This document shows positions 1-64,000 of a stretch of 64,000 nt of DNA, one piece after another. The DNA lies in NCBI GenBank assembly GCA_017412045.1, contig JAFQOX010000017.1:6183-70182 (forward strand), read 5' to 3'. The notes under the pieces were generated by a model, which saw only the letters and a list, made by a program, of their open reading frames with translations, had not been told where the DNA came from and did no database searches. Positions within the stretch are counted from its first letter, which is position 1, and the number at the start of each line of letters is the position of its first letter. Position numbers and translations under genes: made by a program. Origin of the DNA: Clostridia bacterium (GTDB lineage: Bacteria > Bacillota > Clostridia > Oscillospirales > CAG-272).

Positions 1-390
1 AAACCACGTATATTCCTACAATAAACAGCAGCGCATAAATGATACCGCTCGGACCGTCGTCTGCAAAAGTAAGAGGTTTGCCGAGATATAAAACGATAGG
101 TATATCAAAAGCAAAAGCACCCAAAGCTATTTTTATCAGCACAGATGCGGCTTTGCTGTAAAAAACGCCCTGTTCCGCCTCGGTCCGTTCGTCCCCGGAT
201 TTTGCAATACGGCGAACGAAGCCGATGATCAACGTGATCATTAAGCTGAAATAAATAACCGCATCGGGAAACGCAAACCAATAATAGCGAATCGGGGCGT
301 TTCGCAATAAATTCATCGCATGAATTTGTGCAAGTACGAAGGTTACGGCAAACGCAATCAAGATCGCTCTTTTTGCTATTTTCCCTTTCA
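1..390 (-). CDS. Integral membrane protein, partial (C-terminus lies beyond the left window edge), co-directional with and about 32 nt downstream of the XRE regulator
   Basis: My own minus-strand translation from GTG at ~388-390 gives VKGKIAKRAILIAFAVTFVLAQIHAMNLL...GIIYALLFIVGIYVV with no stop before position 1. It has several hydrophobic spans. It is absent from the ORF track because it has no in-window stop. The start codon is uncertain. Confidence 0.45.
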
Positions 391-422
391 CACTTTCAAT
401 TCTTTCATCATAAAACACAAGA

Positions 423-611
423 TCACCTCCAAAACAAATCATTCAGCGTAACGCCCAGCTCTTTGCATATACGGATGCAAAGCTCGATCGTGGGATTATA
501 CGATCCGTTTTCGATCATATTGATCGTCTGACGGGAAACCCCGATGCGTTTGGCAAGCTCGGCTTGAGATAGCTTCTTTTCCAGCCGCGCCTGTTTCATT
601 TTTTCATTCAT
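423..611 (-). CDS. XRE-family helix-turn-helix transcriptional regulator (62 aa)
   Basis: LSQAELAKRIGVSRQTINMIENGSYNPTIELCIRICKELGVTLNDLF is a textbook Cro/C1-type HTH. GGAGGAAGCC RBS lies just upstream on the minus strand. Confidence 0.9.
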   Translation of the reverse strand: MNEKMKQARLEKKLSQAELAKRIGVSRQTINMIENGSYNPTIELCIRICKELGVTLNDLFWR

Positions 612-620
612 GGCTTCCTC

Positions 621-684
621 CTGTCAATTATATTTGACAATTCTATGATAGCATACGTTTTTCGATTTGTCAATTATATTTGAC
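621..684. promoter_or_regulatory. Two identical copies of the 18-mer TGTCAATTATATTTGACA (inverted arms TGTCAA/TTGACA), a probable operator pair for the adjacent XRE repressor
   Basis: The exact 18-mer occurs at ~621-638 and ~667-684 in the XRE upstream region. The palindromic arms are separated by 6 nt. Confidence 0.55.
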
Positions 685-974
685 AAATTTGCATTTATTT
701 TTTAGGGCTTGTTGTAAAATGCTATTGCAATTTGCGAATTTGTTTTACAAACATATTCCTAAAACAATTGATATTTGCAAATATTTATGGTAAAATATAT
801 ACAGGAAAAGAATATTCTGATCGAAGTGCCGGGCACGATCGCGGAGCAGGAACGCGAAATGATTCGAAATCGTCAGGCAGGCGATGTCGTTGAGCGGCAC
901 AAAAAGAACGAGCTTTTATAAACCGGTTGGTAAAACAATTTAAGAGAAGATATCATAAGAAAGAAGGGAAAAAA

Positions 975-2666
975 ATGAAAGTTGTAATCGTTGGAGGCGT
1001 GGCTGTCGGAGCTACGGCGGCGGCAAGAATTCGCAGATTGGATGAACAAGCGGAAATCGCAGTATTTGAACGAACGGGGTATATTTCCTATGCAAACTGC
1101 GGTTTGCCGTATTATATTGGCGATGTGATCACCGATCCGGAAGATCTGACACTTCAGACACCGGAAAGCTTTTTTACCAGATTCCGGGTTCATATAAAGA
1201 CTTTTCATGAAGTGATTGCAATCAATACGGAGCGCAAAACGGTCTCCGTGAAGAATTTGGAAAACGGAACGGTATTTGAAGAAAGTTACGATAAACTGAT
1301 TCTGTCTCCGGGCGCAAAGCCTGCACAGCCTCGTTTGCCGGGAGTGGAAATGGATAAGCTGTTCACACTTCGCACCGTAGAGGACACGCTGCGCATCAAG
1401 AACTATATTCAGAAGTATAAGCCCAAATCAGCGGTATTGGCGGGCGGTGGCTTTATCGGATTGGAGCTCGCGGAAAATTTGCGGGAATCGGGTATGGACG
1501 TTACCATCGTTCAGCGTCCGAAACAATTGATGAAGCCTTTCGATGCAGATATGGCGGCGCTGATTCATAACGAGATGAGAAAACACGGTGTCAAGCTTGC
1601 GCTCGGTTACACGGTGGAAGGCTTTGAGGAAAGCGGAGATGGCGTAGACGTACTGCTGAAGGATCATGCGCCGCTTCATGCCGATATGGTGGTGCTGGCG
1701 ATCGGCGTGGTCCCCGATACCGCTCTCGCCAAGGAAGCAGGGCTGAAGCTGGGACTCAAGGGCAGCATCGTCGTCAACGACCGTATGGAAACTTCCGAGC
1801 CCGATATATATGCGGGAGGAGATGCAGTTCAGGTAAAGCATTACGTTACGGGTGAGGATACGCTGATTTCTTTGGCAGGTCCCGCCAATAAGCAAGGACG
1901 AATCATCGCGGATAATATCTGCGGTGGGGATAGCCGATATTCAGGCAGTCAGGGAAGCTGTGTAATTAAGGTTTTTGATATGACCGCGGCTGCTACGGGA
2001 ATCAACGAAACCAATGCCAAAGATCTTGGATTGGATGTGGATACCGTAATCCTCTCTCCCATGAGCCATGCAGGTTATTATCCGGGCGGTAAGGTCATGA
2101 CGGTAAAAATTGTTTTTGAAAAAGAAACGTACCGATTGCTCGGCGCGCAGATCGTGGGTTATGATGGCGTGGACAAGCGGATCGACGTATTGGCTACAGC
2201 CATCCATGCGGGTATGAAGGCAACGGAGTTGAAGGATCTGGATCTTGCGTATGCGCCTCCGTATTCCTCTGCCAAGGATCCTGTGAATATGGCAGGGTTT
2301 ATGATCGACAATATTGCCAACGGCACGCTGAAGCAGTGGCATTTGGCAGATGCGAATCAACTCCCGGCAGACGGCAGCGTAACGCTTCTGGATACCAGAA
2401 CGGTTGGTGAATATAGCCGTGGACATATTGAGGGCTTCAGAAATATACCCGTGGATGAACTGCGCGAACGGCTTGATGAAATTGAAAAGGGTAAGCCCGT
2501 TTATGTGATTTGTCAGAGCGGTCTGCGCAGTTACATTGCCTGCCGTATTCTGGAGGGAAACGGTTTTGAAGCATATAATTTTTCCGGAGGCTTTCGTTTT
2601 TACGATGCCGTGATCAACGACCGCGCTCTGATCGAAAGAGCATATTCCTGCGGAATGGACAAATAA
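975..2666 (+). CDS. CoA-disulfide reductase / NADH oxidase-family flavoprotein with C-terminal rhodanese domain
   Basis: MKVVIVGGVAVGATAAARI (FAD Rossmann fold), redox Cys motif SYANCGLPYY, second GGGFIGLE nucleotide-binding site, C-terminal rhodanese loop VICQSGLRS. AAGAAGGGA RBS precedes ATG 975. The track ORF starts at 927 but 975 is preferred. Confidence 0.85.
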   Translation: MKVVIVGGVAVGATAAARIRRLDEQAEIAVFERTGYISYANCGLPYYIGDVITDPEDLTLQTPESFFTRFRVHIKTFHEVIAINTERKTVSVKNLENGTVFEESYDKLILSPGAKPAQPRLPGVEMDKLFTLRTVEDTLRIKNYIQKYKPKSAVLAGGGFIGLELAENLRESGMDVTIVQRPKQLMKPFDADMAALIHNEMRKHGVKLALGYTVEGFEESGDGVDVLLKDHAPLHADMVVLAIGVVPDTALAKEAGLKLGLKGSIVVNDRMETSEPDIYAGGDAVQVKHYVTGEDTLISLAGPANKQGRIIADNICGGDSRYSGSQGSCVIKVFDMTAAATGINETNAKDLGLDVDTVILSPMSHAGYYPGGKVMTVKIVFEKETYRLLGAQIVGYDGVDKRIDVLATAIHAGMKATELKDLDLAYAPPYSSAKDPVNMAGFMIDNIANGTLKQWHLADANQLPADGSVTLLDTRTVGEYSRGHIEGFRNIPVDELRERLDEIEKGKPVYVICQSGLRSYIACRILEGNGFEAYNFSGGFRFYDAVINDRALIERAYSCGMDK

Positions 2667-2952
2667 TATTACGATCATTTTTATAGGAAAAAGGCACAAT
2701 CGGCTATACCGGGTGTCTTTTTCCTATTCTTTTTTCCTTGATTTTTCATGAGATCATGAAAAAATGAGAATGGGAAAAAATTCTTTTCATCTTCTGAATC
2801 GGTAAATTTTTTATGTATGCGCAATCAAAAACGAAAGCTTTATTAAAAAACTGAAAATAAATCAAAAACCCTGTATCATTTTTCCTCTCATTTGAGAGTA
2901 ACAGTATAGACAGGATGCTTGCCTAACAAAATTTGACGGTACATTTCCTTCG

Positions 2953-2977
2953 TGATATCATCCATTGGATGATATCA
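2953..2977. promoter_or_regulatory. Perfect 12+12 bp palindrome TGATATCATCCA-T-TGGATGATATCA about 34 nt upstream of the sigma factor start codon
   Basis: Read directly from the sequence. A TTGACG -35-like hexamer sits ~17 nt upstream (about 2931). Confidence 0.5.
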
Positions 2978-3010
2978 TTTCGTGAATGAATGTGATAAAG
3001 GAGTGTGTAA

Positions 3011-3575
3011 GATGTCGCCATTGTGTTTGGTGTTGATTGATGACGAATATGACAGGATCAATTTTAAGAAAATATACGAGCGGTATGCGGATGATGTGTT
3101 TAAGCGGATATATAAATTGGTAAACAACCGTCAGGATGCAGAGGATATTATGCAGGAGACATGGCTTGCCGTTGCCGAAAATATACAATTTTACCGTTCC
3201 AAGGACGACGCATCTATGCGGGCGTATATATTGAGGATCGCAAAAAACAGAGCGATTACCTTTTATCATACGAGCGAGAAGGAAAAAAGCCGTCGGTGTG
3301 ACACCGAGCTGATGGATTTGGCTGAAAGCAGTGATGACGAAACGCTTCTTTTTGATATGTGTAACAAAATGGACGTCGCCGTGATTTGTGAATGTATCCG
3401 TTCTCTTGATGAAATTTACAGCGACGTTTTGAATTATTATTATTTACACGATCATACCGTAAAAGAAATTGCAAAATTATTCAAATTGAAGGAAGTGACC
3501 GTGAGGGCGAGATTGGCACGCGGCCGCAAAAAATTGTTACAATTGCTCGAAGGGAGGAATCTGAATGAACGATAA
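3011..3575 (+). CDS. Sigma-70 family RNA polymerase sigma factor, ECF-like (regions 2 and 4 only)
   Basis: Region 2: RQDAEDIMQETWLAVAENIQFY...YILRIAKNRAITFYH. Region 4 HTH: YYLHDHTVKEIAKLFKLKEVTVRARLARGRKKL. AAAGGAG RBS lies 7 nt before ATG 3011. The track ORF starts at GTG 2982. Confidence 0.85.
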
Positions 3576-4065
3576 AGAATTATCGGGAAAAAGCCGCTTG
3601 AAGGAAGCTCTGCAATTCAGCGATCAAGCGTACGTTGACAAGCATCCGCCGATGGAGACCGATGTCCGATATTCAAAAAAGCATTTGAAATATATGGCGC
3701 GCCTGACGAGGCAAACGGTATCTCCTATTGGAATTTACGCAAGAAAATACGTTGCGGCGCTGATGGCGGCAGTATTTCTTCTCGTTTGCGGTTCCGTCAC
3801 GATATCCGCAGTCAGAGCGCCTTTAACCGAATTTTTGGAAACGGTTTCTTCCTCCATTTTTAAGGATCCGAATCCCTCTCAATCCGATGATCCGCATACA
3901 GAGCACGATTTTTCCGTTTTGGCAACGGATGATCCCAACAAGCATTATTACCGCTGTGCAGATGAGCGTTGCAAAGAAAGATCGAAAGAGGAATTTCATA
4001 CTTACGTTCCCAATGAAGAAAAACGGCGGTTGGAGTGTTCGGTTTGCGGCAGAGTCGCCAATTGA
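3565..4065 (+). CDS. Putative anti-sigma factor: single-pass membrane protein with a Cys/His-rich C-terminal ectodomain
   Basis: Overlaps the sigma gene by 11 nt (translational coupling). Has one TM (YVAALMAAVFLLVCGSVTISAV). The C-terminus reads KHYYRCADERCKERSKEEFHTYVPNEEKRRLECSVCGRV. The call rests on position and topology only. Confidence 0.55.
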   Translation: MNDKELSGKSRLKEALQFSDQAYVDKHPPMETDVRYSKKHLKYMARLTRQTVSPIGIYARKYVAALMAAVFLLVCGSVTISAVRAPLTEFLETVSSSIFKDPNPSQSDDPHTEHDFSVLATDDPNKHYYRCADERCKERSKEEFHTYVPNEEKRRLECSVCGRVAN

Positions 4066-4087
4066 CGTTGAAAAAGGAGAAGATTTT

Positions 4088-5635
4088 ATGATGAAAAAAA
4101 TCATCGCCGGCATTCTTACAATCATGATGATGCTGTCTTTTACTGCGTGCAACACGGATCCTATTTCCGAAGATCCCATGACGTATGATACCCAAGACAA
4201 AACGAGCCGTACGGAAGCCTCCGCTTCCACAGACAGAAGCCCGTCAACAACCAATCCGTCCGCGCAACCGATTTGGGAAAAGCCTGTCGCGCCGAGCGGG
4301 TGGGAATATCCCGAAATTGATCTTTCCGAGGGCAAATATACGCCGTCGGCGCTCGATCCCGCTGCGCTTGCAAGGAAGCTCGGCTATAAGGACGGAACTT
4401 ATGAATACGAATATTTCCGCGCGCTTTCGGGTCTCTCCTTTTACGCGCGGATCGCAAGCAACAAGGTTTCTTCCGCAACGAAAAATACTGCGGTCAGTTC
4501 TCTTGCAAAGGGATTTTTTGAAGTGATCAGCCGTGATACCTTCCTTGCTCCTTATGAAGATATTCTTTATCATACGTTTTCTCTTTTAAAGAAGTCGGAC
4601 TTTACGCTTTTTGCCGATAACGAAGCGCTGATTGCAGAGTATCAAAATACGCTTTCCTATCAATGGGATAAGCCCACGGAAATTTGGTATACGGCGGCAC
4701 TTTCGTTCACGGATATGGATACGAAGCTGACGGAATACGCGCTTGCGCTGCTAACGCTAAAAGAAAAATATCCCGATTACGCGGGTGAATTCACACTTTC
4801 CGAGGAAGCGATCTCCCAAGCGCAGGCAATCGTTGATTCCTGTAAGGCCGTTGCCGACAGCCGAGATGAGCAATGGGCAGCATGGGAGGAATATTTCAAG
4901 GAATCGACTCCAAAGGTGACGGTAACGTCGGAGATCATTCCCGAAAAAGATGCTGTGAAGCTTATTTTTACGAGCGACCACCCGCTTTCCGTTCAGATCG
5001 ACCCGAAATATATCGCGGATTTCAAGGGCGAGGTGACGCAAAACGGAAACGCTGTCGGTTATCACTATGAACCGATGGAATCTCCCGTCGTTTGCTACGT
5101 TCCGATCGGTCTTTTTTATTCCACGCACGGGGAATTTTCGGTGACGAAATATGTAACCAATGATTTGACGCACACTTATAAAGAAACGGTCACGGCTTCT
5201 GCCGATTTCCATTCGTGCTTTTCCGATGAAGCGATTACGGTTTCCGATCCGTTTTTGGATGCCGTTTTAAAGGCAGAATTCGGCGGCTCCTACAACGAGA
5301 GAGCGCTTTCACGAATCAGAAGCATTTCGGTTTCCTATCGACGAACAGATCGGGAAAACGTGGGCGGAGCGGCATTCAAAAAAGAGCCCTCCGTTCTGAT
5401 CACATATTACGACAAAACGCTCGGCGACGGCGGATCCTCCTATCATACGTATTCCGATTATTATACGGTGGGTTGGACGGGGGACTTTCCCCCGTGCGTC
5501 TGGGAGGATATGGAATATTTTCCGCTTCTGGAAAGCGTTTCGTTCCACCAAGACGGCTCATCCAAAATTCCGCTTCCCGAGGAATATCTCGACCGTATTC
5601 TCATAAAGGAATATACGGCTGACGATTTTTCATGA
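4088..5635 (+). CDS. Lipoprotein of unknown function (~515 aa)
   Basis: MMKKIIAGILTIMMMLSFTAC is a signal peptide plus lipobox (LSFTAC), followed by a Ser/Thr/Pro/Asp-rich linker. GGAGAAG RBS precedes ATG 4088. The track ORF 3887.. overlaps the anti-sigma gene, so the later start is preferred. Confidence 0.7.
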   Translation: MMKKIIAGILTIMMMLSFTACNTDPISEDPMTYDTQDKTSRTEASASTDRSPSTTNPSAQPIWEKPVAPSGWEYPEIDLSEGKYTPSALDPAALARKLGYKDGTYEYEYFRALSGLSFYARIASNKVSSATKNTAVSSLAKGFFEVISRDTFLAPYEDILYHTFSLLKKSDFTLFADNEALIAEYQNTLSYQWDKPTEIWYTAALSFTDMDTKLTEYALALLTLKEKYPDYAGEFTLSEEAISQAQAIVDSCKAVADSRDEQWAAWEEYFKESTPKVTVTSEIIPEKDAVKLIFTSDHPLSVQIDPKYIADFKGEVTQNGNAVGYHYEPMESPVVCYVPIGLFYSTHGEFSVTKYVTNDLTHTYKETVTASADFHSCFSDEAITVSDPFLDAVLKAEFGGSYNERALSRIRSISVSYRRTDRENVGGAAFKKEPSVLITYYDKTLGDGGSSYHTYSDYYTVGWTGDFPPCVWEDMEYFPLLESVSFHQDGSSKIPLPEEYLDRILIKEYTADDFS

Positions 5636-5653
5636 TCCCGCTGAGAGGTGCTT

Positions 5654-6151
5654 ATGAAAAAACTTCTTATCTTGTTTTGTCTTTTTTCCATACTTCTTTG
5701 TTCGTGCGGCAAGGCGGACGAGGTTCTCGACCTCTCCGCCTTTCATGAAAATTTCCGCACGGAGCACGGTGCGCTTTTTGATAACGCAAGCTGTGAACAC
5801 GATCTGCGGTATCGGAATATGCCCGATCCGCTTTCGGATGACGACGTGACCGTTTATCATGAGGTTTCATGCTATTACGGCAATTGCGATTTTGAAACGC
5901 ATTTGGAACCGCATACGGTCTCTTATTCAAACATTCAAGTTCAAAACGGAAATCCCAAATTGAAAGAAAACGGCTGTCTGTATCACCGTTTGGTCGTTCA
6001 ATGCGAATATTGCCGCGTTTATCCGTATTTTTATATCTACGTTTTATGCCCGAACCAAGATACTGCTTGTAAGGGCGGAAAAGAGTGCCTTGCCGGTGCG
6101 GATTGGGAGGAGATCTTATGCGATACGCCTTACGTAATATCGTACGATTAA
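5654..6151 (+). CDS. Cys/His-rich small lipoprotein, copy 1
   Basis: MKKLLILFCLFSILLCSCG is a signal peptide plus lipobox. The mature part has >=12 Cys. It is a paralog of 9459..9977, with shared blocks CEH.L.Y, YH..SC..G.CD.E.H.EPH, KENG.LYH, C.EC, DW.EI...TPY.I. Confidence 0.7.
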   Translation: MKKLLILFCLFSILLCSCGKADEVLDLSAFHENFRTEHGALFDNASCEHDLRYRNMPDPLSDDDVTVYHEVSCYYGNCDFETHLEPHTVSYSNIQVQNGNPKLKENGCLYHRLVVQCEYCRVYPYFYIYVLCPNQDTACKGGKECLAGADWEEILCDTPYVISYD

Positions 6152-7593
6152 AAACGCGGAGCTTTCTGAGCTTTGCCATCGCGTTTGCCATTCTTTTTCT
6201 TTCCATGCTCGGCGTTTTGACCGTTCGGCTCTGCGAGGATAACCGAGAACGCTTTTTCGGTCCGCTCGACGGCGCCTATCACGTAACGGACAGTGCCTAT
6301 ACGCCCTTCCTTTCCTATGAGGCGGCGGAATATCTGGAGAAATATTCCGAAGCGATCACGAAGACCTCCGCCGTGATGGAGCGGACGGTTTCTTTTCCCG
6401 ATATGGAGTATATCGGGAAAAACGATTATGCGAGAGAAACCTTCGGCTGGGAAAGGGCTTACCTTCCCATTGGAACGGCACAAACGGCGTATCACGAGGG
6501 CTTTCTTCTTTGCGCGGTGACCTCTATGGATATTTTGAAGGAGGTCTACGGCGGTGATCTCGTCATGACGGAAGGCACGGCGATCAGTGAAAAAAACAAC
6601 GCCGACGGTGCAAACAAGATCGTGATTTCCTTCTCGGTCGCAGAGAAAAACGGATTGAAGCTTGGAGACCGCGTGCATCTCGATCCGTTTTCCGTTTTCA
6701 GTGAAGAAGAAGGCGCAGTTTCCGCTTACCTTGGATTCTCCGAAGAGTATTCGGCGTATGAATACATCGTCGGCGGTATTTATGAAAACCGTGAGAATAA
6801 CGGAGTTTCCGCTTCGCTTCCGAGTGAGATCAATGAAAATAAGGTTTATATCCCCATCTCGACTCTGACGGAAATGGCGAGAGATCCCTATCTTCTTGAT
6901 TTTGGCATTCGTAACGAAACGGGGCTTTCCGAGGAACCGCCGTCCGTGATTCCCGACAGACTCTATTTTCAGGTAAACAATACGGGAAGCGTAAAAATTT
7001 TAGAGAAAAAAATAAATGAGATCGGTTTTTCGGAGGCGCTTCTGCTTTCGCCCTATATATCCGATGCGGCTTCTTCACCATCCGCAAGACTTTCCGAGAT
7101 CGTTTCCTTGCTTCTTGTCGGTGTGATCGGAATGGGCTTTGCCGTTTTTGCGCTTACGGTGTTTTTTAATATGAAAGCAAGGAACAGAGAGCTTGCCGTG
7201 CTGACGGCACTCGGACAAAAGCGAAGCTGTGTCGTTCTCTCGTTTTTTGCTGAAATCTGTATTCTGACCTTTTTAGCCTTCCTGTGCGGTATTTTTCTTT
7301 TGATGGGAGCGGTCGTGCTTTTGGCTGTTCCGATCTCAAATTACTTGTATGAAGCTGAATTTTCGGCAAAGATTACGCATGAAAGCGCGGATCTCTTTTT
7401 GATCGGAAGCGGAGCGCAATCTGCCGCAACTGAAAAATTGGAGGATTTCGATTTTCTTTTTACTCGATATATCATACCGAGCACCGCGCTTTCCGCATTG
7501 GCGGCGGTCTTGATCCTGCTTCTTATTTTCGGTATCGTAGCTTTTTATGTCCGTAAGATCAACGCATTGTCGGGAGTGGGAGGAAAAGAATGA
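6118..7593 (+). CDS. ABC transporter permease, MacB/FtsX type, 4 TM with large extracytoplasmic domain, copy 1
   Basis: MRYALRNIVRLKTRSFLSFAIAFAILFL (typical FtsX-family N-terminus plus TM1), ~300 aa ectodomain, then TM2-loop-TM3-loop-TM4 (IVSLLLVGVIGMGFAVFALTVFFNMKARNRELAVLTALG...ALAAVLILLLIFGIVAFYV). Overlaps both the upstream and downstream genes. Confidence 0.85.
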   Translation: MRYALRNIVRLKTRSFLSFAIAFAILFLSMLGVLTVRLCEDNRERFFGPLDGAYHVTDSAYTPFLSYEAAEYLEKYSEAITKTSAVMERTVSFPDMEYIGKNDYARETFGWERAYLPIGTAQTAYHEGFLLCAVTSMDILKEVYGGDLVMTEGTAISEKNNADGANKIVISFSVAEKNGLKLGDRVHLDPFSVFSEEEGAVSAYLGFSEEYSAYEYIVGGIYENRENNGVSASLPSEINENKVYIPISTLTEMARDPYLLDFGIRNETGLSEEPPSVIPDRLYFQVNNTGSVKILEKKINEIGFSEALLLSPYISDAASSPSARLSEIVSLLLVGVIGMGFAVFALTVFFNMKARNRELAVLTALGQKRSCVVLSFFAEICILTFLAFLCGIFLLMGAVVLLAVPISNYLYEAEFSAKITHESADLFLIGSGAQSAATEKLEDFDFLFTRYIIPSTALSALAAVLILLLIFGIVAFYVRKINALSGVGGKE

Positions 7594-9350
7594 CGGTTTT
7601 AAAATTTGCTTTTCGGAATTTGATTCGCCTGCCTTGGCGAACTCTTTTATATTTTGCCATCGTATTTTTCATCGTCCTATCCGTCTCGGCTTCTCTTTTC
7701 GTATACGTTGCGTGTGAAAACGCGGGAGAGGCGCTGGATGAAAATTATGTGTTCGTTGCTTCGCTCGTTCCGAGGAAAAAGGATTCCCTCGCCCTTCGGG
7801 ATATCGGATACTGCGCAGACGGAACGGAAATTCTTTCTTTTCACGTGTCCATGTCGGAAAATAACGGCGTGATTCTCGGCGGCGCGTATATGCAAAGGCT
7901 TCCCGAAAAAACGGAGATCGCAAACGCGCCTTCGGCATGGGTGGACGAAATCGGCGCAAGGCTCGTTGCCGTGGAAAATCTGCATCTCGTCCCCTCCTTC
8001 TTTTCGGGAGAATGTACGTTGCAAAGCGGCACGGGTATTACCGAAAAAGGCTATGCGGGCGAACGTGCCGAGCTTGTGATCCCGTGGCGGCTTGCAGAGA
8101 AATACGGTGTTTCCGTCGGTGATACGCTCATCAGACGGTATTACCGCGACGACTACGAAACGTATATTTATTTGGAAAGCGAGATCGTCGGTATTTATAA
8201 AACGAGCGCGATTTCGCCCGATGAAAACGATGATCCCGTATATATTCCTCTTGCCGTTGCGGAATTGGATTATGCCACGCTCATTTCGGAGCGGCAAACG
8301 CCAACCTCCGAGCTGATCATCGAACGCGCGGATTTCGTTTTGAAGGATAGAAACGCATTTGAACCGCTCGTTTTGCAGGCTGGGGCAAACGGACTGGATT
8401 TCCGTAGAGCCGATCTCGTATTCAATAACGGCGCTTACGATACGCTTTCGGGCGAGCTTCGGAGCATTACGTCGATTGCTATGCTCGTTCTGTTCGGTGT
8501 TTTGGCTGTCGGTGTAAGCGTTCTCGTCTTTTTTACGCTCTATCTCTGCCATGCAAGAGACCGCGAAAAAACGTTGCTTTCTGCACTCGGGATGAGCCGC
8601 GGAGGCATCCGCGCCATGCTCACCCTTGAATTGCTCACAGTTGCTGTTTGTGCTTTTCTGATCGGAGGTGTGGCAGGTTATTTTACGGCAGATGCCGTTT
8701 GCGGCTACGTGAACGATTCGGTATTGACCGATGAAGAAATTTCAAGCAAAATCGAAGGCACGGGGCGCGGAAGTCAAACGGATATCACGGCACCCCTTGA
8801 GCAAAACATCAAAATAGAGATTTCCGTGCGCTCCGTTCACGTTTGTGCATCCGGACTCACGGTCAACGAAACGAAAATGCCGAGAGAGGACGAAATCGGT
8901 GTCAGCAGGCATTTGTATTATCGCATCGGCAACGATCTGACGGATATGATGCAGGGAAAGGCTCGCGTGCCGACCTCGGTCGTGGGCATTACGGATATGA
9001 GCGCCGTCAAAACGACCGTTTGGGACGAGTCCTTTTCCGGTATCCGTGTTTTTGTCAGCGAGGATTTTAATATGGGAGCAATGGAGAGTAACCGTATTTT
9101 TCTGACACCTTACGATCAAAACGGGTACGTATCGCTCAAAAAGGATTCTTCTTCGCTCGGCGATGCAAGCTTGCCGAAAAATACGTCTGTGCGAATCGTG
9201 GGAGTCTATGAAGAAAACGAATATTGCTCGGGAAACGATCTGCTCGTCTGCATGGAGGATTATCACAGGCTTTATTCCGAATTTTCCATCACGGACGAAA
9301 GCTTTTTCTTTGAGCGCATCGGCACGGTTTATACAAAAAATGAGCCGTAA
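7590..9350 (+). CDS. FtsX-family permease-like protein, atypical: TM1, ectodomain, TM2, TM3, then ~215 aa hydrophilic C-terminal domain and no TM4, copy 1
   Basis: MTVLKFAFRNLIRLPWRTLLYFAIVFFIVLSV..., FtsX core ITSIAMLVLFGVLAVGVSVLVFFTLYLCHARDREKTLLSALGMSRGGIRAMLTLELLTVAVCAFLIGGVAGYF. No further hydrophobic span is present up to the C-terminus (...VGVYEENEYCSGNDLLVCMEDYHRLYSEF...). ATGA overlap with the upstream gene. Confidence 0.75.
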   Translation: MTVLKFAFRNLIRLPWRTLLYFAIVFFIVLSVSASLFVYVACENAGEALDENYVFVASLVPRKKDSLALRDIGYCADGTEILSFHVSMSENNGVILGGAYMQRLPEKTEIANAPSAWVDEIGARLVAVENLHLVPSFFSGECTLQSGTGITEKGYAGERAELVIPWRLAEKYGVSVGDTLIRRYYRDDYETYIYLESEIVGIYKTSAISPDENDDPVYIPLAVAELDYATLISERQTPTSELIIERADFVLKDRNAFEPLVLQAGANGLDFRRADLVFNNGAYDTLSGELRSITSIAMLVLFGVLAVGVSVLVFFTLYLCHARDREKTLLSALGMSRGGIRAMLTLELLTVAVCAFLIGGVAGYFTADAVCGYVNDSVLTDEEISSKIEGTGRGSQTDITAPLEQNIKIEISVRSVHVCASGLTVNETKMPREDEIGVSRHLYYRIGNDLTDMMQGKARVPTSVVGITDMSAVKTTVWDESFSGIRVFVSEDFNMGAMESNRIFLTPYDQNGYVSLKKDSSSLGDASLPKNTSVRIVGVYEENEYCSGNDLLVCMEDYHRLYSEFSITDESFFFERIGTVYTKNEP

Positions 9351-9382
9351 GACGAAAGCTTCGACAAAGTTTCAAAAATCTC

Positions 9383-9411
9383 TTGACAAGAGCGCCCTCG
9401 GCACTTATAAT
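9383..9411 (+). promoter_or_regulatory. Consensus sigma-A type promoter (TTGACA-17 nt-TATAAT) between the two cassette copies
   Basis: tctTTGACAagagcgccctcggcactTATAATataac, read directly from the only sizeable intergenic gap of the locus (9351-9458). Confidence 0.6.
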
Positions 9412-9458
9412 ATAACTGTACTATTGATGATAATACAGTTGGGCGAAAAGGAGATTTT

Positions 9459-9977
9459 ATGAAAAGATATATTCTGCTTTGCTTGCTTGCGTTTTGCGTT
9501 TTGCTGTTTTCCTCTTGTCACGCGGTTTCCGAAACGCATTTGGATCCATCCCATTACGGTGAGGATTTCAGAATCAAAAACGAAATGCTTTTTCCGAACA
9601 CGGAATGTGAGCATTCCTTGGTTTATACGCCGACGGACGGTACGGAGGCGGATATGTATCACAAGACCTCCTGCAAATGGGGCGGATGTGATTACGAGGC
9701 GCACGGAGAACCGCACGTATTTCTGTTTAAGCAGGGGTATTTGCCGAGCGCGAGAGCGCATTATAAGGAAAACGGATATCTGTATCATTCCTTCCGGATG
9801 GCTTGCGAGGAATGTCACGGAGCGGTCACGCTCCACGTTCTTTGCCGTACGCAGAATGCCGAATGCGGCGCGGGCGAAGGGGCGATCCACGCGCCTGCCG
9901 TATGCTTTGCAGGCTGTGATTGGCAAGAAATCTTTCGGGGAACGCCGTATCGGATCACGGTGCGCTCCGATGCGTGA
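9459..9977 (+). CDS. Cys/His-rich small lipoprotein, copy 2
   Basis: MKRYILLCLLAFCVLLFSSC is a signal peptide plus lipobox. Paralog of 5654..6151. AAGGAG RBS is present. Confidence 0.7.
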   Translation: MKRYILLCLLAFCVLLFSSCHAVSETHLDPSHYGEDFRIKNEMLFPNTECEHSLVYTPTDGTEADMYHKTSCKWGGCDYEAHGEPHVFLFKQGYLPSARAHYKENGYLYHSFRMACEECHGAVTLHVLCRTQNAECGAGEGAIHAPAVCFAGCDWQEIFRGTPYRITVRSDA

Positions 9978-9994
9978 CGGAAGGCGGTGGCGCT

Positions 9995-11467
9995 TTGTAT
10001 TACGCGATTCGAAATATAGGCAGACAGAAGGCAAAAAGCCTTCTTGTTCTTCTGATGGCGTTTGCCGTCCTGTTTCTTTCTCAATTCGGATTTTTTATGC
10101 GCTGTATATCCGAACACGTGAGAGAACGCTTTTGGGGACCGCTTGACGGCTCCGTTCACGTGACGGATGACGATCTTGAGGCGTATCTTACCTACGATGC
10201 CGCCGTTACGCTTGCGAACGATGCGGAGGTGATCACCCGTCTCTCTGCCGTGAAAACCTATACGGGCTTTTTCCGTAACGCCGTTTACGTGGGCTACGGT
10301 AGCTATCAGCGTCCGCAATATGCGGGAGAAACACCGACCGCGGACAGAAAAAGCAATTATCTTACGGGTGTTTGCGTGAAAGCCGTGACCTCCATGGAGA
10401 TTCTTGAGGAGACGTACGGCGGTGTTCTGGCGGTGGTGCAAGGCTCGGCGATCACCGACGAAGACACGGATCTGCGGAAAAACAAGATCGTTGTCTCGGA
10501 AAAATTCGCTGAAGCCAACAACCTGCGGATTGGAGATTCTCTCGTATTGGATACCTTGTCCCTTTATCAGACAGAGGCGGAAGCGGTACGCTTCGGTATG
10601 ACGGATCTGTATGACAAAAATAAATTTACGTATGCATATACCGTGGGCGGTATCTACCGTTTGCATACGGACAATGCGGCGGCAGCTTCTGTTCCGTGGG
10701 AATTGTATGACAATATCGTTTACGTGCCAATGACGACGGCGGAGAATATCTCCGTTTCCGAAGGCGTACGGACGATGTTTGAGAGCGAGGATGTTTTCGC
10801 CTTGAGGACCAATCCCGTTTTGGTTCCCGATGCGCTGTATTTTCATCTTTCGGATATCGGCTGTGCGCAAGCGCTTGCCGAAGAAATGAACGGAATCGGT
10901 TTTTCCGAGCGAATCAGGCTGACGCCGTACGTTTCCGATCTTTCGTCCTCTCCTTCTGCGCGGCTTTCGGAGGTCGTATCGGGGACGCTTGTCGGTGTGA
11001 TCGCGGCGGGTTTTGCCGTATTGCTGTTGACCGCGCTTTTGAATATGAGGGCAAGACGGCGCGAATTTGCCGCCCTGATCGCCATGGGTAAAAAAAGAGA
11101 GTCCGTTGCTTTGTCCTACGCTCTTGAGCTTGGGCTTCTGATCGTCTCGGCGTTTCTTTTGTCCGCCGTAGCGATGACGGTCATCGCCTATCTGTGCGCG
11201 GCACCACTCTCCCGGTATTTGTACGCCGCAGAGGAAGCGGCTTTGTTTCACACCGAAAGCGCGGATCACTATCTTTTTGGCGATTGGAGCGATCCGCTTG
11301 CCGTGCAGGTGCAAGCGTCCATTCCCGCGCTTTTCCGTGAATATATGATGCCGAACATCGTATTTACGGGAGCGGTGACGGCAGTTTTGATGCTGTTGCT
11401 TTGCGGTATGATTTCAGTCTATGTAAAAAACGTACACCCAATGTACGATGCGGGGGGGAAGGAGTAA
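9995..11467 (+). CDS. ABC transporter permease, MacB/FtsX type, 4 TM, copy 2
   Basis: Paralog of 6118..7593 (WGPLDGSVHVTDDD / FGPLDGAYHVTDSA; SPSARLSEVVS / SPSARLSEIVS; NMRARRREFAALIAMG). A TTG start at ~9995 (LYYAIRNIGRQKAK) preceded by GGAAGG aligns with the copy 1 N-terminus. The track ORF begins at 9920 inside the upstream gene. Confidence 0.8.
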   Translation: MYYAIRNIGRQKAKSLLVLLMAFAVLFLSQFGFFMRCISEHVRERFWGPLDGSVHVTDDDLEAYLTYDAAVTLANDAEVITRLSAVKTYTGFFRNAVYVGYGSYQRPQYAGETPTADRKSNYLTGVCVKAVTSMEILEETYGGVLAVVQGSAITDEDTDLRKNKIVVSEKFAEANNLRIGDSLVLDTLSLYQTEAEAVRFGMTDLYDKNKFTYAYTVGGIYRLHTDNAAAASVPWELYDNIVYVPMTTAENISVSEGVRTMFESEDVFALRTNPVLVPDALYFHLSDIGCAQALAEEMNGIGFSERIRLTPYVSDLSSSPSARLSEVVSGTLVGVIAAGFAVLLLTALLNMRARRREFAALIAMGKKRESVALSYALELGLLIVSAFLLSAVAMTVIAYLCAAPLSRYLYAAEEAALFHTESADHYLFGDWSDPLAVQVQASIPALFREYMMPNIVFTGAVTAVLMLLLCGMISVYVKNVHPMYDAGGKE

Positions 11468-11468
11468 T

Positions 11469-13256
11469 ATGACGGTCATCAGAATGGCTTTTCGGAATCT
11501 CGTCCGTTTTCCGAAAAGAACGGTTTTATACGGACTTACGGTTTTTCTTCTCGTCTTTTCCATCACCGTCTCTCTTTTCGTATACCGTGCGTGCGGTCTG
11601 GCGGAAAGCACGCTGGAGGAGCATTATGTTTTCGTCGCTTCTCTGGTCAAAAGAACACAAGGACGCAATATTCCGCTTTCTGAGATCTTCAAATGCACGC
11701 CTTATAAAAAATTGTTGGCATTCAACGTCACCGTTTCGGAGGGAGAGGGCGTATTTCCCGCAGGCTCTGCGCTGACGGAGCTTCCTTCTGCCGATAGGGA
11801 CGAAAATCCGACGGACGTTTGGCTTGAAGGACCGGGCTGTCCCATATACGGCGTAGAAAATCTGGGGCTCGTTTATCCGTTTTTCTCGGGAGAATGTCAT
11901 ATCACGCAGGGAACGGCGCTGACGGAAAAGGGATACTGCGGCGAAGCCGACGAGACGGTGATCCCCTGGTGGATGGCGGAGCGCTACGGACTCAAGGTCG
12001 GCGATACCGTGAACCGCCGTTATCTCCGACAGACGGGAGAATTTGCCTATATTTATATCCCGACGGAGATCGTGGGTATTTATGCGACGTCCTCTCCCTC
12101 GCCGAATATTGAAAATTATCCTGCGTATATTCCGCTTGCCCTGGCGGAGACGGACTACGGCAAAATCTTGCCGAGCGCAACGGATGCCGGGGATATCCGC
12201 GTGGAAAGAGCCGATTTCGTGCTGAAAAACAGGGAGGATTTTGCGGATTTCGTCGCGTTCGCGCAAGCGCAGGGCTTGGATTTCACGTCTGCCAATCTTG
12301 TTTTCAATAACAGCACCTATGACGTGCTGTGCGCCGAGCTTCAAAATATCGGTCATATTGCGCTCCTCGTATTTGCCGCCGCTACTCTCGCAGGTGTCGG
12401 CACGCTGATTTTTCTGACGGTCTATCTTTGCAGAGCGAGAGAAAAAGAAACGGCGATTCTTCGCGCTCTGGGAATGAAAAAAACGAAGATCTACGCTTTG
12501 CGTGCGTTGGAATTTGCTTTGCTCATCGCCGTTTTTTCTTCGGTAGGATTTTTGGGAGGTCGTTTTGCGGCAGGGGCGGTTTGCGATTTCGTCAACGGTA
12601 CGGTTCTGGCGCGTGCCTCCGCATCCGAGGAAATACAAGATCTGAATGCATCGGAAAGTTTTGTCATTACCATGCCGCTCGAAAAAGATTTCAACATGAA
12701 AATATCCCTTTCTCCGTCTCAAATTGCCGATGCCGCCGTTGCGGTGCATTCGTTGCCGAAGCTTTCCGTAAACGAGCTTGGGATCTCGCGCCATCCATTT
12801 TACTTGTTTATGACGGACTCGGAGAATCTGACCGCTACGCCCGAAGCGATGAAGGCGTTTGAAACGAGGGAAAAGCTCCGGATGGATATCGTCGGCGTAA
12901 CGGATCTTTCCGTTTTTGAACTGACGGAAACGAAGGAATTTCCCGAAAATTTCGTCAGGATCTACGTGAATGAAACTTCTCCGTATGCCAATGAAGAGAG
13001 CCTGTTTTTGTCGGCGGACGATTTCGGAGATTACGTTTCGGTTCTTCTGTATGAAGCGGGGATCTCGCCGGACGGAGGCAGATTGGGACAAGTGAAAAGA
13101 TATTATATTGCCGGTACTTATCAGGAAAATGAATATTGCTCGGGCGATGACATCCTTGTTTCCATGGAGGACTATCATAAAATATATTCCGATATATCCG
13201 TCACGGATCACATCAATCATTTTCAGCGCATCGGCGCAGTTTGGGAAAAGGAGTGA
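11469..13256 (+). CDS. FtsX-family permease-like protein, atypical (3 TM plus C-terminal ectodomain), copy 2
   Basis: MTVIRMAFRNLVRFPKRTVLYGLTVFLLVF... Paralog of 7590..9350 with the same architecture and the conserved C-terminal block GTYQENEYCSGDDILVSMEDYHKIYS. The start follows the upstream stop by 1 nt. Confidence 0.75.
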   Translation: MTVIRMAFRNLVRFPKRTVLYGLTVFLLVFSITVSLFVYRACGLAESTLEEHYVFVASLVKRTQGRNIPLSEIFKCTPYKKLLAFNVTVSEGEGVFPAGSALTELPSADRDENPTDVWLEGPGCPIYGVENLGLVYPFFSGECHITQGTALTEKGYCGEADETVIPWWMAERYGLKVGDTVNRRYLRQTGEFAYIYIPTEIVGIYATSSPSPNIENYPAYIPLALAETDYGKILPSATDAGDIRVERADFVLKNREDFADFVAFAQAQGLDFTSANLVFNNSTYDVLCAELQNIGHIALLVFAAATLAGVGTLIFLTVYLCRAREKETAILRALGMKKTKIYALRALEFALLIAVFSSVGFLGGRFAAGAVCDFVNGTVLARASASEEIQDLNASESFVITMPLEKDFNMKISLSPSQIADAAVAVHSLPKLSVNELGISRHPFYLFMTDSENLTATPEAMKAFETREKLRMDIVGVTDLSVFELTETKEFPENFVRIYVNETSPYANEESLFLSADDFGDYVSVLLYEAGISPDGGRLGQVKRYYIAGTYQENEYCSGDDILVSMEDYHKIYSDISVTDHINHFQRIGAVWEKE

Positions 13257-13260
13257 AGAT

Positions 13261-13944
13261 ATGGAAACTTTGCATTTGAAAAACGTATCCTACGATTATA
13301 CGACCAAAGCGGGAAAGGTCCACGCTTTGAGGGATGCGACCGCCGTCTTTGAAGCGGGCGCGGTTTACGCGATCGTCGGACGCTCGGGAAGCGGAAAGTC
13401 CACCTTGATGTCCCTCATGGCAGGGCTGGACATCCCCAAAGACGGTGATATTTTTTATCACGGCGAAAATTTGAGAAATATGGATCGCGATAAGTTCCGC
13501 CGCGAGCATATCGGCATGATCTTCCAGAGCTATTACTTGCTCCCCCAGCTGACCGCCGTGGAAAACGTGGAGCTTTCGCTCGAGCTTGCAAAATACAAGG
13601 GAAACAAGCGTGCCCGCGCCGAGGAAATGCTCTCGCTCGTCGGCATCAAAAGGGAGCAATTCAAAAAGCGCAGTACGCAGTTTTCGGGCGGCGAACAGCA
13701 AAGGATCGCCATCGCCCGCGCCATTGCGGCAGATCCCGAGATCATTCTCGCGGATGAACCGACGGGAAACTTGGATAACGATAACAGCATGAACATCGTC
13801 GGGATTCTCGTCGATCTGGCGCATAAATACGATAAATGCGTGATTGTCATTACCCACGCCGCCGAGATTGCGGAAAGAGCAGACGTCGCGCTGAAGATGG
13901 ACGACGGCGTGCTGAAATGTGATTTCGGGAAAGAAATGGTGTAA
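13261..13944 (+). CDS. ABC transporter ATP-binding protein, MacB/LolD-like (227 aa)
   Basis: Walker A GRSGSGKST, Q-loop, signature FSGGEQQRIAIARA, Walker B ILADEPTGNLD, H-loop VIVITHA. It is the only ATPase in the locus. Confidence 0.9.
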   Translation: METLHLKNVSYDYTTKAGKVHALRDATAVFEAGAVYAIVGRSGSGKSTLMSLMAGLDIPKDGDIFYHGENLRNMDRDKFRREHIGMIFQSYYLLPQLTAVENVELSLELAKYKGNKRARAEEMLSLVGIKREQFKKRSTQFSGGEQQRIAIARAIAADPEIILADEPTGNLDNDNSMNIVGILVDLAHKYDKCVIVITHAAEIAERADVALKMDDGVLKCDFGKEMV

Positions 13945-14023
13945 ATGATTGCAAGTCTATTGATTCTCTTTTATGTTTCCGATATAATAAAATTGTATTC
14001 GTAAGACCCACTGTAGGGCACAA

Positions 14024-14054
14024 GTCGGGAAGATTTTCCCGGCTTTTCTTTTTT
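14024..14054 (+). terminator. Rho-independent terminator closing the ABC locus
   Basis: GTCGGGA-agattt-TCCCGGC hairpin followed by TTTTCTTTTTT. Confidence 0.6.
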
Positions 14055-14108
14055 CCCCATTTCTTCCTCGTCAGAACGAAAGGAAAACGGAAGCGCTTTC
14101 AAGGTCGG

Positions 14109-14150
14109 AGAAAGAAAAAGACCTTGTCTGCCAAAATGGTAAACAAGGTC
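14109..14150 (-). terminator. Rho-independent terminator downstream of the guaA-like gene
   Basis: GACCTTGT...ACAAGGTC hairpin. A T-rich run follows on the minus strand. Confidence 0.5.
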
Positions 14151-14234
14151 TGAAACTATGCGGTTTTATTTTGAACGAAACGATAAACGTTTTTGTTCAA
14201 ATGAGAGTAAAATTGTTTTGCTGTAACAGGTTTA

Positions 14235-15242
14235 TTATTCCCACTCAATCGTGCCGGTAGGCTTGGGAGTGAGATCGTAGAGAACGCGGTTGATGCCTGC
14301 GACCTCGGTGACGATTCTGTTGGTGATTTTGTGAAGAACGGCGTAGGGAATTTCTTCGATGGTTGCGGTCATTGCGTCTTTGGTATTGACGGCGCGGATG
14401 ATGGCGGGCCAGCCTTCGTAGCGGCTTTCATCCTTTACGCCGACGCTCTTGATGTCGGGAATGGCGATGAAATACTGCCATACGGTTTTAGCAAGACCGG
14501 AATTGTCGAATTCTTCGCGGAGGATCGCGTCTGCTTCGCGGAGTGCGTGGAGTCTGTCGCGAGTGATGGCGCCGAGGCAACGAACACCGAGACCGGGGCC
14601 GGGGAAGGGTTGACGGTCAACCATGGAAGAGGGGAGTCCGAGGGTTCTGCCGACAACACGGACTTCGTCTTTGAAAAGGAACTTCAAGGGCTCAACGAGC
14701 TGGAATTTTTCAGCGAGGTCGTCGGGAAGACCGCCGACGTTATGATGGGATTTGACTGCTTTTTTGCCTTCGCCCTGCTTGACGCTTTCCAGAATGTCGG
14801 GATAGATGGTACCCTGCGCGAGGAAGGACACGCCGTCGAGCTTGCGCGCTTCGTCAGCGAATACGTTGATGAATTCTTCGCCGATGATTTTACGCTTGCG
14901 TTCGGGATCCGCAACGTTTGCGAGAAGGTTCAGAAAACGGTCTGTAGCATCGATATAGATGAGATTGGCATCGAGCTGATTGCGGAAAAGTTCGATCACC
15001 GCTTCGCTCTCGTTTTTGCGCATAAGTCCGTGGTTGACGTGTACGCAAATGAGCTGTTTGCCGATTGCCTTCAGAAGAAGTGCGGCAACTACGGAAGAGT
15101 CAACACCGCCAGAGAGTGCGAGCAGGACCTTTTTGTCGCCGACCTGGGCGCGGACCTCTGCGATCTTTTCTGCGATGAAAGCCTCTGCGAGTTCAGGGGT
15201 GGAAATACGAGTCATGGAATCCGGTCTGAGATTGGTATTCAT
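14235..15242 (-). CDS. guaA: GMP synthase ATP-pyrophosphatase (synthetase) domain protein, with no glutamine amidotransferase domain
   Basis: KKVLLALSGGVDSSVVAALL (PP-loop), HHNVGGLP, PFPGPGLGVRCLG and the canonical C-terminus KPTGTIEWE. It is 335 aa, starting where the synthetase domain of fused GuaA begins. Confidence 0.85.
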   Translation of the reverse strand: MNTNLRPDSMTRISTPELAEAFIAEKIAEVRAQVGDKKVLLALSGGVDSSVVAALLLKAIGKQLICVHVNHGLMRKNESEAVIELFRNQLDANLIYIDATDRFLNLLANVADPERKRKIIGEEFINVFADEARKLDGVSFLAQGTIYPDILESVKQGEGKKAVKSHHNVGGLPDDLAEKFQLVEPLKFLFKDEVRVVGRTLGLPSSMVDRQPFPGPGLGVRCLGAITRDRLHALREADAILREEFDNSGLAKTVWQYFIAIPDIKSVGVKDESRYEGWPAIIRAVNTKDAMTATIEEIPYAVLHKITNRIVTEVAGINRVLYDLTPKPTGTIEWE

Positions 15243-15581
15243 ATAGCATTCCTCCTAAAAATAAAAATCAATCATCTTTTTCGTTTTGCGGATTTTTGAG
15301 AAAATCAAACGTGATTCTTCGAAATTGTTGAGTCCAAAAGCGATTTAATGAAAATATTATACAGCGAAAATGTGTGATTTGTCAATAGGATTTTCAAAAA
15401 AACAGAAAAAAATCTCTAAAAATAAACATGAAATATTCATCAAAAAACAATGAATCCTTTTCACGCGTTTTGTTGACAAGTAAAAAGGAAAATGCTATAA
15501 TAATAAAGTATCGAATTGTAATATCATCGGTAAAATATAATATGATCGAAACGGATATAGGACAGAAAGGAACAATGGATT

Positions 15582-17321
15582 ATGACGAAACGAATTCCCA
15601 AAATATCGCTCCGTGCGATGTCGCTTGCCAAGCAATGCGGAATCAGCAGTAAAGATTTGTATTTAATTACGCCGACAGGCGCTGACGGCAGAATCACCGA
15701 AGAGGACGTTTTGCTCGCAGCCAAGGCGAAAATGGATATGGCTTCCGTGGCAGCGCAAAAGCCCGCAGCGGAAAAAGCACCCGTTGCGGAAGAAGTACCT
15801 GTAACGGAAAAAGCGCCCGTTGCAGAAAAAGCACCCGTTGCGGAAGAAGTACCTGTAACGGAAAAAGCGCCCGTTGCAGAAAAAGCACCCGTTGCGGAAG
15901 AAGCGCCCGTGGCGAAAGAAGCGCCCGTGGCAGAAAAAGCACCCGTAGCGGGAGAAGCGCCCGTTGCGGAAGAAGCACCCGTTGCAGAAAAAGCGCCCGT
16001 TGCGGAAGAAGCGCCCGTTGCGGAAGAAGCGCCCGTTGCAGAAAACGCACCCGTAACGGAAGAAGCGCCCGTAGCGGAAGAAGCGTCCGCAGCAGAAGAA
16101 GCGCCCGTAACGGAAGAAGCACCCGTTGCGGAAGAAGTACCCGTTGCAGAAGAAGCGCCCGTAACGGAAGAAGCACCCGTTGCGGAAGAAGTACCCGTTG
16201 CAGAAGAAGCGCCCGTTGCAGAAGAAGCGCCCGTTGCGGAAGAAGTGCCCGTAACGAAAGAAGCGCCCGTTGCGGAAGAAGCGCCCGTTACGGAAGAAGC
16301 ACCCGTAACGGAAGAAGCACCCGTTGCGGAAGAAGTACCCGTTGCAGAAGAAGCACCCGTTGCAGAAGAAGCGCCCGTAGCGGAAGAAGCACCCGTAGCG
16401 GAAGAAGCACCTGTGGCAGAAGAAACTCCCGTAGCGGAAGAAGCCCCCGTGACGGAAGAAGCACCTGTGACAGAAGAAACTCCCGTGGAAGCGCCGGACA
16501 GCGTTGCCATTGAAAAAATCGAGACGGAAAAACAGGAACAAACCGCAATCATTGCCAAACCCGTGATGAACGAAGAAACGATCGGCGATCAGAGCGCAGA
16601 AGGAGAGATCCCGAAGCATGAGACGGTTCATTCCTTTGATTCGGAGGCATACCTTCATACGGACGTCATCATTCCGAGAACGGAAACCGCGCCGGACGGA
16701 ACGCCGATGACGGTCAGTATGTCCTTCGATGCTTCTTCTATCGTGAGATTACATACGATGATCAAGGAGAACGGCGAAGCGATGGGAATTCCTCACGTTA
16801 CGATCAACGATATGATTCTCTTTGCGGCGGCAAAGCTTCTGAAGAAAAACAAAGCGCTGAACGCGCATTTTCTCGGAGACAAGATCCGTTATTTCGACGG
16901 CGTGCATCTCGGATTCGCCGTAGATACCGATCACGGTATGGAGCTTCCCGTGGTATTCGATGCGGATAAGCTTTCCCTCTACGCGCTCACGCAGGTTACG
17001 GATGCTTTGATCAGAGGCGCAAGAGCGGGCAAAATCGCTTCCGGCAAAACGAAGCCCTGCGCTTCCTTCACGGTATCCAATCTCGGCACGCTCGGCGTGG
17101 AATATTTCATGCCGACGCTGAAGGCACCGCAGACCGGAATCCTCGGCGTTTGCGCGTTGCAGAAGAGAGTGAAGGAGGTTGGCGGAAAGGACGTATTCTA
17201 CTCCTGCATCCCGCTCTCCCTGACCTTCGATCCCCGCGCGCTGGATACCACGAGCGCCGCGAAATTCCTGCGCGATCTTTGCGTATCGCTGGAAAATTTT
17301 GAATTGTTGCTGTTGAAATAA
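15582..17321 (+). CDS. 2-oxoacid dehydrogenase E2 (dihydrolipoamide acyltransferase)-like protein with no lipoyl domain, a long Pro/Ala/Glu repeat linker and a degenerate catalytic motif
   Basis: N-terminal E3/E1-binding-like segment ([29 protein letters not shown]), ~240 aa of [AV]PV[AT]E[EK] repeats, and a C-terminal catalytic-domain pattern ([39 protein letters not shown]). Confidence 0.75.
15760..16490 (+). repeat. About 40 tandem copies of an 18-bp coding repeat (GAAGAAGCNCCCGTTGCG-like, hexapeptide APVAEE) with 54-bp higher-order units
   Basis: Read directly. For example, the 54-mer gaagaagtacctgtaacggaaaaagcgcccgttgcagaaaaagcacccgttgcg occurs twice back to back near 15788-15895. Confidence 0.9.
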
Positions 17322-17416
17322 AAGCACGGCACGTTGTAAAAGATGAAATCAAGGCGTCCCGTTTGAAAGGAAAATGCTTTTTGAACGGGGCGCTGACAGA
17401 AAGGCACGGTTATAAC

Positions 17417-19219
17417 ATGGCACAAGAAAGAAAAGATATTGAAGCGCGCTATAAATGGGACCTTACCGTTATTTATCCGAGCGAAACGGAATTTTACGCG
17501 GATTATGACAAGGCGGAAAAAGCGATTGAAGCTTTTTCCAAATATCAGGACGTTATGTGCAACAGCGCGAAGGATCTTTATAATACGTTGAAGAGTCTGA
17601 CGGACATCGAAGCGTTGATCGAAAAGCTTTTCCATTACGCTTCCCTGAACTTTTCCGTGGAGACCTCCAACAATTCCTTCCAATCCCTGAACGCCAAGGT
17701 GCGCAATCTGATGATCAAGGCAGGCACCGCGACGTGGTTCGTCGAGCCCTACGTGCTCCGCATTCCCGAGGAAACGGTGACGGAATGGCTGACGGACTAT
17801 AAGAGACTCGCGACCTTCCGCCGTATGATCGAGAAGATCCTGCGCAGAAAGGACCATACGCTTTCCGACGAATGTGAAAAGCTGATGGCGAAAATGGAGA
17901 ACTGCATCGGCGCGCCGAACGAGGTCCGCAATATTTTCGTCAATTCCGATATGCGCTTCGGTAAGATCAAGGATGAAAACGGCGTTTCCGTCGAGCTGAC
18001 GGATGCAAGCTACGCAAGCTATCTGATGAGCGGCGACCGTAAGGTCCGTAAGTCGGCGTTCACCACGCTCTACAAAACCTACGAGCAGTTCGGCAATACC
18101 TTCGGCACGATGATGAACGCAATGGTGAAGGAAAACGCTACGCTTGCCAAGGTGCAGAATTTTGAGGATGCGCTGACGGCCTCCACCTTCAAGGACGAGG
18201 TCACGCCCGAAATTTATAACAATCTGATCCATTCCGTCAATTGCTCGCTTTCCGTTCTTTACGATTATTACGCCTTGAAAAAGGAAGTGCTCGGACTCAA
18301 GGAGCTGCATCTGTATGATATTTACGCTTCTCTCGTCGGAGAATTGGATCGGAAATATCCTTATGAGGAAGCGGTGGCGGAGGTTCTGGAGACCGTCAAG
18401 GTTTACGGTCAGGAATATTACGAAACCCTGCGCGAGGGTCTGACGGAAAAGGGCTGGGTGGACGTATATCCCTGCCGGGGCAAGAGGGGCGGCGCCTTCA
18501 GCTCCGGCGGTCCTGCTACGGAGCCCTATATTCTGATGAACTATACGGGCACCTTTGACAACGTGGCTACGCTTGCGCACGAGGCGGGACATTCTATGCA
18601 TACTTGGTTCTCCACGCATTACAACAAGCCGTATAACGCCTCCTATACCATCTTCGTCGCCGAGGTTGCTTCCACGGTCAACGAGCTCCTGCTCATGCAC
18701 CGCAAGCTGAAGGCATCCGAAAACGATGACGAAAAGCTCTATATTCTCGATCAGATCATGGAAACCTATAAGGGCACGCTCTACCGTCAGACGATGTTCG
18801 CGGAATTTGAGAAGGATATTCACACGCTGTGCGAGCAGGGCGAGCCTTTGACCGCCGAGCTTCTGAATACGAAATACTACGAGCTCGTTTGCCGCTATTT
18901 CGGAAACGACGTCGTTTGCGATCCGCAGATCGCTTTCGAATGGATGAGAATCCCCCATTTCTATATGAATTTCTACGTTTACAAATACGCGACCTGCATT
19001 TCCGCCGCTTCCGCGATCGTGAAGCGTATTGAAACCGAAGGCGCGTCCTACGTCAAGAAATATATCGACTTTTTGAAATGCGGCGGCTCCAGATCTCCTC
19101 TCGAAAGCCTCCGCGTGGCGGGTATTGATATGACGGATCCTCATATCGTATCGGATGCCATCGAGGATTTCTCTGCCGCTATCGAGCAGTTCAGAGAGAT
19201 TTATCATAATAAAAAATAA
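17417..19219 (+). CDS. pepF: Oligoendopeptidase F (M3B family)
   Basis: MAQERKDIEARYKWDLT N-terminus, zinc motif HEAGHSMH, length ~600 aa. The track ORF starts upstream at 17363. Confidence 0.9.
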   Translation: MAQERKDIEARYKWDLTVIYPSETEFYADYDKAEKAIEAFSKYQDVMCNSAKDLYNTLKSLTDIEALIEKLFHYASLNFSVETSNNSFQSLNAKVRNLMIKAGTATWFVEPYVLRIPEETVTEWLTDYKRLATFRRMIEKILRRKDHTLSDECEKLMAKMENCIGAPNEVRNIFVNSDMRFGKIKDENGVSVELTDASYASYLMSGDRKVRKSAFTTLYKTYEQFGNTFGTMMNAMVKENATLAKVQNFEDALTASTFKDEVTPEIYNNLIHSVNCSLSVLYDYYALKKEVLGLKELHLYDIYASLVGELDRKYPYEEAVAEVLETVKVYGQEYYETLREGLTEKGWVDVYPCRGKRGGAFSSGGPATEPYILMNYTGTFDNVATLAHEAGHSMHTWFSTHYNKPYNASYTIFVAEVASTVNELLLMHRKLKASENDDEKLYILDQIMETYKGTLYRQTMFAEFEKDIHTLCEQGEPLTAELLNTKYYELVCRYFGNDVVCDPQIAFEWMRIPHFYMNFYVYKYATCISAASAIVKRIETEGASYVKKYIDFLKCGGSRSPLESLRVAGIDMTDPHIVSDAIEDFSAAIEQFREIYHNKK

Positions 19220-19246
19220 ACGGAAAAGCATTCTTTTTCGGACGGA

Positions 19247-19297
19247 AACGAGATTTTTTTGATTTTTTACGATCAGAGAAATCTCGTTTTTCTGATC
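19247..19297 (+). terminator. Hairpin cluster / terminator after pepF
   Basis: AACGAGATT...AATCTCGTT and GATCAGA...TCTGATC overlapping hairpins with T runs. Confidence 0.45.
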
Positions 19298-19415
19298 ATT
19301 CGGAGCTTTCTTTTTCGTATTTGACGAAAATATGGAATTATTTTTACGACAGTGAAATAATTTCCGCAGAAAAACGACTATATTATATGAAGAATAATAT
19401 ATAAGGAGGCACGTT

Positions 19416-20669
19416 ATGAAAAAAATAAGTTTGACTTTCATCAGCTTTCTGCTTCTGTGCGCGGTCCTGCTTCATGCTTCGGGTTGCTCGGCGAATATCC
19501 ATGCCGCCGATCTGATGGACGGCGTTACGCCTCGCAAATGGGAAACCGGAACGGATCCCGGTGAGAAAAGCGCCGAGGTGACCGATTTTGCGATCCGTCT
19601 TTTCAGGGCGGTAAACGAGGACGGAAAGAATACGTTGATTTCACCTTTGTCGGTTCTTTGCGCATTGGCGATGACGGCAAACGGTGCGCAGGGAGAAACG
19701 AGAGCGCAGATGGAATCCGTTCTCGGTATGCGTACGGAGGATCTGAATGCGTATCTTTGCGCGTATGTGAACGCCTTGCCGCAGGGGGATCGCTACAAGC
19801 TTCATCTCGCAAACTCCATTTGGTTTTCCGATGAAGACGGTTTTGCCGTCAACCGCGATTTTTTGCAGACGAACGCGGATTACTACGGAGCAGATATTTA
19901 TCAAGCACCGTTTGATAACAGAACGCTCCGCGACGTCAATCGCTGGGTAAGGAACGAAACCGACGGCATGATCCCCGAGGTTCTCGATCGGATCCCTTCC
20001 GAGGCGGTGATGTATCTCGTGAACGCGCTCGCGTTTGAAGCGGAATGGAAAAAGATCTATGAGAAAAAGCAAATCAAGGACGGCACGTTCACAAAAGAGG
20101 ACGGAACGGAGCTGACAGCCAAGATGATGTACGCCACCGAGCACGTCAAATATCTCAAAGATAAAAACGCGACGGGCTTTTTCAAATATTATAACGGGGA
20201 AAAATACGCTTTTGTTGCGCTTCTTCCCGACGAGGGCGTTTCGCTGTCCGATTACGTGAACAGCCTTGACGGGGCGGCTCTGCACACGCTTTTGTCGGAA
20301 GCGGAAACGGCTTCGGTCAGCACGGCGATTCCGAAATTTGAATCCGAATACAGCGCGGAGCTTTCCGAAATTCTGCAATCCATGGGAATGACGCTCGCCT
20401 TTGACGAAAATAACGCGGATTTTTCGGGGATCGGCACCGTAGCGAGCGGGAATCTCTTTATGAGCAGGGTTTTGCACAAGACTTGTATCCGTGTCGATGA
20501 AAAGGGCACGAAGGCGGGCGCCGTAACGGTGATCGAAATGAGCAAAAATTCTGCCGATGCGGGAGGAATCAAGCAGGTTTACCTGGACAGACCGTTCGTC
20601 TATATGCTCGTTGACTGCGAAAACAATATTCCCTTCTTCATCGGTACGGTGACGGACGTGAATGCATAA
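19416..20669 (+). CDS. Serpin-family protease inhibitor, predicted lipoprotein
   Basis: Signal peptide plus lipobox LLHASGC. Serpin blocks NTLISPLSVLCALAMTANGAQGET, VNALAFEAEWK, and hinge/RCL DEKGTKAGAVTVIEMSKNSADAGG followed by DRPFVYML. Confidence 0.85.
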   Translation: MKKISLTFISFLLLCAVLLHASGCSANIHAADLMDGVTPRKWETGTDPGEKSAEVTDFAIRLFRAVNEDGKNTLISPLSVLCALAMTANGAQGETRAQMESVLGMRTEDLNAYLCAYVNALPQGDRYKLHLANSIWFSDEDGFAVNRDFLQTNADYYGADIYQAPFDNRTLRDVNRWVRNETDGMIPEVLDRIPSEAVMYLVNALAFEAEWKKIYEKKQIKDGTFTKEDGTELTAKMMYATEHVKYLKDKNATGFFKYYNGEKYAFVALLPDEGVSLSDYVNSLDGAALHTLLSEAETASVSTAIPKFESEYSAELSEILQSMGMTLAFDENNADFSGIGTVASGNLFMSRVLHKTCIRVDEKGTKAGAVTVIEMSKNSADAGGIKQVYLDRPFVYMLVDCENNIPFFIGTVTDVNA

Positions 20670-20677
20670 AGCCCAAG

Positions 20678-20708
20678 CCCCTGTTCCGCAAGGAACGGGG
20701 GCGTTTTG
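20678..20708 (+). terminator. Rho-independent terminator after the serpin gene
   Basis: CCCCTGTTCC-gcaa-GGAACGGGGG followed by CGTTTTG. Confidence 0.65.
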
Positions 20709-20758
20709 CGTCTAAATGATTGTTTACGGTTCTTTAAGCAAGTGATACCAAAAGGCTC

Positions 20759-20861
20759 GCCCTTTGGGAGAGCTCCGCCGTAGGCGGTGAGAGGGCGTAA
20801 ACTTGCTCAAAAAGCCCTCTCCGTCAGGCTAACGCCTGCCACCTCTCCCGGAGTGAGAGGC
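20759..20861. repeat. Pair of GC-rich REP-like palindromic units in convergent orientation
   Basis: GGGAGAGCT-CCGCC-gta-GGCGG-TGAGAGGGC, and on the opposite strand GGGAGAGGTGG-CAGGC-gtta-GCCTG-ACGGAGAGGGC. Related units occur at 46998-47122. Confidence 0.5.
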
Positions 20862-20939
20862 TTGGGGTTAGACTCGTAAATTTCCGTTTATCGGATCAAA
20901 AAGAAAACGCGGTCGCCCTGAAAAAAGACGTAATTTCCC

Positions 20940-20968
20940 TTGACAAATACCCCTTGGGGGTATATAAT
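20940..20968 (+). promoter_or_regulatory. csoR-copA promoter with an embedded CsoR-type operator
   Basis: TTGACA (20940) -17 nt- TATAAT (20963). The spacer contains the palindrome ATACCCC-TT-GGGGGTAT, the G/C-tract inverted repeat typical of CsoR boxes. Confidence 0.7.
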
Positions 20969-20991
20969 AAAAAAAGAAAGGGTGTGATCCA

Positions 20992-21291
20992 ATGGATAAG
21001 CAATGCTGTTCTCACAAAACGAAAGCCCGTACGGACGACGAATATAAAAAGCTGATTCACCGTCTGAACCGTATCGAGGGACAGATCCGCGGAATCCGCG
21101 GTATGGTGGAAAACGATGCGTACTGTACGGATATTCTGATCCAGGTCAGCGCGGTCAACGCCGCTCTGAACGCGTTCAATAAGGAATTGTTGGCAAATCA
21201 TATCCGCACCTGCGTGACGGACGATATCCGGAACGGGAAGGACGAGGTCGTGGACGAATTGGTCAACACCCTGCAAAAATTGATGAAATGA
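20992..21291 (+). CDS. csoR: CsoR/RcnR-family metal-sensing transcriptional repressor
   Basis: LIHRLNRIEGQIRGIRGMVENDAYCTDILIQVSAVNAALNAF is the classic DUF156 pattern with the Cys/His ligand set. It lies directly upstream of copA. Confidence 0.9.
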   Translation: MDKQCCSHKTKARTDDEYKKLIHRLNRIEGQIRGIRGMVENDAYCTDILIQVSAVNAALNAFNKELLANHIRTCVTDDIRNGKDEVVDELVNTLQKLMK

Positions 21292-21308
21292 AAGGCACGG
21301 TATGACAA

Positions 21309-23807
21309 ATGGAACGGTATAACGTGACGGGTATGAGCTGCGCGGCTTGCAGCGCCCGTGTGGAAAAGGCGGTCTCTGCCGTGGAAGGCGTGAAAAGCTG
21401 CTCCGTCAATCTGCTGACGAACTCCATGGCGGTGGAAGGGACGGCGGCGAAGGAAGCCATTGTCGCGGCGGTGGAAGCCGCAGGCTACGGCGCATCGCCA
21501 AAAACGGAATCCGCAGAACAAGCGCCCGCGTCGAAAAGAGAGGAATTGCGCGACGTGCAAACACCTCTGATGAAAAAGCGATTGATTGCGTCGCTCGGCT
21601 TTCTGGCGCTTCTGATGTATATTTCGATGGGACACGTGATGTGGGGCTTTCCCCTGCCCGCGGTTCTCGCGGAAAATCCGCTTGCCATCGGACTTCTGGA
21701 GCTTTTGCTCTGCGCGATCGTGATGGTGATCAATCAGAAATTCTTTATCAACGGCACAAAGGGCGTTTTGCACGGCGCGCCGAATATGGATACGCTCGTG
21801 GCGTTGGGCTCGGGCGCATCGTTCGTATACAGCGTGTACGTCGTTTTTGCGATGACGGCGGCGCAGATGGACGGAGATCCTTCGGCTGTCATGCACGGCT
21901 TGCATGATCTGTATTTTGAATCGGCGGCAATGATCCTGACGCTGATCACCGTCGGCAAAATGCTGGAGGCGAGAGCCAAGGGCAAAACGACGGATGCACT
22001 CGCAGGTCTGATGGCGCTTGCGCCCAAGACGGCAACGGTCTTGCGCGACGGAGAAGAAACGGTCGTTGCGATCGAAGCCGTAAAAAAGGGTGATATTTTC
22101 ATCGTTCGCCCCGGCGAGCATATTCCCGTGGACGGCATCGTCGTCGAGGGCGGAAGCGCCGTGAACGAATCGGCGCTGACGGGAGAAAGCATTCCCGTCG
22201 ATAAGGCGGTCGGTGATTCCGTTTCTTCGGGAACGACCAACGAATCGGGATTTCTCAAATGCGAGGCGACAAGAGTCGGTGAAGATACCGCGCTGGCACA
22301 GATCGTCCGCATGGTCAGCGACGCGGCGGCAACGAAAGCGCCGATCGCAAAGATCGCAGATAAGGTTTCGGGTGTTTTCGTTCCCGTCGTCATCTCCATT
22401 GCGGCGATCGCCTTCGCGATTTGGATGATCGCGGGAGGATCCGTCGGTTTTGCGCTTTCGATGGGCATTTCCGTGCTCGTTATCAGCTGTCCCTGCGCGC
22501 TCGGTCTGGCAACGCCCGTGGCGATCATGGTCGGAACGGGAAAGGGCGCGAAAAACGGCATTCTTTTCAAAACGGCGACGGCGCTGGAGGAAACGGGCAA
22601 GGTGAAAACCGTCGTTCTCGATAAAACGGGAACGGTGACGAGCGGCGCGCCCAAGGTCGTTTCCGTGCTTCCCGCGTCGGGCGTTTCGGAGGAGACGCTT
22701 CTTTCTCTTGCCTATACGCTGGAGAAAAACAGCGAGCACCCGCTGGCAAGAGCGATCCGCGAACGCGCGGAGGATCTCGGCATGAAGGCAGGGGCGGTTT
22801 CGGATTTTACCGTATTTCCGGGAAACGGTCTTTCCGCAACATACGGAAGCGATACGCTTTTCGGCGGAAATCTCGCCTTCATTGCATCCCGAGCGTCTGT
22901 GACGGAGGATATGCAAGCGCAGGCAAGCGCGCTTGCCGATGAAGGAAAAACGCCGCTTTTCTTTGCAAAAAACGGCAGTATGCTCGGCATCGTCGCCGTT
23001 GCGGACGTGATCCGTGAGGACAGCCCCGCGGCGATCCGCGAACTGCGAGAGATGGGCATCCGCGTCGTTATGCTGACGGGGGACAACGAGCGCACTGCCG
23101 CCGCGATCGCAAGAGAGGTCGGCGCGGACGAGGTCATCGCGGGCGTACTCCCCGACGGCAAGGAAGAGGTGATCCGCAAGCTTTGCGAGCAGGGCAAGGT
23201 CGCCATGGTCGGCGACGGTATCAACGATGCCCCCGCTCTGACGCGCGCGGATATCGGCATCGCCATCGGCGCGGGCACGGATATCGCCATTGATGCGGCA
23301 GACGTCGTGCTGATGAACAGCAGACTTTCCGACGTTCCCGCCGCGATCCGTCTCAGCAGAGCGACGCTGAGAAATATTCATCAGAATCTTTTCTGGGCGT
23401 TCTTCTATAACGCGGTCGGCATTCCGCTGGCGGCGGGCGCGTGGTATCCGCTGTGGCAAATCAAGCTCAGCCCCATGTTCGGCGCGGCGGCGATGAGTCT
23501 TTCCAGCTTCTGTGTGGTCAGCAACGCGCTGCGGCTCAATCTCACGAAGATCCGCAGTACGAAACATAAAAACAAACAACAAACGGAGGAAACCAAAATG
23601 GAAAAAACGATGAAAATCAAAGGTATGATGTGCAAGCATTGCGAAGCGAGAGTTAAAAACTGTCTCGAAGCGTTGCCCGAAGTCAGCGAAGCCGTCGTCA
23701 GCCACAAAAAGGGCACGGCAAAGCTCACGCTCACCGCGGAAATCGCAAACGAAACGCTCAAAAAGACCGTTGAGGATCAGGGCTATCCCGTCATTGACAT
23801 CAAATAA
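21309..23807 (+). CDS. copA: Copper-translocating P1B-type ATPase with an N-terminal and an additional C-terminal heavy-metal-associated domain
   Basis: N-terminal GMSCAACSARVE, TGES, CPCALGLATP, DKTGTVT, GDGINDAP. The last 69 aa form a second HMA domain (KIKGMMCKHCEARV). Confidence 0.92.
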   Translation: MERYNVTGMSCAACSARVEKAVSAVEGVKSCSVNLLTNSMAVEGTAAKEAIVAAVEAAGYGASPKTESAEQAPASKREELRDVQTPLMKKRLIASLGFLALLMYISMGHVMWGFPLPAVLAENPLAIGLLELLLCAIVMVINQKFFINGTKGVLHGAPNMDTLVALGSGASFVYSVYVVFAMTAAQMDGDPSAVMHGLHDLYFESAAMILTLITVGKMLEARAKGKTTDALAGLMALAPKTATVLRDGEETVVAIEAVKKGDIFIVRPGEHIPVDGIVVEGGSAVNESALTGESIPVDKAVGDSVSSGTTNESGFLKCEATRVGEDTALAQIVRMVSDAAATKAPIAKIADKVSGVFVPVVISIAAIAFAIWMIAGGSVGFALSMGISVLVISCPCALGLATPVAIMVGTGKGAKNGILFKTATALEETGKVKTVVLDKTGTVTSGAPKVVSVLPASGVSEETLLSLAYTLEKNSEHPLARAIRERAEDLGMKAGAVSDFTVFPGNGLSATYGSDTLFGGNLAFIASRASVTEDMQAQASALADEGKTPLFFAKNGSMLGIVAVADVIREDSPAAIRELREMGIRVVMLTGDNERTAAAIAREVGADEVIAGVLPDGKEEVIRKLCEQGKVAMVGDGINDAPALTRADIGIAIGAGTDIAIDAADVVLMNSRLSDVPAAIRLSRATLRNIHQNLFWAFFYNAVGIPLAAGAWYPLWQIKLSPMFGAAAMSLSSFCVVSNALRLNLTKIRSTKHKNKQQTEETKMEKTMKIKGMMCKHCEARVKNCLEALPEVSEAVVSHKKGTAKLTLTAEIANETLKKTVEDQGYPVIDIK

Positions 23808-23815
23808 GCCGAAAA

Positions 23816-23845
23816 AGCCGATGCAGAAATTGCATCGGCTTTTTG
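23816..23845 (+). terminator. Rho-independent terminator after copA
   Basis: AGCCGATGCA-gaaat-TGCATCGGCT followed by TTTT. Confidence 0.8.
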
Positions 23846-23920
23846 CTTACTTTTTAGGACTTGTTAAAAAAATGACCGTTTGGGGGTGTGTTGTCATTTT
23901 TCAAACGAGCCCTAATCATG

Positions 23921-24136
23921 TTACCAATATTTATCTTTATTGTCCGTTAAGCCTAACAGATAGTCCGTTGAAACGTCGTAGTATCGAGCCAAAGTGATAA
24001 TATGACGGCACGGAATCTCTTGTATGTCATTTTCATATTTGCTAATCTGTTGTTGCGTTGTATAAAGTAATTCTGCGATTTCCAATTGGCTTGCCTTGCC
24101 TGTTCTTGCTTCTTTCAATCGTGCACCAAGTTTCAC
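23921..24136 (-). CDS. XRE-family HTH transcriptional regulator (71 aa), low-GC gene
   Basis: SQLEIAELLYTTQQQISKYENDIQEIPCRHIITLARYYDVSTDYLLG. GTG start. Visibly AT-richer than its neighbours. Confidence 0.85.
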   Translation of the reverse strand: MKLGARLKEARTGKASQLEIAELLYTTQQQISKYENDIQEIPCRHIITLARYYDVSTDYLLGLTDNKDKYW

Positions 24137-24196
24137 AAATCCTCACCACACTCTCTATATAATCTCTATAAAAAATTATATACCTAATAATTGTTC

Positions 24197-24240
24197 TTGA
24201 CAAACGCCTAAAAAGGTGTATAATATGTAATATACACCTT
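24197..24240 (+). promoter_or_regulatory. Promoter (TTGACA-16 nt-TATAAT) overlapped by the inverted repeat AAGGTGTATA...TATACACCTT
   Basis: Read directly from the divergent intergenic region between the XRE gene and the zinc-ribbon gene. A third half-site, AAGGTGT, follows at ~24243. Confidence 0.6.
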
Positions 24241-24279
24241 ATAAGGTGTTATCAACATTTAAGAAAGAAGGTATTTTCT

Positions 24280-24786
24280 ATGTTTTGTCCTCACTGTATG
24301 AAAAAAATTCCTCAAACCGCCGACACTTGTCCATTCTGCGGTCAGCCTGCTCATGTCCCGATTGCAGGTATGGCGACTCTCAGAATCAGCTGTCGTCCGC
24401 ATCTTCCTGTTTGGATGATGATTATGTACCCCATCAATTATTTTGCCGGATATAATGTATATATTTCCGTAGACGATCAGAATTACATTTTGAAGAGCAA
24501 AAAGTTGCAACTGGACGTGCCCGTTTCCGTCGGCACGCACAAGATCCGCATTTCCTCGATGAGCAAAAAGTCTGCCAAGGCTATGAAATTTGCCGGAGCT
24601 GCCATGATGTTCGCCGGACAGGTTGCGGGCGACACCTCGACCGTATACGCGGGATCTGCTCTGGAGGATTGGGGCAGGGCGTTCTCCGGTGACGGCATTT
24701 CCGTTACCTTTGCTCCCAATGAATTGTATCCCATCGCTGTCAAACTTGGCTGGAACGGTGCGCTGGCAGAGGATAAGCAGAAATGA
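24280..24786 (+). CDS. Zinc-ribbon domain protein of unknown function (168 aa)
   Basis: N-terminal CPHC-x11-CPFC zinc ribbon, followed by a beta-rich region (YISVDDQNYILKSKKLQLDVPVSVGTHKIRIS). Confidence 0.6.
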   Translation: MFCPHCMKKIPQTADTCPFCGQPAHVPIAGMATLRISCRPHLPVWMMIMYPINYFAGYNVYISVDDQNYILKSKKLQLDVPVSVGTHKIRISSMSKKSAKAMKFAGAAMMFAGQVAGDTSTVYAGSALEDWGRAFSGDGISVTFAPNELYPIAVKLGWNGALAEDKQK

Positions 24787-25451
24787 GCTTGAAAGGCGAT
24801 TTGGAGCTCTGTCTGGAGTATGCGGAATCATTGGAAGATAAGCAGGCGCAGCGAGTACAGGCGCAGAATGGTATCATTTTTATACAAAATGAAAGCGAAC
24901 GCTTGAAAAATAAGCTGAAATTCTGCATGACACTGACGGTTCTTGCTGTTATCGGTATCGTGATTCTGGCGCTTGCCATAGTTGCCTGTCGCGACATCCG
25001 AATTGAGCTTTCTATCTTTACGGTCTCTCTGGGGGTCGTGGGCGGCGTTGCTCTTTTCAATTATCTCAAGACGAAGAAGGAATCGGACGAGCTGGAAACC
25101 CGAAAGCCCGTCCTGCTTCAGCAGTATACCGCAGAAGCCGAAACCTGCGAGCGGGATATGGTTGAGCTGCTGAGAGAAATCTATCAAGAGGGCTTGTTTG
25201 ACATCGTCCCGGCAGACTATTTTTCTGTAGCGGCAATTGAATTTTGTCTGAACCAGGTGCGCAAAAAAGTGGCGACTACAGCTCCCGAAGCATTCCGACA
25301 GTTGGATGCCGAGATCAGACGTCTGGAGCATATGGAGCATCTGGAGCAGATGAACAATGCGCAAATGGAAAAATTGGAGGATATTGAGCGGGCGATCAAC
25401 CTCAATACCATTATTACTGCTATGAAAGAGGAAGAGAAGAACAGACAGTGA
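24783..25451 (+). CDS. Membrane protein with two TM helices flanked by coiled-coil-like segments (222 aa), unknown function
   Basis: ATGA overlap with the upstream gene. TMs are MTLTVLAVIGIVILALAIVAC and LSIFTVSLGVVGGVALFNYL. The C-terminus is charged and heptad-like (RRLEHMEHLEQMNNAQMEKLEDIERA). Confidence 0.55.
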   Translation: MSLKGDLELCLEYAESLEDKQAQRVQAQNGIIFIQNESERLKNKLKFCMTLTVLAVIGIVILALAIVACRDIRIELSIFTVSLGVVGGVALFNYLKTKKESDELETRKPVLLQQYTAEAETCERDMVELLREIYQEGLFDIVPADYFSVAAIEFCLNQVRKKVATTAPEAFRQLDAEIRRLEHMEHLEQMNNAQMEKLEDIERAINLNTIITAMKEEEKNRQ

Positions 25452-25469
25452 ATTCGTAGCATGACAAAA

Positions 25470-25508
25470 AACCACACAACAGACTTAAATGTCGTTGTGT
25501 GGTTTTTG
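25470..25508 (+). terminator. Rho-independent terminator
   Basis: AACCACACAAC...GTTGTGTGGTT followed by TTTGTG. Confidence 0.7.
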
Positions 25509-25535
25509 TGCATCCGATGGTAGAATACAGAAAAC

Positions 25536-26300
25536 TCAATTTTTCGGAAACCTCTTTCCGCAGAACATACAGAACAGCGTTTCGGGCGGCGAAAATTCTC
25601 CGCAGGCCTCGCATTTTTTCATGCTCTTGATCCGATTATCGTGAAATTCGCGGATGAGGGTAAGCACGCCCTCGTCCAGAACGCCGTCGATGACGGCGGC
25701 TTCGATGACGGTATCGGAAACGCGGATGTACTTCATCAGAACGGAGAGAAAATGCCAGTCGATCTCTCCGCGGATGATCTTATCAAAGATAGAAAGCTTC
25801 GCGGAGAAATTCATGAAGGGCAGGGTTTTTTCCAGAAGCGCCGTATCGATGCTTTGGAAATCCGAGGATTCGAGCAGCTCCCAGAAGCCTCTGTCGCTCA
25901 TATAGGAAAAGAGCGATGCGAGATTGGAAATGTCAATGCCCTGTGAGGCAAAGCCCTGAATGGCGCGGTCAAGCGCGCTGGGCTTCAGCAGGGGCGCGAT
26001 ATTCTCCAGCTCGTGAATGTTGCAGCGGCAGGTCCCGAGGTCCTTGCCGAGCGCGGCGTTTTTCAGAAGCTCCTGCTCGCCGTCGGTCGGGGCGCCCGCG
26101 CCGATCAGCTCGTCGATGGAAATTTTGAAGATCTCGGCAATTTTGACGAGAATGGAAATATCGGGGAAGCTGTCTCCCTTTTCGTAACGGGAAACCGCCT
26201 GACGCGTGAGATTCAGCTTGTCGGCAAGCTCGGACTGCGTCATATCGGCATTGCGGCGAAGCGTGGAAAGATTCGCACAGAAAAGATCGGCATCAAACAT
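25536..26300 (-). CDS. XRE-family HTH regulator with a C-terminal zinc ribbon (254 aa)
   Basis: MTQSELADKLNLTRQAVSRYEKGDSFPDISILVKIAEIFKISIDELIG. The C-terminus reads CEACGEFSPPETLFCMFCG. Confidence 0.8.
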   Translation of the reverse strand: MFDADLFCANLSTLRRNADMTQSELADKLNLTRQAVSRYEKGDSFPDISILVKIAEIFKISIDELIGAGAPTDGEQELLKNAALGKDLGTCRCNIHELENIAPLLKPSALDRAIQGFASQGIDISNLASLFSYMSDRGFWELLESSDFQSIDTALLEKTLPFMNFSAKLSIFDKIIRGEIDWHFLSVLMKYIRVSDTVIEAAVIDGVLDEGVLTLIREFHDNRIKSMKKCEACGEFSPPETLFCMFCGKRFPKN

Positions 26301-26336
26301 AGAAAAGTCCTTTCGGGCAATGATAATGAACGGTTG

Positions 26337-29300
26337 TTATTTGTAGATCACGGCATCCGATCCGAGGATCGTTTGCAGAAGCTTATACATATTGGGCAGA
26401 AGCTGGGTTTCCCTGCCGACCGCCTTGACGTACTTTTTCGTCGTGCTGTCATAGAAAATCACGGGCGTCGTTCCCTCGAAGATTTCGAGCAGGCTGCAAG
26501 CGCGTCGGCATTCCTCGCTCTGCATACCGGGAACCTTCAGATAGAGCGTTTTGGGCTTCTGCGGAGCGGACGGAGCGGGCGCTTGCACAGGCGCGGATGG
26601 GATCGGCTGCGCATTGCTGTCGGAACGGCGCTTGGCGGCAGCTACGCTGTCGGGGATCTCTCTTTTCTGATAAACGGGCTTTTGCAGGGGTGTTGCTTCT
26701 CCCGTGAAATGCTCCTGTAGGATCTCGACGGCGGAGACGAGGAGCTTGGGTGCGCCGTCCTCCGTGACGGAAAGCTCGCCGATCGCCGCGATCGGCGTAT
26801 CGGGAGAAAGCAGATGCGTGTACTTTTCCAGCACCTTGGGGAAAACGACGAGCTCCATTTCTCCGAATCGGTCCTCGATCGCAATGAAAGCCATCGGCGC
26901 GCCCGTTCTGGTCTGCTTGTTGGTCCTGGAGGTGATCATGCCTCCGACGGTCACGGTCTCGCGATCCCGATAACGGCACGGCTCGTCCTCGGACTCGGAC
27001 GCAAAGCCGCCGAGCGATTCTACGGCGCCGAGCGCGCTTGCGTGCGCCTTATAATCGTCGAACGGATGTCCGGAAAAATACATTCCCATGCTTTCTTTTT
27101 CCTGATAGAGCCTTTCCTTTGTGGAAAGCTCGGGCAGGTCCGGGTAGGCGTAATCGGGCTCGGGATAATCCTCCTCCGCGGTGAAGTTGCCGATGGTGAA
27201 AAGATCGAGCTGACCTTCGACTCTTCCGCGATTCTTTTTGACGTAGATGTCAATGATCCTTTCATATTCCGAGAGGAGCGCCGCGCGTTTGGTTCCGAGG
27301 GAATCGAAGGCGCCGCTTTTGATCAGACCTTCTACCTGCCGTTTGTTCAGCTCGCGGCTGCTCATACGGGAAATGAAGTTTTCAAACGAGGTGAAGCGTC
27401 CGGAGGCGCGCTCGTTCATGACCTCGAGCAGGAAGCTCCTGCCGACGTTTTTGACACCGAGCAGACCGAAGCGGATCGCGCGTTTCCCCTCGTGATCGAT
27501 CACGCTGTAAAGCTCGCGGCTTTCGTTGATGTCGGGGCCGAGAACGTGGATCTTCATTTTTTGCGCCTGATCAATATAGACGGCGGTTTTCGTCATATTG
27601 CCCAGCACGGAGGTGAGCAGGGAGGCGAGATATTCGCAGGGGTAATGCGCCTTCAGATACGCGGTGCGATAGGAGGTATAGGCGTAGGCGGTCGCGTGGC
27701 TCTTATTGAAGGCATAGGCGGCGAAGGACGACATCGTATCGAAAATTTCGTTGGCGACGGCTTCGGAAATGCCCGCGGCGATCGCGCCGTGACAGATCTC
27801 CTTGCCGTTTTCGTCCTTTTCACCAAAGATGAAGGCGTGTCGTTCGTTCTCCATTTCCTGCGCCTTCTTTTTGGACATGGCGCGGCGGATGATGTCGGCT
27901 CTGCCGTAGGAGAAGCCCGCGATATCGCGGCAGATATTCATGACCTGCTCCTGATACAGGATACATCCGGAGGTTTCGTCGAGGATCCTTTTGAGCTGAG
28001 GCGCACTGTATTTGATCTTTTCGGGGTGCGCACGGTATTCGAGAAATTTCGGGATGGAATCCATCGGACCGGGGCGGTAGATGGAGATGGCGAGGATGAT
28101 ATCCTCCAGACAAACGGGGCGCATGGCGGTGAGCATTTTTCGCATACCGCCCGATTCCAGCTGGAAAACGCCGTCGGTCCTGCCCGAGGAGATCAGCTCG
28201 TAGGTCAGCCTGTCGTCAAAGGGTACGCGCCGCAGATCGAAATCGGGCTCGCGCAGACGGATCTGCTTCTCCGTATCGGACATGATCGTGAGATAGCGGA
28301 GCCCGAGGAAGTCGAATTTCAACAGACCGACCCGCGCGACGGTATCCATGGGGAATTGCGTGAGGATCATTTCGTCGTTGACGGCGACGGGGACGTATTC
28401 GTGCACGGGCTTGTCCGTGATGACGATGCCCGCGGCGTGCGCGGAGGGATGGCGCGGCATACCCTCCAGAGCTTGGGAGATATCGACCAGACGGCGGACG
28501 TTCTCGCTCGTTTCGTACATATCGCCGAGCGCGCCCGACATGGCATCCGCGATCGTGACGTGCAGGTCGTTGGGAATGGCTTTGGCAACGACGTCGACCT
28601 CGGCGTAGCTCATACCGAGCACCCTGCCGACGTCGCGGATGACGGCTTTGGCGGCAAGCGTTCCGAAGGTGGAGATGCCGCAGACGTGATCCCTGCCGTA
28701 TTTTTCGGAAACGTATTCGATGACCTCCTGGCGTCGGTCGTAGCAGAAGTCCGTATCAAAGTCGGGCATACTGACGCGCTCGGGGTTCAGAAAACGCTCG
28801 AACATCAGATGGAAGCGGATGGAATCGACGTCGGTGATCCCGACGAGATAGGCGACGAGGCTTCCCGCACCCGAGCCTCGTCCGGGACCCGTGGGGATGG
28901 ACGCGCTCTTGGCGTAGCGGATGAAGTCGGAGACGATCAGATAGTATTCCGCGTAGCCCATGCCCGTGATGACGGACAGCTCATATTCGATGCGCTCGCG
29001 GTAGACGGCTTCGGTGTGCTCCCCGTGAAAGACGATCTCTCCGTCTGACACCTTCTTTTCAAAGCCCTCCATCGTCAGACGGCGCAGATAATCCTCGGGC
29101 GTTTCTCCCGTGGAGGGGCGGAAGCGGGGCAGATAGAGCTTCGTGAAATCAAAATCAAATTGGCAGAGATCGGCGATCCTCTGCGTATTTTCGACGGCGT
29201 TCGGATAATCGCGGAAGAGCGCGGTCATTTCCTCCTCGCTCTTCATATAAAATTCATCCGTCTCAAAGCCGAAGGGTCTGCCGTCGGCAATTTTATTGCC

Positions 29301-29975
29301 CGTCTGTATGCACATCAGGACCGCCTGCGTGTCGGCATCGTTTCTGCGGAGATAATGCACGTCGTTGGTCGCCACGAGCGGGATTCCCGTTTCCCGTGAG
29401 AGACGGAGAAGATCCCGGTTGAGCGCCTTCTGCTCCGCGATGCCGTGATCCTGAAGCTCCAGATAATAGCCGTCCTTGCCGAACAGCTTTTGCATGGAGA
29501 GCGCGTGCGCCTTCGCCTTCTCGTATTCGCCGTTGGAAAGCAGACGGGGAACGTAGCCCGCCAGACAGGCGGAGAGGCAGATCAGACCCTCGCAACGCTC
29601 CTCCAGAAGTTCAAGGTCGATGCGGGGCTTGGAATAGAAGCCCTCCGTATACGCCTTGGAGACCATATAGATCAGATTTTTGTATCCGGTTTCGTTTTTG
29701 GCGAGCAAAACCAGATGGTAACGCGCGCTGTCCGTTTCATGCCGCTTGTCAAAGCGGGAGCCCGCGGCAACGTAGACCTCGCATCCGATGATCGGCTTGA
29801 CACCGTATTCCAGGCAGGCGCGGTAAAAATCCACGACGCCGTACATCGCGCCGTGGTCGGTGATGGCGACCGCCTTCTGACCGAGCTCCGCGGCGCGGCG
29901 GGGAATGTCGCGGACACGGCAGGCGCCGTCAAGCAGACTGTATTCGCTGTGCAGATGAAGATGAACGAACGGCAT
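26337..29975 (-). CDS. dnaE: DNA polymerase III alpha subunit
   Basis: MPFVHLHLHSEYSLLDGA PHP N-terminus, 1212 aa, typical DnaE blocks (PDFDTDF, GLLKFDFLGL). Confidence 0.95.
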   Translation of the reverse strand: MPFVHLHLHSEYSLLDGACRVRDIPRRAAELGQKAVAITDHGAMYGVVDFYRACLEYGVKPIIGCEVYVAAGSRFDKRHETDSARYHLVLLAKNETGYKNLIYMVSKAYTEGFYSKPRIDLELLEERCEGLICLSACLAGYVPRLLSNGEYEKAKAHALSMQKLFGKDGYYLELQDHGIAEQKALNRDLLRLSRETGIPLVATNDVHYLRRNDADTQAVLMCIQTGNKIADGRPFGFETDEFYMKSEEEMTALFRDYPNAVENTQRIADLCQFDFDFTKLYLPRFRPSTGETPEDYLRRLTMEGFEKKVSDGEIVFHGEHTEAVYRERIEYELSVITGMGYAEYYLIVSDFIRYAKSASIPTGPGRGSGAGSLVAYLVGITDVDSIRFHLMFERFLNPERVSMPDFDTDFCYDRRQEVIEYVSEKYGRDHVCGISTFGTLAAKAVIRDVGRVLGMSYAEVDVVAKAIPNDLHVTIADAMSGALGDMYETSENVRRLVDISQALEGMPRHPSAHAAGIVITDKPVHEYVPVAVNDEMILTQFPMDTVARVGLLKFDFLGLRYLTIMSDTEKQIRLREPDFDLRRVPFDDRLTYELISSGRTDGVFQLESGGMRKMLTAMRPVCLEDIILAISIYRPGPMDSIPKFLEYRAHPEKIKYSAPQLKRILDETSGCILYQEQVMNICRDIAGFSYGRADIIRRAMSKKKAQEMENERHAFIFGEKDENGKEICHGAIAAGISEAVANEIFDTMSSFAAYAFNKSHATAYAYTSYRTAYLKAHYPCEYLASLLTSVLGNMTKTAVYIDQAQKMKIHVLGPDINESRELYSVIDHEGKRAIRFGLLGVKNVGRSFLLEVMNERASGRFTSFENFISRMSSRELNKRQVEGLIKSGAFDSLGTKRAALLSEYERIIDIYVKKNRGRVEGQLDLFTIGNFTAEEDYPEPDYAYPDLPELSTKERLYQEKESMGMYFSGHPFDDYKAHASALGAVESLGGFASESEDEPCRYRDRETVTVGGMITSRTNKQTRTGAPMAFIAIEDRFGEMELVVFPKVLEKYTHLLSPDTPIAAIGELSVTEDGAPKLLVSAVEILQEHFTGEATPLQKPVYQKREIPDSVAAAKRRSDSNAQPIPSAPVQAPAPSAPQKPKTLYLKVPGMQSEECRRACSLLEIFEGTTPVIFYDSTTKKYVKAVGRETQLLPNMYKLLQTILGSDAVIYK

Positions 29976-30002
29976 AAGATTTCCTTTCTTTTGACGGCGG
30001 AA

Positions 30003-30890
30003 TCATTCCGCCTGTCGGAGAGATTGATAAAGAGAATAGATTTTTTGCAGGCGCTTGCTGACCTGCGATTTCGAGATGGGGGGATTTTCGAGCGCGGCAA
30101 GCTCTGCGAGCGTGAGCGTATCGTTTTCCATGCGGAGCTTTGCCGTTTGCTTGAGCTCGGGCGGAAGCTTGTCGAAATCGCCGCTTTCCATCAGGCACTG
30201 AATGGCTTCGATATAGATGCCCGAGGCAGTGATGCTTTTTGTGATATTGGCGATGTCGCAATTTTTCTTGCGGTTGACCTCGTTGGTCTTTTCCTTGAGC
30301 ATCTGCGCGTTGATGATGGCGAACGCCGCCTTGTTCGCGCCGATATAGGAAAGAAAATATTCGATGCTTTCCGTATCGCGGTAGTAAATGATCTGATTGC
30401 CGCGGCGGACGGAGAGCTTGGGCAGTCGGAAGTGCCGCGTGAGCGCGGTCGCGCTGTCGCAGGCGACGTCGGCATCGACGGTGGACAGCTCGATGCGTCC
30501 CGGCTTGTCGGGAGGATTGACGAAGCCCGAGGCTAAAAACGCGCCGCGGAAGAACATATTGTCGCATTTTCTGCACGAGAAAAAGCGTGTGATCGTTTCG
30601 TCGCCGTCGGCTTTGACGGTCAGATGGCGGATGCGCTCAAAATTTTCGCCCGAAAGCTCGGTTTTGTAAGCGGCGCCTGCTCTCTTCATTTCCGCTTGCA
30701 CGTCCGCGACGGCGGAAAGCGCGTGAGAGAACATATCGAAAACCTCGCGGGAATCCGTTTTGAAGGTCAGCACGTTTTCCGCCGAGATGGGGGAAAAGTG
30801 GAGCATACCCGCCAGACAGGCGGTCAGACAGCAGCTTTTTTGTATGGATTCCTGCGCGAGAGCGGATTTTGTATCGCCGGAAAAAGACAT
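30003..30890 (-). CDS. whiA: DNA-binding protein WhiA
   Basis: MSFSGDTKSALAQ...CCLTACLAGMLHF N-terminus and C-terminal HTH (LTLAELAALENPPISKSQVSKRLQKI). Confidence 0.85.
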   Translation of the reverse strand: MSFSGDTKSALAQESIQKSCCLTACLAGMLHFSPISAENVLTFKTDSREVFDMFSHALSAVADVQAEMKRAGAAYKTELSGENFERIRHLTVKADGDETITRFFSCRKCDNMFFRGAFLASGFVNPPDKPGRIELSTVDADVACDSATALTRHFRLPKLSVRRGNQIIYYRDTESIEYFLSYIGANKAAFAIINAQMLKEKTNEVNRKKNCDIANITKSITASGIYIEAIQCLMESGDFDKLPPELKQTAKLRMENDTLTLAELAALENPPISKSQVSKRLQKIYSLYQSLRQAE

Positions 30891-30924
30891 TTTACAACTC
30901 CTGATTCTACCGTATTGCTGTATA

Positions 30925-31806
30925 TTACTGTATGTGAATGATTTCGGTCTCCAGAAGGATGCCGAATTGACTGTAAACCCTTTTTTGCGCGGTTTCCGTC
31001 AGACGGAGAATATCGTCTGCGGTTGCGTTTCCGCGGTTGATGATGAAATTGGCGTGCTTTTCGGAAATTTCCGCGCCGCCGATGCGGAGACCCTTGAGTC
31101 CTGCCTGCTCGATCAGCGCGCCGGGGAAGGCGCCCTCGGGACGTTTGAAAACGCTGCCCGCGTTGGGATATTCGAGCGGCTGCTTGGAACGGCGGGATTC
31201 CATGTTCTGCTTTGCCTTCGCGGCGATCGCTTCGGGATCGCCCGGCGTCAGGGTGAATTCTGCCGAAAGAATGACGTCGTCGGTCGAGCGGTAAACGCTG
31301 GTGCGGTAGCCGAAGGCGTGATCCGCCGCCTCTCTGCGGTGAATGACGCCGTCCCGCAGATATTCGCTCGCCGTCAGAACGGCGGAGATCTGTGAGCCGT
31401 AAGCGCCCGCGTTCATATAGACGGCGCCGCCGACCGTTCCCGGAATGCCGAAGGCGAATTCCAGACCGGAAAGCCCCTTTTTGGTTGCTGCGGCGGCAAG
31501 CCCCGTCAGAGAAGCGCCGCATTCGGCGGTGACCGCAGAGCCATTCCAGCTTACGCGGCGCATCGCCGTCGTGAAGATCGCAAGTCCGTCGAAGCCTCTG
31601 TCGGAGAAAAGGATATTGGAGGCGTTACCGACGATGATATAGCGAACGCCGCCCTCCCCCGCTCTTGCGATCAGCGCGGAAAGCTCGTCTGCGCACGTCG
31701 GAAAAGCGGCGAGCGCGGCGGGACCGCCCACGCGCATGGTGCTGTGAGAAGAAAGCGGTTCGTTCTCACGGATGATACGTTGAAAATCTTGAAAAAGCGT
31801 TGTCAT
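30925..31806 (-). CDS. murB: UDP-N-acetylenolpyruvoylglucosamine reductase
   Basis: MRVGGPA, IIVGNASNILFSD, NAGSVFKRP, GGAEISEKHANFIIN. AGGAGG RBS precedes the ATG at 31806. The track ORF extends to 31866. Confidence 0.9.
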   Translation of the reverse strand: MTTLFQDFQRIIRENEPLSSHSTMRVGGPAALAAFPTCADELSALIARAGEGGVRYIIVGNASNILFSDRGFDGLAIFTTAMRRVSWNGSAVTAECGASLTGLAAAATKKGLSGLEFAFGIPGTVGGAVYMNAGAYGSQISAVLTASEYLRDGVIHRREAADHAFGYRTSVYRSTDDVILSAEFTLTPGDPEAIAAKAKQNMESRRSKQPLEYPNAGSVFKRPEGAFPGALIEQAGLKGLRIGGAEISEKHANFIINRGNATADDILRLTETAQKRVYSQFGILLETEIIHIQ

Positions 31807-31996
31807 AGAGCCTCCTGATTCGTACTGACGGAAAAACGTCCTTTTATAAATATATTTCCAATTCATTATATCAAATTATTCAAAAAAAAGATATAGTTTT
31901 TCAAAGATTTTTCAAACTTTTTCTTGACAAAAGCAAAACACCGTGATAGAATGAAAGTGTTCCAAACAGAACAGTTCTGTGAAGGTTGGTGATCGG

Positions 31997-32689
31997 ATGT
32001 TATCAAAAAAGGAAAGAGAATGCAGGGAGAGGGTTCTTCGCGGAACCGCCGTCTTTGCGGAGATGTCTGCGGAAACGGAAGCCGTTCTCGGCGCGCTGGA
32101 GGAGACCGACTTTTCTGCGGGCGAGACGATCGTCGATGCGGAGAACTACGGTTCGTTCCGCGGACTCGGCGTTTTGCTTTCGGGCAAGGCGTGCGTATAC
32201 GGGAAGGGGAGCGATAAGCACATTCTGCTCAACCGTCTCGGCGCATCGGACGTTTTCGGCGCGGCAACGGTGTTCTTTTCCGAGCGCGAGGCGGTCAGCA
32301 CCGTCTGCGCGCAGACGAAATGCCGGATCCTTTTCATAGAACGGAACGTATTGGAAACAATCATCAGAAACGATTTTGCCGTTGCCTCGGCATATATCGC
32401 GTTTCTTTCCGAAAGGATCTTCTTCCTGAACCGAAAGATCACCGGCTTTACGGCAAAACGCGCGGATGCCGCCCTTGCGGGCTATCTTCTGCGCGCGGCG
32501 GACGAAAACGGCGAGCTTTCCGTCAATATGTCGAGGATCGCTTCTTCTCTCGATATCGGCAGAACGACGCTCTACCGCGCGGTCGATATGCTGAAGCTGG
32601 AGGGCGCGATCGCCCACGACGGAAAGAAAATGCGGATTCTGGACAGATCGCTTCTGGAAAGAAAGATCAAGCCGAGAAACGCAAAATAA
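31997..32689 (+). CDS. Crp/Fnr-family transcriptional regulator
   Basis: cNMP-binding-like N-terminal domain and C-terminal HTH (SRIASSLDIGRTTLYRAVDMLKLEGAI). The start could be 31979. Confidence 0.75.
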   Translation: MLSKKERECRERVLRGTAVFAEMSAETEAVLGALEETDFSAGETIVDAENYGSFRGLGVLLSGKACVYGKGSDKHILLNRLGASDVFGAATVFFSEREAVSTVCAQTKCRILFIERNVLETIIRNDFAVASAYIAFLSERIFFLNRKITGFTAKRADAALAGYLLRAADENGELSVNMSRIASSLDIGRTTLYRAVDMLKLEGAIAHDGKKMRILDRSLLERKIKPRNAK

Positions 32690-32716
32690 TGAAAAAATGA
32701 AAGAAAGGTGTATCAC

Positions 32717-33706
32717 ATGAAAAAATTTTTGGCTTTGTTGCTGGCGGCAGTCATGGTGCTTGCTCCGGTATCCTGCAACAACAATAAAGGCGGCGAGGAC
32801 GACGACGTCACGGTCCGCGTACTTGCTCTGAAGGGGCCCACCGGTATGGGTATGGTTCAGCTGATGGAAAACAGCGAGAACGGAACGGCGAAAAACAAAT
32901 ACGAGATCAATCTCGCGGCGGCTCCCGAGGAGGTTTCCGCGGCAGTGATCGCGGGTACGGTCGACATCGCGGCAGTTCCCGTCAACCTCGCTTCCGTGCT
33001 CTTCAATAAGCCCGACGTGGATATCAGCTTTGCGGCGATCAACACGCTCGGCGTTCTCTATATTCTCGAAAACGGTAATACCGTGAACAGCCTTGCCGAT
33101 ATCAAGGGCAAGAAGATCTACGCGACCGGACAGGGCGCGACGCCCCAGTATATCCTCGAGCATCTGCTCAAGGAAAACGGCATCGATCCCGCAACCGACG
33201 TGGAGATCGAATATATCGCGGAGCACGCTGAGCTTGCAACCAAGCTTGCGGCAAACGACGCGGCGATCGGTCTGCTTCCCGAGCCTCAGGTCACGAGCGC
33301 GCTGATGACTGCCAAGAAAAACGGCAACAACGATCTCCGCATTGCGCTCAACGTCACGGAGGAATGGCAGAAGCTGGGCGACGGCGAGCTCGTTCAGGGC
33401 TGCATCATCGTTTCCGACAAATTCAAGAAAGAGCATCCCGAAGCTTTTGCAAAGTTCATGGAAGAATATAAGGCATCCGTCGCTTACGTCGTCGGCAATC
33501 CCAAGGACGCTTCCCTTCTGATCGAAAAGCACGGCATCGTTCCGAAGGCGGCGCTCGCGGAAAAGGCGATCCCGAACTGCAATATCTGCTGCATCGACGG
33601 TGAAAACGGCATTGCGTATATGAAGAACATCCTGAACGTCCTCTATACCGCAAACCCCAAATCCGTCGGCGGTAAGCTTCCCACGGACGAATTTTATGGC
33701 GAGTAA
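32717..33706 (+). CDS. ABC transporter substrate-binding lipoprotein (NMT1/Ssu-like, aliphatic sulfonate/nitrate/taurine class)
   Basis: MKKFLALLLAAVMVLAPVSC lipobox. It sits in the SBP position ahead of an SsuC-like permease and an ATPase. Confidence 0.7.
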   Translation: MKKFLALLLAAVMVLAPVSCNNNKGGEDDDVTVRVLALKGPTGMGMVQLMENSENGTAKNKYEINLAAAPEEVSAAVIAGTVDIAAVPVNLASVLFNKPDVDISFAAINTLGVLYILENGNTVNSLADIKGKKIYATGQGATPQYILEHLLKENGIDPATDVEIEYIAEHAELATKLAANDAAIGLLPEPQVTSALMTAKKNGNNDLRIALNVTEEWQKLGDGELVQGCIIVSDKFKKEHPEAFAKFMEEYKASVAYVVGNPKDASLLIEKHGIVPKAALAEKAIPNCNICCIDGENGIAYMKNILNVLYTANPKSVGGKLPTDEFYGE

Positions 33707-34478
33707 TATTCTGAAAAAGGTTTTGCGCGCGGCGTTCTGCTTTGTTTTCTGGATATTGCTGTGGCAAGCTTTTTCGGCGGTGTTGGCGCGCCCCACGGTG
33801 TTGCCGACGCCGCTTGCCGTTTTTCGGAAGCTGTGCGAGCTGATGGGAACGAGCCGCTTTTATCTGGACTGTCTGTATTCGCTGGGCAGAATTTTCGCGG
33901 GGCTGATCCTCGGTATCCTCGGCGGTGCGCTGATCGCCTCGCTCTGCGCATGGCTCGGCATATTTGACGGCGTGCTTTCGCCCGCCGTTTCCGTGATCAA
34001 GGCGACGCCTATCGCTTCGATCATCATTCTCATGCTCTTCGTGATGGAGAAAAGCTACGTTCCGATGGTATCCGCCATGCTCATGGCGCTCCCGATCGTC
34101 TTTTCCAACGTCAGAAAGGGCATCTCCTCCGTTCCGATGGAACTGCGGGAGGTGGCGGACACCTTCGGCTTCGGCTTCGGAAAGCGGCTCCGATACTGTC
34201 TGCTTCCGTCCGTGATCCCCTATTTCTCGGCATCCTGCCGTTCCTCCCTCGGTCTGGCGTGGAAGGCGGGCATTGCGGCGGAGGTCATCTGTACGCCGAA
34301 ATATTCCATCGGGCTCAATCTCAACAGCGCGAAGGTCTATCTGGAATCGGAGGAGCTGTACGCGTGGACGATCGTGGTCGTGATCATGAGCGTTCTGATC
34401 GAAAAGGGCGTGATCCGCCTGTTGGATTGCATGGTGAAGAACGGAGGGATGAAAAATGTTAAAGCTCTTGAAGATTGA
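33696..34478 (+). CDS. ABC transporter permease (SsuC/TauC-like)
   Basis: Six hydrophobic spans and a BPD-transport EAA-like loop (ELREVADTFGFGFGKRLRY). Overlaps its neighbours. Confidence 0.8.
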   Translation: MASNILKKVLRAAFCFVFWILLWQAFSAVLARPTVLPTPLAVFRKLCELMGTSRFYLDCLYSLGRIFAGLILGILGGALIASLCAWLGIFDGVLSPAVSVIKATPIASIIILMLFVMEKSYVPMVSAMLMALPIVFSNVRKGISSVPMELREVADTFGFGFGKRLRYCLLPSVIPYFSASCRSSLGLAWKAGIAAEVICTPKYSIGLNLNSAKVYLESEELYAWTIVVVIMSVLIEKGVIRLLDCMVKNGGMKNVKALED

Positions 34479-35067
34479 GAAATCCTTCGGAGAGAAAAAG
34501 GTGCTTTCCGACGTTTCTCTCACCGTGGAAAAAGGTGAGTGCGTCATGCTCTTCGGCGCATCGGGATGCGGAAAAACGACGCTTCTCCGCATTGCCGCCG
34601 GGCTTGAAGGGCAGGACGGCGGAGCCGTTGAGAAAAGCGGAAAAACGGCGGTCGTGTTCGCGGAGCCCCGTCTGTTTCCGACCGCGACGGTGCTGGAAAA
34701 CGTGACGGCGGTCATGCGCCGCGGCAAAAAGGAGCGGAAGGATGCAGAGAGAAGGGCGGCGGAGATCCTGGCGGCGTTCGGACTCGGCGGCGCGGAGGCG
34801 CTCTATCCGGCGGAGCTTTCCACGGGCATGGCGGCGAGAGTCTCTCTGGCGCGCGCGGTGGCGTACGATGCGGACGTTTATCTGATGGACGAGCCCTTCA
34901 AAAGCCTCGATGCCGGGATCAAGCAGACGGTCGTATCGTACCTGCGCGGATTCCTGTCGGATAAGACGGCTCTGATCATCAGCCACGACAGCGCGGAGGC
35001 GGCGCTCATGGGCGCGGACGTGTATCGGATGGAAAACGGTATGCTCGTAAAACCGGAAAATGCGTAA
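34456..35067 (+). CDS. ABC transporter ATP-binding protein (short, 203 aa)
   Basis: Walker A GASGCGKTT, Walker B VYLMDEPF. The signature loop is degenerate (LSTGMAARV). Confidence 0.8.
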   Translation: MLKLLKIEKSFGEKKVLSDVSLTVEKGECVMLFGASGCGKTTLLRIAAGLEGQDGGAVEKSGKTAVVFAEPRLFPTATVLENVTAVMRRGKKERKDAERRAAEILAAFGLGGAEALYPAELSTGMAARVSLARAVAYDADVYLMDEPFKSLDAGIKQTVVSYLRGFLSDKTALIISHDSAEAALMGADVYRMENGMLVKPENA

Positions 35068-35092
35068 AATACGAAAAAATTGTCGTTTTGCG

Positions 35093-35126
35093 GCGAGATG
35101 TGAACTACATCTCGCTTTTTCTTTTT
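35093..35126 (+). terminator. Rho-independent terminator
   Basis: GCGAGATG-tgaacta-CATCTCGC followed by TTTTTCTTTTT. Confidence 0.75.
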
Positions 35127-35360
35127 CAAATATAGCGGTATTATAGTGATTTTGAACAAAAATATGGGGGCGTGTGCTGAATTTCTTTAATCAACCTTGC
35201 TTTTTTTGATAAATTCATATATAATTATTTTAGTCTAACTATGCCGTATGGGCGGCGTGCGCCCGTGCGTATTGTCTGATTCGCTTTTTGCGTGTTTTTC
35301 CGCAGATAAAAAGCGCGCAAACGAGCATTTTTATCATAAAACGAAAGGCAGGAAATTCTC

Positions 35361-36563
35361 ATGTTCCAGAAAAAAGAATGTATCGCAATGCTTCTTGCGG
35401 GCGGTCAGGGAAGCCGTCTCTACACGCTGACGGAAAAAACGGCGAAGCCGGCGGTTCCTTTTGGAGGTAAATACCGTATCATTGACTTCCCGATGTCAAA
35501 CTGCGTGAATTCCGGCATTGATACCGTCGGCGTTCTGACGCAGTACCAGCCTCTTGTTCTGAACGAATATATCGGTAACGGTGAACCTTGGGATCTCGAC
35601 CGCACCCGCGGCGGCGTTACGGTCCTCTCTCCCTACGAAGCGAAGGGCGGTAAGGATTGGTATCGCGGCACCGCGAACGCGATCTATCAGAACCTGACGT
35701 TCATCGAGCGCTACGACCCCGAATATACTTTGATTTTGTCCGGCGACCATATCTACAAAATGGACTACAGCAAAATGCTTGACGAGCACAAGAAAAACGG
35801 TGCGGATTGCACGATCGCCGTGCTTGAGGTTCCGATGGAGGAGGCAAGCCGCTTCGGTATCCTCAATACCGACGAAAATAACAAGATCGTGGAATTTGAA
35901 GAAAAGCCCAAGCAGCCCAAGAGCAACAAGGCCTCCATGGGCATCTACATATTCACGACCAAGGTCCTGAAAAAATACCTGATCGAGGACGAAGCCAATC
36001 CCGCATCCTCCAACGACTTCGGTAAAAATATCATCCCCAATATGCTGAATGACGGCTGCCCGATGTATACCTACGCGTTCCAGGGCTATTGGAAGGACGT
36101 CGGTACGCTGACCAGCCTCTGGGAAGCCAATATGGATCTGCTCGGCAATCCTCCTGCCTTTGACCTTTACGATCGCAATTTCCGCATCTTCTACCGCCAC
36201 GAGGCGTATCCGCCGCACAGGATCGGCGCGGATTCCTCGATCAGAAATTCGATGATCACCGAGGGCTGTGTGATCGACGGTACCGTGGAAAACTCCGTCC
36301 TGGCAAACGGCGTCGTCGTGGAAAAGGGCGCGGTCGTCCGCGATTCCGTGATCATGAGCGACGTGCGTATTTGCGCGGGCGCAAAGGTGGAATACGCGAT
36401 CGTTGACAGCGATACCGTGATCGGTGAGAACAGCGTGATCGGAGAAAGCAAGGAAAGCGAAAAGCTCCTGCTCGTCGGCGCGGGTCTGAAATTCCCCGTA
36501 AACAGCGAGATCGGCGGCGGCGCCATGATCGATGCCGCCAACATCAAAGATTATATTGCTTGA
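35361..36563 (+). CDS. glgC: Glucose-1-phosphate adenylyltransferase
   Basis: [45 protein letters not shown]. 400 aa. Confidence 0.95.
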
Positions 36564-36576
36564 GGAGGTAACGAAA

Positions 36577-37710
36577 ATGTCTGTAACAGGTATTATTTTT
36601 TCCAATCTTCACGATAACGAGATTTCGGAGCTGACGAGAGTCCGCACCCTCGCATCCGTTCCCTTCGGATGCCGCTACCGTCTGATCGACTTCCCGCTCT
36701 CCAATATGGTGAACTCCAATATCAGCAATATCAACGTCATCACGCAGTACAATTACCACTCCCTGATGGACCACATCGGAACCGGTAAGGACTGGGATCT
36801 CGCGCGCCGCTCCGGCGGTGTCAAGATCCTTCCGCCCTACATCAATTTCGACGGAAGCACGAGAAACAATCTTTCCAACACCCGATTGGAGGCGCTCAAG
36901 AGCGTGGGCTATTCCATCGCCCAGATGACCTCCGATTACGTCGTGATGGCGGACTGCAACGTGATCTGCAATATTGACTTCAACGACGTGCTCAACGATC
37001 ATATCGAAAGCGGCGCGGACGTGACCATCGCCGTCAAGCGCATGGAGCTTGACCGCGCGACCGCGAAGGCCAATACGCTCGTTTTCTCCAGCAAGGACGG
37101 CAGGATCACCGACCTGCTCCCGAATCCCACCAATTTCGACGGCTATGCGGACGTCAGCCTGAACATCATCGTTCTGAACCGTAAATATCTCCAGGATTTC
37201 GTTCTGGACTCCATCGCGCACGGCTATACCAGCATTACGCGCGACGTATTCCTCAAGAGCCTGTATACGAGAAACTTCCGTATCTACAGATACGACGGCT
37301 ATTTCGCTTGCATTTCCTCCTTCGAGGATTATTTTGCCTGCAATATGCAGCTGATCGAAAATCAGGAAATGTTCGATTCTCTCTTCGGCGTGGAGGAAAG
37401 ACCGATCTTCACGAAGGTCCGCAACTCCGCCCCCGCATACTACAGCGAGGACTCCCGGGTGAAGAATTCCCTGATCGCCGACGGCTGTGTGATCGAGGGT
37501 ACCGTTGAAAACAGCATTCTCTTCCGCGGTGTCAGAGTCGGCAAGGGCGCCGTCGTGAAGAACAGCATTCTTTTCCAGGATACCATCATTTCCGATACGG
37601 CATCCGTCGCGTATACGGTCTGCGACAAGAACGTCGTGATCCGCAACAACGTGAACATTTCCGGACATTCCACTCTGCCGCTCTATATCGACAGAGGTAA
37701 GATGGTCTGA
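36577..37710 (+). CDS. glgD: Glucose-1-phosphate adenylyltransferase regulatory subunit GlgD
   Basis: GIIFSNLHDNEISELTRVRTLASVPFGCRYRLIDFPLSNMVNS is the Firmicutes-type GlgD, and the gene follows glgC. Confidence 0.9.
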   Translation: MSVTGIIFSNLHDNEISELTRVRTLASVPFGCRYRLIDFPLSNMVNSNISNINVITQYNYHSLMDHIGTGKDWDLARRSGGVKILPPYINFDGSTRNNLSNTRLEALKSVGYSIAQMTSDYVVMADCNVICNIDFNDVLNDHIESGADVTIAVKRMELDRATAKANTLVFSSKDGRITDLLPNPTNFDGYADVSLNIIVLNRKYLQDFVLDSIAHGYTSITRDVFLKSLYTRNFRIYRYDGYFACISSFEDYFACNMQLIENQEMFDSLFGVEERPIFTKVRNSAPAYYSEDSRVKNSLIADGCVIEGTVENSILFRGVRVGKGAVVKNSILFQDTIISDTASVAYTVCDKNVVIRNNVNISGHSTLPLYIDRGKMV

Positions 37711-37733
37711 TTCCCGATCCATATCCCCGAACA

Positions 37734-37819
37734 CCGATACGGGCGTCCGCGCCCGTATCGGAATGGAAGTAAGACGTAAGGGGGAATGCGGATTTCCTTT
37801 TACCTCTTGCTTCCATTCC
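37734..37819 (+). other. Two strong inverted repeats between glgD and glgA
   Basis: A perfect 12-bp stem CCGATACGGGCG-tccg-CGCCCGTATCGG (37734-37761) without a T tract, then a 10-bp inverted repeat GGAATGGAAG...CTTCCATTCC (37760-37819). Confidence 0.4.
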
Positions 37820-37896
37820 GAAAGCCCGGATGCATATACAAGGATTGACGTTTTAACGTGTTTTTGAATGAACCCAGAAAGGAAAGGTCATTATAT

Positions 37897-39348
37897 ATGA
37901 ATATGAAAAAGATTTTGTATGCAGGCAGCGAAGTTATGCCCTTTGCGGCAACGGGAGGCTTGGGAGACGTTCTCGGCTCTCTTCCCGCCGCAGTCAAACA
38001 GAAAAATCCGGAATGCGACGTTCGCGTGGTTATGCCGTATTACGGACAGATCAAGGCGGAATGGCGCAGACAGATGACGTACGTCAAGCATATGATGGTG
38101 CCGCTCGCATGGCGCAAGCTGTACTGCGGTATCTACTCGCTGGAAAAGGACGGCGTGACCTACTATTTCCTCGACAACGAATATTACTTCAGAAGAAGCA
38201 GCCTTTACGGAAGCTTTGACGATGCGGAACGCTTCGCGTTCTTCTCCGTCGCCGTTCTCGAGCTGATGAGCGCGGTGGATTTCTATCCCGACGTCTTCCA
38301 CGCAAACGACTGGCAGACCGCTCTCGCCGTCATCAAGCTCAAGAGAAGCTACACCCTGATCCCCGAATATTTCCGCATCCGCGCCGTATACACCATTCAC
38401 AACATCGAATACCAGGGCGTATACGATATGAATATGATGGAAGATATCTTCGATCTCGCGGGCTCGGATAATCTGATCGTGGAATATAACGGTATGCTCA
38501 ACCTCACCAAGGGCGCTGTCGTCTGCGCGGATTACGTCACGACGGTAAGCCCGAATTATTCCAAGGAGATCCAGACGGATGCTTACGGCTGCGGCTTGCA
38601 GAACATTCTCCGTCAGTACAACGATAAGATCGGCGGTATCGTCAACGGCATCGATACGGCTTACAACAATCCCGCCTCGGATCCCGAGCTGCCCTTCGCT
38701 TACAGCGCGGACGATCTGACGGGCAAGCAGAAAAACAAGGAAGCGCTCCAGAAGAGATTCGGTCTGGACATCAATCCCGACGTTCCCGTGATCGCCATGG
38801 TTTCCAGATTGGCTTCCCACAAGGGCTTTGACCTCGTGCTCGCGATCTTCAACGAGCTGATGAAGGACAACGTACAGTTCGTTCTTCTCGGAACGGGCGA
38901 AAAGGGCTACGAAAACTTCTTCTCCTCCATGTCGGCGCGTTATCCCGGCAAGGCTTCCATCAATCTGATCTACGACCGCGCGCTGTCCAAGCTGATCTAC
39001 GCGGGCGCAGATATGTTCCTCATGCCCTCCAAGAGTGAGGCGTGCGGACTTTCCCAGATGATCGCTTCCCGCTACGGCACCGTGCCGATCGTTCGTGAAA
39101 CGGGCGGTCTTTACGATACCATCAAGCCCTACGGCTTTGACGGAAGCGGTAACGGATTTACGTTTTCCACATATAATGCTCACGATATGCTCCACGTCAT
39201 CCGCGAAGCGGAAGCGCTTTATGAAAACGGCGAAAAATGGACGGAGCTTGTCAAAAAGGTCATGCGCGTAGACTTCTCTTGGGATGCGTCTGCCGCAGAC
39301 TATATTTCTTGCTACGAGAACCTGCTTGCTGTCAAAAGAGGCAGATGA
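37897..39348 (+). CDS. glgA: Glycogen synthase
   Basis: KKILYAGSEVMPFAATGGLGDVLGSLP. 480+ aa GT5 pattern. Confidence 0.95.
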   Translation: MNMKKILYAGSEVMPFAATGGLGDVLGSLPAAVKQKNPECDVRVVMPYYGQIKAEWRRQMTYVKHMMVPLAWRKLYCGIYSLEKDGVTYYFLDNEYYFRRSSLYGSFDDAERFAFFSVAVLELMSAVDFYPDVFHANDWQTALAVIKLKRSYTLIPEYFRIRAVYTIHNIEYQGVYDMNMMEDIFDLAGSDNLIVEYNGMLNLTKGAVVCADYVTTVSPNYSKEIQTDAYGCGLQNILRQYNDKIGGIVNGIDTAYNNPASDPELPFAYSADDLTGKQKNKEALQKRFGLDINPDVPVIAMVSRLASHKGFDLVLAIFNELMKDNVQFVLLGTGEKGYENFFSSMSARYPGKASINLIYDRALSKLIYAGADMFLMPSKSEACGLSQMIASRYGTVPIVRETGGLYDTIKPYGFDGSGNGFTFSTYNAHDMLHVIREAEALYENGEKWTELVKKVMRVDFSWDASAADYISCYENLLAVKRGR

Positions 39349-39399
39349 TACGGGTAACGTAGCGGCGCATACACTTTTACTCAGAAGGAGATCAAAACA

Positions 39400-41844
39400 A
39401 TGGATCAGTTTAACGTAAACGGAAATTATACGGAGCAGGATATCAAGGACATTCTTGAGAGTAAAATTTCCAGATATTTCGGCGTTCGTCCCGAAGAAGC
39501 GACGAAATCGCAGGTTTATAAGGCGGTGATTCTTACCGTAAAGGATATGCTGACGGAGAAGCGCTCCGCATATCGCCGGCTTGTGAAAAGAGACGGCGCG
39601 AAGCGCGTCTACTATATGTGCATGGAGTTCCTGATCGGACCCTCTCTCAAAAATAACCTGCGCAATCTCGGCATTGAGGACGCGTACGCCTCGGCAGTGA
39701 AGGCACTCGGCTACGATATCCGCGATCTTTACGAAGCCGAGCCCAACCCCGGACTCGGCAACGGCGGTCTCGGCAGACTCGCCGCGTGCTTCATGGATTC
39801 TCTCACGACCCTGGATTACCCTGCGACGGGATTTTCCCTGTGCTACGAATACGGCCTTTTCAAGCAGAAGATCATCGAAGGCAGTCAGGTGGAGCTTCCC
39901 GATATCTGGATGCCCGATTCCGAAGGCTGGCTCGTCCCCAGAACGGACAAATCGTTCTCCGTCCGCTTCGGCGGCAGAGTCTGCGAGGAATGGGAAAACG
40001 GAAAGCTCAATATCAATCACGTGGATTACGACGAGGTACAGGCGATTCCCTACGATATCATGATTTCCGGTTACAACAATACCGCGGTCAACAACCTCCG
40101 TCTCTGGAAGGCGCAGGACATCAAAAACTTCAACATGAAGCTTTTCACCCAGGGACAGTATATGCAGGCTGTCGAGCATAACACCAACGCGGAAGCGCTG
40201 ACGAAGATTCTGTATCCCTCCGACGACCATATGGAAGGTAAGATCCTCCGCCTCAGCCAGCAGTACTTCCTCGTTTCCGCATCCCTTCAGAATATCATCG
40301 CGGATCACCTCGGTCAGTACGGCACGCTTGCCAACTTCGCCGAGAAGAACTGTATCCATATCAACGATACGCACCCCGCGCTCTGTATCCCCGAGCTGAT
40401 GAGAATCTTCATGGATACCTATTCCTTCTCGTGGGAAACCGCGTGGGAAATGATCACGAGAGTCGTTTCTTACACCAATCACACCGTTATGCCCGAGGCG
40501 CTGGAATGCTGGAACGAGGACATCTTCCGCCTGCGTCTGCCCCGTATCCACAATATCGTTTGCGAGATCAACCGCCGCTTCTGCGCTGACCTCTGGAATC
40601 TCTATCCCGGAGATTGGGACCGCATCTCCCGTATGTCCATCATGGGCAACGGTCAGGTTCGTATGGCGAACCTCAGCGTCGTCGGCTCTCATACCGTCAA
40701 CGGCGTTTCCAAATTGCACTCCGATATTCTCAAGGCGACCGTATTCCACGACTTTTATAAGGCGACGCCCGAAAAGTTCACCAACGTGACCAACGGCATC
40801 GCGCACAGACGCTGGCTCTGCTATTCCAACCCCGGCCTTGCCGCCCTCCTCGATCAGACGATCGGCGACGGTTACCGCAAGAATCCCGAAACGCTCTCTG
40901 AATTTGCGAAATACGCAGGCGATGCCGGCGTGATCGAGGAGGTTCGCTCGATCAAGCACAAAAATAAGGAAAGCTTCGCGGAATGGTTCTGCGGCCGTAC
41001 GGGTGAAAAGCTCGATACGCACTCCGTTTTCGACGTACAGGTCAAGCGTATTCACGAATACAAGCGTCAGCTTCTCAACGTTCTGAAGATCGTCGCTCTC
41101 TACGACGAGATCAAGACCAATCCGAATGCCGATATTACGCCCCAGACCTTTATTTTCGGCGGTAAGGCGGCAGCAGGCTACTATATGGCGAAGGATATCA
41201 TCCGTCTGATCTGGAAGCTCGGCCGCGAGATCGATGCCGATCCCATCGCCAGAGAAAAGATCCGCGTGGTATTCCTCGAGGATTACAACGTCAGCACGGC
41301 GGAGATCCTCATGCCCGCGACGGATATTTCCGAGCAGATCTCTCTTGCCGGCAAGGAGGCCAGCGGTACGGGCTGTATGAAGTTCATGATCAACGGTGCG
41401 ATGACCGTCGGTACGCTGGACGGCGCGAACGTGGAGATGGCGGAAGCCGTCGGCAAGGACAATATCTACATCTTCGGTCTGAACGCCAAAGAGGTAGAGG
41501 AGCTCTGGAGAAACGGATATTCCGCGATCGAGTACTATGCGAACGATCCCAGACTCAGAGCGGTGATCGACCGCATTTCCAAGGGCTTCGCGGGCGAAAG
41601 CTTCTCGAATATCGCAAGCTATTTCATTACGGGTAACTACAACATTGCCGATCCGTATATGTGTCTTGCAGATTTCGAATCCTATTACAGAATGTATCAC
41701 ACTGCGCTGGATGATTACAAGGACAGATCCGCATGGACGTCCAAGGCGATCCTCAATATTGCGGGAGCGGGTCACTTCGCATCCGACCGCAGTATCCGCG
41801 AGTATGCGGAAAATATCTGGAACCTCAGAAGCGTAACGGAATAA
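39400..41844 (+). CDS. glgP: Glycogen/alpha-glucan phosphorylase
   Basis: 814 aa. GLGNGGLGRLAACF, and the PLP-lysine block EASGTGCMKFMINGA. Confidence 0.95.
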   Translation: MDQFNVNGNYTEQDIKDILESKISRYFGVRPEEATKSQVYKAVILTVKDMLTEKRSAYRRLVKRDGAKRVYYMCMEFLIGPSLKNNLRNLGIEDAYASAVKALGYDIRDLYEAEPNPGLGNGGLGRLAACFMDSLTTLDYPATGFSLCYEYGLFKQKIIEGSQVELPDIWMPDSEGWLVPRTDKSFSVRFGGRVCEEWENGKLNINHVDYDEVQAIPYDIMISGYNNTAVNNLRLWKAQDIKNFNMKLFTQGQYMQAVEHNTNAEALTKILYPSDDHMEGKILRLSQQYFLVSASLQNIIADHLGQYGTLANFAEKNCIHINDTHPALCIPELMRIFMDTYSFSWETAWEMITRVVSYTNHTVMPEALECWNEDIFRLRLPRIHNIVCEINRRFCADLWNLYPGDWDRISRMSIMGNGQVRMANLSVVGSHTVNGVSKLHSDILKATVFHDFYKATPEKFTNVTNGIAHRRWLCYSNPGLAALLDQTIGDGYRKNPETLSEFAKYAGDAGVIEEVRSIKHKNKESFAEWFCGRTGEKLDTHSVFDVQVKRIHEYKRQLLNVLKIVALYDEIKTNPNADITPQTFIFGGKAAAGYYMAKDIIRLIWKLGREIDADPIAREKIRVVFLEDYNVSTAEILMPATDISEQISLAGKEASGTGCMKFMINGAMTVGTLDGANVEMAEAVGKDNIYIFGLNAKEVEELWRNGYSAIEYYANDPRLRAVIDRISKGFAGESFSNIASYFITGNYNIADPYMCLADFESYYRMYHTALDDYKDRSAWTSKAILNIAGAGHFASDRSIREYAENIWNLRSVTE

Positions 41845-41942
41845 GAAAAAATCGGATTCCGCGCGTTTTCTGATCGGTTAAAAAGCTTTTTCTTCGAGGC
41901 AATGCCGCGGAAGCTCCGCGGTATTGCCAAAAATAAAAGGGA

Positions 41943-43889
41943 ATGGTCACTATTATGGCGGGTTTTTCAAGATTCGGCGCCGTTGCCAAACGGCTGGAGC
42001 AAAAATTCATAAAAGGAAATCCTGTTACGGAGCGGAGCGCGTTTTCAACTGCGGATGCCGTTGAATTCCGTATCAGAGTTCCCGAATCCACCGTCCGTGT
42101 GACGATGGAGATCTTTTCGGATGCGACGGGAAAGCGGAAGCGTTATCCCATGACACAGGAGAAAGGAAGATATTCCCTGACGCTGGATATGTCCAAGCTG
42201 GGCGGCGACAGAAAAACGGGGCTCTTCTATTATAAATACCGCGTTCAAACGGAAATGGGCGTCTTTGATATGAAAAAGAAGGAGCGCGATTTCACGGAGA
42301 CTTACGAGGCGGCGGACGAAGCGTGCGGTGATTTTCAGCTTCTGGTATATGAAAAGAGAAAACATCCGCCGACGTGGCTGTACGGCGGCGTTTTTTATCA
42401 GATTTTCCCCGATCGCTTCTTTTCCGCGGGCAACCTGCCGCCGAAGGAGGACGCCGTTTTATGCAGGGATATCAAAGCGTTTCCCGAGCATTTGCGCGAA
42501 AAGGCGGTCAATAACAAAAACAACGTGTTTTTCGGCGGCGATCTTGCGGGCATTACGGCGAAGCTGGATTATCTGGAATCGCTCGGCGTGACCTGTCTGT
42601 ATCTGAATCCGATCTTCGAGTCGTCGTCCAATCACCGATACAATACGGCGGATTACAGCCGCGTGGATTCCATGCTCGGTACCCGCGAGGATCTGCAAAC
42701 GCTGATCGACGAGGCGAAAAAGAGAGGAATCGGCATCATCCTGGACGGCGTTTTCAACCATACGGGCAGCGACAGTATTTATTTCAACAAAGACGCGAAT
42801 TATCCCTGCATCGGTGCGGCACAATCGGAGAAATCCCAATATTCCTCCTGGTATACCTTCACGAAATATCCCACCAAGTACGAGTCCTGGTGGGGCATAG
42901 AGACCCTCCCGCGCGTGAAATCCGACGATCCGACCTACCGTCATTTCCTGTTCGGCAGAAACGGCATCGTCCGCCGTTATACGCGTATGGGCATTGCGGG
43001 ATGGCGCCTTGACGTGGCAGACGAGCTTTCCGATGCCTTTCTGGCGGAGCTTTCCTCCACCGTAAGGCAGGAAAAGGCGGATGCCGTCGTGGTCGGCGAG
43101 GTCTGGGAGGACGCGACGAATAAAATATCCTACGGTCTGCGAAAGCAGTATTTCAACGGAAGAGAATTGGATTCCGTGATGAATTATCCCGTGCAGAAGG
43201 CGGTCATCGCGTATCTTTCCAAGGGCGATTTCGCATTTCTGCGGAGCACGCTGGAATCCATCTATTCCCACTATCCGCCCGAGGCGGCGAACGCGCTCAT
43301 GAATCTGCTCGGCTCTCACGATACCGAGCGCATCCTGACCATGCTCGGCGATCAGGAGGTGGAGAAGCTTCCTTATGAAAAGAGGGCGGGCTATCGGATG
43401 TCCGCGGCTTCCCGTAAGCGCGCGCTTGCGAGATTGCGACTGGCGGTTTGCATTCAGATGAGCGTTCCCGGCATTCCGATGATCTATTACGGAGACGAGG
43501 CGGGCATGGAGGGGCATAAGGACCCGTTCTGCCGTCTGCCGTTCCCATGGGGATCGGAGGACCGCGCTCTGACGGAATTTTACCGCAAGGTCGTGAAGGC
43601 AAGAAGGAGCGAGACGGTATTCCGCGAGGGCTCGTTTTCCTTCGTATACGCGGATGCGGACGTTCTCTGCTACGAGCGCCGAGACGGCGGTGAAAAGGTC
43701 GTCGTCGTGCTGAACCGCGGAAGTGACGAATACGAGATCAAGACCGCAGAGGTCGGAAAAGACGTGATCACGGGCGCGCAGGGAAAGACCTTCTCTCTGA
43801 AGGGACAGTCCTTCATCTGGATCCACCTGCCCGATGCATCCGATTATAACGCGTTCGTCAAAATACCGAAATCACGCGATCGGAAATAA
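41943..43889 (+). CDS. GH13 alpha-amylase-family glycosidase (neopullulanase/cyclomaltodextrinase-like)
   Basis: Conserved regions DGVFNHTG, GWRLDVADEL, VVGEVWED, LLGSHDTERI. The start codon is uncertain. Confidence 0.85.
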   Translation: MVTIMAGFSRFGAVAKRLEQKFIKGNPVTERSAFSTADAVEFRIRVPESTVRVTMEIFSDATGKRKRYPMTQEKGRYSLTLDMSKLGGDRKTGLFYYKYRVQTEMGVFDMKKKERDFTETYEAADEACGDFQLLVYEKRKHPPTWLYGGVFYQIFPDRFFSAGNLPPKEDAVLCRDIKAFPEHLREKAVNNKNNVFFGGDLAGITAKLDYLESLGVTCLYLNPIFESSSNHRYNTADYSRVDSMLGTREDLQTLIDEAKKRGIGIILDGVFNHTGSDSIYFNKDANYPCIGAAQSEKSQYSSWYTFTKYPTKYESWWGIETLPRVKSDDPTYRHFLFGRNGIVRRYTRMGIAGWRLDVADELSDAFLAELSSTVRQEKADAVVVGEVWEDATNKISYGLRKQYFNGRELDSVMNYPVQKAVIAYLSKGDFAFLRSTLESIYSHYPPEAANALMNLLGSHDTERILTMLGDQEVEKLPYEKRAGYRMSAASRKRALARLRLAVCIQMSVPGIPMIYYGDEAGMEGHKDPFCRLPFPWGSEDRALTEFYRKVVKARRSETVFREGSFSFVYADADVLCYERRDGGEKVVVVLNRGSDEYEIKTAEVGKDVITGAQGKTFSLKGQSFIWIHLPDASDYNAFVKIPKSRDRK

Positions 43890-44002
43890 GCGTATGCCGC
43901 AAGCGCGGCAAAAAATAAAGGGTGAGGAGCGTTTGCACGGCGTTCCTCCCGATCATCAAACCATCAAAACAAACGAATTTGGAAAGGAAGGCTTTGGAAG
44001 CG

Positions 44003-46225
44003 ATGAAAAAGGAATTTGCCTTTGGAGAAAAAAGAATGGAGATCGTCGCGTATGCCGACAATATGATCCGCGTTCGCTGCGCGGCGGAGGGAAGCGAATC
44101 GCTTTTCGACCGTTACAATCTTCTGCTCAAGCCGGAGGAGAACTGCGGAACGGACATTGAAAACGGCGTTGCGGCGGGCGATCTCAGCGTGACCTACGAA
44201 AACGGTGTGATCACCTTCAGAACGGGCCGCGCAGAACGCACGATTGATTTCAACAATCCCGAAACGGAAGCCGTCAAGGCGTATTTCAACGAAGCGCTCG
44301 GCGGTATGCGCCCCGAGCCCAAGCAGATCATCGGCGAGGATGCGAAACGTAGCTACGGCACCGTGGATTTCCAGCAGAATCCCAAGTATTTTACCGTCAG
44401 AGGAATCGAGGACGAGCTTTTCTACGGCGGCGGCGCGGCGAATACCGACAGACTCGTGCTCAACGGCAAGGCTTATCTCCAGCGCGTCGTATATCAGAGC
44501 AACGAGATGCCCGTCCCCTTCGTCATGACGAAGGCGGGATACGGTATCCTTTGCAACACGACCTGGTGGCACGGCATTGACGTCTGCGCGAAAAACGCAA
44601 ACGAGATCGTATGGTATCTGCCCGATGGTGATATTGACGTAACGATCTTTGCGGGCGACACGCTTGCGGATCTTCTGGAGCGCTTTACATATTTCACGGG
44701 CCGTCCCGCGCTTCTTCCCAAATGGGCGCACGGTCTGGCTTTCCTCGATCAGTACACCGCCGATCAGTACGAGGTTATGAGAAACGCGGCGCAGTTCCGC
44801 TCCTCCGGCTTGCCCTGTGACTCCATCAGTCTGGAGCCCGGCTGGATGGAAAAGCGCTACGACTTCTCCGTCAATAAGAAATGGAGCAACGGTCCTCGCG
44901 GCAAGTTCCTGATCGAAGAATGGGCGAGAAGCAAGGAATACGGCAAGATCAATCCCAACTTCTTCACGGCGGCGCTCGCGCGCTACGGCTTCAAGCTTCA
45001 CCTCTGGCTCTGCTGTCAGCACGACTTCACCGCAGAGGAGGAACGCCGCATCGGCAACGAGGTCGCTCCCGAGATCCCCGATTGGTTCGACCACCTGAAG
45101 CAGTTCATGAACGACGGTGCATCCTCCTTCAAGCTCGACCCCTGCCATACCGTTGACAATGCCGACGAGGGAAGAATCTACGCAAACGGCAAGGGCGATC
45201 CCGAAATGCACAACCTCATTCAGACGATCTTCATGCGCGATATGGCGAGAGGCTCCTCCGAATATACGGGCAAGCGCGCGATGCACCACTATTGCGGCGG
45301 CTATACCGGTACGGGCGCGTACGGCGCTTCCAATACGGGTGACAACGGCGGCGGTCTTTCCACCCTCGCATGGACGCTTAGCTGCGGTATGTCCGGTATC
45401 TCCAACCTGACCTGCGATATGGATATTTTCAAGAAGGACGGTCTGCATTACTGCTTCTTCACCGCATGGTGTCAGCTCAACAGCTGGTACGGCTTCTCTC
45501 ATCCCTGGTGGGCGGGCGAAGAAATGGAGGGAATCTTCGAATATTACGATAAGCTCCGTTACCGTTTGCTTCCTTACATTTACTCCACTGCGATCACGGC
45601 GAATATGACGGGTATGCCCGTTTGCCGCTCCATGCCTCTCGTATACGATGAGGAAAGATTGCAGAACGCCATCACGCAGTATATGTTCGGTGAAAACTTC
45701 CTCGTCGGCGCGTTCTCCGATGAGATCACGCTTCCCGAGGGCTATACCTGGATCGACTACTGGACCGGCAAGGTCTACGAGGGCGGTCAGGTCATCAAGG
45801 GTCAGATCCCCGAAAACCGCGGCGGTTATCTCTTCGTTCGCGGCGGCGCGATCATTCCGACCGACGAGCCCAGACAGCATACAGTCCCCGGCGATACCAA
45901 GCACATCATCCTTGAAATGTATCCCAAGGGAGCTTCCTACTACGACTTCTACGAGGACGACGGCGAAACGCTCGAATATAAGGACGGCAAGCGCGCGGTG
46001 ACCAGAATCTCCATGGTGGAAGCAGACGGCATCTGCAATATCGGCATCGGTGACCGCGAGGGTGAATTCAAGGGCATTGGCGAACGCGTTTATACCGCTC
46101 GCGTATTCGCGGCGACAGCGCCGAAGTCCGTCACCGTCGGCGAAAACGAAGTGGAATTCACCTATGACGGTCAGTTCATTACGTTTGCGCTCGGCGCGGA
46201 AAAGGAAGCCGCAATCGTATTTTAA
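44003..46225 (+). CDS. GH31-family alpha-glucosidase/alpha-xylosidase
   Basis: About 740 aa. Has the SFKLDPC acid/nucleophile-region pattern and an NTGDNGG block (GH31 signature-like). The start MKKEFAFGEK is preferred over the track start 43922. Confidence 0.75.
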   Translation: MKKEFAFGEKRMEIVAYADNMIRVRCAAEGSESLFDRYNLLLKPEENCGTDIENGVAAGDLSVTYENGVITFRTGRAERTIDFNNPETEAVKAYFNEALGGMRPEPKQIIGEDAKRSYGTVDFQQNPKYFTVRGIEDELFYGGGAANTDRLVLNGKAYLQRVVYQSNEMPVPFVMTKAGYGILCNTTWWHGIDVCAKNANEIVWYLPDGDIDVTIFAGDTLADLLERFTYFTGRPALLPKWAHGLAFLDQYTADQYEVMRNAAQFRSSGLPCDSISLEPGWMEKRYDFSVNKKWSNGPRGKFLIEEWARSKEYGKINPNFFTAALARYGFKLHLWLCCQHDFTAEEERRIGNEVAPEIPDWFDHLKQFMNDGASSFKLDPCHTVDNADEGRIYANGKGDPEMHNLIQTIFMRDMARGSSEYTGKRAMHHYCGGYTGTGAYGASNTGDNGGGLSTLAWTLSCGMSGISNLTCDMDIFKKDGLHYCFFTAWCQLNSWYGFSHPWWAGEEMEGIFEYYDKLRYRLLPYIYSTAITANMTGMPVCRSMPLVYDEERLQNAITQYMFGENFLVGAFSDEITLPEGYTWIDYWTGKVYEGGQVIKGQIPENRGGYLFVRGGAIIPTDEPRQHTVPGDTKHIILEMYPKGASYYDFYEDDGETLEYKDGKRAVTRISMVEADGICNIGIGDREGEFKGIGERVYTARVFAATAPKSVTVGENEVEFTYDGQFITFALGAEKEAAIVF

Positions 46226-46248
46226 TATTTGATATAAGGTAATTATAT

Positions 46249-46872
46249 ATGTTGGAAATTTCAAAAACGAGCGTCATGAATATTGATAACGCGATTCGCG
46301 GCGCGAGAAATCCGATGAACAGCTGGGCGAAGAGCGACAGCTATTACGACGAAAACGGAGAATTTCATCTCGGAGAAGCGGATATCAGTCTGGGCGCAAG
46401 GCTTTGCCATGCGGGCTCCGATCACAGAAAATTCATCCGACAGATCTTCGTCAGCGTGGATATTCTGGCTCCTCTGTATTGGTGGAAGGAATTCGATACC
46501 TATAAGGTCGGCACGGTTGCCAATTCCACGAGCACCATGCACAAGATCCAGGCAAAGGCGTTTTCGAGAGATGATTTTTCTCACGATCATATGAGCGACG
46601 TTGCGCTTTCCTGTCTGGACGCGACGATTGCCTGCCTGGAGGAGCGCAGACTGAAATTCCTGGAAACGAAGGACAAATCGTATTGGTACGACATGATTCA
46701 GCTTTTGCCGTCGAGCTACAATCAGCTTCGCACGGTGACCATGAATTATGAAAACCTGATGAATATTTATTACGCGAGACGCTTCCACAAGCTGGACGAA
46801 TGGCACGTCGTCTGCGATTGGATCGAATCGCTTCCTTACGCAAAGGAATTTATTCTTGACGTAAAAGAATAA
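46249..46872 (+). CDS. ThyX-fold-like protein lacking the ThyX signature motif, function unknown
   Basis: GSDHRKFIRQIFVSVDILAPLYWWKEFDTYKV and LPSSYNQLRTVTMNYENLMNIYYARR resemble the ThyX (Thy1) core layout, but there is no RHR...S..R(Y) motif. This is recognised from memory only. Confidence 0.4.
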   Translation: MLEISKTSVMNIDNAIRGARNPMNSWAKSDSYYDENGEFHLGEADISLGARLCHAGSDHRKFIRQIFVSVDILAPLYWWKEFDTYKVGTVANSTSTMHKIQAKAFSRDDFSHDHMSDVALSCLDATIACLEERRLKFLETKDKSYWYDMIQLLPSSYNQLRTVTMNYENLMNIYYARRFHKLDEWHVVCDWIESLPYAKEFILDVKE

Positions 46873-46883
46873 GGAACAGCGAA

Positions 46884-46933
46884 AAATCGAAATTCATATT
46901 GCGGTTTTCCGCTTTGTGAATTTCGATTTTTTT
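46884..46933 (+). terminator. Rho-independent terminator
   Basis: AAATCGAAATTCA...TGAATTTCGATTT followed by TTTTT. Confidence 0.7.
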
Positions 46934-46997
46934 ATAAGGATCGTTTGAAAAAAGATAAATTTTTGTTTATCGCTCTGTTGGCGCATAAGCCGGCAAG

Positions 46998-47122
46998 CCT
47001 CCCTTGTTGTACAGGCAGTAGCACGCTTTGGCGTGACGGAGGGAGTGTTTCAAAAAAGATAGAAAATGCAAGAACAATCCCCCACCCGGCTTTGCCGGGA
47101 GCCCCCTTTGCACAAAGGGGCC
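46998..47122. repeat. Two GC-rich REP-like palindromic units, related to 20759-20861
   Basis: CCTCCC...CACGC-tttg-GCGTG-ACGGAGGGAG, and CCCCCAC-CCGGC-ttt-GCCGG-GAGCCCCC followed by the CCCCTTTG-caca-AAGGGG hairpin. Confidence 0.45.
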
Positions 47123-47219
47123 TTTCAGAATCTTATCTTTGTCAATCTCTTTGCATCGCTAAACAAGGATTTATCAAACAAATCTATCCCGGGATGATTG
47201 AAAATAAGAGGAATTAAAA

Positions 47220-48542
47220 ATGGAAAAGAGAATCACACCCCAAGAATATAAGGAATTTACCATGGCGACGAAGGAGCGTCGCATCGAATGGTTCCGTGAC
47301 GCGCGTTTCGGAATGTTCATCCATTACGGACTGTATTCTTCCCACGGACTCGGCGAATGGGCGCAGGTCTGGGAGGACATCAAGATTTCGGATTATGAGA
47401 AATTCGCAGAAGATTTTTGTCCGAAGGAGGGCTGCACGGACGACTGGTGCAGGCTTGCCAAGGAAGCGGGCGCGAAGTACGCGGTTCTGACCACGCGCCA
47501 TCACGAGGGTTTTTCGCTCTGGGACTCCAAGGTCAATCCCTTCAACTCCGTCAATTACGGTCCCCATCGCGACATCGTGAGAGAATTTACGGATTCCTGC
47601 CGTAAATACGGACTGAAAATCGGTCTGTATTCCTCCCTGATGGATTGGCGACATCCCGATGCATGGAAGTGCATGACGGACGAGGATGCACGCCTCCGTT
47701 TCACGAAATATATTGAGGATCTCAATACGGAGCTTCTGACCAATTACGGAAAGATCGACATTCTCTGGTACGATATGCCCTGGCCGCGCATGAGCACAAG
47801 AGATTGGGATTCCGTTGGCAGAAACTACAGACTCCGTCAGCTTCAGCCCGATCTGCTGATCAATAACCGAAGCCGCATGGCGGAGGACTTCTTTACGCCC
47901 GAGGACGCGCTGAACGCGGAGGAGGATGCGGACTGGGAGGCTTGCATGACCTTCAACGGCATTTCCTGGGGATACATTGACGAAGAGCAGGTCAAGCCCT
48001 ATTCCTATACCGAAAACGAGATCGTCCGTATGATCCGTAAATGCTCGGCGCTCGGCGGCAATCTTCTTCTCAATATCGGTCCGAAGGCGGACGGCTCGAT
48101 TCCCGCAGAAGCAATTGAGCCTCTGAAAAAGGTCGGCGCGTGGCTCGCGCAGAACGGGGAAGCGGCGTACGGTAAGAAGAGAAAGCTCAGAGGAGATGCG
48201 AACTGCGGCGCGAATAACGTCAGCCACTGTACCGCCTCCGCCGACGGAAAGACCGTCTACGTCTGGAATTACATCTGGCCGTCCAAGGGAACGATGGTCT
48301 ACGGCGGTTATCGCAATGCGCCCCGCAGGATCACGCTGATGGCGACGGGTGAAGCCGTTGATTTCGAGCATAACGGACACCGTCTGATCCTCAAGAATCT
48401 TCCGAAGGAAAACCCGGATAAGATCATGGGAATTCCCGTTGTGAAAATGGAATTTGACGAGCCCTACAGCTATTGCTACGGAAGCTATTATCCGCAGGTA
48501 CACGAGGGCGTAGACAAATCGGAAGGTCTCGGCAATCCCTGA
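47220..48542 (+). CDS. GH29 alpha-L-fucosidase
   Basis: RIEWFRDARFGMFIHYGLYS, AKYAVLTTRHHEGFSLWDS, LWYDMPW. Confidence 0.9.
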   Translation: MEKRITPQEYKEFTMATKERRIEWFRDARFGMFIHYGLYSSHGLGEWAQVWEDIKISDYEKFAEDFCPKEGCTDDWCRLAKEAGAKYAVLTTRHHEGFSLWDSKVNPFNSVNYGPHRDIVREFTDSCRKYGLKIGLYSSLMDWRHPDAWKCMTDEDARLRFTKYIEDLNTELLTNYGKIDILWYDMPWPRMSTRDWDSVGRNYRLRQLQPDLLINNRSRMAEDFFTPEDALNAEEDADWEACMTFNGISWGYIDEEQVKPYSYTENEIVRMIRKCSALGGNLLLNIGPKADGSIPAEAIEPLKKVGAWLAQNGEAAYGKKRKLRGDANCGANNVSHCTASADGKTVYVWNYIWPSKGTMVYGGYRNAPRRITLMATGEAVDFEHNGHRLILKNLPKENPDKIMGIPVVKMEFDEPYSYCYGSYYPQVHEGVDKSEGLGNP

Positions 48543-48568
48543 GTCGGAAAGAAAGGTACGGTCTTATC

Positions 48569-49741
48569 ATGAAATACGATTTTGATACTCTGGTAAAAAG
48601 AAACGGCGTGGGCGCTTACAAATGGGACGCGATGAAAAGACAGAATCCCGCGCTTCCCGAGGATATCGTCCCCTTTTCCGTTGCCGATATGGAATTTAAA
48701 AACGCGCCCGAGATCGTGGAAGGGCTGAAGGAATATCTGGATACCGCCATTCTCGGCTATACGGGACCAACGGAGGCTTATTTCCGGGCGGTCATCGGCT
48801 TTATGGAGAGAAATCACGGATTTTCTCCCAAAAAAGAATGGTTCATGGAGTTTGCGGGCATCGTTCCCGCTCTCCGTCAGATCATCGGCGCGTTGACCGA
48901 GCCCGGCGACGGCGTCATGATCCAGACACCCGTCTACCATCAGTTCCGCAACGTCATCGAGTTCAACAAATGCGTTGTCGTGGAAAACGAGCTGATCGAA
49001 AAGGATGGCGTATATACGATCGACTTTGAGGATTTCGAGCGGAAAGCCGCAAGAGAGGACGTAAAGCTCTTCGTTCTTTGCAGTCCGCACAATCCCGTCG
49101 GACGTGTCTGGACGCAAGAAGAGCTGACGAGGATGGCGGAGATCTGCATGAAGCATAACGTCTATATTCTGGATGATGAGATCCATTTCGACCTGATCAT
49201 GCCCGGATACAAGCACGTTTCCATGCTTGCCATGGATGAAAAATATTGGCAGAACTGCCTCGTTTGCACCTCTCCCGGAAAGACCTTCAATCTGGCGGGC
49301 TTGCAGGCATCGAATATCTTCATTCCCGACGAAACCGTGTATAAGAAGATCCAGAAATACAGAGGCGGCGGTGGCTTGAATGCGCTGAGCTACAAGGCGG
49401 TGGAATTCGCGTACGACCGCTCTGAGGGCTGGATGAAGGAAATGGTCGCTTACGTCAATGAAAACAAAAACTTCGTTTGCAATTTTCTCGCAGAGCATCT
49501 CCCGATGATTACGGCTTCCGAAATGGAAGGCACGTATCTGATCTGGCTGGATCTCCGCCGTCTCGGTCTGACGGCAGAGGCGCAGGAGGAGCTGCTTCAG
49601 AAAAAGGCGTATATTTTCTCGGATGCGGGCTATATCTTCGGCAAGGGCGGAGAAGGCTTTGAGCGAATCAATCTCGCTTGCCCCCGTCACGTTCTGAAGG
49701 CGGCAATGGAGCGTCTGGAGCAGGCGGTCAAGGAAATGTGA
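48569..49741 (+). CDS. MalY/PatB-family PLP-dependent C-S lyase (cystathionine beta-lyase-like aminotransferase)
   Basis: MKYDFDTLVKRNGVGAYKWD N-terminus, LCSPHNPVGRVW, PLP-Lys block TSPGKTFNLAGL. Confidence 0.85.
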   Translation: MKYDFDTLVKRNGVGAYKWDAMKRQNPALPEDIVPFSVADMEFKNAPEIVEGLKEYLDTAILGYTGPTEAYFRAVIGFMERNHGFSPKKEWFMEFAGIVPALRQIIGALTEPGDGVMIQTPVYHQFRNVIEFNKCVVVENELIEKDGVYTIDFEDFERKAAREDVKLFVLCSPHNPVGRVWTQEELTRMAEICMKHNVYILDDEIHFDLIMPGYKHVSMLAMDEKYWQNCLVCTSPGKTFNLAGLQASNIFIPDETVYKKIQKYRGGGGLNALSYKAVEFAYDRSEGWMKEMVAYVNENKNFVCNFLAEHLPMITASEMEGTYLIWLDLRRLGLTAEAQEELLQKKAYIFSDAGYIFGKGGEGFERINLACPRHVLKAAMERLEQAVKEM

Positions 49742-49748
49742 AATTCCG

Positions 49749-50111
49749 ATGAGCCGTCATGATAAAACGTACGATCGGATCATTGCGCTGGCGTATTTTC
49801 ATCGGTACGGATTGAGCTTGTTTCTGCTTTTGATGGTGCTGATTGCCGGTAAGATTAACGGTGAGATTGGCGCTAAGATCTTTGCATTTGCCTGGACGGG
49901 CGGATTTATTTCATATGACGTATGGACGCTCGTCGGATATCGGCGCAGATGGAGACATATTTTCTGCTCGTTTCAAAACGCTCACCGTGAAAGAATGACG
50001 CCCTATAACACCGCGTGGGGACGGATCAAAAAATCGGAGATCTACGGAACTGTTTGCGGTTCTGTGATTTTGGGTCTGTTGTTCCTGTTTTGTTTGATCG
50101 CGTTTTTATAA
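49749..50111 (+). CDS. Small membrane protein, unknown function
   Basis: Three hydrophobic spans. No recognisable motif. Confidence 0.5.
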   Translation: MSRHDKTYDRIIALAYFHRYGLSLFLLLMVLIAGKINGEIGAKIFAFAWTGGFISYDVWTLVGYRRRWRHIFCSFQNAHRERMTPYNTAWGRIKKSEIYGTVCGSVILGLLFLFCLIAFL

Positions 50112-50116
50112 TGTAA

Positions 50117-50160
50117 AAACAGCAAGAATGAGAGGAAATCTCTTGTCCTTGCTGTTTTAT
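50117..50160 (+). terminator. Rho-independent terminator
   Basis: AAACAGCAAG...CTTGCTGTTT followed by TATTT. Confidence 0.65.
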
Positions 50161-50178
50161 TTATCTTTCCAACCCACA

Positions 50179-50257
50179 AAAAAGTAAATGCTGAGACCGG
50201 AGAGTTAACCGAGGCAACAGGAAATTTCTTGACAAAAGAAATTTCCCGTGATATAAT
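50179..50257 (+). promoter_or_regulatory. 15-mer AAAAAGTAAATGCTG, then a consensus promoter TTGACA-17-TATAAT whose -35 sits inside a perfect 11-bp inverted repeat
   Basis: Motif 50179-50193. GGAAATTTCTT-gacaa-AAGAAATTTCC at 50220-50246. -35 at 50229, -10 at 50252. Confidence 0.6.
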
Positions 50258-50291
50258 AAATTTATCTTATATAGAATGAAAGGTTTTTTCT

Positions 50292-50945
50292 ATGTCGAAA
50301 TTTTTGAAATGGCTTGATAATTATTGGTACCATTATAAATGGCACACGATCATCGTTTCCTTTTTTCTGCTCATCGGTACCATTTCGATGGTTCAGATCT
50401 TCAACAGAGAAACGTATGATGCCTACGTGATGTACGTGGGAGATGCGGTAATTCCCGATACGCAATATTACGATATCATGCAGTCGCTCAAAGAGGTTTC
50501 CTCAGATTACGACGAAAACAAGGAGCATAATATCAATTTTTCGAAAACCGCGTTTATTACCGATCCCGAAAACAAGATGGCTTCCAGCATCAACGCTTCG
50601 GCGATCCAATATCTCTCCAATCTCGTCGTCCAACCGTATTATATCTATCTGATGGACGAAGAGGTTTATAAGCTCTATAAGGATAGCGATATTTTCGTCC
50701 CGATCTCCGAGATCGTTTCCGATCTGCCTGCCGATTGGTATTACGACGACACAGCGGTCTACTTTGACAGAACGGATTACGCGAACAGCTTCCCGGGCGT
50801 GGATAATCTCGGCGAAAACACCCTGCTCGTGATCAAGATCATGCCGTATTCCTCCTCCAAACGCGTAATGGAACGGGAGCGCGGTTATTACGACGACCAT
50901 CTGGATATGTTGAAAAATATTCTTTCCTACAGAAAGAACGGATAA
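50292..50945 (+). CDS. N-terminally membrane-anchored protein, unknown function
   Basis: One TM (WHTIIVSFFLLIGTISMVQIF) and then an acidic, Tyr-rich ectodomain. Confidence 0.5.
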   Translation: MSKFLKWLDNYWYHYKWHTIIVSFFLLIGTISMVQIFNRETYDAYVMYVGDAVIPDTQYYDIMQSLKEVSSDYDENKEHNINFSKTAFITDPENKMASSINASAIQYLSNLVVQPYYIYLMDEEVYKLYKDSDIFVPISEIVSDLPADWYYDDTAVYFDRTDYANSFPGVDNLGENTLLVIKIMPYSSSKRVMERERGYYDDHLDMLKNILSYRKNG

Positions 50946-50965
50946 TACAGAAAGGAATCATCATT

Positions 50966-51706
50966 ATGAAAATTCTTGCAATCGGTAACAGCTTTTCCCA
51001 GGATGCGACGACCTATATCGAAGACATCGCCAATTCCATGGGCATCGAGGACATCACGGCGGCAAACCTCTACATTCCCGGCTGTCCCCTGACCAAGCAC
51101 GCGGAAAACCTGAAAACGGATGAACTCGAGTACGAATATCAGCTCCGCGGCAAGGGAATCTACAAAACCTCCATCCACGCGGCGCTCGCAAGCGACGATT
51201 GGGACGTGATCACCATGCAGCAGGTCAGCGGCGACTCCGGTCTCTACGAAACCTTCCACCCCTATATCGACGAGCTTTATGCAGAAGTCAAGCGCCTCTG
51301 CCCCAACGCCAAGGTCCTCCTGCACCGCACCTGGGCGTATGAAGAAAAAAGCGGACACAACCGTTTCATCGACTACGGCAGAAGTCACGACACCATGAAC
51401 GCCGCGATCGAGGAGACCTCTCAGAAGATCGCTTCCGAGCTCGGCATCGATATCATCCCCTCCGGCAAGGTCGTTCACGAGATCAAAAAGAATATTCCGG
51501 AATTCGACGTTCTCAACGGCGGCGCTTCCCTGTACCGCGACCGCTTCCATATGGGCAATTGCTACGGCAGATATATCGTCGCCTGCGTATGGCTGAAGAA
51601 GGTTTGCGGCATCCGCGATATTTCTTCTGCGAGATTCATTCCCAACGAAGCGTACCCTCCTCTCATCAAAAAACTCAACGAATATATCAATCAGATTCAA
51701 TTTTGA
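50966..51706 (+). CDS. SGNH/GDSL-like hydrolase (DUF4886-like)
   Basis: MKILAIGNSFSQDAT (block I GNSFS) and C-terminal DRFHMGN (Asp-x-x-His block). Confidence 0.65.
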   Translation: MKILAIGNSFSQDATTYIEDIANSMGIEDITAANLYIPGCPLTKHAENLKTDELEYEYQLRGKGIYKTSIHAALASDDWDVITMQQVSGDSGLYETFHPYIDELYAEVKRLCPNAKVLLHRTWAYEEKSGHNRFIDYGRSHDTMNAAIEETSQKIASELGIDIIPSGKVVHEIKKNIPEFDVLNGGASLYRDRFHMGNCYGRYIVACVWLKKVCGIRDISSARFIPNEAYPPLIKKLNEYINQIQF

Positions 51707-51753
51707 GAGGTTGAAAGAATTTAAATTTTTTTGAAAAAATTTCAAAAAAACTA

Positions 51754-51782
51754 TTGACATTTCAAAAGTAATGTGATATTAT
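51754..51782 (+). promoter_or_regulatory. Promoter of the tRNA cluster (TTGACA-17-TATTAT with TG extension)
   Basis: ctaTTGACAtttcaaaagtaatgtgaTATTATat, about 35 nt upstream of the first tRNA. Confidence 0.6.
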
Positions 51783-51815
51783 ATATGAGCGGTCAACGAG
51801 AGAACCGCTCACAAC

Positions 51816-51889
51816 GCGGGTGTAGTTCAATGGTAGAACTCCAGCCTTCCAAGCTGGTCGCGTGGGTTCGATTCCCATCATCCGCTCCA
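51816..51889 (+). tRNA. tRNA-Gly (anticodon UCC), CCA encoded
   Basis: Acceptor GCGGGTG/CATCCGC, anticodon arm CCAGC-CTTCCAA-GCTGG, T arm GTGGGTTCGATTCCCAT. Confidence 0.9.
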
Positions 51890-51966
51890 GTGCCTTTAGC
51901 TCAGCAGGATAGAGCAACTGCCTTCTAAGCAGTAGGTCGAGGGTTCGAATCCCCCAAGGCACGCCA
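51890..51966 (+). tRNA. tRNA-Arg (anticodon UCU), CCA encoded
   Basis: Acceptor GTGCCTT/AAGGCAC, anticodon arm ACTGC-CTTCTAA-GCAGT, T loop GGTTCGAATCC. Confidence 0.9.
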
Positions 51967-51971
51967 GTTAT

Positions 51972-52049
51972 GGTGGATATGGCTCAGTTGGTTAGAGCGC
52001 CAGGTTGTGGCCCTGGAGGCCGTCGGTTCGAATCCGATTATCCACCCCA
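51972..52049 (+). tRNA. tRNA-His (anticodon GUG) with encoded G-1, CCA encoded
   Basis: G-1 plus GTGGATA/TATCCAC-C, anticodon arm CCAGG-TTGTGGC-CCTGG, T loop GGTTCGAATCC. Confidence 0.9.
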
Positions 52050-52056
52050 CAGAAAA

Positions 52057-52087
52057 AAGCAAGTCGATTTTCGACTTGCTTTTTTGT
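52057..52087 (+). terminator. Rho-independent terminator of the tRNA operon
   Basis: AAGCAAGTCGA-ttt-TCGACTTGCTT followed by TTTTG. Confidence 0.8.
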
Positions 52088-52148
52088 TTTATATCCGTGA
52101 ATCTATTTCAAAAAACAGAATAATTCGATAAAAAATCTTATTAAAATA

Positions 52149-52275
52149 AAAAAGCGGGCAACGCCCGCTGGAAAACTGCTTGCTCTGCAAGCTGTGTGCT
52201 CGCCTACCGCAGTTTAGCCTGTATTCAAACAATACAAAACGGCGAGGTCGAATTTGCGCAATTTCCTATGGTATA
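52149..52275 (-). repeat. Structured ~125-nt intergenic repeat, copy A (reverse orientation), ending in a terminator-like hairpin GCGGGCAACGCCCGC
   Basis: The reverse complement aligns with copy B (53216-53347). The hairpin-proximal ~45 nt are identical and the remainder is roughly 85 percent identical by eye. Confidence 0.75.
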
Positions 52276-52346
52276 AAAAAGTAAATGCTGTCGATCTATC
52301 AATTTACCGCACGGGTCTTGACGAAACGTTTTTTCGAGGCTATAAT
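52276..52346 (+). promoter_or_regulatory. 15-mer AAAAAGTAAATGCTG followed by the promoter TTGACG-17-TATAAT of the PHP gene
   Basis: Motif 52276-52290, -35 at 52318, -10 at 52341. Confidence 0.6.
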
Positions 52347-52444
52347 GACATTATAGGCTATGCTGTTATCATGCGAAATAATTTTTGAAGTAAACGAACG
52401 GCATATATAGAATCAACCTCGGAAAAGCAATGAAAGGAAGGCTC

Positions 52445-53146
52445 ATGACCATGGTAAAAAAAGATTTTTATTGCTATGAAACGCATTTACATACCTCCCC
52501 CGTCAGCAAATGCGCCCACGCGACGGTCAGGGAAACGCTGGAAGCTTACGCGCGATTGGGTTATGACGGTGTTTTTATCACCAATCATTTTTTAGGGGGC
52601 AATATTCTGCGCGATCCGTCCTGGTCCTACGAGGAAACGGTGCACTTCTATTTTTCGGATTACGAAGAAGGCGTCCGCATCGGTAAAAGCTTGGGGCTCG
52701 CGGTTTTTTGCGGCATTGAATTGTCTTATCACGGAACGGATTTTCTGGTTTACGGGCTCGGAAAAGATTGGTATCTGGCGCACCCCGAGATCGAATCCAT
52801 GAAAATTTCCTCGTTGCTCACGTTTCTTGCGGAGGCAGGCGCGCTGATCATTCACGCCCATCCCTTCCGTGAGGCGTCGTATATCGACCATATCCGACTG
52901 TTCCCCCGTCATATTCACGGAATCGAGACTTATAACGCTTGCCGTACTCCCTTTGAAAACGGCATGGCGGAAATGTACGCGCAATATTACGGTATGCCCA
53001 CGTTTTCGGGATCCGATAATCATAACGCCGGTATGCAGAAGAAATTCGGCGGTATGCAATCGGATACGCCGCTCCGCGACGAGGCGGATTTCATCGGACG
53101 CTACAGAAGGGGCGAATTGCGTTTGATCCGCATGGAGCTTGCATAA
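52445..53146 (+). CDS. PHP-domain metal-dependent phosphoesterase (histidinol-phosphatase-like)
   Basis: YETHLHTSPVSKCA, GVFITNHF and IIHAHPFRE His/Asp motifs. AAAGGAAGG RBS favours ATG 52445 over the track start 52430. Confidence 0.75.
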   Translation: MTMVKKDFYCYETHLHTSPVSKCAHATVRETLEAYARLGYDGVFITNHFLGGNILRDPSWSYEETVHFYFSDYEEGVRIGKSLGLAVFCGIELSYHGTDFLVYGLGKDWYLAHPEIESMKISSLLTFLAEAGALIIHAHPFREASYIDHIRLFPRHIHGIETYNACRTPFENGMAEMYAQYYGMPTFSGSDNHNAGMQKKFGGMQSDTPLRDEADFIGRYRRGELRLIRMELA

Positions 53147-53174
53147 GAATGACGGTTTTCGGCTTTACCGAAAA

Positions 53175-53221
53175 AAGAGTAAGAATGAAAGGGTTTCCGC
53201 CCTTGATTCTTACTCTTTTTT
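53175..53221 (+). terminator. Bidirectional-looking terminator after the PHP gene
   Basis: AAGAGTAAGAAT...ATTCTTACTCTT flanked by A and T runs. Confidence 0.65.
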
Positions 53222-53347
53222 ATCGCATAGGAAATTGCGCAAATAGAACCTCGCCGTTTATATCGTTTGGATACAGTCTTAACTGCGATAGGCGAGCACA
53301 CAGCTTGCAGAGCAAGCAGTTTTCCAGCGGGCGTTGCCCGCTTTTTT
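53216..53347 (+). repeat. Structured ~125-nt intergenic repeat, copy B
   Basis: TTATCGCATAGGAAATTGCGCAAATAGAACCTCGCCGTTTATATCGTTTGGATACAGTCTTAACTGCGATAGGCGAGCA..., then GCTTGC-aga-GCAAGC, then GCGGGCGTTGCCCGC followed by TTTTTT. Confidence 0.75.
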
Positions 53348-53360
53348 CGTAATGGGAATT

Positions 53361-53936
53361 TTACAGAAGCATTTCCGAAAGATCGATAAATTCAGAAAGC
53401 TTTCCCGTAAATTTGTGATCGGTATCGGGAACGCTGACGATCTTCATGCGCGCGCTTTTCCCTTCCAGAAAAACGGCATAGCGGAATGAAATATCTCTTT
53501 CTCCGAATACGGCGATCACCTCGGTTTCGGGAATGGCGGAAAGGAATTGCTTCGTTTTGTGAAAATTGATGGTCAGAGGCATATTGACGAGAACCATCCG
53601 ACGGAATGGAATTTCAGCCGCCAGCGCAAGTCCCTTCTGACAGCCGTTGGAATTGCCGAAAAGATACAGCTCGGGATTTTCGATGCCGCATTTCCGAAGC
53701 GCTTCCGAAAGAACGGCGCGGTCGTCCTTTACGCCGAACCGATTGTCGTTCGGGTTGGAAACGCTGATCACCGTACAGCCGTGCTTTTCATGCAGATTGC
53801 GGGCGATCCGCAGATATTTATTTTCATATCCCGTATAATTTCCGCCGAGTCCCGCCTTGATGAAAACGACCTTTTCGTTGCCGGGGAGATAGCCGTATTC
53901 CAAATCGCCTGCGACGCGGATAAAATCAACGTTCAT
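53361..53936 (-). CDS. Alpha/beta-hydrolase-fold protein, unknown substrate
   Basis: Nucleophile elbow LFGNSNGC (GxSxG) and C-terminal PDTDHKF. GGAGG RBS lies 8 nt before the ATG at 53936. The track ORF extends to 53951. Confidence 0.6.
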   Translation of the reverse strand: MNVDFIRVAGDLEYGYLPGNEKVVFIKAGLGGNYTGYENKYLRIARNLHEKHGCTVISVSNPNDNRFGVKDDRAVLSEALRKCGIENPELYLFGNSNGCQKGLALAAEIPFRRMVLVNMPLTINFHKTKQFLSAIPETEVIAVFGERDISFRYAVFLEGKSARMKIVSVPDTDHKFTGKLSEFIDLSEMLL

Positions 53937-54643
53937 GTTTCCAGCCTCCATCCGCAGTCTCCGTGATAGATCATCTGTCTCGTCATGCCGCCGTCGACGC
54001 AGATGTTCTCGCCCGTGATGAAGCCCGCCATATCAGAGCAAAGAAAAAGCACCGTGTTGGCAATATCGGGCGGATTTCCCACCCGTCCAACGGGTTGCTG
54101 GACGGCATCCGCGCCATCGTAAACGGTATAGGCGTTGTCGATCCAGCCCGGCGAGACGGAATTGACTCTCGCCTTTCCCGCGAGACTGACGGCGAGCGCG
54201 TGAGTCAGCGCGGAAATTCCGCCTTTTGCCGCCGTATAGCTCTCCGTCTGCGGCTGGCTCATGCGATCGCGCGAGGAAGAGATATTAACGATAGCGGCAT
54301 CCTTTCCGAAATAAGGCGCGAGGAGCTTCGTCAGATAAAACGGTGCAGTCACGCCAACGCGCAGGGCGTTTTCAAAATCCTCGTAGCTTCCGTTTTCAAT
54401 GCCGCGTGAGAGAGGGGCGGCGTTGTGGATCAGATAATCCACTCTGCCGTATTCCGCAATGATCTTCGCGGCAAACGCCTCCAGAACGGCTTTCTCAGCC
54501 AGATCTCCAACGAAATAGTCGTTGGGAAGCAGGTCAATGACGAGCACCGTCGCGCCTGCTTTTTCAAATTCTTCGCGGATGCATTTTCCGATGCCCCGCG
54601 CACCGCCCGTTACGACGGCGATTTTATTTTTAAAATCAAACAT
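53933..54643 (-). CDS. SDR-family oxidoreductase
   Basis: VVTGGARGIGK cofactor motif, NISS, catalytic YTAAKGG. Confidence 0.9.
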   Translation of the reverse strand: MFDFKNKIAVVTGGARGIGKCIREEFEKAGATVLVIDLLPNDYFVGDLAEKAVLEAFAAKIIAEYGRVDYLIHNAAPLSRGIENGSYEDFENALRVGVTAPFYLTKLLAPYFGKDAAIVNISSSRDRMSQPQTESYTAAKGGISALTHALAVSLAGKARVNSVSPGWIDNAYTVYDGADAVQQPVGRVGNPPDIANTVLFLCSDMAGFITGENICVDGGMTRQMIYHGDCGWRLET

Positions 54644-57035
54644 TGTAATCTCCTGTCCGCAGAACGATAGTTCCGTCTACCGTGAATTTGACGAAGCGCA
54701 TACTGTCCGTGAGGGTGTAGGCGGGCGCGTCGGGATTATCGGTATAGCCGCCCCTGCCGAAAAAGGTGTCGGGCGAGGTCAGGCGGAAGTCGCCGAGATA
54801 GTAGCGATGCGGTCCGTAAGCGTTATAGGTGCTCGGCGCGGCTTCGACCGTGAGCAAATGCTCGCCAGCCGTCAGCGTGACGGCAAGCGTCCGATGCTTC
54901 CACCACCAGCCGATCGGCTTACCGTCCAGAATCACGCGCGCGGCTGTGACGGACAGCCCTTCAAAATCCAGCTCGCCGACGAAAGCATCCTTCAATACGA
55001 AATATTTTTGCGCCGTCAGAAGCCCCTCAAAGAACGGCAAGCCCTGCGAAACGAGTTCTCCCGCGCGAAGCTGCTTTCGTTCTCCCGAGCCGTCGAGGAT
55101 AAAGCGACCCTTACAGATCAGCTGATTCTCGTCAAACGCGCGCCATCCGTCCTCGGACAAAACGGAGAACGTACCCTTCAGCCATGCAAATGGGAGCGCT
55201 TCGGCGGGCGCGGGCATAACATCCAGAGTCAACTTTTCAGGCAAGCCAAAGAGCGAGAACCGCGTTTCCGATTCGCGCACCGTCCGCGCGGCGTTCGTCC
55301 GCAGATCCGCGATCGGGTCGGAAAAGGCGAGTGTGACGGAGGCGCCCATCCGTTTCATATCGACGGAAGCGCAGAGCTTGCCGTCGGGCATCGCGCGCCA
55401 TTCGATCAAAAATTGATTTTGCATCGGGAAGTTTGGCATCCAAGCACTCTGCTCGGGCAGTATGTGCGGTCTCGTCGGCTTTTCGGCTGCTTCTTCCGCC
55501 TTTTTGGGCGAGGGGAGCAACATCCCCTGCGCGCGCATTTCGTCGATCAGAGCTTGCTCCTCGTGCTCAAAACGGCAGCCTTCGGGGATCAGCACCTTTT
55601 CGTACGCCATCGCGCCCAGATGAAGCCTTCCGTCCCGCAGATACGCGCCCTTCAGCTCGCGCTCCTCCGTAAAATGATACCGCAGTCCCTGCGCGTAGCA
55701 GCTTTCCACCGTTTCCAGAAAATCGGCGTTGATGTTTGCGGACTTGCCTTCCGGGATACCGCTTCCGTCGTGCAGATTGACCGCGGATGCACCGTGCGGA
55801 CGGTAAGAAGCCATGATGCCTCGCGTCGGCGTGACGATGAGAAGCTTCGGCGCCTCCCAAGCGGCTTGCAGAATGGGCGAGGTCGTTTCTCGGATATCCG
55901 AGAGCAGATCTGCAAAAGCCCCGCTCCAGCTCAGATGCAACGGTACGGACGGCGGCCAGTCGCGAATGGCTCTCGCTTTCAAACGGAACTGACTCAAGTG
56001 CAGAACCACACGCTCCACACCCGCTTCCGCCAGCCAGATCATATATCGCTTGACGTCGTCGGGCGCAACGCCCCATCCCGCGCCTCCCATCGCCTCCGCC
56101 AGACAGCCGCTTCTGCCGTTCTGCGCCGCGACGGAGGAAAGCAGATAGGGGAAGAAATGATTGCCGTGATTACGCTCCAGCGTGTCGATGGCAGGCAGAG
56201 AGAGCCATTTCAGCTGAGTGAAGCAGGATCCGCTGAACATCAACTGAAAGTACGGACTTTCCTCTCCCTTGAGATGCCCCGTGAAAAGCTTTCCGTGTCT
56301 TTCGCACCAATCGAGATACGGTCGGTAAAAATTCCGCGCGATCAGATCGCCCGCCGTTTCCCAGAAACGGATTTTGTATTCTTCATGCTCCTCCGCGCGG
56401 TCAAAGAGCTTCCAAAGCCCGTCGCAGGGAGAAACGCCGTATTTTTCGATGTAAAATTCTTCAAATTCCTCGCACCACGGCACTGCGCCCTCGGAGAGCA
56501 GATGACCCGGAAAGTAGTCTACTTCGTCGCAGAAAAAGCCCGTTACGTAGTCGAACGCCTCCTTGGGAAGCTCTTTTGCGTACCGCTCATGCGTGAGTAA
56601 GAGAAAAGTGTCCGTCGTTGCGCGGCAGAGCGGACTGATTCCCGTTTCTCCGCGCGCGACGATCGCTTCTTCACCGTGAAGGCATAAAAGGCGGTCGTCC
56701 TTTTGCACGTCTTTTTCTTTGACGCAGGCAAGCCCCCAACGCTTGGAATCCGGATGGATCTTCAGGACCTGCCCGTCAGCGGAGCCCGAAGGCCAGCCGT
56801 TCTCGTCGTAGAGCCAGAATTCCATGCCGATCGACTTGGCGTGGAAAATGACCTCTGCCGTCACGCGGATAAATTCCTCCGTCATATATCCGGGATCGCC
56901 GGGATAAAAGCGCGGATGATAAACGACGCCCTCGATCCCGTGCGCGCGCATTTGGTCCATCTGATGGCATAGCGGCTCCGCGCGTACGCCGTCGTTGATC
57001 GACCAGAAGCTCAGAAATTTCATTTTTCGTTCCAT
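54636..57035 (-). CDS. Putative glycoside hydrolase, family not recognised (~800 aa)
   Basis: N-terminal FWSINDGV...MRAHGIEGVVYHPRFYPG...EFWLYDENGWPSGSADG resembles uncharacterised TIM-barrel glycosidases, and the C-terminal half is beta-rich. RBS AGAAAGGAA precedes the ATG at 57035. The track ORF extends to 57188. Confidence 0.5.
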   Translation of the reverse strand: MERKMKFLSFWSINDGVRAEPLCHQMDQMRAHGIEGVVYHPRFYPGDPGYMTEEFIRVTAEVIFHAKSIGMEFWLYDENGWPSGSADGQVLKIHPDSKRWGLACVKEKDVQKDDRLLCLHGEEAIVARGETGISPLCRATTDTFLLLTHERYAKELPKEAFDYVTGFFCDEVDYFPGHLLSEGAVPWCEEFEEFYIEKYGVSPCDGLWKLFDRAEEHEEYKIRFWETAGDLIARNFYRPYLDWCERHGKLFTGHLKGEESPYFQLMFSGSCFTQLKWLSLPAIDTLERNHGNHFFPYLLSSVAAQNGRSGCLAEAMGGAGWGVAPDDVKRYMIWLAEAGVERVVLHLSQFRLKARAIRDWPPSVPLHLSWSGAFADLLSDIRETTSPILQAAWEAPKLLIVTPTRGIMASYRPHGASAVNLHDGSGIPEGKSANINADFLETVESCYAQGLRYHFTEERELKGAYLRDGRLHLGAMAYEKVLIPEGCRFEHEEQALIDEMRAQGMLLPSPKKAEEAAEKPTRPHILPEQSAWMPNFPMQNQFLIEWRAMPDGKLCASVDMKRMGASVTLAFSDPIADLRTNAARTVRESETRFSLFGLPEKLTLDVMPAPAEALPFAWLKGTFSVLSEDGWRAFDENQLICKGRFILDGSGERKQLRAGELVSQGLPFFEGLLTAQKYFVLKDAFVGELDFEGLSVTAARVILDGKPIGWWWKHRTLAVTLTAGEHLLTVEAAPSTYNAYGPHRYYLGDFRLTSPDTFFGRGGYTDNPDAPAYTLTDSMRFVKFTVDGTIVLRTGDYNV

Positions 57036-57232
57036 CTGTGAAGATTCCTTTCTCATTTTTTCGTATCGAAAGATCGTTTCCTTGAAAACTTCTGCTTGTA
57101 TTATATCACAATCCGTTTTATTTGTAAAGATAAACGGAAATTTACGCAACAGACAGAGCTTTTTTATTTTAATATGATTTTTTATCAAATATGAAAAAGA
57201 TAAGATTTTTCATATTCAGAAAATCTTAAAGC

Positions 57233-57303
57233 AAAAAGTAAATGCTGTTGCCCCGGACGAAAAAATTGCTTTGCTTGACAAAAGGCGGATTTTGTGTTAT
57301 ATT
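57233..57303 (+). promoter_or_regulatory. 15-mer AAAAAGTAAATGCTG followed by the promoter TTGACA-17-TATATT of the LRR surface protein gene
   Basis: Motif 57233-57247, -35 at 57275, -10 at 57298. Confidence 0.6.
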
Positions 57304-57326
57304 AAAATCAGTTTTTTATCGGTTGC

Positions 57327-59222
57327 GTGGAGGATAGAATGAATTCAAATATATACAGTCACAAACGGAAAAAGCTTTTTCTGATCGGGGGAATCTCTTT
57401 GGCGGCGCTGATCGTCATATTGGCGCTTGCTTTTTTTCTGATGGGTAAATGCAGGCACAAGGAAGCGGTCGTTGAGGCAGTTGCGCCCACCTGCACGCAG
57501 GAGGGCAGAACGGAGTGGAAATATTGCGCGCTCTGCGAGGAGATTCTCGTTCCTGCCGAAATCATTCCCGCGCTTGGTCATACACCCAACGGAGAGATCA
57601 CCTGCGCAGGACCGCAAACGTGCGCCATTTGTCATACGGAGCTTGCGCCCGCGCTCAGCCATACGCCGGGACCGCCTGCCGACTGTAAGTCGGGACAGTT
57701 TTGTCTGGTCTGCAAGGAGGAGCTTGCGCCCGTGAGCCACGTTCCCGGATCTCCTGCCACCTGTACGGAGGCGCAAACCTGCGCTTTGTGCGGCTTTATT
57801 CTGAATCCTGCGGGACATCGGGCAGAGCCTGCCACCTGTACGGCCGGAAGCTACTGTACCTTGTGCTACGAGGAGCTTTCCGAGCCGTTGGGACATGAGC
57901 CCGGCGATCCGCCCACCTGTACGAAGGGGCAGTCCTGCAACCGTTGCGGACTGGAGCTGGCACCCGATAACGGACATACGCCGGACGGTGACGTCAGCTG
58001 TACGAAGGATTCCGTTTGTCTGACGTGCGAGGAGGTGCTGGAAAAGGCAACGGGGCATAAGATGAGCGCGTTTATCTCCTGCACGGAGGCGCAATACTGC
58101 CTGACTTGCTACGAAACCTTGGTTTTTGCGACGGAGCACACGCCCGGACCGCCCGCTACCTGCACGGAGGGGCAGGGGTGTCTTGCTTGCAATACGGAAT
58201 TGGAGAAGCCTCTCGGACACAGCATTCAGAAATGGACGGTCGAAAAAGAACCCTCTCTCGGCGTGGCGGGAAGCCGATACGGTGTTTGCTCCCGCTGTGA
58301 AGAAACCGTGCGCGAGGAGATCGAGGCGCTGTATTCCGAAGGGCTGGATTACTTGCTGAAGGATGACGGTACGTATGCCGTCGTCGGCGCGGGCGCTTGT
58401 ATGGACGAGTGGATCGTTCTGCCTGCCGTTTACGAAGAAATTCCCGTCACCTCAATCGCAGACAACGCCTTCTATAATTGCCCGACACTGAGAAAGCTAT
58501 CCGTTCCCGTCGGTGTGACGGATATTGGCAACCGTGCTTTTTATCTTTGTCAAAATCTGGAGACCGTTTCTTTGCCGACAGGCTTGAGAAGGATCGGAGA
58601 GTCCGCTTTTTACGGCTGCGCCGAGCTGAAGTCCGTGGACGTACCGCTTGGCGTGACAGCGATCGGAAATCAAGCGTTTTCGGGCTGCGGAAAGCTGGAG
58701 AGCGTTTCGCTTCCGTACGGACTCGTGAGTATGGGAAACGCGGTTTTTGCAAACTGTGTCAGTCTGACGGGCATTGACATTCCGCAGGGTGTGACCGTGA
58801 TTGGCGAACGGACTTTCTACTATTGCGTGAAGCTGAGCAAAGCCGTTCTGCCCGACAGCGTGAAGGAGATCGGCGCGCAGGCATTTTATTTTTGTAACGA
58901 TTTGCAAGCAATCACCCTTCCCGTCGCGTTGCAGACCGTCGGAGCATTCGCTTTTTACCGTTGCACCGCTCTGACGGCGCTCGCGCTTCCCGAAGCCGTA
59001 ACGGAGGTCGGCGATTGCGCATTTGCGCTTTGCATCGGTCTTGAAAGCGTTTCTCTTCCCGAAACGCTCGTCGGGATCGGCGAGCGGGCGTTTGCAGACT
59101 GTCGGAGTCTGAAGGAGATTTCCTTCGGCGGTACCGAAGCGCAATGGGAAGAGGTTCTGCTCGGCGAGGAATGGCGCGTGGGCGTTCCCGCGGAAAGGAT
59201 TGTTTGTTCCGATAAAGAATAA
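57327..59222 (+). CDS. Membrane-anchored surface protein: about nine Cys-rich ~33-aa repeats followed by BspA-type leucine-rich repeats
   Basis: TM LFLIGGISLAALIVILALAFFLM. Repeats have the form C-T-x2-Q-x-C-x2-C-x3-L-x-P-x2-GH-x-PG-x-P (e.g. ATCTEAQTCALCGFILNPAGH). The LRR part reads IGNRAFYLCQNLETVSLPTGLRRIGESAFYGCAELKSVDVP... The start may be ATG 57339. Confidence 0.75.
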   Translation: MEDRMNSNIYSHKRKKLFLIGGISLAALIVILALAFFLMGKCRHKEAVVEAVAPTCTQEGRTEWKYCALCEEILVPAEIIPALGHTPNGEITCAGPQTCAICHTELAPALSHTPGPPADCKSGQFCLVCKEELAPVSHVPGSPATCTEAQTCALCGFILNPAGHRAEPATCTAGSYCTLCYEELSEPLGHEPGDPPTCTKGQSCNRCGLELAPDNGHTPDGDVSCTKDSVCLTCEEVLEKATGHKMSAFISCTEAQYCLTCYETLVFATEHTPGPPATCTEGQGCLACNTELEKPLGHSIQKWTVEKEPSLGVAGSRYGVCSRCEETVREEIEALYSEGLDYLLKDDGTYAVVGAGACMDEWIVLPAVYEEIPVTSIADNAFYNCPTLRKLSVPVGVTDIGNRAFYLCQNLETVSLPTGLRRIGESAFYGCAELKSVDVPLGVTAIGNQAFSGCGKLESVSLPYGLVSMGNAVFANCVSLTGIDIPQGVTVIGERTFYYCVKLSKAVLPDSVKEIGAQAFYFCNDLQAITLPVALQTVGAFAFYRCTALTALALPEAVTEVGDCAFALCIGLESVSLPETLVGIGERAFADCRSLKEISFGGTEAQWEEVLLGEEWRVGVPAERIVCSDKE

Positions 59223-59254
59223 CATAAGACAGACATGAAAAAGAAAGGAGATGG

Positions 59255-60061
59255 ATGGAAACGATGAAGCATTACGTTGTTGCCGATCCGCACGGATATT
59301 ATACGCATTTGGAAAGAGCGCTCCGCGAAGCCGGTTTTTTCGATGAGACCGAGCCGTGTAAGGTGGTGGTTTGCGGCGATCTTGCGGACAGAGGAAAAGA
59401 AGCCAATGCAATGATTGATTTTATGCTTCGGCTGAAGGAGGAGGGGAAGCTCGTCTATATTCTCGGCAATCACGAGGATCTGCTCGTACAATGCCTGCAT
59501 AAGATCGCGGGCGGCGGCGTCCACGAGGTTGCCAGCGGGATGTCCCACCATTACCATAACGGGACTTGGGATACGCTTTTGCAAATCAGCGGTATGGATG
59601 AATTGAGCGCCTATAATAATCCGTACGCAATGGTCAAGGAGGTGCTGTATTCTCCGTTTTACAGAGAACTGCTCCCCTTCGGCGTGGATTACTACGAAAC
59701 GAAGCGTTATATTTTTACACACGGCTGGATCCCTTGCTTCGTCAGAGGGAACCGTCCGTATCTGCAATACGAATACAATCCCGATTGGCGTTCGGAGGAG
59801 ACCGTCATATGGCAGCGCGCCCGTTGGTTCAACGGTATGGAGCTTGCCTGCAAGCACGGTATCACCGTGCCCGAAAAAACGGTCGTTTGCGGACATTGGC
59901 ACACCTCCTACGGTCACGCGCTGATCGAAAATAAGGGAACGGAATTCGGAAGCGACGCGGATTTTTCCCCTTTTTATGCGGAGGGGATCATCGCGCTCGA
60001 TGCCTGTACGGCGCGCAGCAGAAAGGTCAACTGCATCGTGATCGAGGACGATCCGATCTGA
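59255..60061 (+). CDS. Metallophosphoesterase (PPP/ApaH-like Ser/Thr phosphatase family)
   Basis: VVADPHGYY, VVCGDLADRG, LGNHED, VCGHWHT motifs. Confidence 0.85.
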   Translation: METMKHYVVADPHGYYTHLERALREAGFFDETEPCKVVVCGDLADRGKEANAMIDFMLRLKEEGKLVYILGNHEDLLVQCLHKIAGGGVHEVASGMSHHYHNGTWDTLLQISGMDELSAYNNPYAMVKEVLYSPFYRELLPFGVDYYETKRYIFTHGWIPCFVRGNRPYLQYEYNPDWRSEETVIWQRARWFNGMELACKHGITVPEKTVVCGHWHTSYGHALIENKGTEFGSDADFSPFYAEGIIALDACTARSRKVNCIVIEDDPI

Positions 60062-60066
60062 AAAAT

Positions 60067-60101
60067 AACCGCCCCTGTCAGACGTGACAGGGGCGGTTTC
60101 T
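60067..60101 (+). terminator. Rho-independent terminator
   Basis: AACCGCCCCTGTCA-gacg-TGACAGGGGCGGTT followed by TCTT. Confidence 0.75.
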
Positions 60102-60207
60102 TATCGCATAGGAAATTGCGCAAATAGAACCTCGCCGTTTATATCGTTTGGATACAGTCTTAACTGCGATAGGCGAGCAACCTCCGGCGGGCGTTGCCCG
60201 CTTTCTT
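60100..60207 (+). repeat. Structured intergenic repeat, copy C (short form)
   Basis: The first ~79 nt are identical to copy B by eye. It lacks the internal GCTTGC-aga-GCAAGC hairpin and ends with the same GCGGGCGTTGCCCGC hairpin. Confidence 0.75.
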
Positions 60208-60209
60208 GA

Positions 60210-61394
60210 TCATACGTTTTTGGGTTTATCCTTTAAAAAGAAAAGACAGCAAAGCAAAATGACGGGGAAAATGACGGCACAAAGAATACCGTGCCGGAGG
60301 TTTCCGCCGAAAAGAGCTGCCATCCATCCTGCGACGGTCGGGCCGGAGGAGCATCCGAGGTCACCCGAAAGCGCAAGGAGCGCGAACATCGTCGTTCCGC
60401 CGAATTTGACGCTCTCCGTAGCAAGGGAGAACGTACCGGGCCAGAAAATACCGACGGAGAAGCCGCAGAGGATGCAGCCGATCAACGCCAATACGGGATA
60501 GGGAGAAAGACCAATGATCAGATAACTGACGATGCAGAGCACGGAGCAAGCCATCGTCGCGTATTTCATGGGGATCTTTTCGCTGAATCTGGCGTAAAGC
60601 ACGCGGGCGATGCCCATCGTGACGGCGAATCCGCAAGCGCCGAGAAGGTCGCCCGTCGTTTTGTCTACGGCAAGCGCGCTTTCCGCGAAGGAGGAAGCCC
60701 ACTGCGCGACGGCAAGCTCGGAAGCGCCCGAGCAGACCATCATGATCAGCATGAGCCAGAATATTTTCTGCGAGAACAGCTTTTTATAGTTGGGCGCATC
60801 GTTTTCTTCCTCCCCGATCGGATAGAGTGGGACGACGGAGAAGAAAAAGACGTTTAAAAAGGGAACGAGCGCAAACAGACAGGCGAGCAAACGCCAACGC
60901 TCGATTCCGACGAAAACGAAAAACGCCGTGCTGAGCAGAATGGTAGCCACGACGCCCCAGCAATAAAAGGAGTGCAGAAGGCTCATGATGCCCGCCTTAT
61001 TTTTGGAGGGACAGGACTCGACGATCGGGCTGACGAGAACCTCCAGCAGTCCGCCGCCGACCGCGTAGATCATCGTGGAGATCAAAAGTCCCGCGAAGCT
61101 GTTGATCACGTCGGGCAGAACCGCCATGCAGACCAGACCGAGCGCGCAACAGATATGCGCGAGCAGGATCGCCCTCCGATAGCCGATCTTCTGAACGTAT
61201 TCGGAAGCCAGCAGATCCGTCAGCAGCTGCGTAACGAAATTGATCGTAATGAGCAGTGTGATCTGCTCCAGGGGGATCTCGTACGTTTCACTGAACGTCA
61301 AGAAGAGGAGCGGAGCAAAATTGACGATGATCGCTTGCGAGATATAGCCGATGAAGCAAGCGAAAATCGTATGTTTATGGGTAAGCTTTTTCAT
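60210..61394 (-). CDS. MFS transporter
   Basis: About 12 hydrophobic spans. MKKLTHKHTIFACFIGYISQAIIVNFAPLLFLTF N-terminus. The track ORF extends to 61460. Confidence 0.8.
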   Translation of the reverse strand: MKKLTHKHTIFACFIGYISQAIIVNFAPLLFLTFSETYEIPLEQITLLITINFVTQLLTDLLASEYVQKIGYRRAILLAHICCALGLVCMAVLPDVINSFAGLLISTMIYAVGGGLLEVLVSPIVESCPSKNKAGIMSLLHSFYCWGVVATILLSTAFFVFVGIERWRLLACLFALVPFLNVFFFSVVPLYPIGEEENDAPNYKKLFSQKIFWLMLIMMVCSGASELAVAQWASSFAESALAVDKTTGDLLGACGFAVTMGIARVLYARFSEKIPMKYATMACSVLCIVSYLIIGLSPYPVLALIGCILCGFSVGIFWPGTFSLATESVKFGGTTMFALLALSGDLGCSSGPTVAGWMAALFGGNLRHGILCAVIFPVILLCCLFFLKDKPKNV

Positions 61395-61427
61395 TAAAAT
61401 ATACGACCTTTCTGAAGCGTTTTGTAT

Positions 61428-61497
61428 TTTATACCATAAACGAGAGAAAAAGTCAAGCATTTAACTGAGAATTCTTTGGCAATCGCATTTACTGTTT
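61428..61497 (-). promoter_or_regulatory. Promoter of the MFS gene (CTTGAC-18-TATAAA) preceded by a degenerate copy of the GTAAATGC motif
   Basis: The minus strand reads AAACAGTAAATGCGATTGCC, then ~25 nt, then CTTGACT. Compare AAAAAGTAAATGCTGTTGCC at 57233. Confidence 0.45.
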
Positions 61498-61509
61498 CAG
61501 AAATTTATT

Positions 61510-62004
61510 TTACAGCTCCCGCAGAGCCCTCTCTCTGTATTTTTCAATACGCGAAAGGAATTCGTATTCTGTCAGCACGGTTTTTCGCGTATCGTGCTTT
61601 CCGACGCCGTGCGTGAGCGTTCTGCCCTTTGCGCGGATCAGAGCCTTGACGAAATCTCCGTTGGTATACAGCGCGTCGTAAGCACGGTCCAGGAAATGCT
61701 GATACTCGTCGCTTCCGCGGCGCATCGCCTTGCCCTGCCAATAGAGAATGCCCGTCAGCTTCCATCTTACGTTCTGCCATTTTTTCTCAAACGAACGCTT
61801 CGCAGCCATACCGGATCGCAGGCAGATTTCCTTCTGCAATTTGATATTTTTCGTTTTCAGTGATTGGAGCAAGCCCTCCATCGAAGCGCAGGGAACGCCG
61901 TCCAGAACGAAAGCGTAATTTTTAAAATTGGAGAGCATCTGCCGCTCCTCTTTATCTTCGCCCTCGGCGGTTCCCTTGATATCAAGAACCTTTTGATTCT
62001 CCAT
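61510..62004 (-). CDS. Hypothetical protein with a NADAR (YbiA/DUF1768)-like N-terminal motif
   Basis: LSNFKNYAFVLDGVPCASMEGLLQSLK...SGMAAKR resembles the NADAR block SNF...DG....sEh..Qa.K. The C-terminal half diverges. GGAGGTG RBS precedes the ATG at 62004. Confidence 0.35.
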   Translation of the reverse strand: MENQKVLDIKGTAEGEDKEERQMLSNFKNYAFVLDGVPCASMEGLLQSLKTKNIKLQKEICLRSGMAAKRSFEKKWQNVRWKLTGILYWQGKAMRRGSDEYQHFLDRAYDALYTNGDFVKALIRAKGRTLTHGVGKHDTRKTVLTEYEFLSRIEKYRERALREL

Positions 62005-62108
62005 CTTTTCACACCTCCAAAAATACGGATATTGAAAACAGAAATCTTTCCCCTCGTAAGGAAGGGAAAGATTTTCGCATAGCATAATAAAATTGTTGAT
62101 CGCCGCGC

Positions 62109-63632
62109 TTATTGCGTAATAAAGCTCTGGAAAGGATAGGTCGCATTTTCAAGCGCCTTCAGAACCGGGATCAATGAAGCGCGCGTCGTATTCGCGTCCA
62201 CGGTCATTGCTTCCGCTTCTGCCGTGATCTGCCGCAGAGTCGCGACCGGTTGCGCGTATTCCGCGATCTTGAAATAATCGCTGTTGGCATCGATATAAGC
62301 GATTTCGTCCTGCGCCAGACGGAGCAATCGCGCAAACTCATTATTTGCGTTATTGTCCTTCGCCTGCACGAGCGTGTCGATATCTACGTTTGCCGCGACG
62401 TTATAGCTGTAATTTTCCGTTACGCGGTACGTTTTTGCTACGGATTTCCAGTTATCCGTAACGAACGAGCCTTTTCCGTTGCCGTCGCCTTCGTAGCTGA
62501 CGATATTGGCAATGCCCTCGTAAATATCGCCGATCTGATACCATTCGCCGAGAATCGTGTAATTTCCGGTCCTGTTATCAATCATACCGCTGTTCGTACA
62601 GGTAGAAACCGAAACGTAGACCTCCGCCCATTTCTGGGTGTCCCACCAATTGTTGGAATATTCACCCTCGTCATCCACTCTGTCCAGGTTGTTCGGCGTC
62701 ATATAGATCGTCATTTCACAGCCGCGCCCCTTAGTTGTGCTTCCTCCGTTCGTCGCCGTGTAAGCGTCGCCCGTTCTCTCGTTATTATCGAGATTTTCTC
62801 GCTTGATCATGACCGTTACTTTTTTCTCGACGCCGTCTACCGTCAGCGTCAGACCGCTGCCGATCAGACTTTCCACGATCACGGCATCCGCCTTTGCTTG
62901 CTCCGAGGCGGAGTTGTCGCCCGCCTGGCTAACGTTTCCGATATAGTTTGCCTGCCAATCCGCATTCGTATATTTATTATCAATATTAACGATCAGGGTA
63001 TTATAATTTTCCGGTGTATTCAAGGCTCCCAAAAATGAAGTCATCGTTTTCTCGACCGCCATTTCACCCATAGACTCTACGTGAACGCCGAATTTATAAT
63101 TCATCAGAAACGAAAGCTCGCGCGTTCTGTCTACAGCGTTTCCGAAGCTGTACGTCGCGTAAACCACGACCTCCTCCTGCGGACCGATCGAGGTACCGGC
63201 AGTAAAATTGGTCACGTTATTCGATTTTTTCAGCGAAATGGTAAATTTATCGCTTGCCGCTGTCGTGCTGTAAAGATCGTGATCGTAATCGCTGAACACC
63301 GTCATGCATTCAACCCCCTTAAAGGTATACGTATAACGGTAAGACATATTTTTGAAGGTAATTTTATATCTGACCGACGCGCCGTTTCCCGTGACGGTCA
63401 CGGCGTTTTCCAGATTCGTCGGAAATACGGCCTCATACGCGCCTGCGGTCAGATTGGAGGCGGAGCCGTCCACCATCGTCACGTCGCTGATACAAACGTA
63501 ATCGGTCGACTTCTGATAACTCAGATCGCCTGTCACCGTCAGCGTTTCAGCCAACTGGGCATATCCCGTACAGATAAACAAAAATAAAAAAGAGAATACG
63601 ACACACAGCACTCTCTGTCCCCGTTTTTGCAT
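62109..63632 (-). CDS. Secreted protein of unknown function (~507 aa)
   Basis: N-terminal signal peptide (RVLCVVFSFLFLFICTGYAQLA). The mature part is beta-rich and Asn/Thr/Tyr-rich, with no sorting motif seen. AAAGGAGGG RBS favours the ATG at 63632. Confidence 0.55.
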   Translation of the reverse strand: MQKRGQRVLCVVFSFLFLFICTGYAQLAETLTVTGDLSYQKSTDYVCISDVTMVDGSASNLTAGAYEAVFPTNLENAVTVTGNGASVRYKITFKNMSYRYTYTFKGVECMTVFSDYDHDLYSTTAASDKFTISLKKSNNVTNFTAGTSIGPQEEVVVYATYSFGNAVDRTRELSFLMNYKFGVHVESMGEMAVEKTMTSFLGALNTPENYNTLIVNIDNKYTNADWQANYIGNVSQAGDNSASEQAKADAVIVESLIGSGLTLTVDGVEKKVTVMIKRENLDNNERTGDAYTATNGGSTTKGRGCEMTIYMTPNNLDRVDDEGEYSNNWWDTQKWAEVYVSVSTCTNSGMIDNRTGNYTILGEWYQIGDIYEGIANIVSYEGDGNGKGSFVTDNWKSVAKTYRVTENYSYNVAANVDIDTLVQAKDNNANNEFARLLRLAQDEIAYIDANSDYFKIAEYAQPVATLRQITAEAEAMTVDANTTRASLIPVLKALENATYPFQSFITQ

Positions 63633-63673
63633 ACGCGATACCCTCCTTTTCTGCATATCATTTTAATAGAAAG

Positions 63674-63704
63674 AGAAGTCTCCGGTTTTTACCCGGAGAC
63701 TCCG
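63674..63704 (-). terminator. Rho-independent terminator between the partial upstream gene and the secreted-protein gene
   Basis: GGAGTCTCCGGG-taaaaa-CCGGAGACTTC on the minus strand, followed by a T-rich run. Confidence 0.6.
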
Positions 63705-63721
63705 TTTTATTGGATTTTGTC

Positions 63722-64000
63722 TCAGGATTCCCCGTCATCCTTAGGCATAAGAGCTTCTTCTGCCTTACGCTTGAAGATACCGATCACCTTTCTCAACGGG
63801 CTGTCAAGGCTTTCGGCGTTGACCTTATGGTTTGCGCGGGCAACCGTCGCTTTGCGGAGCACGTCTTTATCCAGCGCCTCATCCTTATCGGGAACCAGAA
63901 TAATATCACCCGTATCGGCAAATTCTCCGTTGGGATCATAACGGTAGAGCTTCTTGCGAAGCGGCCATGCAACGCCAACGGCTTCCACGCCGTCCTCGTC
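63722..64000 (-). CDS. C-terminal part of an unidentified protein (N-terminus beyond the right window edge)
   Basis: The reading frame is open to position 64000 (…DEDGVEAVGVAWPLRKKLYRYDPNGEFADTGDIILVPDKDE…). No family recognised. Confidence 0.4.
   Translation of the reverse strand, partial: DEDGVEAVGVAWPLRKKLYRYDPNGEFADTGDIILVPDKDEALDKDVLRKATVARANHKVNAESLDSPLRKVIGIFKRKAEEALMPKDDGES

Follow-up and report, generated by a model that had tools for sequence, protein, structure and literature searches.

MacB-type and BceAB-type transporters confer peptide resistance, and a LanI lipoprotein together with an ABC transporter confers immunity. The Gram-positive MacB-type resistance permeases (Spr0694-0695, YtrEF) are homodimers of one permease type, and the LanFEG permeases belong to another ABC class. 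Two PCDs can be present in one polypeptide, as in YbbP (PMC12646458) and, by prediction, in one of the permeases described here.

The locus studied holds two diverged copies of an uncharacterised MacB/LolCDE-type machine, one membrane subunit of which has three TM helices instead of four and a second outward-facing domain. It lies in the window, by which we mean the whole stretch of 64,000 nucleotides that was analysed, and consists of 10 genes, all on the plus strand, that span 3012-13944. First come the genes for an ECF sigma factor and a putative anti-sigma factor, then those for a lipoprotein of 515 aa (lip515), two triads of a small lipoprotein (sl), a permease A and a permease B, and a single ATPase of the LolD/MacB class; a terminator follows. 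The source organism is an uncultured gut Clostridia bacterium, represented by a MAG.

Comparison with described transporters

Like LolCDE, the locus has two diverged FtsX/MacB-type permeases, one ATPase gene and genetically linked lipoproteins; its PCDs stand on stalk helices, and in Foldseek both the N-terminal part of B and its C-terminal domain find their best matches among LolCDE subunits. However, B has three TM helices and two PCD-like domains, whereas LolE has four and one. LolCDE is a system of diderm bacteria. Here the ATPase does not reach the equivalog cut-off of LolD, neither LolA nor LolB was recognised, and the cassette is found in several copies per genome in an uncultured Clostridia lineage. 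The likeness to LolC/LolE/LolD that the earlier note had drawn is nevertheless upheld: across about 400 aa A shares 24 % identity with B, which makes the two distant paralogs, and in each related cassette with complete gene order they are adjacent and accompanied by a single ATPase gene.

Spr0694-0695 of S. pneumoniae (PDB 5xu1) and YtrEF of B. subtilis (PDB 9o9x) resemble the locus in having a 4-TM PCD permease and a separate ATPase, in the structural match of both to B and in a similar envelope-stress context, but they are without a 3-TM partner, a second PCD or an sl-type lipoprotein. The window cassette also has no counterpart of Spr0693, a MacA-like adaptor. In the 10-TM single-chain type VII permeases of YbbAP and BceAB, as here, the rule of four helices per half is broken, and B matches 9ge6 and 8g3a structurally. 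Those permeases keep both full 4-TM units and add a 2-TM linker, whereas the second PCD of B comes after TM3 and ends the protein, the second 4-TM unit being supplied by the separate gene A. The locus also differs from BceAB in being without a BceRS-type two-component system; with the TM counts and the sub-threshold FtsE scores of the ATPase, this confirms the previous judgement that it is neither BceAB-like nor FtsEX. LanI plus LanFEG and lactococcin-972-type immunity systems likewise encode a small lipoprotein alongside an ABC transporter and a regulator, and the lactococcin-972 group supplies the second-best NCBIfam model of the ATPase, though below cut-off. The model of a bacteriocin-associated 7-TM family matched neither A nor B. 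As to a characterised counterpart, no curated family reached its cut-off, the source annotation goes no further than 'ABC transporter permease' or 'hypothetical protein', and a 3-TM, two-PCD partner of the MacB/LolCDE type was found in neither the literature searched nor the curated families. This is in line with the earlier note, which did not recognise the gene order as a characterised system.

Organization of the locus

The ORFs listed in the earlier note were recovered on the plus strand at the coordinates given there, but there are 10 genes and not eleven, and the sigma factor gene begins with the ATG at 3012 rather than at 3011. The genes overlap or nearly abut, as had been described, with measured overlaps of 11 nt (sigma/anti-sigma), 34 nt (sl1/A1) and 4 nt (A1/B1). 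B1 and sl2 are separated by 108 nt, the only sizeable intergenic gap in the cassette. The terminator previously placed after the ATPase gene was located at 14022-14045, in an element delimited as 14022..14055 in which a T run comes after an intrinsic-terminator-like hairpin whose stem is 10 bp long.

Permeases and ATPase

A1 (6118..7593) and A2 (9995..11467, with a TTG start) are 4-TM MacB-type permeases in modules 1 and 2, respectively. Searches with the FtsX and MacB_PCD profiles had been suggested for all four membrane proteins. Both A proteins match FtsX over the full profile (30.2 and 35.1 bits); for MacB_PCD, with a cut-off of 27 bits, A2 is above at 29.5 bits and A1 below at 25.2 bits. 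In A1 the PCD lies between TM1 and TM2, and a loop of ~55 aa separates TM3 from TM4. A sequence search of the PDB with A1 gave a single match, 5xu1_M (E 0.02).

B1 (7590..9350) and B2 (11469..13256), the 3-TM paralogs, match only positions 2-73 and 3-73, respectively, of the 120 in the FtsX profile. The order of elements in B1 is TM1, PCD, TM2, coupling loop, TM3, a long stalk helix and a C-terminal PCD-like domain (aa ~400-586), and B retains the motif of the coupling loop that joins TM2 to TM3. An AF2 model of B1 (pLDDT 84, pTM 0.77) has helices at 15-52, 281-322 and 337-390, followed by a beta-rich domain, with no additional TM-length helix after aa 390. In Foldseek searches the N-terminal ~390 aa of B matched LolE, LolC, MacB, Spr0694-0695, YbbP and YtrF at E values of 1e-9 to 1e-5. 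When the C-terminal domain was searched alone, the top 33 matches were all type VII ABC permeases or isolated ectodomains of these; the best 27 (probability 0.84-1.00, E 1e-3 to 5e-2, 136-161 aligned columns) included 26 that were LolC, LolE or MacB. The query-normalised TM-scores to PCDs were 0.35-0.41, for an isolated-domain model with a pLDDT of 70, and the likeness is structural only; hhalign of the domain against the PCD of B itself gave no sequence signal. This domain, which B2 also carries, is thus predicted to be PCD-like and to take the place of TM4. Since B adds it after TM3, an A+B pair would contain 7 TM helices and 3 PCDs. The description of B in the earlier note as a truncated FtsX-like protein therefore says too little. 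Many residues are invariant in the N-terminal PCD of B, and the high conservation of this domain argues against its being a fast-evolving specificity domain.

The single ABC ATPase (13261..13944, 227 aa; ABC_tran 118.8 bits) is of the LolD/FtsE/MacB class, and the window holds no second one of that class. Its best-scoring models are LolD (TIGR02211, 187.8 bits, under the cut-off of 307.75), the lactococcin-972 ABC group (TIGR03608, 181.6 bits, under the cut-off of 254.85), FtsE and MacB. We infer that this one ATPase is common to both A/B pairs. In favour of this, same-genome ATPase paralogs are 82-86 % identical in ruminant MAGs and 73-74 % identical in two others, while the permeases are mostly 40-50 % identical to window A and B by tblastn; L023, too, combines two modules with one ATPase.

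Lipoproteins

lip515 (4088..5635, lipobox LSFTAC) has no known domain and no Pfam or PDB match. sl1 (5654..6151, 165 aa, lipobox LLCSC) and sl2 (9459..9977, 172 aa, lipobox LFSSC) are small Cys/His-rich lipoproteins. The sl family, which has a member in every cassette, has 8 Cys and 4 His residues that are invariant and, judging by this pattern, is probably zinc-stabilised. The lipoproteins had been put forward as candidate partners or substrates, and gene neighbourhoods favour this: the sl gene is directly 5' to A in every complete cassette, and homologs of lip515 (at least its C-terminal ~240 aa) are encoded upstream of sl in 13 of the 20 genome-scan loci described below and in L029. In L027 a 478-aa lipoprotein with only weak similarity to lip515 occupies that position. 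The overlap of the sl and A genes suggests that the two are co-produced and that sl is a partner in the complex.

Sigma factor and promoters

The ECF-type sigma factor (3012..3575, 187 aa) matches Sigma70_r2 (54 bits), r4_2 (46 bits) and TIGR02937 (79.5 bits; cut-off 42.9). The product of 3565..4065 (166 aa) is a single-pass membrane protein, with its TM helix at about aa 57-85 and a small Cys/His-rich C-terminal ectodomain. It has no Pfam or NCBIfam match, and its position and topology point to an anti-sigma role; the counterpart membrane proteins after sigma in L019 and L023 carry DUF4367.

The upstream control region (2872..2961) comprises a motif followed by a sigma-70-like promoter. The motif, TGTATCA-N-GAGTAA...TATAGA (2872-2901), is common to the window and the orthologous locus L007, occurs once in the window against 0 expected, and is a candidate element of the ECF sigma factor. 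The promoter sequence, TTGACG-17-TATCAT with an extended TG, is at 2933-2961. Module 2 appears to have its own putative sigma-70 promoter, TTGACA-17-TATAAT at 9383..9411 in the gap before sl2, a 12/12 match to the consensus and identified by that match only. An ECF sigma factor is encoded upstream of the cassette in 7 of the 20 genome-scan loci; with 13 loci lacking one, the stress link is not universal.

Module duplication and related loci

By BLASTP, sl1 and sl2 are 37 % identical (E 2e-32), A1 and A2 40 % (2e-116), and B1 and B2 41 % (4e-150), the last from end to end, while in the DNA the similarity has dwindled to short patches of 65-83 % identity. By these comparisons the duplication is old, and the similarity is far beyond chance. 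The junction from B1 to sl2-A2 recurs on five contigs (L001, L002, L003, L005 and L006), no two of which share a sample accession, and the duplication is therefore not an assembly artefact; on both points the earlier note was right. The third of the shared sequence blocks it cited, however, does not hold as written and must be shortened to ENEYCSG.D.LV.MEDYH, because B2 reads QENEY. Only one module is present in the closest orthologous locus, which makes the tandem arrangement lineage-specific; two modules with one shared ATPase were found in the window lineage and in L023.

The related set comprised 22 loci, 20 from a genome scan together with L027 and L029. The genes for sl, A, B and the ATPase are adjacent and in identical order in the 15 genome-scan loci with a whole cassette and in L027 and L029, even where B is only 25-29 % identical, and nothing discordant was seen in the five remaining loci, which cover the cassette partially. 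What is conserved is lipoprotein(s)-sl-A-B-ATPase; the sigma head and the tandem duplication are accessory. Of the triad plus sigma/anti-sigma, whose co-occurrence the earlier note proposed to check, it is the triad that recurs, with the sigma factor present in just the minority of loci given above. Two to five cassettes per genome were found in 6 of 11 MAGs. Among 1.84 billion representative proteins, the C-terminal domain of B and sl are confined to 23, all in a narrow clade. Some relatives look damaged: in L026 sl is truncated and B has lost an internal stretch, and the second A of L023 is split.

Proposed function and alternatives

We propose that each sl-A-B set, with two ATPase copies, would form an asymmetric heterodimeric type VII (MacB/LolCDE-like) ABC machine. 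A would be the conventional half, with four TM helices and one PCD, and B would run through TM1, PCD, TM2, coupling loop and TM3 into an extracellular stalk helix carrying the second PCD-like domain. ATP binding and hydrolysis would act by mechanotransmission via the stalk helices to move the three ectodomains on the outside of the membrane, together with sl as a presumed subunit; the larger lipoprotein may take part too. By analogy with MacB- and BceAB-type peptide resistance and with immunity by LanI plus an ABC transporter, the most likely job would be envelope defence, by removal or neutralisation of a membrane- or wall-directed antimicrobial (bacteriocin, peptide), with the several diverged cassettes of a genome covering different targets. 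The number of cassettes per genome and the lactococcin-972 score of the ATPase, though below cut-off, speak for such a role; against it, neither a bacteriocin nor a resistance marker lies in the locus, and a two-component system is likewise missing. Module 1, behind the ECF sigma and anti-sigma factors, would be stress-inducible, and module 2 and the sole ATPase gene would be under their own sigma-70-type promoter, one ATPase pool serving both A/B pairs. Taken as a whole, a mechanotransducer with an sl partner and a role in envelope defence is a tentative reading, to which we assign a probability of roughly 0.4.

The heterodimer logic of LolCDE would also suit a Lol-like extractor, in which A, B and the ATPase pull sl, the ~500-aa lipoprotein or both from the membrane for release or wall display, as cargo and not as subunits. 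Every cassette has its own lipoprotein gene(s), the best structural matches of B are lipoprotein-bound LolE and LolC, and the LolD models score best for the ATPase. However, LolD, MacB and FtsE scores are similar and all under their cut-offs, the structural fit of MacB and Spr0694-0695 to B is about as good as that of LolE, the locus has no recognisable LolA- or LolB-like gene, a Clostridia host presumably lacks an outer membrane, and the sl/A overlap suggests a fixed stoichiometry that is typical of subunits; we consider extraction unlikely. Less probable still is an FtsEX-like regulator, which would transport nothing and use ATP-driven ectodomain motion to switch on an extracytoplasmic effector, such as lip515 or another surface protein, for wall or surface remodelling. 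FtsEX belongs to this superfamily, and mechanotransmission would be common to both; three ectodomains would make a large docking platform, and most loci have a conserved large lipoprotein upstream. Yet searches of the locus proteins detected no domain of the hydrolase, LytM, CHAP, amidase or coiled-coil adaptor kind, the equivalog cut-offs of FtsE and FtsX are not reached, and 2-5 diverged copies per genome are unlike a housekeeping division system.

Sigma and anti-sigma genes directly 5' to the cassette in 7 of the 20 genome-scan loci also raise the idea of a sensor complex, whose main task would be to provide the input to the ECF sigma factor, with the transporter reporting its activity to the anti-sigma factor as BceAB does to BceS. 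The motif YH-x3-C-x4/8-C-x6/8-H occurs in sl, in the ectodomain of the anti-sigma factors encoded in the window, L007 and L015, and in extra secreted proteins of L019, L023, L024 and L025; the anti-sigma ectodomain could dock at the site of sl. The likeness is marginal, however (hmmsearch E = 0.1 against 2181 ORFs; hhalign probability 3.8 %), and most cassettes are without sigma/anti-sigma genes. We regard a primarily sensory role as improbable, though signalling would be compatible with a defence machine and not exclusive of it. Finally, the damaged relatives might suggest decay, B degenerating after the loss of TM4 and module 2 being a non-functional remnant without its own ATPase. This is very improbable: no ORF of the locus is broken, start contexts are good, and module 2 has a consensus promoter. 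The decay of B is largely refuted by its conservation, as B is 575-612 aa long, conserved end to end with 57 invariant columns in a 23-sequence alignment, and forms a family of 76 clusters that reaches down to 38 % identity, with one further member at only 25-29 %.

Gene organization and duplicated modules

Ten intact ORFs, all on the + strand and overlapping or almost abutting, were found within 2982-13944. A sigma factor gene (3012-3575) is overlapped by 11 nt by a putative anti-sigma gene (3565-4065), and these are followed by the gene for a 515-aa lipoprotein, lip515 (4088-5635). Next come two modules, each encoding a small Cys/His-rich lipoprotein (sl), a MacB-type permease with four transmembrane (TM) helices (A) and a permease paralog with three (B): sl1 (5654-6151), A1 (6118-7593) and B1 (7590-9350) in module 1, and sl2 (9459-9977), A2 (9995-11467, with a TTG start) and B2 (11469-13256) in module 2. 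The ATPase gene (13261-13944) is last. An earlier note made from the sequence had counted eleven genes here and begun the sigma gene at 3011, which is out of frame; the count is ten, and the checked start codon is at 3012. The terminator that it had placed after the ATPase gene corresponds to a terminator-like hairpin at 14022-14045.

The same note had taken the modules for diverged paralogs arising from an old duplication, and this is borne out by the identities of sl1/sl2 (37 %, E 2e-32), A1/A2 (40 %, 2e-116) and B1/B2 (41 %, 4e-150). At the DNA level, likeness between the modules is confined to short patches of 65-83 % identity. The junction from B1 to sl2-A2 recurs on five contigs from different sample accessions (L001, L002, L003, L005 and L006), and an assembly artefact, which the note had also discounted, is therefore excluded. 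A 133-kb metagenome scaffold matches the window, and close protein relatives carry the label 'MAG: Clostridia bacterium'. On a further contig, L004 (1890-3429), the lip515 gene appears as a pair of ORFs (246 and 239 aa) in place of the 515-aa ORF of other samples; either a frameshift at strain level or a fault in the assembly is responsible.

The flanking genes are housekeeping genes (a CoA-disulfide-reductase-like gene, part of a GMP synthase, an E2-like acyltransferase and oligoendopeptidase F, with DnaE, WhiA and MurB further out), and judged from these there is no sign of a genomic island at the locus.

Permease A and the ATPase

The earlier note had proposed checking the four membrane proteins against the FtsX (PF02687) and MacB_PCD profiles. 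All four score above the FtsX cut-off of 25.5 bits (A1 30.2, A2 35.1, B1 39.1, B2 30.4), but the B proteins match only part of the profile. A1 and A2 have four TM helices each and match FtsX in full. For MacB_PCD, the periplasmic core domain (PCD) of MacB, the match lies between TM1 and TM2 of A and exceeds the cut-off of 27 bits in A2 (29.5) but falls slightly below it in A1 (25.2). The TM3-TM4 loop of A1 and A2 is unusually long, about 55 aa, and the coupling loop of A1 carries LTALGQ, related to a motif of B, LLxALGM, that is kept in the TM2-TM3 loop across the B family.

The ABC motifs of the ATPase are intact. Its top NCBIfam models are LolD, lactococcin-972 ABC, FtsE, DevA and MacB, all of them under their equivalog cut-offs, and by sequence it is a cognate ATPase of the LolD/FtsE/MacB class.

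A predicted second PCD-like ectodomain in permease B

B1 and B2 have three TM helices. Their FtsX match covers only profile positions 2-73 of 120, spanning TM2, the coupling loop and TM3, and about 220 residues lie beyond it. The description of B as truncated FtsX-like in the earlier note thus holds for the TM count and the partial profile match, but not for the protein as a whole, which continues into a second PCD-like domain. In a confident AlphaFold2 model of B1, built from a 23-sequence family alignment (pLDDT 84, pTM 0.77), TM1 is a helix at residues 15-52, followed by an alpha/beta domain and by TM2 at 281-322. TM3 is a single helix of 54 residues (337-390), which must project well past the membrane. 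A beta-rich domain then extends to the C-terminus, and no fourth helix of TM length is found in the model.

The first ~390 residues of B1 match LolE and LolC of LolCDE, MacB, S. pneumoniae Spr0694-0695, YbbP and YtrF in a Foldseek search of the PDB (E 1e-9 to 1e-5), and the TM1-TM2 ectodomain was assigned as a PCD through its matches to LolE, LolC and MacB (E 1e-9). For the C-terminal domain, every one of the top 33 Foldseek matches is a type VII (MacB/FtsX superfamily) ABC permease or the isolated ectodomain of one. Among the best 27, probabilities are 0.84-1.00 and E-values 1e-3 to 5e-2, with 136-161 columns aligned; LolC, LolE or MacB account for 26 of them. Modelled alone the domain has a pLDDT of 70; the same residues reach ~80-90 in the full-length model. 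That it is a sequence duplicate of B's own PCD was rejected (hhalign probability 1.4 %), and its profile, searched against PDB sequences, found at best LolC at E ~1-2. As neither comparison gives a sequence signal, the kinship of this domain with PCDs is structural only.

Charge distribution and family topology suggest that the tail of B after TM3 lies outside the cell. From the TM helices and predicted folds, the putative architecture of B is therefore TM1-PCD-TM2-loop-TM3-stalk-PCD', and a pair of A and B would have seven TM helices and three PCDs.

The lipoproteins and a shared Cys/His motif

A lipobox is present in lip515, sl1 and sl2, and in all 20 sl sequences. Eight Cys and four His are invariant in mature sl (C29, H31, H51, C55, C60, H69, H93, C99, C102, C114, C121 and C127 in sl1 numbering). 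These twelve potential ligands would fit three tetrahedral metal sites; given the extracytoplasmic space of an anaerobe, zinc sites seem likelier than disulfides. Out of 5.8 billion clusters, the sl profile retrieved only 22, all of them 110-185 aa long and derived from similar metagenome-assembled genomes (MAGs). Searches of Pfam, NCBIfam and PDB sequences gave no domain match for lip515, sl, the anti-sigma protein or the related proteins of other loci, apart from DUF4367 in L019 and L023.

A motif loosely like the first half of sl, H...YH-x3-C-x4/8-C-x6/8-H-x-F/Y...C-x2-CG, is covered by no Pfam family. It occurs in the anti-sigma ectodomains of the window (3565-4065), L007 (5596-6159) and L015 (1572-2162); in extra secreted proteins or lipoproteins of L019 (6906-7916), L023 (3870-4637 and 4502-5317), L024 (2177-3106) and L025 (3482-4480); and in a 144-aa secreted protein of L027 (3878-4312). 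Homology of the anti-sigma ectodomain to sl was rejected (hmmsearch E 0.1; hhalign probability 3.8 % over 24 columns), and the similarity between them is statistically marginal, holding at the level of the motif only.

Distribution and synteny

Used as a word-indexed query against 5.8 billion protein clusters, B1 found only 76, most of them 575-612 aa and matching end-to-end. The C-terminal domain profile found 23 proteins among 1.84 billion representatives; every full-length protein with the domain is 575-612 aa and has it at the C-terminus. Beyond this clade, these profile searches revealed no relative of either sl or the C-terminal domain. One genome per GTDB species was scanned, which yielded 20 loci spread over eleven MAGs of uncultured Clostridia/Eubacteriales from the guts of ruminants and humans; six of the MAGs have 2-5 loci each.

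The earlier note had asked whether the triad and its sigma and anti-sigma genes travel together. With the ten window proteins mapped onto the 20 loci, the order sl-A-B-ATPase, here called the cassette, is seen to be kept, with the genes adjacent, in 15 of 15 loci covering the whole of it, but an ECF sigma gene lies upstream in just 7 of the 20. Nothing in the remaining five loci, which are damaged or run off the end of a contig, contradicts this order. The order is likewise kept on L029, a human-gut lineage present in 177 blocks of the collection, and on L027, the most divergent member (B 25-29 %, A 30-33 % and ATPase 69 % identity; sl-HMM E 9e-30). Upstream, a gene for a lip515-like lipoprotein is carried by L029 and by 13 of the 20 loci; in L027 this position is taken by a 478-aa lipoprotein of only weak similarity.

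Closest among the orthologous loci is L007 (68-76 % identity), which has a single module in the order sigma-anti-sigma-lip515-sl1-A1-B1-ATPase. Module-2-like cassettes occur elsewhere in related genomes (L019, L020, L024, L025 and L026), each with its own ATPase wherever the contig reaches that far. This makes the arrangement in the window a fusion, particular to its lineage, of two cassette types with one ATPase gene.

Several loci depart from the usual cassette in their own ways. L023 (9185-13873) is an independent two-module case in which the ATPase lies in between (sl-A-B-ATPase-sl-A-B), with no second ATPase after the second module; its second A is split into ORFs 10440-10979 and 11010-11933 by a frameshift or assembly error. 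The cassette of L026 (5045-7912) looks degenerate: its sl has shrunk to 69 aa, and the loss of residues ~342-522 has deprived B of most of its C-terminal domain. Its A and ATPase are intact. In L020 (360-1511) sl alone is in tandem (sl-sl-A-B-ATPase), and the signal peptides of both copies are identical.

TnpV lies beside the cassette in L027 (2397-2783), and a type I restriction-modification system, an IstB-like ATPase and Fic proteins lie near that of L029 (1-4972 and 19520-20377). Because mobile and defence genes adjoin these two cassettes, there are hints that the cassette may move horizontally; the flanks in the window are housekeeping genes.

Within genomes, the identity between ATPase paralogs is 82-86 % for the ruminant MAGs and 73-74 % for two further MAGs, whereas permease identities to the A and B of the window (tblastn) are mostly 40-50 %. 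Such conserved ATPases beside diverged permeases fit an interchangeable motor serving several A/B pairs, which would be a natural case of ATPase sharing.

Sigma factor and predicted promoters

The sigma factor is of the ECF type, with regions 2 and 4 only (Sigma70_r2 and r4_2; TIGR02937 79.5 bits, cut-off 42.9). The product of the next gene crosses the membrane once; its cytoplasmic N-terminus is short, and its ectodomain is small and rich in Cys and His. It has no anti-sigma domain in Pfam, so that its putative role is deduced from its position; the equivalent genes of L019 and L023 carry DUF4367.

Ahead of the sigma gene lies a motif that is also conserved in L007 (2872-2901 in the window), followed by a sigma-70-like promoter (2933-2961). 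The L007-shared motif occurs once in the window, and the idea of an ECF promoter motif inside the locus was set aside. Other loci have different -35/-10-like motifs upstream of sigma, and no ECF sigma regulon could be defined from the upstream motifs of the window and related loci. The sole sizeable intergenic gap within the locus, 9351-9458, has no terminator and contains a perfect TTGACA-17-TATAAT promoter consensus (9383-9411). Module 1 would rely on the sigma-headed transcript, and module 2 and the ATPase gene would additionally be transcribed from their own predicted promoter, which would keep the ATPase available.

Comparison with known systems and possible function

Type VII ABC transporters (MacB, LolCDE, FtsEX, BceAB and YbbAP) are models for the conversion of internal ATP hydrolysis into external mechanical work, and to our knowledge those described in the literature are built of complete 4-TM units. 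The locus clearly belongs to this superfamily, and the ectodomain between TM1 and TM2 is present in both A and B. Four TM helices per permease unit are 'typical of this protein family', the published alternative being the 10 of single-chain YbbP and BceB (PMC12646458). This rule is kept by A1 and A2 and broken by B1 and B2.

The locus does not correspond to the LolCDE, FtsEX, MacAB, BceAB or lactococcin-972 system. The ATPase does not reach the LolD equivalogs (TIGR02211 187.8 bits against 307.75; PRK11629 177.5 against 360). LolCDE contains a heterodimer of two paralogous 4-TM permeases; all mapped loci keep a pair of paralogous permease genes for each ATPase gene, and one member of the pair has three TM helices. 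The earlier note had set the locus apart from FtsEX and from BceAB, and we agree: the score for the FtsE equivalog is below its cut-off (TIGR02673, 174.8 bits against 264.85), and the locus, unlike FtsEX, encodes no hydrolase or coiled-coil partner domain of the EnvC, PcsB, CwlO or RipC type; BceAB-BceRS has a 10-TM permease with its ectodomain between TM7 and TM8, against four and three TM helices here, and no histidine kinase or response regulator is present at the locus. In MacAB-TolC the ATPase is fused to the permease and works with the HlyD-type adaptor MacA, whereas here the ATPase is a separate gene and the locus has no HlyD-family match. The lactococcin-972 bacteriocin ABC model is not reached (TIGR03608, 181.6 bits against 254.85), and that of the bacteriocin-associated 7-TM membrane protein does not match A or B at E <= 0.1. 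A literature search found no such system described, in keeping with the failure of the earlier note to recognise the gene order.

Our preferred reading, in which we give the architecture about three chances in four, is that each sl-A-B set forms with an ATPase dimer a LolCDE-like heterodimeric type VII mechanotransducer, in which B could still couple to an ATPase subunit through its TM2-TM3 loop and sl is a co-produced partner. By analogy, ATP would drive movement of the ectodomains of the A/B/ATPase complex. As to its task, defence of the envelope against an antimicrobial aimed at the membrane or cell wall is placed at the head of the candidates, because of the ECF-sigma linkage, the multi-copy diversification and the likeness to MacB-type and lipoprotein-plus-ABC immunity systems. 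A Lol-like lipoprotein extractor seems the next best analogy; among the locus proteins no LolA/LolB-type match was found in Pfam or NCBIfam. An FtsEX-like activator of a surface effector would come after it, and a Bce-like co-sensor for the anti-sigma factor appears weaker again. That the three-helix B is a decay product is essentially excluded, since B is conserved end to end across the family.

A bolder version of the preferred mechanotransducer, which we consider rather improbable as a whole, is that the clade invented a 7-TM, three-ectodomain type VII machine by exchanging TM4 for a second PCD and adding an obligatory zinc-Cys/His lipoprotein. Its job would then be not drug efflux but either the use of ATP to handle surface lipoproteins in a bacterium that lacks an outer membrane (a monoderm 'Lol') or direct signalling to an ECF anti-sigma factor, with an interchangeable ATPase for several A/B pairs.

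If true, a naturally asymmetric 4+3-TM pair with three ectodomains would show which helices mechanotransmission can do without, and how extra ectodomains get recruited. That abundant but uncultured Clostridia of the rumen and human gut carry several copies per genome points to an envelope role not yet recognised, perhaps in defence against bacteriocins. The architecture is one that specialists would not expect, and it lends itself to direct structural tests; the clade is narrow, and a practical limit is that the hosts are uncultured.

Other features of the window

Large ORFs without Pfam matches on the - strand (21198-23705, 32003-33796 and 37891-41775) look by composition like antisense shadow ORFs and were set aside. 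The acyltransferase at 15582-17321 is an E2-type 2-oxoacid dehydrogenase component with E3-binding and catalytic domains and, by Pfam, no lipoyl domain. Its linker of ~230 aa is encoded by 38.8 copies of an 18-bp unit (15768-16465) and consists of AEEAPV-type hexapeptides. A bacterial serpin (19416-20669; Pfam Serpin, 299 bits) with a lipoprotein-type signal peptide, LLHASGC, adjoins the oligoendopeptidase F gene (17363-19222). Three tRNA genes are clustered on the + strand at 51816-52046.

Follow-up and report, generated by a model that had tools for sequence, protein, structure and literature searches.

Cys/His-rich lipoproteins of uncultured gut Clostridia, predicted to bind zinc and encoded beside MacB-type permeases

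The window, i.e., the whole 64,000-nucleotide stretch of DNA that was analyzed, carries an operon in which two small lipoprotein genes each precede a pair of permease genes, all on the + strand. The operon head encodes an ECF-type sigma factor (2982..3575; Pfam Sigma70_r2 and r4_2), in an arrangement like that of loci L004 and L006, followed by a putative anti-sigma factor (3565..4065) and a large companion lipoprotein of 515 aa with no known domain in Pfam or NCBIfam (4088..5635). The C-terminal ~200 aa of this companion are conserved among type-1 modules. Lipoprotein copy 1 (type 1, 165 aa, 5654..6151) is supported by its open reading frame, an SD with ATG, family alignments, and an AlphaFold model, and copy 2 (type 2, 172 aa, 9459..9977) by its open reading frame, SD, family alignment, and BLASTP match to copy 1. 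The two copies share 37% identity over their full length (E 8e-34), far beyond chance. The SD of copy 1, GAGAGG, is separated by 5 nt from ATG 5654; an alternative GTG at 5648 falls within this SD, and orthologs start with MKK. The SD of copy 2, AAGGAG, lies 5 nt upstream of its start.

Both reading frames were found as the earlier note had described them, together with the lipoboxes LLCSC (LCS-C18, copy 1) and LFSSC (FSS-C, copy 2). Among the 54 members of the family alignment, Cys at +1 and S/A/G at -1 occurred in 54/54 and L/F at -3 in 45/54, and the n-region of the signal peptide is MKK/MKR (KK type). From signal peptide and lipobox, both copies are predicted to be Sec-exported, lipid-anchored ectodomains with mature lengths of ~147 aa (copy 1) and ~152 aa (copy 2). 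Tat export of the family was rejected, as an RR-like n-region occurred in only 2/54 members.

The overlap of ~34 nt that had been claimed between copy 1 and the following permease gene is exact: permease A1 starts at ATG 6118, and the lipoprotein stop codon occupies 6149-6151. The SD of permease A1, GGGAGGAG (6105-6112), sits within the D-W-E-E codons of the lipoprotein, and SD and start codon both lie within the last 15 codons of copy 1. The same 34-nt overlap recurs in at least seven other loci, and the placement of the SD within the lipoprotein gene is conserved with it. The co-translation proposed earlier holds in so far as the permease SD and start lie inside the lipoprotein gene, but the arrangement is better termed translational coupling. 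Copy 2 has no 34-nt overlap with the start of permease A2, which is probably either TTG 9995 (17-nt gap) or GTG 9974 (GTGA overlap). The idea that the lipoprotein motif TPYxI is conserved only because a permease start overlaps it was dismissed, since type-2 members keep TPYxI without any overlap.

Permease A1 (6118..7593; Pfam, sequence, hydropathy) contains MacB_PCD and FtsX domains and four hydrophobic segments. The FtsX-like permease B1 (7590..9350; Pfam, hydropathy, homologs) overlaps the end of A1 with its start (ATGA) and has only three hydrophobic segments, beyond which the C-terminal ~215 aa are hydrophilic. Its Pfam FtsX match spans only model positions 2-73 of 120, and nearly all of 76 permease-B homologs measure 575-612 aa; TM4 was apparently lost from subunit B, and a second ectodomain acquired. 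The 108-nt gap upstream of copy 2 holds a promoter-like site that matches the sigma-70 consensus at 12/12 positions (9383..9411, TTGACA-17-TATAAT). Permease A2 (9995..11467 from the TTG start; Pfam, hydropathy) again combines MacB_PCD and FtsX with 4 TM, and B2 (11469..13256; Pfam, hydropathy) is FtsX-like with 3 TM and a hydrophilic C-terminal region. The only ABC ATPase gene of the operon (13261..13944; Pfam ABC_tran, 3.5e-34) presumably serves both permease pairs, and its product is closest to LolD (3e-44), MacB, YbbA, and YtrE among PDB sequences. The operon probably ends at a hairpin 3' of the ATPase gene (14022..14045) that resembles a terminator in its 10-bp stem and T-run.

Judged by the Pfam domains MacB_PCD and FtsX and by the likeness of its ATPase, the system would be a type VII ABC system. 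Such systems, of the MacB/FtsX/LolCDE type, operate by moving extracytoplasmic partners. The permeases are very distant from all solved relatives, and the lone PDB sequence match of permease A was the pneumococcal MacB-like permease 5xu1_M (E 0.022). No permease matched the NCBIfam LolC/LolE models; the sole hit, ADOP (E ~1e-3), fell far short of its cut-off. An HlyD/MacA-type membrane fusion protein was found neither in the window operon (Pfam) nor among the called genes of related loci, and the modules held no enzyme, adaptor, or substrate gene that would reveal the task of the machine.

The lipoproteins constitute a family that is undescribed and of narrow distribution. When 1.84 billion representatives were searched exhaustively with an HMM, only 55 proteins were returned (50%-identity clusters, E <= 1e-3), nearly all of them lipoproteins of 130-190 aa, and every member whose source is recorded derives from uncultured Clostridia of the gut. 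The family alignment comprised 54 sequences, while a 10-sequence alignment was used for the locus scan, which gave 10 loci. One candidate of 2421 aa with five weak matches (P0060) was discarded as a repetitive, Cys-rich surface protein with a spurious low-complexity match. No Pfam family, zinc-finger models included, was matched at E <= 0.1; the lone NCBIfam match lay in the signal-peptide region and far under its cut-off, and a profile search of PDB sequences gave no significant match, the best (calreticulin, E 0.73) being noise. The CDGSC motif of distant members prompted a comparison with CDGSH/mitoNEET-type Fe-S domains, which was abandoned for want of a Pfam zf-CDGSH match and a spacing that agrees with CxCx2(S/T)x3PxCDG(S/A/T)H; the Sec-type signal peptides likewise argue against an exported folded Fe-S protein. 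A full-text literature search found no description of the family or its module.

AlphaFold gave a confident model of copy 1 (pLDDT 87.9) from the 54-sequence alignment, and a pLDDT of 56.5 from 10 sequences only. Foldseek found no structure at E <= 1e-3 in the PDB (best E 0.48, query TM-score <= 0.19) or among the predicted viral folds of BFVD (best E 0.2). The earlier statement that the family cannot be assigned still holds: no known domain was revealed by searching Pfam, NCBIfam, and PDB sequences or by Foldseek. In the model of copy 1, CxH, Cx4C, and Cx2C form short knuckles at the ends of beta-hairpins, and the ectodomain would be a small, mostly beta fold held by three tetrahedral metal sites, most likely of Zn.

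Twelve ligand positions are proposed in copy 1 (C47, H49, H69, C73, C78, H87, H111, C117, C120, C132, C139, and C145), and all 12 are present in copy 2. Across the family these columns are invariant or nearly so against a mean column identity of 25%: H69, H87, C117, and C120 occur in 54/54 members, H49, C73, C78, H111, C132, C139, and C145 are conserved in at least 90% of the 54 sequences, and position 47 is Cys or His in 47/54. The Cys/His motifs quoted in the earlier note are thus real and persist in homologs. An exception concerns the last quoted region, in which C156 is R/K/N/Q in type-2 members and does not belong to the core. Losses occur in groups. Five members (P0038, 39, 45, 47, and 49) jointly lack C47, H49, and C73, and C78 is missing too in four of them, P0045 being the one that retains it. 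H111, C132, C139, and C145 are absent all together from P0059, which, like P0054, is possibly just a truncated gene. From such co-loss patterns in a few sequences we infer three metal sites, A {47,49,73,78}, B {69,87,117,120}, and C {111,132,139,145}, so that each lipoprotein is predicted probably to bind three zinc ions.

Whether the conserved residues form a disulfide knot or bind metal had been left undecided between the two, and the metal alternative is now favored. Conserved ligand sets, a tolerated Cys/His swap, and loss in threes or fours are the sequence pattern of structural Zn(Cys/His)4 sites, while a disulfide-rich domain would be expected to keep an even number of strictly conserved Cys that never become His. 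A metal-free, disulfide-knotted ectodomain in which the His serve another role would accord with the eight conserved Cys of the mature protein, an even number, and with an extracytoplasmic location, where disulfides are frequent in many bacteria. It is nonetheless clearly unlikely, as His replaces Cys47 in six separate 50%-identity clusters (P0019, 22, 25, 27, 29, and 32), mature P0039 has exactly 5 Cys, every one at a site B or C position, Cys and His disappear jointly, and five His are conserved as well as the Cys. The hosts, being gut anaerobes, would also provide a reducing habitat. Among metals, the lack of a twin-arginine signal implies export in the unfolded state, which fits Zn and not Fe-S.

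In all of the ~21 modules examined (two in the window, L001, L004-L006, L008-L016, L018, two in L019, and L020-L022), the lipoprotein gene lies directly 5' of a homolog of the 4-TM MacB-like permease A. The 3-TM FtsX-like permease B follows wherever the contig continues, usually together with the gene for a LolD-like ATPase. This linkage extends to the most divergent variants, P0039 without site A and the His47 variant P0025. Lipoprotein, permease A, and permease B diverge in step: over 66 module pairs, lipoprotein identity correlated with that of permease A at r 0.88 and of permease B at r 0.86, and the two permeases correlated with each other at r 0.92. Between the two modules of the window, identities were 41, 40, and 43% for lipoprotein, permease A, and permease B, respectively. 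A functional link between the lipoproteins and MacB-type permeases, as suggested earlier, is strongly supported by this adjacency and co-divergence in the gene data, while the choice among substrate, sensor, and partner is still a matter of interpretation. Linkage and in-step divergence are also expected from plain operon co-inheritance and do not amount to proof of a physical complex.

By their sequence relationships, the window copies represent two old subtypes that have come to share an operon and its one ATPase gene. Recent tandem duplication was rejected, as either copy resembles single-module loci elsewhere more than it resembles its neighbor; both subtypes also occur singly in other genomes, and the nearest relatives of copy 2 are the type-2 lipoproteins of L013-L015. 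At least six diverged modules were found in MAG RGIG3846. The upstream regulators vary among loci and are an ECF sigma factor, an HTH_3 protein, or none.

Taken as a whole, the best reading, to which we assign a probability of roughly 0.55, is that of a zinc-stabilized lipoprotein that serves a type VII ABC machine, often under ECF control, as its accessory subunit. The data show that the proteins form a family, how its ligands are conserved, that the genes are linked, and that they diverge in step; metal identity, site assignment, formation of a physical complex, mechanotransmission, and a physiological task are inferred beyond this. Each lipoprotein would be the dedicated extracytoplasmic working partner of its own permease pair, consisting of a 4-TM MacB-like subunit A and a 3-TM FtsX-like subunit B, presumably energized by the LolD/MacB-type ATPase. 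Translational coupling would supply the lipoprotein in fixed proportion to permease A, and a short tether would hold it at the membrane surface beside the permease ectodomains. Driven by ATP, the ectodomains would move and thereby act on or through the lipoprotein and its larger companion, by mechanotransmission of the kind found in other type VII ABC systems. The frequent control by ECF sigma and anti-sigma factors points to a task in cell-envelope stress or detoxification.

That the lipoprotein is merely co-located with the permeases, sharing transcription but no function, is highly improbable: the adjacency has no exception in the ~21 modules, whose identities fall as low as about 25-30%, the out-of-frame overlap has been retained, and lipoprotein and permease families are restricted to matching distributions, the permease-B family being equally small with 76 matches. 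A more serious competitor, although an improbable one, treats the lipoprotein as cargo that the A/B/ATPase complex would extract from the membrane in LolCDE fashion and release or relocate, e.g., to the wall or medium. Two unlike, FtsX/MacB-type permease genes with one LolD-like ATPase gene (E 3e-44) reproduce the composition of LolCDE, extracytoplasmic lipoproteins are associated with both systems, and the large and small lipoprotein genes both lie 5' of the permeases. LolCDE extrudes triacylated lipoproteins (PMC8333309). The permeases described here, however, miss the LolC/LolE models and are very remote from solved relatives, and subunit B has 3, not 4, hydrophobic segments plus the extra C-terminal region. 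Moreover, Lol substrates are recognized via lipid and linker, and their genes are not paired singly with that of a transporter, whereas the lipoproteins here are strictly cognate and translationally coupled. The hosts are labeled Clostridia or Eubacteriales MAGs, and Clostridia normally lack an outer membrane; these organisms are uncultured MAGs, and a monoderm envelope is suggested for them only by the "Clostridia" labels.

An immunity or ligand-capture protein, which would capture a toxic peptide or small molecule at the membrane surface and pass it to the ABC exporter as LanI does with LanFEG, is a comparably doubtful alternative. It would suit the many loci under ECF sigma/anti-sigma control, and several diverged modules per genome would provide a range of specificities. 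MacB-family pumps are known to confer resistance to antibiotics and peptides (PMC5985334). Against it, the annotated called genes beside the modules include no bacteriocin or lantibiotic genes, and the most conserved residues are structural ligands. LanI proteins (SpaI, NisI) resemble the present family in being small lipoproteins that are encoded beside an ABC exporter and work with it on the external side of the membrane, but no LanI-type relative was detected by sequence or fold among solved proteins. LanFEG is of the ABC-2 type, not the FtsX type, and LanI proteins are not known to be Cys/His-rich.

The accessory-subunit reading has a functional parallel in FtsEX, in which an ABC complex of the FtsX type works mechanically on an extracytoplasmic protein dedicated to it (PMC7668044, PMC10694151). 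With FtsEX and its partners (EnvC, PcsB, CwlO, and RipC), the proposed machine would share mechanical work on a partner and no solute transport across the membrane. It differs in that the partner is a 165-aa Cys/His lipoprotein without coiled coil, hydrolase, or LytM domain (Pfam), two genes encode the heteromeric permease, and the module has no cell-wall hydrolase gene. Subunit A has the MacB_PCD plus FtsX architecture of MacAB and Spr0693-0695, but two lipoproteins and a second, atypical permease take part here, and no HlyD/MacA-type gene does. Zinc ribbons, treble clefs, and cross-braced fingers likewise have short knuckles and Cys/His quartets that are conserved while the rest varies, yet the lipoprotein matched no zinc finger in Pfam or Foldseek, and its extracytoplasmic, lipid-anchored position is unusual for bacterial Cys/His zinc modules.

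Few partner types of type VII systems are known, namely MacA, EnvC/PcsB/RipC, and lipoprotein cargo. If the accessory-subunit reading is true, a zinc-knotted lipoprotein without detectable relative in sequence or fold, bound to an atypical permease pair, would be a new one. Cys/His zinc modules on the outer face of the membrane are rare in bacteria, and in strict anaerobes they could double as oxidant or metal switches. The Clostridia that carry the system are abundant in the gut, although uncultured, and have several modules per genome, so that its substrate could matter for envelope defense there. The site assignment predicts three Zn per molecule and names the ligand quartets.

The putative anti-sigma factor was identified from hydropathy, an 11-sequence alignment, and a weak profile match to the lipoprotein family. 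A single TM segment (residues ~60-88) precedes its extracytoplasmic tail (nt 3895-4047), which carries eight Cys/His that are invariant in the 11 sequences: H111, H114, H127, C131, C136, H145, C158, and C161. The tail aligned with the lipoprotein family at an hhalign probability of 36-43% and scored 13.4 bits against the family HMM, a score reached by 19/2000 composition-preserving shuffles of the tail. Given these weak scores, homology between tail and lipoprotein was not accepted as an established result and is kept as a lead.

A new-fold, extracytoplasmic multi-zinc module used in three ways in one regulon, as lipoprotein subunit of an atypical, 7-TM heteromeric type VII ABC machine, as outward-facing anti-sigma tail, and in the type-2 companions, is a speculative extension that we consider rather unlikely; the eight invariant ligands of the tail follow the pattern of site A plus site B. 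If it were true, the tail might read the same signal as the lipoprotein, the candidates being a ligand, the availability of zinc, and an attack on Zn-thiolates by oxidants or electrophiles, or it might mimic the lipoprotein at the transporter. By mimicry, the sigma factor would be informed of the state in which the ABC machine is working, much as BceAB-BceS senses flux, but in an ECF system.

The family HMM gave no match in the type-2 companion proteins. A similar block, YHxxxC..C..H..CxxC, is present in these proteins.

One long gene array on the + strand of the window stretches from a sigma factor gene to a single ABC ATPase gene. It opens with an ECF-type sigma factor (2982-3575; Pfam Sigma70 r2/r4), a one-TM protein in the anti-sigma position (3565-4065) and a 515-aa lipoprotein (4088-5635), followed by small lipoprotein copy 1 (5654-6151), permease A1 (6118-7593) and permease B1 (7590-9350), and then by copy 2 (9459-9977), permease A2 (~9995-11467) and permease B2 (11469-13256). 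The ATPase gene (13261-13944; Pfam ABC_tran) comes last, with a terminator-like hairpin downstream at 14022-14045. Both A permeases match Pfam MacB_PCD plus FtsX, and both B permeases match FtsX. The earlier note's two related lipoprotein genes are correct in substance and in their coordinates: both have good RBSs and lipoboxes (LLCS-C and LFSS-C), and the copies align over their full length with 37% identity (E 8e-34). Between permease B1 and copy 2, a gap of 108 nt contains a sigma-70 consensus-like site (TTGACA-17-TATAAT, 9383-9411; 12/12 matches to consensus), so transcription of the second module, judged by this site, may not depend on the ECF sigma factor. Further downstream, a 579-aa ORF (15582-17321, +) has an acyltransferase-looking C-terminus preceded by ~280 residues of imperfect PVAEEA-type repeats; the repeats produce long spurious opposite-strand ORFs (15524-16658).

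The lipoprotein family is real and undescribed. Neither copy matched Pfam at E <= 0.1, copy 1 gave only a signal-peptide-level NCBIfam match far under the cut-off, and the best match of a profile search against PDB sequences had an E of 0.73. Among 5.8 billion proteins, a word-indexed search found 9 relatives, each of them unnamed or "hypothetical". When 1.84 billion cluster representatives were searched exhaustively with an HMMER profile, just 55 proteins reached E <= 1e-3, and lipoproteins of 130-190 aa make up nearly all of these. The one large match, a repetitive Cys-rich surface protein (P0060), was discounted as a family member. Scanning one genome per species located 10 loci, all in MAGs of uncultured Clostridia or Eubacteriales from the guts of goats, roe deer, water deer and humans. 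AlphaFold with 10 sequences gave no confident model (pLDDT 56.5), while the model from 54 sequences was confident and mostly beta (pLDDT 87.9, pTM 0.69). Foldseek found no relative of it in PDB, where the top match had an E of 0.48 and a query TM-score <= 0.19, or in BFVD, where the top E was 0.2; the predicted fold would thus be new only relative to solved structures. With Pfam, NCBIfam, PDB-sequence and Foldseek searches all lacking a match, the earlier statement that the proteins could be assigned to no family is borne out, and the family was not found described in the full-text literature.

The Cys/His pattern proved to be conserved in homologs. In an alignment of 54 family sequences with a mean column identity of only 25%, the lipobox Cys, H69, H87, Y110, C117 and C120 (copy 1 numbering) are invariant, and conservation reaches 90% or more at H49, C73, C78, H111, C132, C139 and C145. 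C156, near the last motif of the earlier note, is not a core position in the per-sequence table. His replaces Cys at position 47 in six separate 50%-identity clusters; C47, H49 and C73 are jointly absent in five members (P0038, P0039, P0045, P0047 and P0049), of which all except P0045 have also lost C78; and P0059, whose gene is possibly truncated, lacks H111, C132, C139 and C145 together. The simplest reading of these patterns would be three four-ligand metal sites, with proposed ligands C/H47, H49, C73 and C78 in site A, H69, H87, C117 and C120 in site B, and H111, C132, C139 and C145 in site C, located at strand ends and turns of the AlphaFold model.

The ectodomain could instead, though less probably, be a metal-free disulfide knot, which the earlier note had offered alongside zinc binding. 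A metal ligand can change between Cys and His, which a disulfide does not allow, and the six clusters with His47 therefore speak against a knot. Mature P0039 contains exactly five Cys (117, 120, 132, 139 and 145), an odd number that cannot be all-disulfide. The metal half of that proposal is thus favored by the His47 variants and grouped losses, and its disulfide half is opposed by P0039. The signal peptides of the family are Sec-type rather than twin-arginine, so a cofactor would have to be picked up outside the cell; this is consistent with zinc and speaks against Fe-S. Taken alone, zinc is a probable reading.

A permA homolog lies directly downstream of the family member in every module examined, with permB next wherever the contig continues. 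These modules comprise the two of the window and those of related loci L001 (same locus as L002, L003 and L007), L004-L006, L008-L016, L018, L019 (two modules) and L020-L022. The linkage also held in loci reached from the most distant homologs of permease B and from the most aberrant lipoproteins, namely P0025 with His47 and P0039 without site A. The permease-B family is similarly small and restricted, with 76 matches, nearly all of 575-612 aa. Over 66 module pairs, lipoprotein identity correlates at r 0.88 with the identity of permease A and at r 0.86 with that of permease B, and the two permeases correlate at r 0.92; between the window modules, the three proteins have identities of 41, 40 and 43%. 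The three genes therefore evolve as a unit, as expected for a complex, yet simple co-inheritance also yields divergence in step. In MAG RGIG3846 (JAFTIJ01), six or more modules are spread over five contigs (L008, L011, L012, L013 and L019), a marked paralogous expansion of the entire cassette.

The 34-nt overlap noted earlier between copy 1 and its permease gene is exact. The permease A1 start (ATG 6118) and its SD (GGGAGGAG, 6105-6112) both lie within the final 15 codons of copy 1, making 6105-6151 dual-coding: the SD falls in the lipoprotein D-W-E-E codons, and the lipoprotein tail LCDTPYVISYD and permease N-terminus MRYALRNIVRL are read in different frames from shared bases. The overlap is kept in L001, L004, L005, L016, L019, L020 and L022. 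Copy 2 is followed by either a 17-nt gap (start TTG 9995) or a GTGA overlap (start GTG 9974).

Two subtypes were distinguished, type 1 with window copy 1 and type 2 with window copy 2, L013-L015 and L018. Type 1 is preceded by a large lipoprotein whose C-terminal domain is conserved, overlaps permA by 34 nt, ends in ...LCDTPYxIxxD and has an anti-sigma factor with a Cys/His tail (window, L004, L006), whereas type 2 follows a 218-346-aa protein with its own Cys/His block, lacks the overlap, keeps TPYxI and has a DUF4367-type anti-sigma factor. Single-module loci elsewhere hold closer relatives of each window copy than its partner in the window, so the window joins two old subtypes before one ATPase gene. 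One ATPase gene per two permease pairs is seen independently in L019, where the ATPase gene (7836-8501) follows the first module and not the second. Most complete modules have the ATPase gene after permB, and L022 lacks it there. In the L001 lineage it consists of two ORFs (~13700-14254 in L001), with the same split in three independent assemblies; this may be a frameshift, pseudogene or assembly error.

The machine itself is atypical. Each A subunit has four hydrophobic segments, and a large ectodomain lies between TM1 and TM2. FtsX/MacB proteins normally have four TM helices, but B subunits (7590-9350, 11469-13256) have only three hydrophobic segments and then ~215 hydrophilic residues, and their FtsX match ends at model position 73 of 120. 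Given the usual N-in topology of FtsX, the hydrophilic region would form a second ectodomain. The sole PDB sequence match of permease A is the MacB-like pneumococcal permease 5xu1_M (E 0.022), and the ATPase is nearest to LolD, MacB, YbbA and YtrE. No HlyD-type adaptor, hydrolase or bacteriocin gene occurs in any module examined.

We favor, at a probability of roughly 55%, a zinc-stabilised lipoprotein that is the cognate partner of a type VII ABC A/B pair. Its short-tethered ectodomain would serve its own A/B pair as accessory subunit or working partner, translational coupling would fix its proportion to that pair, and ATP-driven ectodomain movements would act on it. Such movements are typical of type VII ABC systems (reviewed in PMC5985334 and PMC8333309). 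Less probably, the lipoprotein could be a Lol-like cargo, or a LanI-like capture or immunity protein, the latter reading being opposed by the lack of bacteriocin genes among the annotated genes of the modules; it is least likely to be merely co-located with the permeases. For the zinc-stabilised partner, the three-site prediction is testable; the link to the ABC machine is unusually strict, and the hosts are uncultured.

A Cys/His module of this kind may recur in the anti-sigma factor. Its extracytoplasmic tail in type 1 (window 3895-4047) has eight Cys/His invariant in 11 orthologs (H111, H114, H127, C131, C136, H145, C158 and C161; HxEH...HYYxC-x4-C...H...CxxCG) that align in register with lipoprotein sites A and B, while site C ligands are absent. 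The resemblance is weak, with an hhalign probability of ~40% and 19/2000 shuffles reaching the observed score. If real, one Cys/His module would be common to the sensor and the transporter's partner. A similar block occurs in type-2 companion proteins. Companions of type-2 and distant modules carry blocks of their own (YHxxxC..C..H..CxxCG), sometimes two per protein (L013 3482-4480, L015 5901-6911, L018 204-1244, L019 2572-3968, L022 4791-5645, L021 488-946); the one scanned, from L015, had no Pfam match, and none of the six convincingly matched the lipoprotein HMM (best 12 bits). That the module is often under ECF sigma/anti-sigma control points to a task in envelope stress or detoxification. 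The widely sampled single-module locus L016 (1-4258; P0090, listed by 177 collection blocks) adjoins a type I restriction-modification system, and no sigma factor lies in its vicinity, so regulation of the module is not uniform.

Follow-up and report, generated by a model that had tools for sequence, protein, structure and literature searches.

Type VII ABC systems (MacB, LolCDE, FtsEX, BceAB, and YbbAP) have been described as built either from an FtsX unit with four transmembrane (TM) helices or from a duplicated form with ten. LolCDE is a heterodimer of two 4-TM paralogues that passes triacylated lipoproteins to LolA via the Hook of LolC in a diderm host, and ADOP permeases have eight TM helices. 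Four TM helices are typical of type VII permeases, with ten in YbbP and BceB (PMC5985334, PMC12646458). Many FtsX-type permeases, for example MacB, FtsX, and HrtB, are homodimers (PMC5985334), YbbP carries two Porter/Sabre domains, and the systems typically work via an extracytoplasmic partner protein (PMC12646458). The original prediction held that a 3-TM FtsX protein with a 4-TM partner is not known among the characterised MacB, LolCE, and FtsX proteins. The reviews, which give four or ten TM helices, agree with this, and we found no published case of a 3-TM FtsX permease with a second C-terminal ectodomain in the literature searched.

We analysed a window of 64,000 nucleotides from an uncultured member of the Clostridia (contig JAFQOX010000017.1); positions are those of the window, and all genes described lie on its forward strand. 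The locus is a cassette in which genes for an ECF sigma factor, a putative anti-sigma factor, a large and a small, Cys/His-rich lipoprotein, the FtsX-type permease proteins A and B, and a MacB-type ATPase follow one another in this order. The first gene (2982-3575) encodes an ECF-type sigma factor of 197 aa (Pfam Sigma70_r2, 1.6e-14; Sigma70_r4_2, 3.5e-12), and 9 related loci have a homologous sigma gene upstream of their cassette. It is overlapped by a gene (3565-4065) for a protein of 166 aa that has a C-terminal ectodomain containing Cys and His residues, in addition to one hydrophobic, presumably TM, segment. This product has no Pfam match; its position points to a role as anti-sigma factor, and homologues follow the sigma gene in the related loci L007 and L023. 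The large lipoprotein (4091-5635; 514 aa from MKKII..., lipobox FTAC) has no known domain or Pfam match, and the PDB yielded nothing significant. Its equivalent in locus L001 shares 32% identity with it (E 4e-84), and homologues of 232-546 aa were detected in 19 related loci. The small lipoprotein Lip1 (5648-6151; 167 aa), with a lipobox signal peptide, likewise lacks a Pfam or PDB match, and 8 cysteines and 4 histidines are invariant across 16 homologues. A copy of its gene is directly upstream of A in every locus covering that region. The window contains a paralogue, lip2 (9459-9977; 172 aa), and a second A/B pair. Between B1 and lip2 lies a perfect sigma-70 consensus promoter-like site (TTGACA-17-TATAAT, 9383-9411), the best in a scan of 2600-14400 with 12 of 12 consensus positions, which is a consensus match only. 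The two A/B pairs are accompanied by a single MacB/LolD/FtsE-type ATPase gene, the only one in the locus (13261-13944; 227 aa; Pfam ABC_tran, 3.5e-34), followed by a terminator-like hairpin at 14022-14045. The best NCBIfam similarities of the ATPase are to LolD, FtsE, DevA, and the MacB NBD, all below equivalog cut-offs. Pfam matches within the cassette are limited to the sigma factor, the ATPase, A, and B.

The genes for B1 (7590-9350; 586 aa) and B2 (11469-13256; 595 aa, or 602 aa from an alternative upstream ATG at 11448) were found where the original prediction had placed them, together with all four peptide strings quoted there, and the proteins align end to end with 41% identity. Hydropathy analysis (Kyte-Doolittle, 19-residue window, cut-off 1.5) identified three hydrophobic segments in each, in B1 at about residues 11-46, 288-323, and 338-371. 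The remaining 215-225 aa are hydrophilic. No fourth span follows segment 3 in either protein: the maximum is ∼1.4 in B1, from windows overlapping the end of TM3, and the highest window average is 1.04 in B2. The Pfam FtsX profile (PF02687; cut-off 25.5 bits) is matched only in part, at positions 2-73 of 120 in B1 (39.1 bits) and 3-73 in B2 (30.4 bits). The AlphaFold2 (AF2) model of B1 (pLDDT 83) has long helices at residues 15-52, 281-322, and 337-391 and none beyond residue 391; its tail contains a single helix, of 11 residues. The core of B1 (residues 1-371; 7590-8702) starts with an amphipathic helix and TM1 and continues through a first ectodomain (about residues 46-290) into TM2, a coupling-helix loop, and TM3. 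In Foldseek searches it matched LolE, LolC, MacB, YbbP, YtrF (9o9x_C), BceB, and HrtB with E-values down to 1e-10 over ∼380-415 columns. The ectodomain between TM1 and TM2 is of the Porter/Sabre type according to the AF2 model and Foldseek, including matches to isolated LolE and LolC periplasmic domains, while Pfam MacB_PCD has no match in B at E ≤ 0.01. The major coupling helix is retained (AF2 helix 324-332 in the TM2-TM3 loop of B1), and the loop has a conserved motif, R/K-x-E-x-x-L-L-x-A-L-G-M, that aligns with the coupling regions of BceB and PsdB, BceB being the best PDB sequence match to this region. B has an ectodomain between TM1 and TM2, an FtsX score above the Pfam cut-off, a major coupling helix, and a cognate ATPase, as do members of the type VII family. 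The 4-TM topology with a TM3-TM4 hairpin and short shoulder loop is absent from B1, B2, and all homologues, as is the C-terminal cytoplasmic minor coupling helix from B, which ends with an ectodomain. Hydropathy, the partial Pfam match, AF2 secondary structure, and all homologues agree that TM4 has been lost and a C-terminal ectodomain stands in its place.

In the tail of B1 (8703-9350), TM3 is prolonged as a helix up to about residue 391 and is connected by a flexible linker (388-397) to a second ectodomain (about 400-586). Modelled separately and without templates, the tail was predicted by AF2 to be folded and mostly β-stranded, with pLDDT 76-93 in the folded blocks and a mean of 72, the first ∼45 residues being of low confidence. 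When this model was searched with Foldseek against the PDB (350,542 chains), all of the best 15 and 29 of the best 30 matches were periplasmic domains of type VII ABC proteins, namely LolC, LolE, MacB, HrtB, and YbbP (E 7e-4 to 5e-2; best 15 at probability 0.97-1.0). The alignments covered 160-175 columns, with a modest TM-score of about 0.40 against the isolated LolC and LolE domains. Residues S385, G538, Y540, D550, F574, and R576 are invariant among the homologues. The predicted fold supports the view that the tail is a second Porter/Sabre-type, MacB-periplasmic-domain-like ectodomain.

Each B gene is immediately preceded by a gene for its presumed partner, A1 (6118-7593; 491 aa) or A2 (9998-11467; 489 aa). 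As originally predicted, these are canonical 4-TM FtsX/MacB-type permeases, with four hydrophobic segments each and near-complete matches to the FtsX profile (positions 3-119 of 120 in A1, 5-113 in A2). MacB_PCD scores 25.2 bits in A1, just below the 27-bit cut-off, and 29.5 bits in A2. A1 and B1 are 24% identical through TM3. In 27 related loci, A is directly before B wherever the sequence reaches far enough, including in L027, the most divergent A/B pair, which has the same gene order. Where a related locus continues beyond B, the next gene encodes the ATPase, with the second, tandem cassette of L023 as the one exception. The A and B families are of similar size (70 and 76 clusters) and occur on shared contigs. 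A and B presumably heterodimerise.

We considered whether the three-TM appearance could result from a frameshift, a sequencing error, or the halving of a duplicated permease of the BceB/YbbP/ADOP kind. Such an origin would fit the BceB match mentioned above and a weak NCBIfam match between B1 and the ADOP family, which has an E-value of 0.0013 and scores 16.9 bits where 622 are required. However, B homologues form 76 clusters, and all full-length members, 38-97% identical and from independent assemblies (NCBI, JGI, ENA, and Logan), are of equal length with three segments and a hydrophilic tail of 212-244 aa; distant representatives share the architecture, with tails of 206-249 aa. Such a pattern is far beyond chance and is not explained by sequencing error. 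The missing TM4, which the original prediction had proposed to check in homologues, is therefore a conserved trait, and the frameshift it had considered, hiding a downstream BceB-like FtsX half, is refuted. B1 ends in TAA followed by 108 nt of intergenic sequence containing the promoter-like site, the ATPase gene starts within 5 nt of the end of B2, and no hidden TM4 or hydrophobic open reading frame lies downstream of B1 or B2 in any frame. An exhaustive tail-profile search of 1.84 billion representatives retrieved 25 relatives; the tail is the extreme C-terminus of every full-length one, and no protein has further sequence or a TM helix after it. With the invariant tail residues and the end-to-end alignment of the two paralogues, an artefact or truncated permease is effectively refuted, and we give it almost no credence. 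It is also very improbable that the topology differs, with a third hydrophobic segment that does not span the membrane or a cytoplasmic tail whose C-terminal domain acts inside the cell. Segment 3 has a hydropathy of 1.9-3.0 across the family, and TM2, the loop, and TM3 are homologous to the FtsX domain, in which the coupling helix is inside the cell. The charge distribution is consistent with an outside tail: the N-terminus of B has 4-5 K+R and no D+E, the TM2-TM3 loop has 5-7 K+R, and the 30 residues after TM3 have 1-2 K+R and 5-6 D+E. The tail fold is extracytoplasmic in every structure matched by Foldseek. Because the arrangement from TM1 through TM3 is homologous to that of MacB, LolC, and LolE, and given the charge bias and the location of the fold, the tail would face the outside of the cell, with the N-terminus and loop inside, as the original prediction had assumed from the usual topology.

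Two further alternatives are more substantial, although we consider both unlikely. The tail could be a lineage-specific domain unrelated to MacB periplasmic domains, its likeness to LolC and LolE reflecting convergence or an imperfect AlphaFold model; B would then still be a 3-TM FtsX subunit with an ectodomain. Comparisons at the sequence level leave room for this reading, as similarity to any PCD was not significant (hhalign, E 0.13-0.25; hmmsearch against LolC, E about 1), no Pfam domain was found within the tail, and MacB_PCD (PF12704) matched none of 26 tail sequences at E ≤ 1. When the tail profile was searched against PDB sequences, LolC residues 167-210 (E 1-2.2) gave the only matches from a related protein family; the one match that scored better, 7uek (E 0.54), is unrelated. 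The Foldseek E-values, TM-scores, and mean pLDDT of the tail are also modest. Against this, the best structural matches belong almost exclusively to one family, the same as for the rest of B, and come from a template-free model. Moreover, the non-significant alignments run in the order of the first ectodomain, with VGxY, the next strand, ExDY, and FERxG at equivalent positions, and the LolC match falls in the equivalent Sabre segment. The original prediction of a second MacB periplasmic-core-type domain thus holds for the fold and not at the level of significant sequence similarity. The other alternative concerns the role of B, which could be a non-transporting accessory or regulatory paralogue, such as a sensor or an inhibitor of an A-A dimer, with A alone and the ATPase constituting the permease. 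The loss of TM4 and the minor coupling helix would suit such a role, homodimers are common in this family (PMC5985334), and distant single-gene relatives such as P0167 are accompanied only by an ATPase. However, A and B are adjacent in all loci retrieved with B and in the one divergent-A context checked, L027, a sample from an A family that has 60-odd further clusters. B has also kept the coupling-loop motif and the TM1/TM2 core, the A1 stop codon overlaps the B1 start (ATGA), suggesting coupled, equimolar translation, and LolC and LolE provide a precedent for paralogous heterodimers (PMC5985334).

Of the known systems, LolCDE resembles the cassette in encoding two paralogous FtsX-type permeases side by side with one MacB-type ATPase and in its link to lipoproteins. 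LolE and LolC are the best structural matches of both the core and the tail of B, and the cassette ATPase is most similar to LolD. However, B combines three TM helices with two ectodomains, where LolC and LolE have four helices and a single periplasmic domain apiece. The cassette has no recognised LolA- or LolB-like gene, it occurs in uncultured Clostridia that are presumably monoderm, and the ATPase scores 187.8 bits against a LolD equivalog cut-off of 307.75. We therefore rejected a LolCDE lipoprotein-release system. From TM1 to TM3, with a Porter/Sabre ectodomain before TM2 and the major coupling helix after it, MacB is built like B, and the two have the mechanotransmission framework in common (PMC5985334), but its fused NBD, fourth TM helix, short shoulder loop, minor coupling helix, and MacA and TolC partners have no counterpart in B. 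In YbbP, BceB, and ADOP proteins, too, FtsX-related modules or periplasmic domains occur more than once per polypeptide. These proteins differ in having two complete FtsX units, with ten TM helices in YbbP and BceB and eight in ADOP, and in needing no second permease, whereas in B the only FtsX unit is truncated, the second ectodomain is not followed by a TM helix, and a 4-TM partner is encoded separately. The single truncated FtsX match, the low ADOP score, and the lack of a TM helix after the tail in any relative led us to reject a duplicated permease. FtsEX and YtrEF are type VII ABC systems of Firmicutes whose ectodomains control extracytoplasmic partner proteins; their permeases have four TM helices, and the cassette contains no recognised peptidoglycan-hydrolase partner, its candidate partners being two uncharacterised lipoproteins.

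We consider it probable that B1 and B2 serve as non-canonical permease subunits in type VII ABC machines of the MacB/LolCDE kind, in which A and B form an asymmetric unit with a lipoprotein-docking tail. In the proposed machine, B would retain all three TM helices up to TM3, together with the N-terminal amphipathic helix, the first Porter/Sabre-type ectodomain, and the major coupling helix, whereas TM4 and the minor coupling helix at the C-terminus would be gone; TM3 would continue outward as a stalk-like helix leading via the flexible linker to the second ectodomain. B most likely pairs with the A protein encoded upstream and with two copies of the single ATPase, which would give a complex of 7 TM helices, 3 ectodomains, and 2 NBDs. 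A point against this reading is that the window has just one ATPase gene for its two A/B pairs. By homology to MacB, LolCDE, FtsEX, and YbbAP, ATP binding and hydrolysis would be transmitted to the ectodomains by the TM1/TM2 stalks and the pair of major coupling helices that the complex retains. The third ectodomain, held by one helix only, most likely provides an integral docking site for the pair of lipoproteins conserved alongside it, particularly the small Cys/His-rich one, as their gene linkage suggests. Its own ECF sigma/anti-sigma pair probably activates the cassette in an envelope-directed response. The tail probably arose by deletion of TM helices between two PCD-carrying FtsX units or by insertion of a PCD into the TM3-TM4 shoulder loop and later loss of TM4, and either route would leave it outside the cell. 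More tentatively, and with somewhat less than even confidence, we propose that the machine represents a new architectural class: an asymmetric 7-TM type VII machine in which TM4 and the minor coupling helix are dispensable on one side and TM3 serves as a third stalk with an adaptor domain that docks and mechanically drives the lipoprotein pair under ECF sigma control. One of the docked lipoproteins may then be a putative metal-binding Cys8/His4 protein.

The B family is confined to a few genomes of uncultured gut Clostridia from humans and ruminants, with several copies of the system per genome. With this narrow distribution, B may have a lineage-specific, degenerate role, and the immediate impact of a narrow, uncultured family is limited. 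The strict linkage to lipoproteins and the ECF sigma/anti-sigma pair mark an uncharacterised envelope system. An ectodomain carried on TM3, the third in the complex, would be a new way to add an extracytoplasmic partner-binding module. The mechanotransmission model assigns key roles to TM1, TM2, and the major coupling helix, and a conserved natural family in which one protomer lacks TM4 and the minor coupling helix offers a natural experiment on which elements of the fold are required.

The two permeases that we call B1 (7590-9350) and B2 (11469-13256) each carried three hydrophobic spans in a Kyte-Doolittle scan with a cut-off of 1.5 for the window average, and the canonical FtsX/MacB-type permeases encoded directly upstream of them, A1 (6118-7593) and A2 (9998-11467), carried four each. 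In the tail proper of B1 and B2, the hydrophilic part following TM3, every window average remained below the cut-off; the maximum after TM3 was ~1.4 in B1, in windows that still reach into the end of TM3, and 1.04 in B2. The Pfam FtsX domain of 120 positions was covered nearly end to end in A1 (3-119) and A2 (5-113). In B1 (2-73) and B2 (3-73) the match ended after TM3, with scores above the gathering threshold despite the partial coverage. The peptide strings cited in the original prediction were all found in B1/B2, and its main claim, that TM4 is missing and a C-terminal domain stands in its place, agrees with the three spans, with the end of the FtsX match and with the same arrangement in all homologues.

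We searched 5.8 billion protein clusters with B1 and found 76 matching clusters (38-97% identity), nearly all with proteins of 575-612 aa, from NCBI, JGI, ENA and Logan assemblies. In every full-length member the hydrophobic segments numbered exactly three, and the hydrophilic tail measured 212-244 aa. When 1.84 billion representatives were searched exhaustively by HMMER with a profile built from the tail only, just 25 proteins were returned. The full-length ones among them (560-612 aa) always ended in the tail, and the rest were shorter fragments from short contigs; none of the 25 had further TM helices beyond the tail. Three spans and a tail of 206-230 aa were likewise present in the distant relatives P0089, P0095 and P0098 and in the product of the B gene at locus L027. 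Mean column identity within the tail was 41%, with S385, G538, Y540, D550, F574 and R576 invariant, and B1 and B2 aligned end to end with 41% identity.

The apparent architecture could have arisen if a frameshift hid a downstream FtsX half, or if B1 and B2 were truncated pseudogene halves of a longer permease or products of sequencing errors. B1 ends with a TAA stop codon and the next 108 nt are non-coding with a promoter-like site, while the ATPase gene starts within 5 nt of the end of B2. No TM4 was hidden in any frame downstream of B1 or B2, and there was no hydrophobic open reading frame 3' of either gene. The architecture is moreover invariant among full-length homologues from independent assemblies (NCBI, JGI, ENA and Logan), the tail is conserved, and B1 and B2 align over their entire length. 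We therefore rejected the pseudogene, frameshift and sequencing-error readings.

We modelled B1 with AF2 on 44 sequences (mean pLDDT 83, pTM 0.77). In the model, an amphipathic helix at the N-terminus precedes TM1 (15-52), which is followed by an ectodomain of mixed alpha/beta structure, TM2 (281-322) and a short helix on the cytoplasmic side (324-332). The next helix has 55 residues (337-391); it includes TM3 and runs well past the hydrophobic part. A linker of low confidence (388-397) then leads into a mostly beta domain with a single 11-residue helix. Foldseek aligned ~380-415 columns of this model to PDB entries, with E values down to 1e-10, the matches being LolE, LolC, the Streptococcus pneumoniae transporter Spr0694-0695, MacB, YbbP, YtrF, BceB and HrtB. 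Hence, the modelled B core is a genuine type VII ABC permease.

A model of the tail alone, built on 26 sequences, reached a mean pLDDT of 72, with 76-93 in the folded blocks and low confidence for the first ~45 residues. Its best 15 Foldseek matches in the PDB, and 29 of the best 30, were periplasmic domains of LolC, LolE, MacB, HrtB and YbbP; the sole exception, ranked 16th, was a chain of a ribosomal protein (probability 0.11). For the best 27 matches E values lay between 7e-4 and 5e-2, and for the best 15 the probabilities were 0.97-1.0, with 160-175 columns aligned and a TM-score of ~0.40 against the isolated LolC and LolE domains. The proposal that the tail is a second MacB periplasmic core-type domain (PCD) is thus supported at the level of fold. 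At the level of sequence it found no such support: a Pfam scan of the 26 tail sequences gave no relevant match, and the tail profile matched among PDB sequences only LolC residues 167-210, with a non-significant E of ~1-2. Comparison of the tail with the first ectodomain of B itself by hhalign produced long collinear alignments with E values of 0.13-0.25 and an 8-column match with an E of 0.03, which are not significant; IVGxY, the next strand, ExDY and FERxG fell at equivalent positions in the alignment. When mapped onto the Porter subdomain by the order of secondary-structure elements, the tail appears to end after the strand matching the third Porter strand, and would then miss the final helix-strand unit as well as the TM helix after it.

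The tail is probably located outside the cell: the charge bias points to this side, TM2-loop-TM3 is homologous to the FtsX coupling region, and all matched structures have the fold in an extracytoplasmic position. The N-terminus of B has 4-5 Lys and Arg and no Asp or Glu, and the TM2-TM3 loop has 5-7 Lys and Arg. The 30 residues following TM3 contain 1-2 Lys and Arg and 5-6 Asp and Glu.

We considered two routes by which the tail could have been acquired. A deletion between two PCD-bearing FtsX units might have taken out an even number of TM helices and so left the second ectodomain outside, for example TM4 together with the TM1 after it (tandem genes or an 8-TM duplicated form) or TM4-TM7 (a YbbP-like form); the downstream helices would then have been lost to yield B. 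Alternatively, a PCD could have been inserted into the shoulder loop and TM4 lost afterwards. No evolutionary intermediate that would favour one of the two routes was present among the tail-profile relatives or the A homologues. A1 and B1 share 24% identity through TM3 and ~30 residues into the TM3-TM4 loop of A, beyond which A enters TM4 and B enters its second ectodomain. The TM3-TM4 loop of A1 is unusually long at ~50 residues (window 7350-7460, residues ~405-455), and the B tail begins with a segment homologous to the first half of this loop.

B1 and B2 lie within a single co-oriented gene block on the + strand (~2980 to 13944). It comprises genes for an ECF-type sigma factor with the Pfam domains Sigma70_r2 and Sigma70_r4_2 (2982-3575), a putative anti-sigma factor with a single TM helix (3565-4065), a large lipoprotein of 514 aa (4091-5635), the small Cys/His-rich lipoprotein lip1 of 167 aa (5648-6151), A1, B1, the second small lipoprotein lip2 (9459-9977), A2, B2 and the sole ABC ATPase in the window, of the LolD/FtsE/DevA/MacB type (13261-13944). 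The stop codon of A1 overlaps the start codon of B1 (ATGA). The lipoprotein-A-B unit is tandemly duplicated (5648-13944), yet there is a single ATPase gene in the window, after B2. The 108-nt gap between B1 and lip2 contains a perfect 12/12 sigma-70 consensus (TTGACA-17 nt-TATAAT, 9383-9411), so the second lip-A-B-ATPase unit may have a strong promoter of its own; the first unit sits after the ECF sigma and anti-sigma genes. Downstream of the block, an 18-nt unit repeated 38.8 times in tandem (15768-16465; 82% matches) within an open reading frame of 579 aa (15582-17321, + strand) encodes a run of (A/V)PVAEE hexapeptides, with long spurious reading frames on the reverse strand of the repeat region. 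Read by eye, the C-terminal part of this protein presumably resembles a 2-oxoacid dehydrogenase acyltransferase.

We compared 27 related loci, taken from at least nine genomes of uncultured gut Clostridia/Eubacteriales, and they have the same gene order: sigma and anti-sigma factor in many loci, then large lipoprotein, small lipoprotein, A, B and ATPase. The genome scan used the full-length alignment, the tail alignment being without a stretch conserved enough. Several genomes have two to four cassettes each, and two are in tandem in the window and in locus L023. In L023 the ATPase gene lies between the two cassettes, and in related single cassettes reaching past B, such as L007, it follows B directly. 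The A and B families are of about the same size and share contigs, and a 3-TM B follows even the most divergent A found, at 32% identity. An ancestral arrangement with a 4-TM partner was not found among the distant A homologues; matches beyond the most divergent A were unrelated single-permease systems.

The small lipoproteins (5648-6151 and 9459-9977; L001-L025) belong to an uncharacterised family with lengths of ~165-190 aa, in which eight Cys and four His are invariant; their pattern, C-x-H ... Y-H-x3-C-x4-C ... H ... Y-H-x5-C-x2-C ... C-x2-Q-x3-C ... C, suggests metal binding. The large lipoprotein (4091-5635; 4530-6035 in L001) is conserved at the head of the cassette without a recognisable domain, and its length ranges widely across the loci (232-546 aa). 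Searches of PDB sequences gave nothing significant for either lipoprotein, and those of Pfam and NCBIfam matched signal peptides and nothing else. The C-terminal ectodomain of the anti-sigma factor contains H-x3-C-x4-C...E-x-H and C-x2-C, resembling part of the small lipoprotein, and an alignment of six sequences suggested that the former motif is common to both. The lipoprotein-family HMM scored the anti-sigma factor of the window with an E of 0.2 among 1,601 open reading frames, and we make no claim of relatedness.

In MacB-type transporters, TM1 and TM2 of both protomers build the central bundle, TM3 and TM4 pack around this bundle, and between TM2 and TM3 is the major coupling helix; deletion of the C-terminal minor coupling helix of Escherichia coli MacB had a modest effect only (PMC5985334). 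It is therefore plausible, on structural grounds, that one of the two protomers lacks TM4. We propose that A and B would form a heterodimer with two copies of the ATPase, in a working mode likened to LolCDE and MacB, and that ATP-driven closure would reach the two canonical ectodomains via the major coupling helix of each permease and the TM1/TM2 stalks. A flexible linker and the extension of TM3 would tether the third ectodomain, which may bind the cassette lipoproteins; partner docking has precedents in LolC with LolA and YbbP with TesA (PMC12646458). The cassette may be controlled by its ECF sigma factor.

The B core shows most features of the type VII/FtsX fold but lacks two defining ones, namely a topology with four TM helices and a minor coupling helix at the C-terminus, and the B system is not a member of the LolCDE, BceB, YbbP or ADOP systems. 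The literature searched describes only 4-TM and 10-TM forms (PMC5985334, PMC12646458) and contained no description of a 3-TM FtsX protein, in line with the view that this arrangement is unlike characterised MacB/LolCE/FtsX proteins. For ABC-transporter specialists, the 3-TM architecture of B should come as a moderate to high surprise, with its weight tempered by a narrow, uncultured distribution and by a function for which we name candidates only. Candidate roles are an envelope-stress or antimicrobial response, or the extraction of lipids or lipoproteins.
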